NCBI GenBank assembly: GCA_000442015.1
Contig: KE560703.1
Coordinates: 1 to 37,510 of the forward strand
Length of the DNA stretch: 37,510 nucleotides
Direction: 5' to 3'
Source of the DNA: Rozella allomycis CSF55
Lineage: Eukaryota
The position numbers and the translations under genes are program-made. The notes under the pieces were generated by a model. It made no database searches. It was given only the letters and a program-made list of their open reading frames with translations, and was not told the DNA's origin. Below, one piece after another: positions 1-37,510 of this stretch. Numbering within the stretch: position 1 is the first letter of the stretch; each line of letters begins with the position of its first letter.

Positions 1-189
1 TAACAAAAATTCTCCTGAACCAAGCTTCATATATAGTCAAAGAACTATATTTGGAAACAGAACACTATTTTTACTATTGAAAAATCCAAATAGGAGATCA
101 TATAAGATTTATAGACTAGTATAATCATACGCGTTTCGCTCAATGATCTGTGCTACCAATTTAAAAGTTCATCTTCTATCTCATTCCTG

Positions 190-860
190 AATAAATAGAC
201 ATGAGAAGTTTTCGAATTTTCTCAAGTTCGGCCCCTATATGATAGCCAGTTAGCCACATGAATCAGGAAATGCAACTTTTGTACAATCAAGCCTGGTTAA
301 ATCCGGATTCAAGCATTACTGTCTCATTAGATGAAACAACATGGGAGGGCCACAGAAGATTCTTGGTTTACATATGTAATGAGTAATTTTCAGTTTGTGT
401 CTGCCGACTGCCGGTAAAGAAGAAGGTTTGAAGGTTTGGCAACCCCAAAATCATTTATTAAAAGTTTCTGTTGTGAATTGAAAGGAATAGAGGGGAAACG
501 TTCCGCTTTTGATGGCGGTTTCTGACCTGGTGCAGTTGTAGTTGTAGCACAATCTCATCTGAAACCCTTCTTTATTTCCTAAGATTTGAATGTTCAATCT
601 TTCATGTCCAATGTCCACGATTGGGCTAAAGAAATTTACTCCCTAACTATTGAGCGTATTCATCGGGACAATCGTCAAGACAAGGCATAGTTGGGGAATT
701 ATTATCCAGATGCGTAACAATGGACCAGTGACGACTAATAAAGTTGATTGACCGTTGTTAACTGGTTTAAGTATTTTTAAAAACCTTGTTAAACAAAAAC
801 AGTACAGGGATACATTATGCATTGTATACTACAAAATGCGTTCTTTATTTGCTTTTTTCT
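190..860 (+). mobile_element. Possible degenerate piggyBac-like (DDE_Tnp_1_7-type) transposase relic
   Basis: Broken + strand frames give, in order, QVRPLYD (~223), LYNQAWLNPDSSITVSLDE (~277-335), LPTAGKEEGLKVW (~401-439), AFDGGF (~505), NKVD (~738) and CILQNAFFI (~823). These resemble the piggyBac motifs KIRPL, SIDE, KPxKxGxKxW, DN, GGVD and NAxI. Many stops and frameshifts; no TIR or TTAA target duplication identified. Recognised by eye only. Confidence 0.4.
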
Positions 861-1061
861 GGCACAGTATCTTATTTGTAATCCCTGTCTCGTCAGTCGT
901 CATTGCATGAATGACTTGATCAGTAAATTTCATTAATGTTTATTTCTAAACTCTCATCCATGTTTCATTTCAAAAGAACCATACTATTTTGTCAGCTTGC
1001 ATCACGCCTCCAAAGAGCATATTTCACGAATGGACCCTGGCCATCTAAGAATTTTATTTTT

Positions 1062-3340
1062 ATGGAGTTTGCCAAGGCGTTTGTCGAGTGTCATTACAGC
1101 AAAGAGTAAAATAGCGATAAATGTTGAATAGGCTAAAGGACAGTTCTCTTGAGAGTTTGGTTGGTGGGATCCCTGTGCGATACACTAATTTGGAGGCAGC
1201 CAAGATAAAGGACTGGCTAGTTTATGCTATAAAATTGAGTGAGACTAAAGAATTCAAAGATTTCCACGGTATGTTGGTTGATCTTGATAGACATTTGAAG
1301 TTTTATTCGTTTGTCGCGTTGGAAGAGATTAGTCTTCCGGATATTATTATTTTCGGGGTTATTAAGGGATGCGGAAAAAAGTTTGATCGTGGCCAGTTTG
1401 ACAATATTAGCCGCTGGTATGACTGGATGGCTGAATGTAAAGCTACCAAGGATGCTGCTGAGCTTTTGAAGAAGAGTTCGAATGGCAAGGCAAAGGACCA
1501 AGGAAAATTTGATATTGACTTGGCTGGCGCAGAGTTTGGAAAGGTGGTGACAAGATTCCCGCCTGAGCCATCAGGATACTTGCACATCGGACATGCCAAG
1601 GCTGCATTGTTGAATGAGTATTTTGCACATAGATATGGAGGTGAGTTGATTGTGAGATTTGACGATACGAATCCATCAAAGGAAAAGTGTGAATTTGAGG
1701 AATCTATTTTGGAAGATTTGACACTGTTGGGAGTGAAACATGATAGATTTTCGCATACATCTGACTATTTCGAGGATATGATTAAATTTGCTGAACAGTT
1801 GATTAAGCAAGGAGACGCGTATGTTGATGATACAGTTCAAGAGAAAATGAGAGAAGAGAGAATGAATGGAGTTGCTAGCAAGTGTAGAGACTTGAGTGTT
1901 GAAGAGAATTTGAGAGTATTTGAGGAAATGAAAAAGGCTAGTGAAGAAGGAATGAAGTATTGTTTGAGAGCCAAGATGAGTGTTGATGCGAAGAATAAAG
2001 CGTTGAGAGATCCAGTTATTTATAGAATCAATTTGCAGCCCCATCATAGAACAGGAAGTAAATGGAAAGTGTATCCTACTTATGACTTTGCATGTCCAAT
2101 AGTTGATAGTGTGGAAGGAGTGACGCATGCATTGAGAACAAATGAGTATCATGATAGAAATGATCAATATTATTGGTTTATTGAGAAATTGGGATTGAGA
2201 AAGCCGTTTATTTGGGATTACAGTAGAATAAATTTTGAATTTACTTTGCTTTCCAAGAGAAAGTTGACTTGGTTTGTTAATGAGAAGCACGTTGAGGGAT
2301 GGCATGATCCAAGATTTCCAACTGTTAGAGGAATAAGAAGAAGGGGAATGACTATTGAAGCATTGAAGGAATACATTTTAATGCAAGGTGCTTCAAAGAA
2401 CACATTGTTATTGAAGTGGGATAAGATTTGGGCTATTAATAAACAAAAGATTGATCCAATTGCTCCAAGACACACAGCGATTGAAAATGATTCAGTTGTT
2501 GCTAGAATAAGAGGCAATGTTATGAATTATTCCAAGGAAGTTTTAAAGCACAAGAAGAATCCAGAATTAGGATTCAAAACGACTGAATTTTCCAATGAAA
2601 TTTTAATTGATAAAGTTGATGTTGAAACATTCGAGTTGAATGAAGAAATAACTTTGATGGATTGGGGCAACGCCTTTGTTAGAAATTTGAGTCCATTAGA
2701 ATTAGAATTGCATTTAGAAGGAGATTTCAAAAAGACAAAGAAGAAAGTAACTTGGTTATCAAAATCAAAGAATCTGATTCCCGTTGAATTGAAAGATTTT
2801 GATTTCTTGGTTTCAAAGCCTAAATTGGAAGAAGAAGATTCATTTGAAGATTGTCTTGTTAAAGAAACTGAGTTTACAACGCTTGGACTTGCTGATGCTA
2901 ATGTTAAAGATTTGAAAAAGGGCGATATTATTCAGTTGGAGAGAAGAGGCTTTTTTATTGTTGATAAGCCTTTTGATGGCAATTCAGTTTGTTTTATTTT
3001 GATTCCAGATGGAAAGCCTCAATCTACTATGCCAAGGGGTTATGTTGAACCAAAGAAACCTGAAGTAAAGAAGAAGCAAGAAGGAAAGAAAGACTCTAAG
3101 AAACAAGAAGGAAACAAGGAATCAAAGGAAGCACCAAATAAGAACTCTAACAAGGAATCAAAGGAATCCAATAACAAGAACTCTAACAAGGAATCAAATT
3201 CAAAAAAGGAAGTAAAAAAAGAAGAAGAACAAGTGAAATCTGGAATGTATCAGCTGAGTCCATTCATTAAAGAGAGTGATTATTCATTCAATATGGATGA
3301 ATTGAAGAAAGTAGTTTACGATTTGAAACCTTTACATTAA
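1062..3340 (+). CDS. GUS1: Cytoplasmic glutamyl-tRNA synthetase with N-terminal GST-like domain
   Basis: Motifs TRFPPEPSGYLHIGHAKA (HIGH), RFDDTNP and LLSKRKL (KMSKS-equivalent). A likely true ATG at 1062 plus a 26-nt intron at 1106-1131 joins the ORF-track frame (MEFAKAFVECHYSKE|LKDSS). Confidence 0.95.
3113..3198 (+). repeat. 36-bp coding tandem repeat (about 2.4 copies) in the Lys/Glu/Asn/Ser-rich GluRS C-terminal linker
   Basis: AACAAGGAATCAAAGGAA occurs at 3113 and 3149; AAGAACTCTAACAAGGAATCAAA occurs at 3140 and 3176. Confidence 0.8.
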
Positions 3341-3426
3341 TAAAATGCTTTAACTATTATTTTACTTTAAACATAATTTATTTATATTAATAATTTCACA
3401 AACATAATTTATTTAACTATAATGGA

Positions 3427-6400
3427 CTAAATGTTTGAAGCAAGAAGAGCGACACCATTTTGATAGAATGAATCAAAGCTTCCATCAGCAGGCAAATAAA
3501 CAACACAAATCAGTTCACTTCTGCTATTATCTCTGTACAATGGAACCTTGAGTTTATCGATGCAAGAATTATCATCACAAACCCAATCAACATAACTGTG
3601 AGGAACCAAATTCATTAATTCATTAGCCACTGAAATAGATCCATTTTGATTCACTTTGGCTCCAGAAAGATACAAATCTATTTATTAAACATTAAATATA
3701 TTTACTTGAAATGACTAGCGAATCATTTGATGGAATAAAGCTGAAATTCAAGCATAAATTTTCAAGAGAAACATTTAATTTCTTTGCGTATAATTGCCTT
3801 GAAGCAGTGAGGAACGCTTGAGGGTTGAAAAGACATCCAAAATCAATTTGCATCGTTTCATTCAAATTAGAAAAGTAAATGAATCTAGAGTTTAAATTAT
3901 TCAAGAATTTATCAAGAGAAATATTCTGAATTGGAAACATTTTCCATTCTAGTGGGATTTCAGCTGCATTGAAACAATTCAATAAAAATCTAGTTCTGTT
4001 TGTGTGTTTATCTTTTCTATCTAAAACTAATTTTAAACTATTCAAATCAAAAACAATTAAAGACAAAAGAGAATTACAAGTTTCAATTTGTCTATTAATA
4101 AAAGTTTCAATTGGATTTGAAGATTTGATTGATTTAATTTTGATATTTGAGAATTTGGTTAGATAATCGCTGATAGATTTGTAGATTGAATGGTTAGATT
4201 TAATTTGATCAGAATCTTCTTCTTCTTGCAACAAATTTGATAATTTTTTAACATTTTTAAAGATTGAATCTAGTTGGGATTTTAACATTGCAGTTTCAGC
4301 AAAGGGAGACAGACCAAGCAGAAGTGGATTTGTTGAATCTTTTAATTGATCAATCCAATCAAGATAATTTCTTCTTGGAATTTGAAGATTAAAAGTTAAA
4401 TATGAATCTGGTTGAAACATTTTAGGATTGAATAAATTAGATATAAAGGAATTGATGATTATTGAATCAAATTCATTATCAACTTTACCACCATAAACAA
4501 TTGAAGAGAGAATAGATTTAATTGAATCAAATGGAATTGAATTTGGATCAATGTTTGTTTTATTCTTGGCAATTTTATTAATTGAATTATTTATTAATTT
4601 AATAGCAAAATCATAATCAGAATCATTGAATTCATAATTCTTTGAGAAACCAATTGGAACATACAACAATCTCTCTTCAATAACAGATTGAAACCAAGAT
4701 AATAGAAATATCAATGTGTGTTTTTCAATTGGATTTGTAAAATGTTTTTCTTTGATTGTTGAATACAATGCAGCTTTAATTCCTGGTGGAGATTCAATCA
4801 AAACAATTCTCGAAATTCTAATTAATGAAACTGGAATTTTATTATTTTCAAATTGATTTAAATTGCATGTCATGAAAAGTTTACTTGATTTTGATTTAAA
4901 TGACAATTTTCTTTCCAATGTAGACAACCAATTAGAACAATGATGAATATTCTTCAACAATGTCCAATCTCCAGTAAAAGAAGAATTTAAAATTGATTTT
5001 TCTGCCAATTGAAATCCTTCATTTGATCCCATCGCTATCGTTGAAAGTTTAACGTTATTTTCATTGGCTAAATTTTCTATTCTATTAGATGCATCCATTC
5101 CCTTTGAACAAACTATTAAATAGATTTGATAATCTTCTTTAATACATTCACTTAAAATATCTTGTTTTTTATTATAAATTGAACATTTTAAATATTTTTC
5201 AATAAAATTTGAAATTTCAATCAACGCTTTTTCTGGTTTTGTAAATTTCATTTTTATTAATTCTGAAATTTCCTTTTCTATTTCTGAATTTTCCAAATTG
5301 TCTTTTTCATTCAACAAGAGTTTAATCAGCTCCACTCTTTCCCTTTTTAAATCTATTCCACTTTCAAATAATTCAAATTTGATTCCAGTTAACATTAACG
5401 CAAACAACACTTGATCATTAAAGGTCAAAGACTTGTAACATTTCTCATAAACTAACTGAAATAAATAATCTTTCAAATATTCAATTTTATCACCAGAATA
5501 TTCAACTTTAATAGCTTGAGAATAAATAGATTTAAAGAATTGAATAGAAAATTGATAAAAATGATTCAAACTCTCCATCTTTTCCATTAGAAAATAAATA
5601 CTAGATGCACATTTAGCAATTGGCAAATATTTCATAGTAATTGAATCAACTTGGTTCATAATAAAATCAGATTCATCATATTTTATTGTAATCTCTTTCA
5701 CTTGGTTCTTCAAATCTTCCAAAGAATCAATCAACTTATCATTATCAAGAATACTGCCTTGTGAATCATTCAAAGTCTGCAATAACTTCTTTTCTAAATT
5801 TCTCAAAACTAATTGATATTCCCCTTGCAGTTTCAAAATATCATTTCTCTTCTTTTCCATTTCTGGTTGTTCAGTCATCATTAGTTCATTCAAACATTGA
5901 GATTGCAAACTGGATTTGGTTACAGTGAAATTGGCAAACGTTACTCTGCTAGAAACATCTGGAGTAAACTTAAACGTTGGATCTCTAGTTATTAAATATA
6001 GTTGAAATGTCGGTGAGAAATCAATATCCTGATTACCTAATCTTACATTTAAACTGTTTAATTACCTAATATTAACTACAAACATTATATTTACCTATTC
6101 TAACAAGTACCCTTCCACCCGCTCTCTTATACTCTCTATTCAACAATGGATTAATAATAGGATCAATCATCTCAACATCTTCAACCACCAACGTATTCCC
6201 AAATCTAACACAACTCTCCAATGTCTTGACAAACGATTCATCCATAAAACTAGTAACATTCACATTCTGATTCAAATCACAAATCAGTTTCATCCCCTGG
6301 CCACTCGGATCAATAATCAATGGGTATCTCTTATGTCTCTTCATTATAATAGCATTCTCAATTGACACTTCATCATCAATTAAACTCTCCTTCCACTTCA

Positions 6401-9400
6401 TCCTCTCATCAACCAAACTCAAATACTCGCTAAAACTAAAATAATCTTTAAACACAATTCCAATCATCTTCATCACCCTCTTGCACTCTTTAAATATCTC
6501 TATTCTGTAATGCTGGTCATAATATCCATAATAACTCAACATCACACTAGACAGAAACACATCCCCTGATATAGTTTGCATTTGATTACCAAAATTTCTA
6601 CTCGTCTCTTCCCACCTCATCTTCTCTGATCCCAAATTGTCAATCAATTTCACAGATCTATCAACTCTAACTTGCACATTCTCCATTTCCTCTTTAATCT
6701 TTTGCGTCTCACTAATCAAAATGGCATATTCTTCTTTAATCACAGAAATATTAGACTCTAAATTCAATATTCTCTCTTCCATTTCATTAAACACTTTCCT
6801 AGTTTCATTTGCTTTTGATTCCAATTGCTCAACTTGGTTTCTCAATGGGCCAACTTTTTCTAAAATATCAGCAAAACTAATCTGCGCAATAACCCAACTG
6901 ACAAGGGGCCCACACGCTTTACTCGCTCTATTAACAGTTTCAAAATTAAACTGGGCATTATTCAAATACTCTCTTGATATCTTTTCTTTAATAATACTAG
7001 TTAAATGTTTATCTGTATCGAAATGTACAATAGAATTAATGAAATCATCTCTTCTTAGCACAGTTTGAACACTCTTCCATGAATCAACTTGATGCCCAAG
7101 TAGAATACAAACCGCCTCCATTGTCAATTTGACTGGATCTGGTGGATTTCCCATTGATCTCACTTCAGTCAATTGCTGCTTCTTTATATTGCTCACATTT
7201 TGTTTCGCTTCAATCACTGCAGGCTCAACCAGACTCAATTCTTCCATAACAAGTCTAGTTTGATTTTCAATGATCAATTGCTGTTGTTCCATTTCCTTCT
7301 TTATCACCAAACTCTTGGCTCTCTCTGATTCAGCTTCTTGCTGTTCTTTAACCATTCTCTGCAACTTTTCATTAGCTTCTCTATTCTTAATCTCCAACTG
7401 AATCTTCTTTTCTGCCAACTCTTTTTTCAACTCGGCAACCTTTTCAACAGTTTCAACTAGTTTATCTAATCCAACATTAACATGTCGTTGTTGATCTTCC
7501 AACTCTCCCCTCTTTTCATTGTACAGTTGAATGTAATGGTTCAATGATTCAACAAAATGTCTAGGCGTAATAAACATTTGCCTATTAAACAACTTGCAAT
7601 AATTTTTATTCATCTTTTTTATATAATTATGCACATGAACAAATATCAAAGCAATTTGGTAATACTTTGAATCAAAATTATACTTGATAATCTCCAAATC
7701 TTCAATCAACAAACTATCAACTAGAATTAAACAATAAAGAATTTCTTACAATTCCAAGTCAGAGCTTTATCATTTGAACTATTCAAATCCAATTTATTAA
7801 GAAATTCTAAGGCAACTTGAAACAATGAATTAGAGTTCCAATCACCAAACCAATCCAACACACATCTATTAAACAATGCAGGTGACGTTGAAGCTTTATT
7901 GTTATCTTCGCTTGGATTCATTGTAAACACAACATGCAAATTCAACATTATTTGATACGTAAACCATTTATACAATTCATCATGATTATCCAGCATTTGA
8001 CCTTGCTTTTGTGACGCTTCTTTAATCATTAACATTAATGAAGAGTATTCATCATCTTTAAATAACCCTGGTATCTCTGCATTAGCTAAAAGTGTATTAA
8101 TTCTTTCTAAAAATCCAGAATCTAAAACATTTGATTCATCAATGATAAAACAAATCTTTTCTCCTTTGCATCCACAGCGTTTCAAAATAGTTTTCAAATC
8201 TTCATCAAAATCTTCCATTTTGTATTTATTATGAACTTTCAATTGAACTATATTTAACCCATTCATCCACGCCACAAATTTAGACAATGTTGTTTTACCT
8301 TTTCATGAATAATATAAAGACTTACCACTTCCACTTGTTCCAATTAACAATAAATGACCTTGAATCTGTTTAAATACTCTATCAATTCTCAATACATGTT
8401 CCAAAACATCATCAAACAACACAATTGGAACATCCAACTCTTCTTCATAAAACACTTTCAATCTAGCTTTAACAAATTCTTTCAATTCTCTTCTTTCAAC
8501 TGAAATGTAATTCTTATTCAACCAATTAGAAAACAATATTGGTCTACTCAATGCTTTTTCATAATCAAAATTCTTGAAATTGTTTCTAGCCACTTGATCT
8601 ATTGTTTTATCAATCCATTCTCTTTCTTCTTTTCTGGTTAATCTATCACTAAACAATCTAATTCCTTCATGTGCCCAAATCCCTTTTAATATGTGACTAA
8701 TGTTGTTATTACTTGTGAGCATTTCCAATGTAACAAACTCCAATGGTTTAATACACTCATAAATACCTATCTTTATTCTAATGATTATTAATTACCTAAA
8801 TTGATTTAAACAATTTAAATTACCCCTCATCCATCTAGTTAATTCTCTGGGCGAGTAAATGTAATGATCTTGCACATTATCAGCTCCATTCTCACCTTGA
8901 CCATTCTCAACTACATTAATAGTAAACTTATTCTGATTCAACTCATAAAACTCAATCATAGCATCAGTCAGCGCATCCACATACATTCTCAAATTAGGAA
9001 TCATTTTCAACATGGATCTATTAAACGTGCCATAAATCTGCTTCAAACTAAATCTCTGCGGATACCCAACATACAACAACGGCGTATGTCTCAGAAACCT
9101 AATGGACAATGGCTTTCTACCTGTATCAGTCGGCGGGTTGCATGCACCTACAAATTGTATTCTTTCAATCCTTATAAACTGCTTGTCACTGGATCTCCAG
9201 AACCCACCTTGTTCAATCAGCTGACGCAGAAATGAAATAACTCGCTGCGTTCCATAGTCATCCTTGTTGGGTAGATTTATTTCATCGCAAAAGAGAATAA
9301 TCCATTGCCCTTCAGATGGAGGTGATAGAATTATTCCTTGGCTTGTCTTTCTGTATTCACAGTATTGCTCCAATGTTTTCAATATCATTTTTGGCAATGT

Positions 9401-12400
9401 TGCACTGCTGAAATTTAATGGAATCATTTGTATTTCTGGTAATTTTCTCAAAGCACTAAACAAGCACATTGTTTTTCCACTTCCTTTCATTAAGAGAATA
9501 ACCTTTTTGTACCTATGTTATTCCAAACTAATACAAATTACCTGGTGGACCACATAAAATGATTGGCTTATGCTCACTTAACCAAGAATACAATAAATCT
9601 TCATGCCTAATTGTATCAACAGTTGGAATAATAACATCCGCCTGCGACACCTTTTGTGTATCAACTTCAATTAATGGAACTTTGGTCTTCCAATACACCC
9701 ATTCACCCAATGGCAAACTACAATCAAATTCAATTAAATTATCTTCTGGTATTTCAATAATCGTAATCTTTTTCAAATATTCAAACAATTCATTTCTATT
9801 TTTAGAATCACCAACAAAACTCCACCTAAATTCAAACTGAAGAATTTAAATTTACATTAAAGAGATTAATAACTTTCTTTGAATGTATTTTTCCAATGTT
9901 TCTCTTGGCAAACTCATTTCATTTTGATAATTATAGATTAATACATTTCTAATACTCTTTTGAATTAAACCAAATAAAGTTTCAATCATTCTAATTTTTG
10001 ATATTTCCATAATATGATCCAAACTAGAACTTTTCTCCAACAATTTTGTTATCAATCCATCTTTAATAAAATATGGCGATAATATCTCAACACATTCTCT
10101 CTGCGTCTTTAAAATTGTTTCTTTATTAGTTTCTTCTAAATCATCTAAACATTTATTATTCAATTTATTAAAGAAATATTCATAAATGATATTCAATGGA
10201 ATAATTTCATCTGAATGGAAAATCATTCCACATCTACTAATTGTTGCTGGCGTTGCATAATTCAAATTCTCTACTTCAAATATAATTCTCACATTAAATG
10301 GTAAAGCTAATCGTTCCCCATTCGGTAGAGTCAAAACCTTTTCATTTCAAATTAATTCTAATTACCTTGTTGTCATCCAGAACAGAATTCAAATTCTCAA
10401 CCCATTCAGGATCAACATCACCATCAAACACAATCCAATGTCTTTTATTCATTTCTCCTCTAACATTATTAATAATTCTTCTCAATAGACTTGTAAACAA
10501 TCCATCGTTCCATTCACGTGTAGTTAAATCTAATGTTCCATACAAATCTTCTTTATTAACAGACTTTGGATCAATCACATACGAAACACTTTCAATTCCA
10601 TCAAACTGTTCCATTGATCTCAACAATGTTTTCCAACAAGATGATTTACCAGACCCTGATGGCCCAACAATCATTATTCCATGATGAATCTTTTGTATTT
10701 GATACAACTGAATAATCTTTTGAATCCACAAATCATAAGGTTGATAAAATGATTCTTTTCCAACTTTCTTGACAATATTCAATAATTCATCCATATTGGT
10801 TGATGAATATTTAATATTTGGAAATACATTATCCAGCAATTCTTCAAGCAAAGGTACATCTTGTCCAACAATCTTTGGCATCACTGTTTCAACCAAACTC
10901 TGCAGCAGTATTTTCAATTCTAATTCTTTTAAATTTGCATTTGAATTTATTTCCTTTAATTCTTTGTCACCACTACTACTGTCTCGTTTGATGTTGCCAG
11001 AACACGTTAAACAATTCTTCAATGCTCTCAACCCAAAATCATAATGACTCTGTTTACTCAACTGTTCATCACACAACTGAAACAACAACGTAACTTTTCT
11101 AGCCAACATTTCAGCATATTTGAATCCTTGTGAATACAACATTACTTGCGATATCATTTGATTGTCTGGTCTGGTCATTGCAACACTCTTGAACAGTTTC
11201 TTTAAATTATCTGGCAATTCAGATCTACCCAAGTAGCCTGGATTCATTGTAATAAATATTCCTGTATTTCCATTCACAATTATTCTCTTATTCAGCAATT
11301 CAATTTCCAAACCATTTGAATAATTTAAGGGTTTCAAATTATTTCTCATTGAACTATCACTTTCCCTTTCTAATCTACCTTCCGTTTCTCCATCTCCTTC
11401 TTGTTCACTTCTGATACCTTTAAGACAATTCTGAATAACTTCCACTTGCTGACTAACAGCCGACAAAATTTCAGGCTTCAATCTATTAAACTCATCAAAA
11501 CACCCAAATCCACCCACTTTGCATAATCCAATAAAGATTCTCCCCATTGCTTGAAAATCAAAATTCTCATCACAACAAAACACAAGCACAAATCTGCCCA
11601 GATGGTGGCCAAGTGATTTAACACTCTCAGTCTTGCCAGTTCCAGCTGGACCAAATGGCGACGCACCCAGCCCAGCATCTAATGCTAGTGCCAAAGTTTG
11701 GAAACATTTATTGGTGAGTGGTGTTTTGACTAGTCTGTCACAGACACCGAGGTATTCCCATCCATAATAGAATTTAGAATTTATCATTTCAATTGATAGT
11801 GATTTTAATGGATTTGATTCATTTAAAGTGAAATAATATCTTAACTGACTTGACCATTCAAAGGAATCTAAAATGATAAGACCATTGGAGTCTGTTAATA
11901 AGCTTTTACAAATATCTCTTTGATAGACACATTCTATAATTAAATTTTCAACCTTCTTTCTCAACAATGTGGAAATGTCAGTTAATACAATTTCAGATAA
12001 TTTATTCAACAAGTCATTAATAAAGGAAACAATATTATTCAATGGCATTTTAGATTCAACATTTCTAGTAAATGCTATTTGAAGAGTGAGAATGATCAAC
12101 TGATCTGGAGTATCATTTATCCACTCCATGAAAGAATTTAGAAAAGAAGAATCTATTTGAAACGAAGAAATAAATTACTTTCACTTTTATTCTCCTTCAA
12201 ACTACCCCTTTCACTTATAATACCCATTTCACCTACTACTTTCTTGTTGAACTCAAGTAGTGAATCGTGTAGTTTATAAACTAGAGTTGAATTGACTTGC
12301 ACTTCCAATTCACTCAACCACTCTGTAACCTTTCTATTATAACCAATTGGCGATTTCAACTGAATGACTTCCCCTTGCTTTGATTGAATACCATGAATAG

Positions 12401-15400
12401 CATTCTCATTAAACAATAGCGAATCAATGCCAGAAAACATCTTTTTGAAATGCTTTTGAATCTGATTAATATTCTTGTTATTCCCAACAATATCTAATAA
12501 ATCCAAATCACCAAGAAAATAAAAGCGAGGGAAATTTAATCTCTCTCGCTCTAAATAGTCACCCAGAGACTTTTGAATTCTGTTCAACATTTCTAGTAAT
12601 TTTTCCATTGATTTTTGAATGTGTGGAATATTTAAAACATTTAGAATTAAACTATTTTTAGAAACTTTTTTCATGATTGAAAAGAAATCAGTGTGGATGG
12701 ATTGAAATCTAGCAGACTCAACTGGCAATAAATGTTGAATGTCTGAATTGTCACTAAAAATACCTTCTAAATAGACCCATTGACGTTGAACATCAATCCA
12801 CACATCAAATAGTAATTGAATTTTAGTTAGTTTAGATTCCCAAATGATGCAATCTTGTTCAAATGGTTTAAAGAATGGAGAATTCTTCATTGATTTTAAA
12901 CCATTTAAATGTTCATTACATTTATTAAACAATTCATCCCAACCTTTTATGGTTTAAACATGTATTGTTACCTTTGATTAATTTACATTTATTTTGATAG
13001 TTTATTAAATCTAAATAATAATTTTCCCAAAATTCATTAATTTGTTTTAAATATTCTTCAATTGCTAATTCACCTTGCGATATTCTTAAAATTTCTTTTA
13101 AATCATTTTCATTTTTGTTTAAATTCCAAATAAATTTTAAATTCAAATCTGAAAATAAAATATTTGAAATATTTAAATTATTAAATAGAATTTTCCAATG
13201 TCTTTCTTTCATTGAAGGACCTTTTAAATCTATTAGAATTGAATTCATTTTAATAAATTCTTTAATCTTGTTGAATAGAAAATCAAAAGATTCGTATTGT
13301 TTAATTTTAAAAGGAATTTCTTTTAATTGATTTAAAATTGTTTCTAATTGATTTTTAACTCTTCTTGGAACAAAAACACTCCACAAAGTTTCACCAATTT
13401 CTTCAATTTGATTCCAATATAAACTTAAATTATCCCAAACTAATTTCACATCATTAAATTCTTCAATCAAATTATTTATTTTATCATTTTTATTTATTGT
13501 CAATTCCAATGCTTCTTTAGCTTTTAAAATTGATTCATTCTCTTCTTTAATCAAATTTAGTTTATTTTCAAATTCATTTAAATTGTTCAAAATATTTTTA
13601 AAATGAATTTTATCTCCTTTATCAACTTTAATTAAATTCCATTCTTTAATCAATTCATTCAAATTATTTTCATTTCCATTTTCTTTAACTAAAATTTGAT
13701 TCTTTAATTCATTCATTTTTTCTTTAATTATTTTATTTTTTCTTTCATAAATTTCATTTAAACAATCAAACTCTCCTTTAATCTGTTCAAAATAGATCCA
13801 TTCACTTGGAAAATTAAATTTATTATTTTCTAAAATTCTTAAACTAGATTTGAAATTTTCTAATCTATTTTCATACTCATTTTTATTCTTTTTAAACTTT
13901 TGAATCAATGAAATTAAATTTATTGCAAATTTTGATTCAATGGAATATTGTTCAATCTCTATTCTCAAATTAAATATTGTCTTGTAAAACTCTTTAATCT
14001 CTCTTCCAACTTGACTTCCAAACTCTTTAATCAATTCTCTTTCAATCTCCAAATATTTATTTTTAACCTTCTTTTCAATCTGTCCAAATTCTAATATAAA
14101 ATTTCCAATTATCTTTCTATTAAAATTTGTTTCAATCATTTTCCTATTCTTTTTAATCTCAATAAATATATTCTGCCATTTCTCCAAATCTACTCCCAAA
14201 TCTTTCTTTATTATCTCTTCAATATTAATCTCCCACAATGTCTCATAATTCTTAAACTCTTTCACAAATTTATTAATCTTTATCATTCTCTCCTGAATAA
14301 CAAAAATAGCCCTGGAAAACTCTTTAATTGATTTCTTTAACAATTCTTCAAATGTTTCTTCTGTATTCTCTACCTGGAATTCTCTAACTTTAATCTTTTT
14401 CAATTTACACACAACATCTATCATTAAACTATTAATAACTTTTTACTTGTAATTTCATACAGATTCTCAAACATCACTTTTCTAGCCATTTCAATTGGTG
14501 GTTGAATAATCAATTTATCATTCTTAAAAACTACCTTATGTCTAGACACAGCAGTTGCAATATGTGTATTAAAAGTATTAGAAACATGAGTGTCGACATT
14601 TCCATCTACTTCGCTGTCTAATAATTCATTTATTCCATTTATTTTCCCTGCTGCTTCTTCAACTAGCTCAAATCTCTTTATCCATCCAGAAATACCAACA
14701 TTCAACCTCTCCTTCAACAACTCACAAATTCTCTCATTCAATTTACACACATAAAACGGAACATTAGAAAATCCCTCCAAATTCATCTTATCAATCACAC
14801 CCTGGATCTCTCTCAATATTCTCTCAAACGTTTCCCTACAATACTCTACATTCTTCATCATCAAACTCTTCTCTTCAATCTCTTTAATCATCCCAATAGC
14901 AACCATCGTCTTTTCATTAAAATTATTAACAACATTATTCAAATCCCTAACAAACATCACATACCTATTTTCAACAACATTCATCGCTAAATATGCATTA
15001 ATGAAATTCTCCCACGTTATATTTATCCCCCTCTTCATCAGCTGCTGGAATTCACCCAAATAACAATCAACCAAATTTAAAACATCTTCATTCTCTCTAA
15101 TCATCGCCATCGTCTCATTATAACTATTCATCGTCTCCATCAATGACATCGCATGCGGATATATCCTCTTCCCATCCTTGGCTAAATTCATCACAGAATG
15201 CGGAATGGGCAAATTCATACTCTTCATATTCCTAACTTCTTTAAACAACGTAACCAATTGATACTCAAAAGATACATTCACTCTCAACAAATTCCCTACA
15301 CTCTTCTCAACCTTAAACACTCTCCCTTGTATGATCAATTCCTTTTTATTAATCTCTGCCAACCACGATTCAAATATCTTTTAAATCTAAATAAACTCCT

Positions 15401-17269
15401 TACTGGTTTAACATCCAATTTACGCATAAAATTTTGAATCTCATTAGACAACTTTGAGCCTTCTGTATACATTTCCCATCCTTTTCCCAACACATCTTCA
15501 ACTTTCTTCACTACAATCTCCAACTGTCGCTCAATTTGCTTGGCCCACATTATCGCACCAGAATAACTAGGAATGTCCCTAATCAAACTCAATTGTGCTG
15601 TATCTGAATTATGATACTCCATTGTAAACTTTTGCTGCAGCTGTTTAATATCCGCTTTTACATTCTCAATCAACTGGTTCTGATACTCTTGCACAGCACT
15701 TCTAATCTTTGGTCTCACAAATAGACTATTAAAATTAGCAAACGCTCTAAACATTTCAGTTGCATTCTTGGATCCAGATAATCTTTGTCGCAAAATAACT
15801 ATAATTTGATTCTCAATCTTTGATATTTGCTCATTGTAATTCATTTCTGCTAAATTCCACTGCTCAGCTCCTTCAACACTCAAATCCAACACATCAACAT
15901 TTTTCACACTCTCATAAGCCCTTTCAACATCTTCAACTGCCATCAACTCACTCTCAGACACCTTGGAAATCGTCAAATACAATTCTTCATGTTGTTTCCT
16001 AAAATTACTAATAAACACAATCTTTTCTTGAATTTTCAAATGCTTGTTAGTCATCTTCATTGTTAAAAACTTGTCTCCCCTCTTTCTGCCAATTTCTCTC
16101 GCCATTATTGAAAATTCTTGGAACTGATTCTCCCAAACTTCAAACACCTCCAAACAACTCTTCATCAACTGCTCAAACTCTTCATATCTCAAATACATCA
16201 ATCTCTTCTTCTTCAAGACTTTCATTATTTGTTCACTCAAATCACTGGAAATCGCTTCAACAAGCCCCAACGCTCTCTTCACTGGATATGGACTCAATTT
16301 CAACTTTTTAATTAAATGTCCAAATATCCCAAACAACGCCTCCTTGATCTTTTCCAAATCTTGAGCTGCCAGCAAATCAGACAACGGGAACTCTTTCATC
16401 AACTGATTATACTTCACAACCATCTCACTTGTCTCTTTCAACCCTGTATCCGCTAAAAATCCAACAGTCGCATGAAACCTCTTTGCATGCTTCAACACTT
16501 CCATAGTCAACACTATTCACAAATCAAAATTATTCTTACCAACATCATCATTCTTCAACTCTTGCTCAATTTGATTCAATGCCCTTTCCATATTCATCCA
16601 GAAATTAATCTCCTGACTAGCCGATCCAGACCCAACATCTCTATTCAATTTAGTCACCTTTTGAATCTCCTTTATCCACCCATTGACCTGTCCCTGCAAT
16701 CTAATCAAGAACGCAGAATCATTCAAAAGCTCTTCAGGCACATCATCAACACTCGCCCTCCTATTCTCATTCCTCGCTCTCTCCACAGCCTTCTTAATCT
16801 CCACATCAACACCCAACAACACTCTCGGGATATCCATATTCTCATGCAAATGCAACAACGCAATCTCCAACTCGGCCATCTTCTTCTTCGTCTGCGGCAC
16901 AATCCCGCTGCTCACCCCTCCCTCGCTCTCCTGCACAAACAAATCAAACATCGGAGACGCAAACCGATGGATACACGAAAATAAAACCTCAATCGCAGAG
17001 CCAGCCGGAACATACATGATCAACACCTGCGAATTTATCTCGGAACTCTCGTCAATACTCTGCTGCTTCTTGTACAACACACACCCCTCACACGCTTGCA
17101 CCGTGTTGTCCATAAACACCTCGCCGTCCCTGCTCCCAATAAAAAGAACAGGCGAATCTTGAATAAATAATTGGAGCTTCTCAGACTTTACACTTGATAA
17201 TAGAATATCTTGCTCACAGTTTAAAAGTGGTGGGACCACCCTCAAAATGTACTGCCGTAATTGTTCCAT
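3427..17269 (-). CDS. DYNC1H1: Cytoplasmic dynein 1 heavy chain, about 4463 aa, 13 intron positions
   Basis: P-loops GPAGTGKT (AAA1), GPSGSGKS (AAA2), GPPGSGKT (AAA3) and GTSGSGKT (AAA4); stalk/microtubule-binding domain ([13 protein letters not shown]); N-terminal tail. Ten single introns (26-30 nt, 278 nt total) and three double introns (173 nt total) leave 13392 nt, exactly 4464 codons. Confidence 0.96.
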
Positions 17270-17575
17270 GACCAGGGTAGCCGGATGGAGGGAGATTTGG
17301 ATATACTAATGCTAAATTGTATTAAACATAAAGACATAAATGAACTCTTCTAAAGTTCCCTAACGTCAATCAAATTTATTCGTTTTCAATTGGCTTTGCA
17401 AACCTACCCGATGAAGATATATAAGGGAAGAGATGGCGATTGATAAAATACTAATTCCGAAAGATCTATTTGTGTTGTGACACCACCGTAACAGCAATTA
17501 GAATATGTTTTTAATTGTTTAAAGGAAATGATGCTTTAATTAAACTAGCATTAACAACTAAACGAACTTTAATAA

Positions 17576-18568
17576 TTGGCTTGTGGTGTTTGCATTTTTT
17601 TGATAAATAGTCTTCACTTGATTTTTCAGGAATCTAAAAATTTCACTAAATTCTATTTTTATTTATATCGGTGTGCTTGTACCAAGCCACATATAATGAG
17701 AAAGAATCAAGTTTTCGAATTATTCAAACCTACAAAACGAAGTGAAATCTTTGGGTATTATACAAACTGCATTTTTTATTTCCTAAAACTTATCCCTTTA
17801 TTCAAGGATCCCATTGAATTTTTGATTCTGTTTTTATTGTTCGATGATACTGCAGCGTTTTATTTAGCCTTGTTAACAACAGGTCGCTTTGTTTTGTACA
17901 TGTTAGACTTGAAACACGGCAAAAAAGCATATAGTAACGGTGATCTAGTTGGACTTTATTCTAACACTTTTGGTTGGATGACATTTTTGGTATCCAGCAA
18001 GAATCATTATTGTTTTGCAAACGCTATACTAAAAGAGAAAACAATATATGAATCACTATTACTAAGAGTGTGGCAAGCCAAAAGAAGTAATGCACGTTTG
18101 TAAATGTTTTTAGAATATCTTGAGCTACTTTTCTTTGTAGCGCCATATTATTTATTGTTATTTCAAGTGAAACCTTTAGAATTTCATGGGTTGACTGGAG
18201 CGTTAAATATCTTGTCCATGATAGGTTTGGTTATAACATATTTTACAACATCCTTTTTCATGATGTTGTATCCATTTTTGACAATCCTTTCATGCAAAAC
18301 AATAGGAAATCAATGTAAAGATCGGTTACACCGAAAGTAGATTATATTTTTACTTTTTATCAGGATGACAAACATTTTGCAAGACGCAATGATGCGTGAT
18401 ACAGTTCAGAATAGATGTATGTCATATCATGAAGCAATTGGTGGAAATACAATGCACAGTGTTCAGTTAAATAACCAAGCGAATTTTTCTTCGACTTATT
18501 ATGCAAACGCGCATTCTACAATTAATTTATCGCCTGAAAGTATCGAGGGAATCAACAGGGCATCATAA
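17576..18568 (+). CDS. Hypothetical multi-pass membrane protein; start and C-terminus uncertain
   Basis: Three consecutive ORFs join in frame via two 27-nt GT-AG introns (gtaatgcacg...tttttag; gtagattata...ttatcag). Several hydrophobic stretches; no family recognised. Confidence 0.5.
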
Positions 18569-18878
18569 CTGACGACGCTCCTCCTCCTTACACCATAATT
18601 TGAATCAAAGAAGGCATTTTCAGCATTTTATTGATATTAAGTTAGTAACATATGTAATAAACTGATTTTTGACATGTTATGTCGTATTCCCTTTTGCATT
18701 AAATAATACATATGTGACTGCTGAGTAGTTCAAGACAAGTTAAACATATTGGGACATTGACAAAAGGCGACATCCGATACTGATATTCAAAAAACTTAGG
18801 GTTACAATTTTTTTGAATATGTTATCGCTGTGGAAAATTCCGCGCAAACCCTTGTCCTTGACTACTGAATTTTCACGA

Positions 18879-20403
18879 ATGCTGTCCTTTAGATTTCTAC
18901 CATCTAAGATCTTCCCACGGTCAATCCAAAATCAAAGGCGATTTTTGTCGATCCATGAGTATTTGTCAATGGGATTGCTATCAAAGTATAAAGTTCCGGT
19001 CCCTAAAGGCGATGTTGCAAGAACCCCTCAAGAAGCCTACCAAATTGCACAAAAATTAAGTAATTAACTAAATTATATGACAATCTAATAGATACTGAAG
19101 ACATGGTTATTAAAGCACAAGTCCTAGCCGGCGGGAGAGGTAAAGGAACATTCACCAATGGATTGCGTGGAGGAGTGAGAACAATTTTTTCGTAAGATTT
19201 AAAATGTCTATATCATAGTCCTACCGAAGCGAAAATGTTCGCAGAACAAATGATTGGTCAAAAATTGGTCACAAAGCAAACCGGGGCGGCTGGTCGGGTT
19301 TGCAATTCGGTAAAAAGTTGAATACATATAATTTACAGGTATTCATCTGTGAAAGATTATTTGTGAGAAAAGAATACTATTTCGCCATTTTATTGGATAG
19401 AAAAACAAGGGTAATGCAAATTTATCATCACGAAAGGGACCCGTAGTGGTAGCCAGCTCCCAAGGAGGCATGGACATTGAACAAGTTGCAGCTGAAAATC
19501 CTTCAGCTATTTTATCAGTTCCGATTGATATTAATAGAGGTAATAATTCTATTTGGACTATATCCAGGGTTGACAGCTGACGTTGCCCGTGATATTGCAA
19601 TTAAGGTTGGATTTAGCAAAAAATGTGTCGACCAAGTATTTCGTTTTAATATTTTATGAAAGGCCACTAACGTCATGATGAATCTCTACAAGCTTTTTCT
19701 TGAAAAAGACGCTACCTTGGTCGAGATCAATCCTTTGGCAGAATCTGCGGATTCAAAAGTTGTTTGCATGGATGCGAAATTAAACTTTGATGACAACGCT
19801 GACTTTAGACAAGAGGATGTAATGAAGCTACGTGATCCAAGTCAAGAAGATGCAAGAGAAGTGAAAGCAGCTGACTTTAAATTGAACTACATTGGCTTGG
19901 ATGGAAACATAGGCTGCTTAGGTAATATATGTTGATCAGATAGAAAAGTTAATGGCGCTGGGTTAGCGATGGCAACCATGGATATCATCAAACTTCATGG
20001 AGGTGAACCGGCCAACTTTCTTGATGTTGGAGGTGGTGCGACAGCCCAACAAGTAACTGAAGCCTTTAAAATCATTTCATCTGATCCAAGAGTATAACGA
20101 TGAACTATATCTAAGTAGGTGTCTTGCATTCTTGTAAATATTTTCGGAGGAATAATGCGGTGTGACATTATCGCCGAGGGGATTATTTCCGCTGTGAATC
20201 AATTAAATCTAAGCATTCCTCTTGTTGTGCGCTTGCAAGGAACAAGAGTAGATGAAGCTAAAGCTTTAATTTCCAAAAGCGGATTGAAAATTGTATCGGT
20301 TGATGATCTTGACATCGCAGCAACAAAAGCTGTCCAAATGTCGCAAATTGTTCAATTAGCTAGAAAGGCAAATATGCAAGTGAAATTTGAATTACCGATT
20401 TAA
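18879..20403 (+). CDS. LSC2: Mitochondrial succinyl-CoA ligase beta subunit (8 introns, 26-32 nt)
   Basis: Transit-like N-terminus followed by [48 protein letters not shown] and [10 protein letters not shown]. Confidence 0.95.
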
Positions 20404-20488
20404 AAATACCTAATAAATCCCCTTCCCTATACATTTCATATTTTTCTAGAATCTTCATTTAGGAAATTTTGGAACACCCTGGTAGCAA

Positions 20489-22187
20489 ATGTCTAGTGCA
20501 GCTGTTAAACTCATTAACCCAGGAGCTGATGTTGCAAGAAGCAGCCAAACACTTCAAATTAATACGACCGCAGCCGGTGGATTACAAGAAGTTGTGAAAA
20601 CAAATCTTGGGCCTAAGGGGACACTGAAAATGTACCTAATGATTTAATAATTAAGAATAGGCTTGTTGGTGGAGCAGGAGATATCAAATGTACTAAAGAT
20701 GGAAAGGTATTATTGAATGAAATGGTAAAATTGTAAAGTCAAAAAGATAGCAAATCCAACACCCTACTGCAGCATTGATTGCCAGAGCTGCTACAGCGCA
20801 GGATGATATTACTGGGGATGGAACTACCACCATTGTATTAATGATTGGCGAATTGTTGAAAATGGCCAACAGATATTTAGCTGATGGACTGCATCCACGA
20901 GTCATTACTGAAGGGTTTGAAATTGCCAAGAATGAGGCATTAAAGCTTTTGGAAGAATTTAAGTTGAAAATAAACATTGATAGAGAAGTTTTGGTAAATG
21001 TTGCACGCGCCTCATTGCGTACAAAAGTTCATCGTGATTTGGCTGATGCGTTGACAGAGGCTGTTGTGGATGCTGTTTTGGCAATCAAGAAGGATGGAGA
21101 ACCAATTGATTTGCACATGGTTGAGATTATGAAAATGCAAAGGAATGCAGATACTGATACACGTTTAGTGAAAGGATTAGTAATGGATCATGGTGCTAGA
21201 CATCCCGATATGCCAAAGAGAGTTGAAAACGCATATATTTTAACATTGAACGTTTCTTTAGAATATGAAAAAACTGAAGTTAATTCTGGCTTCTTTTATA
21301 GTTCAGCAGAACAAAGGGAGAAACTTGTTGAATCTGAAAGAAAATTCATTGATGATAGAGTTAGAAAACTAGTAGAATTTAAAAAGCAAGTTTGTGATGG
21401 AACTGATAAATCCTTTGTTATTATTAATCAAAAGGGGATTGATCCTTTGTCTTTAGATATTCTTGCAAAGCATGGAATTTTAGCTCTTCGTCGTGCAAAA
21501 AGAAGAAATATGGAAAGATTACAATTAGCTTGTGGTGGAGTTGCTCAAAATTCAGTTGATGAACTCTCTCCTGAAGTCCTTGGATATGCTGGCCTTGTGT
21601 ATGAACAAGTTTTGGGCGATGATAAATTTACGTTTATTGAAAATGTTAAAAATCCATTATCAGTTTCAATTTTGATTAAAGGGCCAAATTCTCACACTTT
21701 AACTCAAATTAACGACGCTGTTAGAGATGGATTGAGAGCTGTTAAAAATGCTATTGAAGATAACTCTGTGGTACCTGGAGCTGGTGCTTTCAATGTTGCA
21801 GCTTATAACCATTTAATGAAATTCAAAGATAGCGTCAAAGGGCGTGCAAAGTTTGGTGTCGATGCTTACGCCCAAGCTCTTTTGGTAATTCCAAAAACTC
21901 TCGCTGCCAATGCTGGTTTAGACGTTCAAGATGCTATTGTCGCTGTCCAAGAAGCTGCCTCTAATGGTCATGTTGCTGGCTTGGATCTTTCCACTGGAGA
22001 AGCCATGGATCCAGCTGTTGAAGGTATTTGGGACAACTATCGTGTTCATCGCCATATTTTACATTCAAGGTAACATTTCTTATAATTAATTTCTAGTACT
22101 GTTATAGCAAGCAATCTTTTGTTGGTTGATGAAATGATGAGAGCAGGAAGATCTTCCTTGAAAACGTCAAGTATTCCAAATAATTAA
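20489..22187 (+). CDS. CCT6: Chaperonin CCT/TRiC subunit zeta (3 introns)
   Basis: [51 protein letters not shown] and C-terminal [10 protein letters not shown]. Confidence 0.96.
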
Positions 22188-23013
22188 TAAAAGAATTTCC
22201 TCTTTAAATATTTTACTTTATTTCTATTGCCGTATTGCTGTTCATTCCTCCATAAAACAGTGGTGTAACCAGTACAGTTAAGACTTAAGATCCTCCCCAT
22301 AAAACAGTGAAAGAGTATTACAACAAAACATTAAATAGAAGATTTTAATACTAGAAGAGATTTTGCTTCTTCTCTGAGGCTGGCAAAGGATACGGCGTAT
22401 GTGCACAAAATTATTCACACTGACTTTGTGAATAATCTTGACGGCATTCATGAGTACTTTTAGTCGAAAATCCAGCTGTTGTTTTGCAGAGGAAACATCT
22501 AGTTTCAACACATGAAGAAAATTATCATCATGCGAAGACCTAATCTCAGCAACTTCAATCTTGCAGGCGATTCAACTAGAAAACGACACCGCACTACCCG
22601 CAAATCCAATTCCAGCTCAAGTAAGGAAGGAAATTCAGGTTTCACTTCCCTTATTAGCCCTACGCCAGAACAAATTAGCATTTGCCGCTGGGATCTGTTT
22701 ATACAGAAGGTTACTAGGTTTTTCATCTGGAAGAGGTTTGCCAGATATTCTACTTCTGTCAGGGATTTTATCAGAGAGGACTTTGTATAGCCTCCTTTTT
22801 CTAAGAGATTGTTCTGTAAGAAATCCCGCCTACATGTCAAGCCGGTCCAATAGCCCTCCATGAAAACATTAATGTCTTAAATAATTCAAGTAAATTACTT
22901 GACCTCAGTTATAAGTTCCATCGGACATCGATGTAGGCTGCTGGAACGACAAGGTGAATCTAAATAATTAATAAAAGAATTGTGTCATTAAATCTTTTAT
23001 TTTAATATTAGGC

Positions 23014-25117
23014 TTATGCAACCTTAATAGCCGAATTGCTGATATTCATTTTCTCCGCCTTTTTCGCCAATTTTTGATGATAAGAATTAACCATGTTCAT
23101 GAGATTGTCAATTTCATAAGAATTGTCCATGTCATCAACACTCTCCTCAATTTCTATGTTTTATATATTTAATTCATACTTTGATTTATCTCGTATAAGC
23201 TTTCTTCCAAAGTAGCAATTTTTCGTTTTAATGATTCCAGTTGCGAAAAAGTGTCATTTTGCTGCAAGGTACTTTCTTTTTCCCTTAAAGTAGCAAGAAT
23301 GTTATCTAATTTTTGCTTAACATCCTTTCTCGTCTTCTTTAAAACCTCTCTATTTTCAATATTTCTCTACATAATTTGGCTGTCTCTTAAGGTACCTTGT
23401 TGGTTTCCTCAATTTTTCTTTTGGCATCTTCAATGTTTTCAAAAGTTTCGAGTTCCTTTTTCATCTTTTCTCCCGACTCATGCAGTTTTGCAATTTCCTG
23501 TTCTACAAGTCTCTTTTGTTCTCGTGTCTTTACAAGCTCTAAATAACGCACATCATATTCTAAATTTTCAATATCCAATTCATTCACCTCTTTGTAACTC
23601 TTCTGGTTCCATCAATTTCAATTCCTTTTTCAAAGACGTAAGATCAAATTGTTCCTGATCAAGTGCAGGATATAAGTCTTCCGTTATATTCTTATATAAT
23701 TTTAACTGCTAATTCATACTTTAATACTTTCTGTTATTCTAGAAATGTTCTTTTCTGATTCATATATTCTCAACTCCAAATTCGACTTCTTTGCATCGTA
23801 AACATTCAAAAAGCTCTGTATTTCAGAGTCACGTTTTATCAAATCCTGGATCTTTTCTCTTTTTTCTGCCGAATAGTTTTGTGAATCATCAAAATCTTGC
23901 TGTTGTTGCAAAACGTTCTTGAATTTGGTTATGCTCTCTTGAAGTTCCTGAATTTTTCTTTCCATCGTTGATATCTCTACATTATCTTCCTTAATCTAAC
24001 TTTTCATTAATGCTTAAGTGTACTTGATTCAAAAGCATTTCTTTTTCTTTGTTTGCATCGATCGATTCAACCTGGGACCGTAAAGTGCTTTGCTCTTCAT
24101 TAGAAATCGCCTGTTTTGCCAGCTCTATTTTGACAAGAATCTCAATAGCCTTTTTCTTTACCGACGAGTCTTCGAAATTCTATTAAAACCTCTATATGTT
24201 ATTACCATTGCTAGCTGTTGATATTTATTCTTTAAATCATCTGTCTGTTTTTGTAACTTTAACAATTCTTTTTCGTCGTCACCTTGCTTGTTTCTCAAAT
24301 TGTCGTATTCACTTTTTAAATCATCTCCCTTGATTTTCTTAAATCTGCCTTTATTACCAGAGTTGATATTAATTGATTGATTTTCATGTTTTCTTCTTCA
24401 ATTAACCGATTGATGTCTTTAAGCATATTCTCATTCCTGTCACAAACGCATGATTATGGCCTTACTTTTGTGACTCCACAAATGCTTCATTAACAGCACT
24501 TTGAAGAAGGTCATTTTTCACATTTAATGCTTCAGAATCTTTAACTAGATCATCAATATCCCTATCTTTTTGAATCGCTTCAAACATGGTATTATAGTCC
24601 CCGAGCTCATCTTGGAGTTTGTTAACATCCTTTGTAATATCATCGGCTCTAATCTTATGCATGAATTAATTATAATACCGTTTTTCATAATTCATGTAGT
24701 TATCTTCTTCTTTTGACATTAATTCAACATCGGCGTTCAATTTTTCAATCTCTTGAGTAATCAATGTGATTCTTTGTTTAAACTCGCCGATGAAAAAATT
24801 TTTATCTTGATATACTCGTGCATTAGATCCTCCATAGCCCGTTTTTAGACCACCTATTCCAGTGACTGGTCGATTCAAATTTCCTTGTTTGAATCTTTCG
24901 AGCAGCGATTACCTTTCATAGTCATAGGTCTATTCATTATGCTAGTTTTTGGAGGCTAATGCTAAAAATTCATATGTATTACTAATCCGTTGGCTGTTTG
25001 CACGTTTGGCCCTGCGCGAGTTGGAAGCCTTCTACCCCATGCTATTTGTTGGAAACTTCAAAAATTACATGATGGAACTGGCCTTGAAGATGTTACTGGC
25101 CTATTTTTTTGAGTCAT
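23014..25117 (-). CDS. IFT74: Intraflagellar transport protein 74 (12 introns; start may lie up to about 50 nt further upstream)
   Basis: Basic N-terminus with repeated RP(M/V)T motifs, GGLKTG...RVYQDKNFF, YEKRADD...LQDELGDYN and QIKEDNVEISTMERK, followed by a long coiled coil. Confidence 0.85.
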
Positions 25118-25300
25118 AGGTCTGTTTGTTCCCCAAAAGTTAAAATCATATAAAACCATTACTCCATTTATGAATTAATAAACAAATAAACAAAAAACAA
25201 GTTTATATAGTGTAATATAAAGACCTTATCATTATTTATATTGTGTAATTGAGTGTCTTTTATTATTGGATGAAAATGCTCCGCCACACGTTGAATTTCA

Positions 25301-27129
25301 ATGCCCCTATTTTCTTCTAAAATTGATGAAGCTGTTGAGAAAGCGACTTCAGGATACTTGCCTACAGCAAATGAAGATATTATCATAAATTTGGATGTTT
25401 GTGACATGATTAAAAGTAAAGAAGTGGATTCGAAAAACGCAATGAGAGTGATAAAGAAGAGGCTGCTACATAAAAATCCAAATGTACAACTCTTAGCATT
25501 AAAGGTAAATGTGATTATATTTTATTCCCAGTTAACAGACTCCTGTGTAAAAAATGCAGGGCACCATTTTCTAAAGGAAATCGCATCTAAGGAATACGTT
25601 GATTCATTAGTATCACTAGTACAGATTCAAGTATATTATCTCTAATTTTTGGAAAACACAGGCTACAAACCCTCAAGTTCGATCAAAAGCTCTTGAGTAT
25701 ATCCAATATTGGGCGCTAGCTTTTCGATCCAAGAGTGACTTGAATTATATGTGGGATATGTATAATCTTTTGAAAAATGATGGTTTCAATTTTCCTCCGG
25801 CTCCAAGAGTAGATTCTTCATTCCTGGACACACAGACAGTAAATTACACCATTGATTTTGACGAAGGCTCCTGAATGGACGGATTCTGAGAATTGCACTC
25901 GATGCAGAGCTCCATTTAGTTTAACAAATAGAAAGCATCATTGCCGCAATTGCGGGCATACATACTGTCAACGATGCTCATCAAAAACCGCCCCATTGCC
26001 TCATTTTGGCGTAAACGAATATGTCAGGGTTTGTGACAGCTGCTTCAATCGAAAATGGTAATAGTCTGTGTATTTTTGAACTAGCGCTCCACCATCATCT
26101 TTTGATGCTAGTGTAGTTCAAGACAATGGTGACGCTGATTTACAAAAAGCTATTCAACTCTCTATGATGGAATACGAAGTAAGTTACAAAAACTAGGCTA
26201 TAAAAAGAATAAATTTGAAAAAAAGGCGCCTGTGTTTGAAGTAGACGAAGACCCTCTACTTAAGGCAGCTATTGAGGCGTCCTTAAAAGATCAAGAAAGA
26301 AAAATTGATATTAGACATGAGGCAAAAAAGGATTTTTCATTGGCCTACGATACTAGCAAAATTGCTTACGAGGCTACACCGGAACCAACTCCAGTACCAG
26401 ATCCCGAATATGAACTGCCTGTTCATAAAGCTCAAAACCAAGCTTTTGATGAGGTGGCGGTTTCGAATGATTTGACAACTGTTGACAGAGAAAATATTGC
26501 ATTATTTATTCAATTACTTGACAATGCCGAAAGGGCAGGAAATGTGCATACAAACCCAGCATTACAGGTATTTATTTGAAAAATAGCTAAATTAGAGTCT
26601 TTATACGAAAATGCTGTATATTCGGCAAAAACTCGAGGTTAACTTGAAGGAGGCAGAGCGCAAATACGAATACTATTACAACAACCTCGAAAAAATTAGT
26701 CATGCGACAAGGCAATATGATAGCCTGCTTGAAAGCCGTATTAGCTTCGTCAATAATATTCCTTTTAGCCAGCCCCAACATCAAACGCCCGCGCTGCAGA
26801 ATTTAGGACATCCAAATTCGTATTTAAATAATAATGGTGCCAATTTCCCAAAAAATGAATATCCAAATGGAGAACACTATGTAGGCGTCGATAACACTCA
26901 ATCAAATGCTGTCAGTCAAGTAAATCCCAATTTTCATACTCATCATATCCCTAATACTGCAAATAATATGCAGAATGCAGCTTACTCTAATGGCATTCAG
27001 TACAATCCTGGATATTCTTTTGCTCAGCATCAATCACCTTACCCTGTTGCTCCTCAAGATGCCACTATGAAAATGTCAAATACTGGCAATGAGCGTAAAT
27101 TTGAAGACAAACCCTTAATTGACTTGTGA
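25301..27129 (+). CDS. VPS27: ESCRT-0 subunit Vps27/Hrs (VHS-FYVE-UIM; 6 introns)
   Basis: VHS (VEKATS...NPNVQLLAL...CVKN), FYVE (WTDS...RKHHCRNCG...RVCDSC), two UIMs ([18 protein letters not shown]) and C-terminal clathrin box LIDL. Confidence 0.93.
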
Positions 27130-27177
27130 AAATAAATAGTTCAAGTTCCATTTGGTAAATTTCGATTTCTAAATTAC

Positions 27178-27889
27178 ATGTTTCCAGCCATAAATTTATT
27201 GAAGCGTTATAAGGTTCGCCTCTATTAACAATTAAAATTAAGACTTCTTATCCCAAAGTGGATATTATTAATATTCCACCGAAGAAAAAGAGGTTTCCAT
27301 TAGTAGTAGTCTTATTGAAAGATTATGAACCGTTGAATAGAAAAAAGGGTAGACAAAATTTAATTTTTTAACAAAGGTGAAGTTATAATGGTCGATAGAC
27401 TTTTAATGCGACGAGAACTATATCCTCAAGGGTAAGAATCGTGTCGAATTGTAATTTAGAATAGCTGAATATGCATTACCTGAAAATATAAAGAAATATG
27501 CAATTCTTCCACCATACATGCAAACTCAAGAATACCAAGATGAAATCGCCAAACAAAGAGCCTACATAGAAAAGTTCAATTCTTTGAATGGAATAACGTT
27601 AGCATTTAAAAGATGCAGCTATTTTGACGGAGCTACGTATCTGAAAAATCCAATCACAGCTAAAGATATAAAGGACTCAATGCTTGCTTTATATGACCTA
27701 GAGGTCGATGAAAAGGACATCCGCTTCACACTAAATTTCAAAGACATTAAACGCTTCGGGTGGTACGAAGCTGTTATCGACAATGAAAGTGAATATCTGA
27801 TAAAACTGAAAATCCTCGTCAAAGTTGAAGAAATTGAACAAATAAATAGTCCAACGAAAAGTGTTGAAACAACACGAATTGCGTTATAA
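27178..27889 (+). CDS. MRPL9: Mitochondrial ribosomal protein bL9m-like (3 introns)
   Basis: Spliced N-domain VVLLKDYEPLNRKKGEVIMVDRLLMRRELYPQGIAEYA fits the L9 N-terminal pattern; C-domain PITAKDI...IKRFGWYE. Confidence 0.7.
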
Positions 27890-27922
27890 GTTAACCAAAA
27901 TAAAGTGTTGAATGTACTTTAT

Positions 27923-28372
27923 TTATTTACGGCGAGGGCTTGGCTTGTTAACTGGTTTTTTGTTAACTCTTGCAGTTTTTGCAAGAGCGGATGCACGAGC
28001 AACAGCGGCTTTAGTCAAATCAGCGCGGTAAAAATTGTTTGAAAGATTCTTTTTTAATGAACGGTAAACACGACGGGAACCTTTTGGAATTTCGTGTGAA
28101 ACAAACTTTCCATTCTTGCGAGACCTAGTGGTCAAAACAACTCCTCTCTTTGCACCAGGAGCGACATCAACGACCTATATCAAAAATAAAATCGAATATT
28201 ACGTCCTTGTTGGCAAGTCCTGAGTAGGTCAAACAGTGCTTGTTCATGAGATTTCCTTTCTCTGAGCTGAATTGAGTACCGTTGCGCTTAACAAGAAATG
28301 AATTTTGATTACGGATCAACAACCAAGTAAGCTCAGAAGACTAAATTTAAGAAACCACTTTGTCAATACCAT
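27923..28372 (-). CDS. RPL28: 60S ribosomal protein L28e (first coding exon is only the ATG; 2 introns)
   Basis: M|SSELTWLLIRNQNSFLVKR...FSSEKGNLMNKH...YSGLAN...YRADLTKAAVARASAL; 29-nt intron at 28341-28369. Confidence 0.93.
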
Positions 28373-28567
28373 ATTTTTTTGCTGCAAGGGTCATGCTACT
28401 GAAATTTCAGAAATTTTTCCGTACTCCTTTTGGCCCACATTATGAAATAATGAACATAAGTTAATTACTAAGTAATTAATATTATCGTCTAATAGCGGTG
28501 AACTCTTTACGTCATTCGCTTTGAAGATAGACTTATAAATTCTAACTACCCAAACTAAGCCTCCAGT

Positions 28568-29162
28568 ATGAATTTATCGCATCGGACACCTTTTTCGTTA
28601 GATAGAAGAACATTTTTCCGGTGTATTAGTTACATTAAAACGTAATTGATTATTTTGCCTAAAACAGAGAATTATCGAGTTCAAAGTATAACCTGCTTTC
28701 AAACCGCACGTTAGAAAACTTAAACGACCAGATGGAAGAAATTATAGATGCGAATGACAGAAATTGTGATATAGAGTATACAAATGGTGTTTTAACAATG
28801 AAACTGCGAGAAAACATGATTTTTGTACTTAATAAGCAACCTCCCAATCGCCAAATTTGGCTGTCGTCGCCAATATCGTAAATTTATCCTCTAATTGAAA
28901 TAGTGGACCAAGAAGATTTGATTTTTGTGAGTCGAACAATACTTGGTTTTACACTCGCGACAATTCGACATTGCATGAACTTTTATCAAAAGAGCTGTCT
29001 GAAATACTAGGAAAACAAATAAATATCAAGCCAATTTATTTTTGCTTGCTTTTCTTCCGAAACAGAAATGCTGATCCTCATATTCGGCTGCCCAATATAA
29101 ATTTCATCAACGTTCCATCCCTTTTGAACAAGCGAAGAACCAATGCTCTTTTCTGTATTTAA
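28568..29162 (+). CDS. FXN: Frataxin (2 introns) with C-terminal extension
   Basis: [41 protein letters not shown] and LHELLSKEL. Confidence 0.92.
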
Positions 29163-30353
29163 GACATTCGCTTTCTTGTGTGCGTTATTTATATCCATTC
29201 CTTTTATTATTAAAAAAGCATGATAAAACCCTTTCAAGAGATCATCCCTTGATGCACGGCGGTTGTACCAAAGAAAGCACTTATTGTTTTCCTTATTGTG
29301 AAAAATATAATATTTTTCTTTGTTGACGAAGTCCTTTTGGGACCAACAATCCTGTAACTGCTGAGTCTCATCATACGCTATTTTGCGCAATGGATAGTCA
29401 ACAAAAAGTTCCATTCGGCTAGACCAAAACCCAGATAAAAAATTTTCTTCCTGTGCTATCTGTTTCGGAGTAGGAAATTCGTCGTTGTTATGTATAAAAT
29501 TGAAAACAAGGTACATCCGCTGGTAATTCAATGATGGCGTTACAACGTTCTTACACGTTCTGAATACACTGTATGAAGATAAAGAGCTGAATATAATATA
29601 CGATGCAACTATGTAACTTAAATTCGTCCCGACTAGTGACGCAAGTAAAACACCCAAGGACGTTCCTATTTTCGATTTAAATGCACTTTACCAATAAGAG
29701 ATGCAGCTGTGCTTTGGGAGCCCGACTTTCCAGTGATATCCCCTAAATTGTTCTTCAAAGACATGCTGCTATGAATTTGTGCTCTAGTAGCTGATGTTGC
29801 AAGCCAGGAAATGTTTTTAGCTACATGATTTGTAATATGCCAAAATACCAACATTTGATAAGGAAGCGACGAAAAGAAAGCAAGATGGGGCTAAGGGTAG
29901 CAATACTTCAGCTAAACCAGCAAATTGCATTAAGATGGATGCCCATAATCTATGTAGTTTTGGGTTTGAATCAAACCGATTATTCATTAAACTGGCATAC
30001 ACAACACCTCCTAGCTGTCCTAAACCATCTTTAATTATCCAATTTAAAGCTGCCGCTAAGGGTATGTTTCCCTGAGATAGTCCTACAGAAAAGAGCAGCG
30101 CCTGTGTTGACAAGACTAGGTCTCAAATTTAGAGAAAAATATTACCACCAGAAACTGTACCAAATGTTATTGATAGGGCATTATAAAAAGAGTACTTGGC
30201 GTAATTATCAGTTACGGAGTGGGGATAGTCAGTTGGTAAGAATAATTTGAACATATGTCTCCAGTTGGTTAATTTGAGCGCATTTTTGTTAACTCTCATG
30301 TGTTTTTGATGTGCAATTAAGGTAGAAAATGCTCGAATACTACATGAATTCAT
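29007..30353 (-). CDS. RUS1/DUF647 (root UVB sensitive) family protein (3 introns)
   Basis: FLPTDYPHSVTDNY, VLSTQALL, AAALNWIIKDGLGQLG, NLGDITGKSGSQ, SLNYQR and terminal LVQKGW. Confidence 0.88.
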
Positions 30354-30392
30354 TTGGAATTTTCATTGTTTACAAATACAACGGGTAAATAC
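30354..30392. promoter_or_regulatory. Putative bidirectional promoter region (39 nt between divergent ATGs)
   Basis: RUS1 ATG at 30353 (-) and ABCA ATG at 30393 (+); the gap contains the variant motif ACCCGTT on the - strand. Confidence 0.5.
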
Positions 30393-33300
30393 ATGCCGAG
30401 CAAATTGATTGACTATATTAGCACATACAAGAGGCAATTGATAGTTGTTTTAAAGAAAAACTTTAAACTTCAAGTAAATCAAACCGAGTGTAGTATTCAG
30501 ATTCGATATTGGAGAACCACGTTGACACAAATCCTATTTGCCCCATTGGGATACTTGATCTTACTTTTTATATTACAAAGAGCGGGTCATATTCGAGACT
30601 CCAGATCCATTCCTAATCCGTATTCCTATCCATTGGACGCTATACCCACATGCCAAGTAAGTTCTTGTACATGACACTTCTAGGGCTACAAAGAGAATGA
30701 ACCGTGTATAAACCTTATGTTTACTCCCAAAAACGCACAAACGCTAGCAATAATGAACAAATTGAGTGATAATAATGCGGCGAGAGGAAAAGAGCGGTTT
30801 ACTGTGGAGGATAATGATTTAAATGGTAATGCATCTTGTTATTAAATTAGAAAGTTCTCGATAAACCCACGAAAAAAATTGGTGCCGTTGCGGTGCCTGA
30901 TAGTGATTTTATTTACACTTACACTTTTAACAATCCAAATACGACAATGTTCGGCATTTCATTTGACTTCACGCAAAATTCTTTAGTTACCACAAACACT
31001 ATTTCGTACCAGGTGTGGTATAACTATTCACTGCATAATAATGGTTCTGATGTTTATTCGAGGCCTTTGCTGTCATTATTCAGAGGACTTGATGAAGCTA
31101 TACGTAATTTGAATCTTTTCATGTGATTAGTTTCGTACTATAACGATCCGAGTGGTAATGCGAATCCTGTTAAACTGGATGTGACAATTAAGGATTGGCC
31201 CTTAGTGCCTCCTAGACTTCTTTTCGACGATCTTGTTAACTCGTACGGACCTGCTTTTTTTTTCGCTGCAGCTATGATGATATTCAATAATATTCTAAAC
31301 ACAGTTGTGACTGAGAAGGAACTAGGTCTTCGATATGCCATGGAAACAATGGGGCTAAAATCTTCAGTTTATTGGCTAAGCACGTTTATTTCCTACTTTT
31401 ATCTCGTTATCATAGCCTCCTTAGTGATATGTGTCTTTGGGATCCTATTTCGATTTTCCTACTTTACAAATGCGGCCTTCTCTGTACAATGATCTATATT
31501 TTTCAAATTAGGTCATTTTTGTCCAATTTTCTTTATTTGGTACTGCTATGGTTTGCTTGGCAATGTTTATTACTGTCTTTTGTCGTAGAGCTAAAATCGC
31601 AGGTAGAACACATATTCTTTTGTTATGCAGTTCTCTTTGGCGTATTTTTGTTTATCATTGGACTTATTTTTCAAAATTTTGTTTTTAGCAATTCATTCGT
31701 TGGCTATGTTTGGTGGGACGTGTCGGTTGATCCAGCCGCATGGAAAACTCTATGCACTCTAATTCCGTTCTTTAATTTCGGGAAGATATTTTTGGACGTC
31801 GGGCTATTAACTGCAGGAAGAAAAGATGCATTAACGGAAACGTTTATTCCAGGTAAGATGTCCACATGAATCATATTTCATAGGTCCTGGTATGAAATTA
31901 TAGTCTCCAAAAGTAGGTGTTACTTGGGATACAATATATCAAAAGATGGACTCCACATATTTACCAGATTATGGAAGCGGTGCTCCTGATGTGCCAACAA
32001 TTGCCGTGTCTTTTCAGTTTTTGATTTTAAATATATTTATCTATGGAATTTTAACTTGGTATTTTGACCATGTATATCCGGATGAATATGGTCAACGGCA
32101 ACCATTCTACTTCTTTTTGTTACCTTCACATTGGGGTTATAAATCAGAAAAGAAAATCCAAAAAGATGATCCTAAATTGGTAAACATTTTCTTTATATAG
32201 AATTATCAAGAAAGATCCAAAATTCAGTGATGAAGATGAAGACGTGAGAAATGAACGTGACTTGGTCTACAAGGAAGAGAATTCAAACTCTGAAAAATTC
32301 CCATTGAGAATTGTTAACTTGATTAAAGAATACAAGAAATATCCATTCTTGAAGTCGAAAACTGACAAAATTGCTGTGAACAAGACTTGTCTGGCATTAG
32401 AACAAGGGAAACTGTAATTTACAAAGTAAATATTGAACAGGTTGGCATTTTTGGGACAAAACGGAGCTGGAAAAAGTACTACTATGAATATTTTAAGCGG
32501 TTTAACACCTCCAACGGATGGAGATGCATTCATCTATGGAAAATCATGCAAGCATGAAATGGAGAACATTAGAAAAATTCTTGGTGTTTGCCCTCAGCAC
32601 GATATTCTCTTCAATGATTTAACTGCCAAGGAACATATTCAACTTTATGGGGCAATTAAAGGTGTCTCGGATGAGGAAATAAAGAAAATAATAGAAGAGC
32701 GTTTGGAGGCCGTCAAATTAACTAAAGTTGCAGACCGCTTTAGCTCCACATATTCTGGAGGGTAATTGTTTATATAAAATTCAATAGAATGAAAAGAAGA
32801 CTGTCAATGATTATTTCAACGATTGGCGATCCAAAAGTGATTCTCATGGATGAGCCAACTACTGGTACAAAAACAATGTTGCATTAAAAAGGAATGGATC
32901 CTGTCAATAGACGCCATGTGTGGTCATTTATAGAAAAATTTAAAGAAAATCGAATTATTGTTTTGACTACTCATTCAATGGAAGAAGCCGATGTTTTGGG
33001 CGATAGAATTGCAGTAAAGCTAATTCAAGCAATTTAGCGTAGATTATGGCACACGGAAGGCTAAGGGCGATAGGGAATTCAATGAGATTAAAGTCCCGTT
33101 TTGGAGATGGATACAGAATATCGATGAACGTTCATCCATCAGATACTGAAAAAACAAAAGAACAAGTTGCTAAATACTTTCAAAAGGCAAGATTAGAAGA
33201 TGATACAGCTGGGTCTATATTGTATCAATTATCTCCAGAAGCAACTACGGTTATTCCCGACTTTGTTCAATTTTTAGAAAGTGATTTACCAGAGGCAAGT

Positions 33301-33434
33301 AAATATTCCAGCATAATATAATTATAGAACTAGTCAAAGCATGGGGTATATCACAAACGACACTCGAAGAAGTATTTCTCTCGATTATTAGAAAGGCGAA
33401 TCCACAGGGATACAACGGATATGAAGTGAAATAA
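30393..33434 (+). CDS. Half-size ABCA-subfamily transporter (TMD-NBD; 14 introns)
   Basis: [28 protein letters not shown], Walker [20 protein letters not shown], signature [28 protein letters not shown] and TTLEEVF. Confidence 0.93.
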
Positions 33435-34062
33435 ATTGTAATCTCGTTATTACCACATGATTTGGTTTCTGTTTTGTTGGGATTAAAAGATATATTTGTT
33501 AGATGTTGATTATAAAAGATTTTATGATAAATAGTGCGTATATTACGAGATTCCGTCCTCATTGATGATGGGAAGAGAATCGTTCTTGCCAAAAGGATTC
33601 AGATTATGAGCACTAAAATTAATTATGCTACTTCATTAGTCACAAAAGTGGAGTGGACAAGCTCCGCAAGGTCCACAGCCACTTCAGTGGGCAAAGTCTT
33701 CATTTGACAGTGGGAGATAAGATCCACACTCCACAATATCGTTCAATGATTTTCCAATAAAGATGACCATTTTAATTTCAAGCAGTGTCTTTCAAATATA
33801 CTACTTTAGCTCAGATGTACAACCAGTAATCACCTGAAATTTGTAGAATTTGCAGAAAGCGAGAGGCAAGTAAGAAATACCAGCGCAATACCATAATATA
33901 ACTGTATCCCCAATTGGAAAATTGACCATCAGAGTCCAATTTTGGCGGCTTTTGTAAATAATTATACACTGAACAATTCTTTCAATTATAGCAAGCCAAT
34001 CCACATAAATTTCACTTTGTTGCGTAACTTCATTTATAGTTTATGTTTCTGAAAATTTCTTA

Positions 34063-36301
34063 ATGGGTACAATTGAGGATTGCTTTGAAGGAGCACCAGA
34101 ATTTGAAGATTATTTAAGAGAATCATCGTATAAAATTGAGATTTTCGAATCTGAAATAAAGAGCTTAAGTAAGTGCGCCAAGCTGGCCTTGGAATCTGGC
34201 CTTGATTATACATTAAAAATGTCCAACTTGGCCGATGCTATGATTTCTTTTTCCAAGAAACAAAACTGTTTACCCCATTTAGGTATGAGTAGGTATTGTT
34301 TGTAGTAGGCGAAGAAGCATTAAACAAATTTGGCAACTGTTTAAAGGAAATTGAATTGCATCGTTTTCGAACCATAAATCAGATGGAGACATTTTTCATT
34401 TTTCCTTTACAAGAAACGATAAAGAAAGATTTGGTTTTGTTAAAGGATATGATGAAGAAATACGAAAAGATATGTGATGACGTAGAGTCAGCGCATTCAA
34501 AATATGCTAGCAAAAAGTCTAAAGATTCTGGAATTCCTGAGGTGAAATAATTTTTGAAACATTATCATAGGCGGCAACTGAATTGTCGAATAACAGAAAA
34601 GAAAGACATTCTGTCGGGATGCAATATTTGATAGAGTATGATAAACTTGAAGAATATACAAAATATATTCTAGTAGAAAATGTAAAATCTCTGATTTATT
34701 GTGATAAGAGATTTTGGCATTTGTATTTTCGCAACTTTCATTTTTCCATCAGCAATATGATTTGCTTCATGACTTGGAACCTTACATGAGGGAACTCAAT
34801 GAGAAAATCCCTTTAAGTATACAAAAAGCTAAAGAAAGTTATGATATTAAAAAGAAGAAAACTGAAGACTTGATCAAAGTAATCTTAATTGCATTTAGAT
34901 ATTCAAGGAGAGAATAGATCAGTACAATCCCTTAACACCAAGAGAATTAATGAAAATATCAAAAGATTGTCCAAATAAACAAGGATATTTGTTCAAAAAG
35001 ACGAGTCACCAAAGAGTGAGAAATTCTTGGCATCGCAGATTTTTCAGACTTCAAGGAAGCAATCTAGTTTATTTCAGCAGAGGAAAAGTATATAGTTTAT
35101 TAAATATATTATAAGGATGAAGATCCCGTTGTGAATATTAATTTACGCCTGTGCTCTGTAAGATTGTCTTTACAGGAGAAATCGGAACGTAGATTTTGTT
35201 TTGAATTACTTTCACCAATAAAGTAAGTAGATATCTGAAATGCAATAGATCTTATATCCTGCAAGCTGAGAATGAAACTGACATGATTGAATGGATGCAT
35301 TCAATTCAGGCTGCAATAAGCCTCTCTTTCGCGACTCAAAAAATACAAGAATCCAACTTTCTGAGTGGAACAAACGAAGAAGTTTTAATAAAGGCTGTTC
35401 TACAAGAACAAGAAAATATTTTAACGCCAGAAGAAGTGAAAATGTTGGTTCGTAACTTGCAGAATGAAATCCCTTGTAATGATAAATGTGCTGATTGCGG
35501 TTCTCAAAGTAAAAAATGCTTTATTTGTGAAATGATAGATCCAAATTGGTGTTCTTTGAACCTTGGAATTCTTATTTGCATCGATTGCTCTGGCATTCAT
35601 AGAAGTCTCGGTGTTCATTACTCGAAAGTGAGATCGTTAAATCTCGATCATTTCGAACCAGAACCTCTTCAATTACTTTCTTTGCTGGGCAATGAAAAAG
35701 TCAATAAATATTTTGAGCATTCATTGGACCTTCAAACTAAACCGAGAGAGAATAGTGATAGAATTTTAAAAGAAACATTCATAAAGCAAAAATACGTTCA
35801 AAAATTATTTGTTGATGCAAGAACACCAGATCCGACAGTAATTGTCTCATATTTTTCATGAAAGCTTTTTTGGGAATCTATAGTTCTTGGTGATTTTCTT
35901 ACAGCTCTTGTTCAACTAAACTCTGGTGTTTCTGTAGATTGGCCAAATCCAAATTTCAATAATCAAACTAGTTTGATGTACGCAATCCAAAGGCATGACT
36001 CCATTTCGGTGGATTTTCTGCTAAATTGGAATGCGGACACTCAATTGACAGATGATAATGGATGGACCGCCTTGCATTATGCTGCAGACACCAATAATGT
36101 AAAGTAATAATTAGAATTTAAGGATATTAAAGGCAAATAGTAAACTTGATTAACAAAAATGCAAAATGGGATATCAAAGATAAATCGGGTAGAGATCCTT
36201 TAATGGTAGCAATGGAAAAAGAAAACGTTCAAAGCGTCACTGTCTTTAGATTATTCAAATTTGATAAAGAGCAGAAACATCAACCAGATCCTACCCTATA
36301 A
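34063..36301 (+). CDS. ACAP/centaurin-beta-like Arf GAP (BAR-PH-ArfGAP-ankyrin; 9 introns)
   Basis: BAR N-terminus, PH domain (KQGYLFKK...WHRRFF...RRFCFELLSP...LQAENE), C-x2-C-x16-C-x2-C zinc finger with SGIHRSLGVHYSKVRS, and ankyrin repeats (GWTALHYAA). Confidence 0.92.
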
Positions 36302-36332
36302 ATTAGAATTAATTCATGCTTTATTGTCATTG

Positions 36333-36836
36333 TTAATTTGTCAAGTTAAAGTCTGGCGAGCGATAAATTTTCTTTGTCAAATTCTTAAATCCTGGGACCC
36401 CACTATCTTTTTCAATAATGAAACGGTATTTTCCTGGAGCCAGATCTTTAGGAATAATGACTGACTTTTTCCCTTTCCCGTGTTGACTTGAAAACAGAAA
36501 GTACTCGGCATCAATTAGTTTTTTCAATGCACCTTTATCAAGTAATAACGGTTCCGTCTTTCCATCAACGCTTTCGATATATATTCGGTATCTACTGACT
36601 CCAAAGAGAGATCCAACCGCGTAACTGTTTAACTGGATATCATACGGTTGTCCTGCTTTAATTTCTTCGTCTTTTACTGGAGTTTTAAATGTTATTCCCG
36701 TTTTAAAATCTCTCATAGCACCATTGACTGCAACAGAAGTTCCTACCAGAGACCCAGTGAATCCAGGGAAAGGGGCAGCAAGCAAGTAAGAAATAGAGCA
36801 TAGCAGAAGTAATGAGGTAATAAAGATAGATTTCAT
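36333..36836 (-). CDS. Small intronless secreted protein (167 aa), possibly a Kre9/Knh1-like N-terminal beta-sandwich fold
   Basis: Signal-peptide-like MKSIFITSLLLLCSISYLLA starting at ATG 36836; pattern ITFKTP...AGQPYDIQ...VIIPKDLAPGKYRF...SPDFNL. The fold call is by eye. Confidence 0.7.
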   Translation of the reverse strand: MKSIFITSLLLLCSISYLLAAPFPGFTGSLVGTSVAVNGAMRDFKTGITFKTPVKDEEIKAGQPYDIQLNSYAVGSLFGVSRYRIYIESVDGKTEPLLLDKGALKKLIDAEYFLFSSQHGKGKKSVIIPKDLAPGKYRFIIEKDSGVPGFKNLTKKIYRSPDFNLTN

Positions 36837-36965
36837 TTTGAACTGAGTTGATTTTGTTAACACGCACACTGACGCCTTTATAGTCCTGTTTCTGTTCACG
36901 GCCTTGTTCACGGTGGTGATCAAATTCTATTTTTAGCTCGATAGTAAATTGAACAGCAAAACGAT

Positions 36966-36971
36966 AAAAAA
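36966..36971 (-). terminator. RNA polymerase III oligo-T terminator
   Basis: T6 run immediately after the tRNA discriminator base on the - strand. Confidence 0.8.
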
Positions 36972-37045
36972 TGCTCCCAGCAGGGGTCGAACCTGCGGCC
37001 TTCGCGTTATTAGCACGACGCTCTAACCAACTGAGCTATGGGAGC
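36972..37045 (-). tRNA. tRNA-Ile (anticodon AAT), intronless
   Basis: GCTCCCATAGCTCAGTTGGTTAGAGCGTCGTGCT-AAT-AACGCGAAGGCCGCAGGTTCGACCCCTGCTGGGAGCA folds as a cloverleaf with A and B boxes. Confidence 0.97.
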
Positions 37046-37510
37046 TGTTCCTGAAAACCCACAAATAAATATTGTTTCACGGAGACAACTATGATCTAGA
37101 TTATTTTTTCTCAGATATAAGATATTTGAAAGCTAAAATAGAATATATTAATTATGAATTTGTCTTTATTTATTTAGTGAATGATGGTGCTGTTCTGGGT
37201 TTCTCATTATCAGTATTCACTCATTAGTCATCTGTAATACTAAAAGCGGAGTTGCCATGGTAATTGGTTGTCAAGAATATAATTGAACCTTTCATGATGC
37301 TAATAATGAGTAGTATTTCTATTTTGAATGCTTATAAGTTGTCGTCTGAGCCTAAACNTTGTTATTATAAGATCAATTTCAATTAAGGATTTGATCCATT
37401 ATTCAATGAATAATGGAAGGGTGTTAAGAAGAAGCATTTCGGGTCAACGTAAAAAATGACTAATTATATTACAATTTATCGGACGGGGAGTTTACGACCC
37501 GGACTTCAGA

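Follow-up and report, generated by a model that had tools for sequence, protein, structure and literature searches.

Three interruptions of a cytoplasmic dynein 1 heavy-chain gene of an early-diverging fungus are real pairs of abutting mini-introns, the two units of each pair separated by a zero-length exon. We put at roughly seven in ten the probability that each interruption of 57-58 nt represents two independent, complete spliceosomal mini-introns that would be removed in two reactions; use of the inner splice sites and stepwise removal are inferred from the anatomy of the units and from the gap in intron lengths around them. Together, the three doubles suggest a splicing machinery that handles one tiny size of intron, with longer inserts removed piecewise. 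Positions given below are those of the window, meaning the whole 37.5-kb stretch of DNA that was analysed.

Anatomy of the double introns and their host gene

All three interruptions split at a central TAG|GTA into two GT..AG units (Table 1), the centres reading TAG|GTAA in doubles A and B and TAG|GTAC in double C. The 5' ends of the six units are GTAA in five cases and GTAC in one; the 3' ends are TAG in five and AAG in one. Each double is in phase 1 and lies in a glycine codon (G|GT, G|GT and G|GA). Unit C1 follows the first base of the glycine codon in GPPG|SGKT, a Walker A loop, and when the whole 57-58 nt are taken out, GPPG-SGKT, RWMRG-IYE and the motif at site A (18 protein letters, not shown) are restored.

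Windows of 61 residues were compared with dynein homologues at each junction. Site C was spanned by 28 of 30 matches, site B by 35 of 35, and site A by 119 of 120, none of them gapped, and thus no coding base lies between the units. The first-pass annotation of this DNA had described the interruptions as 58, 57 and 58 nt long, divided at a midpoint TAG|GTA into units of 29+29, 28+29 and 29+29 nt, all in phase 1 within glycine codons and with no coding base between units; direct reading of the sequence bore out the first parts of this description, and the 28, 35 and 119 ungapped alignments bore out the last.

Table 1. Coordinates of the dynein gene, the double introns and their units
Feature	Position	Strand	Length (nt)	Description
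Cytoplasmic dynein 1 heavy-chain gene	about 3427..17269	minus		Pfam matches and homologues; hosts the three doubles
Double A	6094..6037 (6094..6066 + 6065..6037)	minus	58 (29+29)	
Unit A1	6066..6094	minus	29	GTAA..TAG mini-intron, 5' half of double A (12 protein letters, not shown)
Unit A2	6037..6065	minus	29	GTAA..TAG mini-intron, 3' half of double A
Double B	8823..8767 (8823..8796 + 8795..8767)	minus	57 (28+29)	
Unit B1	8796..8823	minus	28	GTAA..TAG mini-intron, 5' half of double B (RWMRG|IYE)
Unit B2	8767..8795	minus	29	GTAA..TAG mini-intron, 3' half of double B
Double C	9541..9484 (9541..9513 + 9512..9484)	minus	58 (29+29)	
Unit C1	9513..9541	minus	29	GTAA..TAG mini-intron, 5' half of double C
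Unit C2	9484..9512	minus	29	GTAC..AAG mini-intron, 3' half of double C

The exons of the host gene matched the Pfam families AAA_8, MT, AAA_9, AAA_lid_11, Dynein_heavy and Dynein_C, all above cut-offs except AAA_8, which was partial at an exon edge. The AAA+ motor domains, microtubule-binding stalk and C-terminal domain expected of a cytoplasmic dynein heavy chain are all present, and the best named homologues, 48-56% identical in the stalk exon, are cytoplasmic dynein heavy chains of fungi. The ends of the gene were taken from the gene model alone and not from homologues. The gene uses the standard genetic code and has 13 intron sites that are required by the reading frame, 10 of them in phase 1. 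The window's proteins point to a fungus. A ciliate code was rejected, long frames being open under the standard code, as was a Blastocystis-type organism, for which a poly(A)/stop motif gave 3 matches against 4.1 expected.

Intron sizes and the quality of the units

A two-strand gene model of the 37.5-kb window predicted 73 introns, of which 67 are needed for an open frame: 64 singles of 26-32 nt (mode 29) and the three doubles of 57-58 nt, with none of 33-56 nt among them. Six stop-free introns with lengths that are multiples of three were left out because the frame does not require them. The first-pass count of about 75 other introns of 26-32 nt was thus roughly right, and its premise of a narrow size range holds within the window. 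Its proposal of a step of about 29 nt in intron length stands for this 37.5-kb window only, and all three doubles are in one gene, the dynein gene having 3 among its 16 predicted introns and the rest of the window 0 among 57 (Fisher p=0.009). The length limit comes from this one window and from our own gene model, the first intron profile of which included the six units, a mild circularity. The 3' ends of the introns are A/T-rich and have no pyrimidine tract, and no clear branch-point motif was seen in the introns.

Every longer intron predicted at first (42, 63, 70, 55 nt, and others) became a 26-29-nt intron plus exon once the model was limited to introns of up to 36 nt or the protein sequence was consulted. 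At 19310..19372, the supposed 63-nt intron (29+34, with AG|GT) consists of a 29-nt intron and, after it, coding sequence of a succinyl-CoA ligase beta gene, as judged from the protein read against a consensus and from the model capped at 36 nt. The 70-nt candidate at 24396..24465 was replaced by a 29-nt intron, a 79-nt exon and another 29-nt intron, the 42-nt candidate at 22070 by one of 27 nt, and the 55- and 34-nt candidates at 25484/25505 by one of 27 nt.

The central AG|GT of the doubles is not due to chance. Under a first-order Markov model of intron interiors, the probability of an AG|GT with both halves of 26-32 nt is about 0.005 for an insert of 58 nt and 0.004 for one of 57 nt, giving a joint chance at the three sites (as the product) of about 1.1e-7; AGGT occurs anywhere inside only 1 of 56 single introns. 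All six units, at 28-29 nt, have the features of the ordinary mini-introns: a GTA 5' site, a (T/A)AG 3' site, a length of 26-32 nt and an A+T-rich interior. Scored against the 56 singles, they fall at the 80th (C1), 61st (C2), 75th (B1), 93rd (B2), 86th (A1) and 77th (A2) percentiles, and they outscore all 401 exonic GT..AG decoys of 26-32 nt from the dynein gene. A scan by pattern only for abutting GTA..AG units found 11 pairs, spread over 6 places, where shuffled sequence gave 2.75 (sd 1.9); besides the doubles, the places are 19310 (false), 9151 (a G+C-rich chance match in a dynein exon) and 36786 (a candidate).

Two splicing reactions or one

If introns here are recognised as units of ~26-32 nt, by a GTA(A) 5' site and a (T/A)AG 3' site at near-fixed spacing, that spacing would join the outer 5' site to the central AG and the central GT to the last AG, and the insert would be removed by two separate splicing reactions. 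Since the inner 3' and 5' sites touch, both reactions would probably not be assembled simultaneously and would instead be sequential. Either order would work. With unit 1 out first, the exon G would meet the GTA of unit 2 to form an ordinary 5' site (the sequences so joined, AG|GTAA, GG|GTAA and AG|GTAC, resemble the ordinary donors of this genome); with unit 2 out first, unit 1 would keep its own TAG adjoining the exon. The final mRNA would have the glycine codon intact.

The alternative that survives best, although we consider it unlikely, is removal in one step as a single 57-58-nt intron via the outer GT and AG, with the inner TAG|GTA an unused relic of tandem copying or of a second insertion at the same AG|GT. 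The mRNA product would be the same, so DNA alone does not decide against it, and related fungi have dynein introns of about 49-56 nt, so that a fungal spliceosome can in principle cope with such a length. In this window, however, no further intron of more than 32 nt is needed, and ordinary site choice (the nearest branch region and the first AG after it) would take the inner AG. The likeness of paired units bears on the relic as well. Global alignment within pairs gave 20, 18.5 and 11 matches of about 29. Against 990 background pairs, A1/A2 rank in the top 0.5% and B1/B2 in the top 1.3%, a likeness above that of most intron pairs and compatible with copying not long ago, but this may be mere A+T richness, because the A and B units also resemble units of the other doubles (scores 17-19). 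C1/C2 are no more alike than random pairs (a score of 11, reached by 91% of background pairs), and their inner sites are nonetheless intact. A hairpin that would shorten the intron by looping out its middle was unsupported: no stable one was found in the three doubles, with fold z-scores of +0.54, -1.28 and -0.70.

Five DNA runs from two samples have contigs with the window's version of the region, at word shares of 0.93-1.00 (Logan; sampled words, 5500..10500); some of these runs may be the window's own source. A 414-nt contig from another DNA run, X7, aligns over its full length with 9269..9711 (443 nt); it differs there in 18 letters, shows 29 gap letters and is about 4% divergent from the window. 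The only non-coding sequence within 9269..9711 is double C, the units of which are 29 nt, and hence the variant haplotype most simply has one unit; by frame arguments, the gap is most simply exactly one unit of double C. Because the contig differs at 18 other positions, it is a different allele, that of another haplotype or strain, and its 29-nt shortfall across site C suggests that whole units are gained or lost. The first-pass annotation had regarded reads with only one unit as the sign of an assembly artefact; the X7 contig, shorter by 29 nt, answers to that sign on its face, but it has its 18 other differences, and the window's version is present in contigs of five runs. A protein search for near-identical frames from variant contigs, with an open frame between doubles C and B, found none (best 62-70% identity). 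An RNA run (X9) gave just 60-105-nt pieces at <90% likeness, from other organisms.

A regulatory role for the doubles is quite improbable. On that account, an mRNA that keeps 28 or 29 nt because one unit was not used would be frameshifted, contain a stop and be degraded, and the choice would tune the output of dynein. Either retained unit would indeed shift the frame, since neither 28 nor 29 is a multiple of three, and would bring in-frame stops, and the concentration of doubles in one gene also fits; any single intron here would do equally well, however, the variant seems to carry just one unit at site C, and neither a conserved extra motif nor a structure turned up. Mis-assembly, or an erroneous tandem duplication of introns in the assembly, can be put aside as very improbable: the shorter X7 contig speaks for it on its face, but that contig carries its other differences, independent Logan contigs hold the window's version, the pattern is repeated at three sites, and the units of a pair differ in sequence and are not copies, which argues against a duplication artefact.

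Known systems, origin and annotation

Ratchet points divide up introns many kilobases long and are preceded by a strong pyrimidine tract. In long introns of Drosophila and vertebrates, these zero-nucleotide exons are described as a 3' site set against a 5' site, the 5' site being regenerated and the intron removed piecewise (10.1101/006163, Duff et al.; PMC5126111). The doubles are alike in having AG|GT with no exon base between the sites, as established from sequence and homologues, and in a 5' site that, by sequence, would re-form at the exon end after the first step. They differ in that the insert is 57-58 nt, the pieces are full-size normal introns, and either order of removal is possible; neither a very long intron nor a pyrimidine tract before the ratchet site was found. 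On this comparison we would class the doubles as a miniature variant of recursive splicing. Zero-length exons have been reported in Schizosaccharomyces pombe from spliceosome profiling, in two instances that include a 336-nt intron of SPNCRNA.445, and which their authors call the first recursive splicing in yeast (Chen et al., 10.1101/226894). As outlined there, the host is again a fungus and an internal 3' splice site lies immediately against a 5' splice site, but that case is in a snoRNA host transcript, whereas the doubles lie in conserved protein-coding motifs, three in one gene, in a window where other introns are 26-32 nt.

Stwintrons share with the doubles, as proposed here, two U2-type introns and consecutive reactions at one interruption of a fungal gene. 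In a stwintron, however, the inner of two introns splits the donor, acceptor or branch element of the outer one, whereas both units of a double are complete and merely abut. The earlier view that the doubles are not stwintrons is upheld, each unit having its own GT..AG and the outer sites being intact without prior removal. Uniformly tiny introns are reported from Paramecium and Nyctotherus (~25 nt), Stentor (15-16 nt), and myxobolid myxozoans and Dicyema (22-27 nt) (PMC13644364; PMC5014332). These lineages, as far as those accounts describe them, resemble the window in very narrow lengths and reduced signals, with a GTA 5' site and little beyond AG at the 3' end, but they belong to other kingdoms and the window is fungal. 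The accounts, supplements aside, hold no mention of abutting introns, and we found no published account of abutting mini-introns, again aside from the supplements of papers.

No intron was found at the three double positions in 59-80 related fungal dynein loci. The 80 dynein loci from a metagenome scan have identities of 61-66%, and thus none of them is a close relative. Site C has two units in the window, apparently one in the contig of ~4% divergence, and apparently two again in a much more divergent copy that matches only 9538..9644. With lower confidence, we infer that the doubles arose by lineage-specific gain of a second unit at the AG|GT of an existing intron boundary, or by tandem copying of a unit, and that whole units are still gained or lost between haplotypes. 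If the variant fares well with one unit only, the double serves no necessary function; the presence of three doubles in one gene could reflect an accident of local history rather than a general rule, and the inner sites could be young relics with their decay still ahead. The absence of introns at these sites in related fungi, together with one apparently polymorphic unit, offers a rare handle on intron gain and loss beside existing introns.

A broader reading is possible but tentative: the spliceosome of this fungal lineage may have a hard upper limit of ~32 nt and a lower limit too, so that intragenic non-coding DNA would come only as whole modules of ~29 nt, longer inserts would exist only as chains of complete introns joined by zero-length exons, and modules would be added or deleted singly between haplotypes. 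If that limit is true, intron gain or loss at a pre-existing AG|GT boundary could be caught in the act. Removal in two reactions, if true, would provide a natural experiment on whether spliceosomes of tiny introns measure length from both sides, and zero-length exons would be working at a scale of 29 nt, not of kilobases. For annotation, gene finders that bar abutting introns will misread such sites. The gene path with minimum introns placed a 22-nt intron at site C and added 12 spurious residues to the Walker A loop, and the gene model with intron length capped at 36 nt broke the dynein gene at site B.

Structure of the double introns

Three interruptions of the dynein heavy chain gene, denoted doubles A, B and C (see table), each consist of two abutting units (A1/A2, B1/B2 and C1/C2, with 1 the 5' half), and TAG|GTA forms the center of all three. 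Five of the six units start with GTAA and one with GTAC; five end in TAG and one in AAG. Splicing out the doubles restores the motifs GPPGSGKT, RWMRGIYE and [12 protein letters not shown]. A spliced protein was built by script, and windows of 61 residues were aligned to fetched homologues. Matches spanned the junction in 28 of 30 cases at site C, 35 of 35 at site B and 119 of 120 at site A, none of them gapped. By these alignments, the number of coding bases between the units of a double is zero. The first-pass annotation had described inserts of 58, 57 and 58 nt with a central TAG|GTA and units of 29+29, 28+29 and 29+29 nt, all phase 1 (between the first and second bases of a Gly codon) and with room for no residue between units; our minus-strand reading and the ungapped alignments agree with it.

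The two units within a pair are non-identical and are not copies. Sampled words of 5500..10500 were present at fractions of 0.93-1.00 in Logan contigs from five DNA runs and two samples; the window itself may derive from some of these runs. On this sequence evidence, the doubles are a real feature and not an artefact. A 22-nt, frame-keeping GT..AG also lies within unit C1 (9513..9534, minus strand). A naive gene finder using it bypasses the double, and the Walker A loop gains 12 residues ([20 protein letters not shown]); this short intron is likely an annotation error in automatic models of the dynein gene.

Coordinates of the double introns and of the genes assigned in the window
Feature	Position	Strand	Remarks
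Site A	6094..6037	-	58 nt; units 29+29 nt
Site B	8823..8767	-	57 nt; units 28+29 nt
Site C	9541..9484	-	58 nt; units 29+29 nt
Glutamyl-tRNA synthetase	1121..3340	+	no intron required
Dynein heavy chain	3427..17269	-	hosts doubles A, B, C
Succinyl-CoA ligase beta	18969..20403	+	
TCP-1/CCT chaperonin subunit	20489..22187	+	
Long coiled-coil protein	23014..25159	-	
VHS-like gene start	25301	+	
RUS/UVB-sensitive-like fragment	29007..29687	-	
ABC transporter	about 31548..33434	+	
PH-ArfGAP protein	34063..36301	+	

Intron length and the proposed removal of the doubles

Introns were predicted on both strands with a gene model that combined codon log-odds and an intron profile with states for start and stop. 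When intron length was left uncapped, the model predicted scattered long introns, each of which, when inspected, was a 26-29-nt intron plus exon. The final model limited singles (ordinary lone introns) to 36 nt or less and permitted abutting pairs; 73 introns then accounted for the whole window. The reading frame requires 67 of them: 64 singles of 26-32 nt (10, 15, 14, 19, 2, 3 and 1 at successive lengths) and the three pairs. The other six were set aside as stop-free, a multiple of three in length and dispensable to the frame. No frame-required intron of 33-56 nt was found in the window with this model, and the earlier count of about 75 other introns of 26-32 nt is roughly borne out by the 64 singles.

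Given intron-interior composition, an AG|GT that leaves both halves at 26-32 nt is expected with P of about 0.004-0.005 per 57-58-nt insert, and the joint chance at all three sites is about 1e-7. AGGT occurred anywhere in only 1 of 56 single introns. Scored against a profile from singles only, the six units fell at the 61st-93rd percentile of singles, and all six outscored every one of 401 length-matched exonic GT..AG decoys from the dynein gene; the first intron profile took in the six units, and the set of singles is thus not wholly independent of them.

Splice signals in the window introns are minimal (5' GTA(A), 3' (A)(T/A)AG); a pyrimidine tract is absent from them and no clear branch motif was found. 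Because the signals are minimal and length is very uniform, recognition would have to be by intron definition, with donor and AG a near-constant distance apart. Such spacing would join the outer donor to the inner AG and the inner donor to the outer AG, in two splicing reactions per double. The reactions would probably be sequential, since the inner sites touch, and either order would leave a normal substrate for the second. We therefore favor removal of each double as two mini-introns in two reactions, with a probability of roughly 0.7. The main rival, splicing of the whole insert in one step between its outer sites while the inner ones persist as relics, appears unlikely. Folding predicted no hairpin at the doubles that would shorten the insert.

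Zero-length exons acting as ratchet points have been described in animals, within introns of great length (10.1101/006163), and two cases are known from S. pombe (10.1101/226894). The doubles share the zero-length exon with the animal ratchet points but are miniature, whereas the animal introns are very long. In the stwintron, as described in PMC12403724, the signal of one intron is split by the other; this feature is absent from the dynein doubles, in keeping with the distinction drawn in the first-pass annotation. Tiny uniform introns are reported from ciliates, myxozoans and dicyemids (PMC13644364). In the literature searched, the supplementary data of which might contain such cases, no description of mini-introns that abut was found. 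Judged by their layout, the doubles are a miniature variant of a known splicing arrangement, and the proposed mechanism is well-motivated.

One near-case and one candidate pair were observed elsewhere in the window. Introns of the ABC-transporter gene at 31853..31883 (31 nt) and 31890..31916 (27 nt), both on the plus strand, are 6 nt apart; the intervening GTCCTG adds Pro-Gly, and one 64-nt intron is the alternative, with the frame kept either way. If the proposed limit on intron length holds, GTCCTG would be a 6-nt micro-exon, the nearest neighbor of the zero-length case. Near the contig end, 36786..36847 (plus strand) is a candidate abutting GTA..AG pair by pattern alone (31+31 nt, center GAG|GTAA); it lies outside all gene models of that strand and may be due to chance.

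Origin and variation of the doubles

Similarity to the partner placed the A units in the top 0.5% and the B units in the top 1.3% of intron pairs; A and B units also resemble units of other doubles, and their likeness may be one of composition only. C1 and C2 are unrelated in sequence. AG ends 17 of 73 upstream exons and GT begins 14 of 73 downstream exons; since intron boundaries are often AG|GT, the edge of an existing intron and a bare exon site present the same target. Microhomology provided by the repeated AGGTA could also allow a single unit to be lost or copied precisely. Doubles make up 3 of 16 predicted introns in dynein versus 0 of 57 elsewhere (Fisher p=0.009). Phase-1 introns are also strongly over-represented in the dynein gene (10 of 13 frame-required sites; 13 of all 16 predicted) relative to the other genes (17 of 57, with 28 in phase 0 and 12 in phase 2).

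Three DNA versions exist around double C: that of the window; one about 4% divergent and 29 nt shorter; and one much more divergent, of which only 107 nt of exon sequence can be aligned. A second haplotype is present as a minor form in sequencing run X4 and is also carried by run X7. A 414-nt X7 contig aligns over its whole length with 9269..9711 (443 nt) and differs at 18 letters, besides 29 gap letters. Double C is the sole non-coding DNA in this interval, and loss of 29 nt from the coding part would shift the frame; most simply, then, the variant has a single unit at site C, the place of the gap being inferred. Other X4 and X7 contigs match the window only at 9538..9644, and past the shared donor their unrelated letters can be read as a GTAA..TAG unit of 29 nt with GTATA after it. 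GTATA cannot encode the Walker A loop and resembles the beginning of a second unit. In that case, the much more divergent copy would retain the two-unit layout with different sequence, its second unit being represented by five letters only.

Variation was also observed away from the doubles. A 479-nt contig of the X7 variant on 5067..5515 (449 nt, in the large last dynein exon) differs at 5 letters, besides 30 gap letters; the extra 30 nt might add ten codons, or might form a 30-nt intron that the window lacks. Two haplotypes occur in the DNA runs across 14779..23089, the minor one at about one third of X4 depth. An 8361-nt X7 contig carries only the minor haplotype (over 7.5 kb, it differs at 146 letters and has 93 gap letters), which at 22289..22354 has 73 other letters in place of a 64-nt stretch.

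A metagenome scan yielded 80 fungal dynein loci at 61-66% identity. One tblastn alignment ran straight through the site in every locus covering it (C, 80 of 80; B, 79 of 79; A, 59 of 59), so the three intron positions are lineage-specific or were lost in all others. A 27-nt single intron at 8325..8299 (minus strand) matches an alignment break in 36 of 74 related loci, which implies introns mostly of 49-56 nt in those fungi. A break common to so many loci indicates that some intron positions are old, with the introns since shortened here; the position at 8325..8299 is probably ancestral, its intron having shrunk to about half in the window.

Host gene and gene content

Gene content was assigned across the window, a complete contig of 37,510 nt, from Pfam matches and reading of the predicted proteins; long frames stay open under the standard code. 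Exons of the gene that hosts the doubles match Pfam AAA_8, MT, AAA_9, AAA_lid_11, Dynein_heavy and Dynein_C, and among named proteins its best relatives are cytoplasmic dynein 1 heavy chains from fungi (48-56% identity, stalk exon). The nearest relatives of the neighboring one-exon glutamyl-tRNA synthetase, at no more than 60% identity, are early-diverging fungi (Mucoromycota, Zoopagomycota and one aphelid); the source is thus a fungus of which the databases searched contain no sequenced close relative. The window has a single N, at 37358.

Follow-up and report, generated by a model that had tools for sequence, protein, structure and literature searches.

How introns multiply is a long-standing question, and recent events are seldom caught. 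Minisatellites, or VNTRs, are repeats of head-to-tail units of about 30 nt, with mosaic neighbours, higher-order periods, copy differences and turnover polarity. At the level of RNA, recursive splicing at zero-length exons is described for the ratchet points of Drosophila, which read YAG|GT (PMC5126111), for SPNCRNA.445 of S. pombe (336 nt; 10.1101/226894) and for BOT1 of C. neoformans (375 = 210 + 165 nt; 10.1101/224170). The stwintrons of ascomycetes are described as compound introns which are removed by consecutive U2 splicing reactions (PMC8469720). Finally, the Rogers model derives new introns from genomic DNA which holds a proto-splice site and has been duplicated in tandem (PMC2891723, PMC3296678).

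Here we analyze a stretch of 37,510 nt from Rozella allomycis CSF55 (contig KE560703.1, positions 1 to 37,510), in the following called the window, and in it a 58-nt interruption of a dynein gene (minus strand, 6094-6037). As in the recursive splicing of these reports, a 3′ splice site abuts a 5′ splice site downstream within an interruption that is wholly removed. The reported cases, established on RNA, comprise long introns and a handful of scattered introns of yeasts, whereas the present one is predicted from DNA; its pieces are introns of the normal size of 26-31 nt, they are apparent copies of each other and related runs reach 12 units. With the Rogers model, as set out in the cited papers, our locus shares a tandem duplication of DNA around AG|GT which yields a spliceable unit and leaves the protein unchanged. 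In that model, however, exon is copied and a new intron position arises, whereas at 6094-6037 the intron appears to be copied and the position is unchanged. The resemblance to the stwintrons of the cited account lies in a fungal compound intervening sequence and in a consecutive removal which may apply here too. A stwintron has its outer intron split by the inner one at the donor, the branch point or the acceptor, and this forces the order of removal; here the two units stand side by side and both keep intact GTAA and TAG ends, and we do not class 6094-6037 as a stwintron. The arrays described below share with minisatellites the head-to-tail units of about 30 nt, the mosaic neighbours, two-unit periods, copy differences and turnover polarity, but every array unit makes up a whole intron, and selection apparently acts on the internal junctions. 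The locus would work like zero-length-exon splicing, and it shares the DNA logic of intron gain by tandem duplication. No description of tandem mini-intron arrays in this lineage was found in a search of titles and abstract openings that covered few subscription journals.

The double intron of the dynein gene

The host gene (3427..17269, minus strand) codes for a fungal-type cytoplasmic dynein heavy chain, as judged from homologs, Pfam profiles and the gene model; the best named homologs are fungal and 52-54% identical. Its 14 intron positions comprise 11 single introns of 26-30 nt and three doubles. In the AAA5 domain the 58 nt from 6094 to 6037 divide into two abutting 29-nt GT..AG units. 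Unit 1 (6066..6094, recovered also by the gene model) and unit 2 (6037..6065) both run from GTAA to TAG, and TAG|GTAA is found at all three junctions: between exon and unit 1 (6091..6097, exact homology of 3+4 nt, first copy of a 7-nt direct repeat), between the units (6062..6068, a zero-length exon and candidate ratchet point) and between unit 2 and exon (6033..6039, last copy of the repeat). The units and junctions given in the initial annotation are therefore borne out, and our recount of the ungapped matches between the halves likewise gave 20/29.

The upstream exon (6095..7720) encodes the end of AAA4, the stalk and the first half of AAA5, and the downstream exon (3706..6036) the second half of AAA5, AAA6 and the lid (Pfam profiles, gene model). 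Removal of the 58 nt, which interrupt a Gly codon in phase 1, joins two segments of the Pfam domain AAA_9 (profile positions 2-110 and 103-222). The contiguous AAA5 motif then fits 117/120 homologs, and the spacing of the flanking motifs equals that of 100/120 homologs and differs in one, the remainder being without a scored motif. This spacing argues that all 58 nt are removed. When all GT..AG choices of 22-35 nt were enumerated, three readings turned out to be stop-free. One of them costs two residues. Among the three the 29+29 reading fits best: acceptor and donor abut within the removed sequence in the YAG|GT form of a zero-length exon (TAG|GTAA, 6068-6062), and homolog spacing and residues speak for pieces with no exon bases between them, which disfavours the micro-exon reading weighed below. 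The mature mRNA is identical whichever 29-nt unit leaves first. An RNA run (X1), compared with window positions 3400-23300 at 80% likeness, gave short pieces of mostly less than 90% likeness; 6056-6719 was uncovered and no intron joint was seen in them.

The initial annotation had treated the AAA5 double alone. The site is real, but it is part of a wider array system, and two further doubles of the same gene had been missed. One (29+29, 9484..9541, minus strand) lies in the P-loop Gly codon of AAA3 and has unlike halves (interior similarity 0.23); the other (28+29, 8767..8823, minus strand) lies in the AAA3 lid (0.51). All three doubles (9541-9484, 8823-8767 and 6094-6037) are in phase 1 and inside a Gly codon. 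Two single introns of the gene with the context AAG|GTT are unexpanded. Outside the dynein gene the gene model predicted no arrays in the rest of the window.

Likeness of the halves and arrays in the genome sample

The sample comprised 821,795 bases, window included, of the 11.86-Mb R. allomycis assembly; from C500, C611 and C699 long stretches were taken without interruption (560 kb, below called the continuous stretches), and another 225 kb or so had been picked because pattern searches had shown arrays there. Introns outside the dynein gene were called with an ab initio, self-trained gene model seeded with 17 dynein units. The model returned 14/14 dynein intron positions, which is a weak check since it had been seeded with dynein units. 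It predicted 1,413 intron positions; the 1,268 that were kept (both exons at least 45 nt, no N) consist of 1,164 singles, 83 arrays and 21 positions with a piece longer than 34 nt. Nine arrays with a possibly coding end unit were excluded. The resulting 74 predicted arrays have 2-12 units each and include 27 doubles; the continuous stretches plus the window hold 872 singles and 18 arrays. An array of 12 units (L081, 5204-5543, that is C719:35204-35543) and one of seven (L071, 702-909, C332) may serve as examples. The predicted density of about 2.3 introns per kb coding sequence agrees well with a published value of 2.5 per kb for R. allomycis (PMC8476143). Almost all predicted singles (1,146/1,164) are 26-31 nt long. 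The units of arrays range from about 26 to 33 nt; with 28.3-29.3 nt they exceed the singles (27.6 nt) by roughly 1 nt. A pattern search against its reversed pattern (223 vs 210) was uninformative, as the reversed pattern holds a common coding word; stricter array patterns gave 63 vs 5 and 79 vs 5. By eye, one of the 21 putative long introns (C611:145955) resembles a gene start.

Are the two halves of 6094-6037 more alike than chance would have it? Random pairs of 29-nt single introns match at 13.2 positions on average, and at least 20 matches are reached by 118/23,436 pairs (0.5%). The initial annotation had warned that AT-richness and shared splice sites inflate the identity, and so they do: in pairs matched for GTAA..TAG ends and a GC content of at most 21% the mean rises to 15.5, and 11/378 reach at least 20. 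The same threshold is reached by 5/136 pairs matched for GTAA..TTAG ends and by 40/3,855 unit pairs from different arrays, and interior shuffles reach 20/29 in 2.1% and 5.0%. The annotation had also held that the duplication would fall if random pairs were often about 70% identical; such identity is in fact rare, with 3-5% even among matched pairs. With the fixed ends removed, the interior similarity of the halves is 0.59, a value reached by 104/30,000 random single pairs, 9/811 consecutive singles of one gene, 19/3,240 same-gene pairs and 1/702 cross-double pairs. The pair ranks second among the 27 doubles, although it had been picked for the likeness of its halves. The identity is thus above chance, suggestive alone and not decisive, and it lends moderate support to a duplication of this pair (p of about 0.005 without matching and of 0.03-0.05 with it).

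For the arrays as a class duplication is strongly supported. Adjacent units have a mean similarity of 0.50 (n=191) vs 0.31-0.32 in four controls, and the similarity decays with lag (0.50, 0.43, 0.37, 0.33). At least 0.75 is reached by 25/176 adjacent pairs, and one pair is identical. Two arrays have a two-unit period, which points to copying at the DNA level. The first adjacent pair is more similar than the last (0.56 vs 0.45). The doubles, taken together, exceed cross pairs in likeness only slightly (0.37 vs 0.31, p=0.009), so that most of them are old or of other origin. One array occurs twice in the assembly: one copy has three units, the other has four or more full ones and a piece of a further unit. 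Array segments doubled beside an N were seen in L066 (C611:151055-154148), L072 (C485:2897-3473), L074 (C559:6827-7184) and L079 (C648), with unit sequences or unit numbers that differ between the copies. These doubled segments are probably alternative haplotypes and may confuse gene models.

Arrays and singles also differ in their exon context. Exon AG|G flanks 55/74 arrays vs 97/1,164 singles, which holds in every phase and within the continuous stretches (10/18 vs 63/872); exon AG|GT flanks 35/74 arrays vs 31/1,164 singles. Broken down by flank, the counts for arrays and singles are 35 vs 31 with AG and GT, 7 vs 141 with AG but without G, 2 vs 71 with GT but without upstream G and 2 vs 449 with neither. 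A requirement on both sides is predicted by slippage between the outer junctions, and not by selection on the donor context alone. Splicing itself could also favour exon AG. At 6094-6037 seven exact bases are shared, which 4/1,164 singles and 6/74 arrays reach. Against the role of microhomology speak the two unexpanded AAG|GTT singles of the dynein gene and the comparison within AG|G sites, where arrays do not surpass singles in the homology outside the core (p=0.17-0.19). Of the arrays 47/74 are in phase 1. The genes with arrays have a median predicted coding length of 3.8 kb vs 1.1 kb; AG|G sites hold arrays in 7/14 cases in genes longer than 5 kb vs 3/59 in shorter genes, and arrays lie more 3′ in the gene (0.61 vs 0.47, p=0.001). 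The bias to long genes and to their 3′ parts indicates that an additional factor is at work.

Internal splice sites, polarity and folding of the arrays

The acceptor is TAG in 155/176 internal vs 28/74 terminal positions, and 42 terminal acceptors are AAG. The terminal ones resemble those of singles at AG|G sites (TAG 36/97). The shift is also present in the continuous stretches (27/31 internal vs 10/18 terminal) and in arrays which do not match the TAG-requiring search pattern (74/92 vs 15/45). In doubles a first acceptor with T followed by a second one without T occurs 15 times, the reverse not once. As exact copying predicts equal ends, the shift suggests selection on internal 3′ sites, like that at the YAG|GT ratchet points (PMC5126111), and it suggests that the internal acceptors are used in splicing. 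As to a branch point, no more than a weak excess of TRAY near -7/-6 was seen.

Arrays with at least three units start with a unit rich in G, or in purines (G 0.21, C 0.05), and close with a C-rich one (G 0.06, C 0.18). This G-to-C polarity is found in 42 vs 5 of 47 such arrays on both strands, in 7/7 of those in the continuous stretches and in 23/24 genes, whereas the same test on consecutive singles reveals no bias (413 vs 403 of 856). In doubles the polarity is weak (18 vs 8 of 27, and 5 vs 6 of the 11 that lie in continuous stretches), and the pair at 6094-6037 does not show it. The last array unit differs from the singles of its own genes (p=3e-10), and the polarity stops short of the third codon positions on either side. 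A regional mutation bias as the source of the C-rich last unit is unsupported, with downstream third codon positions being C-poor (0.08).

Where an array has three or more units, pairing between its first and its last unit is slightly stronger than in controls that were shuffled or drawn across arrays (p=0.006, p=0.005). For array hairpins, shuffles within units gave a mean z of -0.56 to +0.15; whole-array folding was not significant against cross-half controls (p=0.22, 0.06, 0.56), and pairing of the last unit with all upstream units gave p=0.054, or p=0.15 against other arrays. A hairpin at 6094-6037 was rejected (z=+0.9; z=+0.7).

Probable duplication of the intron and competing explanations

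We consider it likely that 6094-6037 consists of two complete introns which arose by tandem duplication of one 29-nt intron between AG|GTAA repeats. The introns of this genome are 26-31 nt long, and the outer junctions share TAG|GTAA plus an imperfect likeness further out. By slippage or unequal crossover, with repeats that lie one intron length away from each other, the whole intron would then have been duplicated. At the internal junction created in this way a 5′ site necessarily comes after a 3′ site, so that the protein would be unaltered. The two copies would have drifted to 20/29, and a length-limited spliceosome would remove the pair in two steps, so that the internal site is kept under selection. 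With two copies, the longer homology would let arrays grow and shrink like minisatellites; the site at 6094-6037 remained at two units. Slippage or unequal crossover at AGGTAA microhomology had already been proposed in the initial annotation; the AG and GT flanks on both sides across the sample speak for it, but a single-intron ancestor was not seen. No close relative was found, and the own genome gave one match. The proposed route to intron gain holds insofar as spliceable units are added at an existing position, but no new intron position is created.

For the relatives, 80 metagenome loci were kept of 522 confirmed; they belong to distant fungi with 62-66% protein identity. None of the 58 distant loci covering the site has an intron at the position of 6094-6037, and none of 79 distant loci has one at either of the other two dynein doubles. 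Apparent interruptions in two relatives (L127, L140) are chance motif matches. The position at 6094-6037 may be lineage-specific, although loss in the distant lineages is also possible.

A lineage-specific position leaves room for a birth from exon DNA, in which a Rogers-type 29-nt duplication over an exonic AG|GT created the intron, which was then recopied or triplicated, so that both units would go back to the adjoining ends of the exons and have decayed since. The upstream exon indeed ends with TAG and the next one starts with GTAA. The outer junctions match at 20/30 positions, which 0/1,164 singles reach, and 9/11 of the last nucleotides of unit 2 match the end of the upstream exon; read in the exon frame, this tail ends with V-R-L where the exon has V-R-I and 103/117 homologs have L. 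The absence of the intron from the 58 distant loci agrees with such a birth as well. With the TAG|GTAA context fixed, 20/30 has P=0.5-5.6% against single introns, but P=3-24% against array units, and a statistic which admits either unit is unremarkable (p=0.33-0.66). For arrays in general exon ancestry was rejected: an excess over permuted flanks (0.482 vs 0.447) is gone with shifted flanks, the likeness of arrays to their own exon flanks being 0.311 vs 0.293 for shifted flanks of those exons (p=0.19, n=32), and no codon-position pattern was found in it. An off-register chimera test gave no excess between the exon-1 tail and the first unit (p=0.55); for the exon-1 tail and the last unit it gave p=0.02 and for the exon-2 head p=0.09. 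We regard this origin of the AAA5 double as improbable. The same holds, to an equal degree, for units of independent origin, with a second intron that entered the first one's AG|GT junction, for instance by reverse splicing, or a 58-nt intron that gained an internal site, the likeness being an AT-rich coincidence. The matched nulls, which reach 20/29 in 2.9-5%, allow for coincidence, many doubles such as the one in the P-loop are without likeness, and introns have been proposed to insert at AG|GT (PMC2891723). Insertion at one junction, however, needs no AG and GT on both outer sides, the identical and two-unit-period neighbours of other arrays indicate copying of DNA, and the rarity of 0.59 among cross-double pairs speaks against independence.

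Two alternatives to duplicated introns removed in two steps concern the splicing. A 10-nt micro-exon (6075-6066) flanked by introns 6104-6076 (GTTA..TAG, 29 nt) and 6065-6037 is stop-free, leaves the frame open, likewise removes 58 nt and keeps the homolog spacing. Yet it would turn a conserved R/Q (R in 100 and Q in 17 of 117 homologs) into I and the preceding I/V into L, which occurs in 1/117 homologs, and its donor GTTA is used by 6/1,164 singles vs 831 with GTAA. We hold this structure to be very improbable. It is still rather unlikely, though less so than any of the foregoing, that the 58 nt are spliced in one step, perhaps helped by folding, with the internal site as an unused relic of whatever origin. 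The pairing between first and last units of the longer arrays would fit such a removal; against it stand the internal acceptors, which are shifted to TAG more than copying predicts, the confinement of array units to about 26-33 nt, the unfolded state of 6094-6037 itself and the failure of whole arrays to exceed the cross-half controls.

Coming back to duplication followed by stepwise removal, we tentatively suggest a wider scheme, which we rate as less probable than the duplication at 6094-6037 itself. Obligatory, length-limited stepwise splicing might act on intron minisatellites which form by slippage at AG|G(T), mostly 3′ in long genes. Selection could make the arrays polar, with internal TAG, G-rich upstream units and a C-rich last unit, so that the ends pair and either set the order of removal or unite the outer sites; the dynein doubles would represent the two-unit stage. 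The pair at 6094-6037 would be a modest, aged two-unit example of the larger array system in the genome sample. Whole introns are seemingly copied in place at predictable AG|G junctions, with copies of all ages, and from the arrays at these sites a rate and a mutational rule for intron copying might be measured. As the arrays add units and not positions, they would explain how introns grow where their size is strictly limited, and to a lesser degree how new intron sites originate. The 58-nt substrate is also a compact test case for recursive splicing.

Some minor observations concern the same locus and its surroundings. The micro-exon reading (6104-6066, minus strand) might represent a possible minor isoform. 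Within the dynein coding region, positions 13001-14000 have a very low GC content (0.19), and strong strand skews run along the gene. An intron of 119 nt predicted on the plus strand (27095-27213) is without internal AG|GT units; perhaps the prediction is an artefact, or perhaps the length limit has exceptions. The neighbours of the dynein gene, all on the plus strand, are a class I (E/Q) tRNA synthetase (1121-3340), a TCP-1/cpn60 chaperonin (20751-22073) and a PH/ArfGAP protein (35205-35861).

Follow-up and report, generated by a model that had tools for sequence, protein, structure and literature searches.

The AAA3 Walker A motif of a cytoplasmic dynein heavy chain gene in the fungus-like parasite Rozella allomycis CSF55 is interrupted by two complete minimal introns that stand end to end. 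This double intron is a real feature of the gene and one member of a genome-wide class of intron chains (here called trains), whose units appear to be spliced out one after another in what would be a novel form of recursive splicing. We analyzed it in a stretch of 37,510 nucleotides, the window (GenBank assembly GCA_000442015.1, contig KE560703.1, positions 1 to 37,510). On the minus strand, 58 nt (9541 to 9484) divide CGPPG from SGKT and consist of two abutting 29-nt units of the form GTA...AG, with zero bases between them. The first-pass annotation had described two such units meeting at AG|GT, and its coordinates (9541 to 9513 and 9512 to 9484) were exact. The 5' unit (9513 to 9541) has a GTAA donor and a TAG acceptor, and its 3' end, TAAC-A-TAG, is of the type found in non-terminal units. 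The 3' or terminal unit (9484 to 9512) has a GTAC donor and an AAG end, as do many single introns. The central AG|GT (9511 to 9514) forms a zero-nucleotide exon; the 5' junction has AGGTA in common with it, and the 3' junction AGG. The A at 9518, position -6 of the 5' unit, resembles a branch point and may act as one. Both units have the GT..AG ends of U2-type introns, and the genome contains a U2 snRNA with GUAGUA.

The outer junctions are fixed by the protein. The upstream exon (9542 to 9825, minus strand) ends in phase 1 within the AAA3 Walker A motif, after CGPP and a G, and the downstream exon (8824 to 9483, minus strand) starts with (G)SGKT and encodes AAA3 (Pfam AAA_7) and its lid. CGPPGSGKTM is read in 118 of 119 non-self homologues. 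When all GT/GC..AG removals between 9600 and 9421 were tried, the motif was restored solely by taking out 9541 to 9484, as expected from the earlier proposal that GPPGSGKT sets both outer boundaries. Single-intron and micro-exon alternatives at the site were also considered, and none restored the motif. A profile alignment that was blind to splice signals (36 non-Rozella fungal dyneins) likewise placed a 58-nt insert at Walker A. Retention of either unit leads to a stop within 4 to 7 codons.

The host gene (3427 to 17269, minus strand) was modeled with 11 single introns and three doubles, giving 4,453 amino acids plus a stop codon, with the start at 17269 taken from a gene-finder prediction. 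The spliced model is open for all 4,453 codons, with zero internal stops. It encodes dynein motor domains, has cytoplasmic dyneins as its best matches, and carries CGPPGSGKT in AAA3; the top protein match is 100% identical and labeled Rozella allomycis by NCBI. The single introns, all on the minus strand and 26 to 30 nt long, have their 5' ends at 16539, 15403, 14446, 12971, 12178, 10365, 9855, 8712, 8325, 7749, and 3705. The second double intron (8767 to 8823, minus strand) has units of 28 and 29 nt, and the third (6037 to 6094, minus strand) has two units of 29 nt; the first-pass annotation had overlooked both. The signal-free profile alignment, with free DNA gaps, recovered the total lengths of all three doubles (58, 57, and 58 nt) from homology alone. 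In each of them, retention of a single unit, whichever it is, brings an early stop. The 30-nt intron at 8683 to 8712 (minus strand) is in frame and without a stop, and an NCBI protein (P0001) treats it as coding; upstream of the second double, about 30 residues are also missing from this protein. Ordinary neighbors of the gene in the window are a glutamyl/glutaminyl-tRNA synthetase (1121 to 3340, plus strand) and a TCP-1 chaperonin (20751 to 22073, plus strand).

To place the double intron among other introns, we surveyed inserts in the window gene and in 16 stretches of eight further dynein genes (a set of dynein genes, not a random gene sample). The further stretches were aligned to their best non-self homologues in the same way as the window gene to the profile, with free DNA gaps and no use of splice signals. 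The alignments returned 140 inserts, and we retained the 104 whose flanks were strong and which had no indel close by. The 36 weakly placed inserts that were left out include two trains (85 and 89 nt), long inserts without GT..AG ends, and four inserts of 37 to 41 nt, each judged by eye to combine one single intron with 9 to 12 coding bases. The retained set comprised 72 single introns of 26 to 31 nt, 4 short mis-sized inserts, and 28 inserts longer than 33 nt. Twenty-three of these 28 are trains of two to five abutting 26- to 31-nt units, and their lengths rise in whole steps (15 at 56 to 59 nt, 5 at 84 to 87 nt, 2 at 116 to 119 nt, and 1 at 148 nt). The other five are three in-frame coding inserts (multiples of three) without GT..AG ends and two N-bearing inserts that repeat flanking sequence. 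With shuffled interiors, only 0.42 of the 23 trains would be expected to split wholly into units. The 28 well-placed inserts above 33 nt in the nine dynein genes thus included no plain long intron.

Trains also occur outside the dynein genes. In a pattern search of the genome, runs of abutting units were present on many contigs, although the raw two-unit pattern was not enriched genome-wide (365 matches versus 521 in a reversed control). Chains reach seven units in a gene on the minus strand of L029 (G000:C332), which we take to be SMC-like from our reading of the sequence. It has trains of 7, 5, and 6 units (702 to 909, 1563 to 1710, and 2594 to 2766), in which related units alternate. We also ran an ab initio intron finder with a flat length prior over 771 kb. 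The finder called 478 introns, with peaks at 26 to 31 nt (296 calls) and 57 to 60 nt (23 calls). Among its long calls, which were too noisy to test the length steps, 103 were unexplained by single short introns, and 24 of these could be decomposed into units. Most of the undecomposed long calls are flanked by weak exons and appear erroneous, and a true long intron elsewhere in the genome is possible. One 59-nt call (L042, minus strand, offset 2389) contains N and has a 6-nt exon end repeated between two intron-like units; this is either an assembly fault or a duplication captured along with a micro-exon. In the dynein genes (L079-L092, L032, and L033), trains account for 23 of 95 introns, compared with 2 to 3 trains seen in 460 kb of unselected stretches (L059-L078 and L093-L118). 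A pattern search of metagenome contigs for related loci gave 53 matches, of which 0 were confirmed.

We next compared the inner junctions with the interiors of the units. The AG|GTA is intact at all 35 inner junctions of the 23 dynein trains, including 26 junctions whose flanking units resemble each other no more than unrelated single introns do. Under neutral decay from identical copies, about 4.3 intact junctions would be expected. The Walker A pair is the least alike of the 35 neighbor pairs (0.24, against a background of 0.49). Its ungapped identity of 10/29, which the first-pass annotation had read as a sign of unrelated halves, lies below that of interior shuffles with fixed ends (12.6 ± 2.2), and the gapped score of the two units is also below the shuffle mean. 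By sequence comparison, the halves thus appear to be without a kinship signal, being no more alike than shuffles.

Non-terminal units also differ from other introns at their 3' ends. The acceptor is TAG in 34 of 35 non-terminal units; the corresponding counts are 8 of 23 for terminal units and 43 of 72 for single introns. Aligned at the 3' end, non-terminal units have A at -7 in 83% and at -6 in 74% of cases, and G is absent from -6 to -3. Overall, they are richer in G than terminal units (0.16 versus 0.09). The ending TAA-N2/3-NAG, a motif defined post hoc on the dynein data and counted in one unit per train, is carried by 17 of 23 first units. Terminal units have it in 4 of 23 cases and singles in 7 of 72, with no difference between these two groups. 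For replication we used 23 of the 36 chains seen in non-dynein stretches, a set that was chosen by splice signals, includes related units, and holds at least one likely false chain. In this set, first units exceeded terminal units in TAG acceptors (22/23 versus 9/23) and in the lack of G at -6 to -3 (23/23 versus 15/23). The difference in the TAA motif was marginal (10/23 versus 3/23; P = 0.047), with 1 of 82 among ab initio singles, and a simpler test of A-7/A-6 against terminal units was not significant (P = 0.28). The 5' unit at Walker A matches the non-terminal class. Taken across the 35 junctions and the 23 further chains, these statistics support selection on the inner sites. The first-pass annotation had offered selection on the internal site or independent insertion, and the former is the better supported of the two given the 35 of 35 intact junctions (versus 4.3) and the distinct non-terminal 3' end.

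These patterns bear on whether the 58 nt might instead be a single intron that is removed in one step, with the inner AG|GT left as a duplication relic or a product of chance. Introns of 58 nt are readily spliced in other fungi, and an NCBI protein from another assembly runs continuously across CGPPGSGKTM, which is compatible with either route. Against one-step removal, the inner junctions are intact far beyond the neutral expectation, none of the 15 well-placed inserts of 56 to 59 nt lacks an inner AG|GT, and no retained insert in the dynein survey has a length between the unit steps. Moreover, the inner acceptors are stricter than the terminal ones. A relic would drift toward random sequence, and constraint on the inner sites exceeds that on functional single introns, which makes the relic reading unlikely.

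We consider it likely that the Walker A double is a two-unit train of minimal introns that arose by microhomology duplication, is kept by selection, and is removed stepwise by a length-limited spliceosome. The Rozella spliceosome would be limited to introns of about 26 to 31 nt, and a longer interruption could persist only as a chain of units of that size. The first GT would pair with the sole AG at a suitable distance; in all 23 trains, exactly one AG lies 25 to 33 nt from the first GT. Removal of the first unit would fuse the AG of the exon to the next GT and so remake a donor (the upstream exon ends in G in 23 of 23 trains), after which the final unit would behave as an ordinary intron. Selection would maintain each AG|GT and each unit length while the interiors drift, and such drift could leave unrelated halves like those at Walker A. 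Non-terminal units would meanwhile be reshaped to TAA-N2/3-TAG ends, possibly because such an acceptor is followed by, and overlaps with, another donor instead of an exon. The most likely order of removal is 5' to 3'. A special 3' signal is needed only for units that still abut the next donor; if the last unit were removed first, each unit would in turn face an exon like any intron, and no special signal would be needed. A stronger version of the proposal, to which we commit only tentatively, is that the spliceosome may have an upper limit of about 33 nt per removal step. Longer introns would then be obligatory recursive chains, a fused branch point and acceptor would set the 5'-to-3' order, and units would be gained and lost whole at G|G sites.

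The Walker A interruption has an acceptor AG followed directly by a donor GT and would thus work like recursive splicing at a zero-nucleotide exon. According to a published account (PMC8605326), known ratchet points are found mainly within long introns and require a cryptic exon, about 50 nt in length, that is followed by a donor of its own. As in Drosophila and vertebrate ratchet points described there, the Rozella sites have an acceptor and then directly a donor, conserved amid unconserved sequence, and the mRNA would keep nothing of them. In contrast to those sites, the Rozella segments are all minimal introns of 26 to 31 nt, too short to accommodate a cryptic exon, and duplication seems to be the way in which the chains lengthen. 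A ratchet point of the Drosophila type as defined in that source was therefore rejected for a 58-nt host with a second unit of 29 nt. In Schizosaccharomyces pombe, spliceosome profiling identified two zero-length exons, one of them in a 336-nt intron hosting a snoRNA (10.1101/226894). These also have a 3' site adjoining a 5' site within a fungal intron, whereas in Rozella there are 23 trains in nine genes plus 23 chains elsewhere, which interrupt coding genes and are built from units of fixed length. Fungal stwintrons are likewise complex intervening sequences of U2 introns that are removed by consecutive reactions, and small duplications have been proposed as their origin (PMC7138796). They are nested, unlike the Rozella units, which are in series and each have GT and AG intact, and we rejected a stwintron on this ground.

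The A at -6 has parallels in other organisms with short introns or short branch-to-acceptor distances. In the 15-nt introns of Stentor, the branch A is at position 10 of 15, which is -6 (PMC9505925), and Yarrowia lipolytica has a branch-to-AG distance of 2 nt, which also puts the A at -6 (PMC2483917). The position is the same as in the non-terminal units of Rozella, but it is a feature of most introns in those species, and in Rozella it marks non-terminal units (17 of 23) and seldom occurs in singles (7 of 72). Chains are not mentioned in the accessible text of either source. The same holds for two sources that mention Rozella introns (PMC8476143 and PMC6349667, in the parts available), the latter of which describes two S23 introns of about 30 nt without conserved branch-point motifs. 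A literature search that covered few subscription journals, partly at the level of excerpts, yielded no description of intron chains of this kind in Rozella or elsewhere, and a search on recursive splicing in Cryptococcus also yielded nothing.

If stepwise removal is correct, recursive splicing would be a necessity in a genome of tiny introns and not just a device of very long ones, and the spliceosome would be able to choose an acceptor that lacks an exon behind it. Under the stronger version, intron length in this genome would change in whole steps, with a splicing code for two classes of unit. The contrast between non-terminal and terminal units yields a sharp prediction on the order of removal and the branch point. 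The trains would also offer many young and old cases of intron gain by duplication in a single culturable organism. Annotation conceals such chains as ordinary introns of 57, 86, or 116 nt.

The origin of the trains is suggested by their flanks and by the similarity of neighboring units. Trains are flanked by AG|G in 18 of 23 cases versus 17 of 72 singles and by G|G in 22 of 23 versus 30 of 72. An intron at such a site is bounded by a short direct repeat, which favors duplication or deletion of exactly one unit, and the G|G bias points to a mutational cause. Under the proposed mechanism, AGG(T) microhomology at the two ends of an intron in an (A)G|G context would lead to its duplication and so start a train, and whole units could be gained and lost by the same route. 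Of the unit pairs within trains, 6 of 52 are at least 0.8 alike, compared with 0 of 1,601 pairs taken across trains, and near-identical neighbors form patterns such as A A' B B'. In doubles, similarity to the unit's own partner is 0.54 versus 0.49 to others. Sequence comparison thus supports duplication of whole units, followed by divergence, as the general source of trains. For the Walker A pair itself, duplication is unproven, as the two units bear no trace of common descent, and independent insertion is possible.

The number of units at the Walker A column varies. The window has two, and a 581-nt contig (L007; G000:C77) that carries a second cytoplasmic dynein copy (68% amino acid identity) has three at the same profile column. 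In this triple (205 to 292), the first and third units are 0.85 alike. L007 and a further contig (L119; G000:C1023) are pieces of a second cytoplasmic dynein, 67 to 68% identical in amino acids to that of the window and with a 28-nt intron in common; they may represent a paralogue, a remnant, or another organism. A contig from a further data set, X6, is exactly 29 nt shorter somewhere within 9269 to 9711 and may represent a one-unit state at Walker A (its depth is 4, and it has 18 other differing letters, with 6.5 expected).

Removal could also be stepwise with the 5' unit being a complete foreign intron, inserted at the exon|intron junction as an introner-like element or by reverse splicing and reverse transcription. 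The unrelated halves would fit such an insertion, as would the distinct 3' motif and higher G content of non-terminal units and the perhaps one-unit state of X6. On the other hand, the best matches of the Walker A units among 370 introns (0.72 and 0.68) are at chance level, no second genomic copy of the stretch was found in a search that is weak for 29-mers, and near-identical units are confined to the insides of trains. We regard a foreign origin as improbable. The designation introner or introner-like element was likewise rejected, since no near-identical copies were found at unrelated sites (370 introns and the same genome search, weak for 29-mers).

Alternatively, trains might be maintained for regulation, with the extra rounds of splicing delaying the message and half-spliced forms being frameshifted and destroyed. 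The early stop caused by one retained unit at any of the three doubles points in this direction, as does the concentration of trains in dynein genes and their rarity elsewhere. However, the unit number is variable at one site, the flank bias points to a mutational cause, and weak selection in long, little-expressed genes would cluster trains equally. Regulation as the main reason for the trains seems quite doubtful, although a regulatory purpose is compatible with stepwise removal of duplicated units and does not compete with it exclusively.

An assembly artifact or a dead gene is hardly credible despite two N-bearing false duplications in other dynein genes of the assembly, because the two halves are not copies of each other, the spliced reading frame is uninterrupted throughout, and two contigs cross the Walker A site without differences. 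One of these (X5; 9441 to 10046) comes from a second sample and study, and the other (X2; 6460 to 15938) possibly derives from the source run; both show 0 differences from the window, and the duplication artifact that the first-pass annotation had argued against is thereby ruled out. An RNA run (X8) provided only short pieces over the window, most of them less than 90% alike. Elsewhere in the gene, an X5 allele lacks one nucleotide each at 6042 and 6048, both within the 3' unit of the double at 6037 to 6094. An X6 contig over 5067 to 5515 (depth of 5.5) has 30 extra letters where the exon of the window is unbroken, perhaps an intron that is present in a relative and absent from the window.
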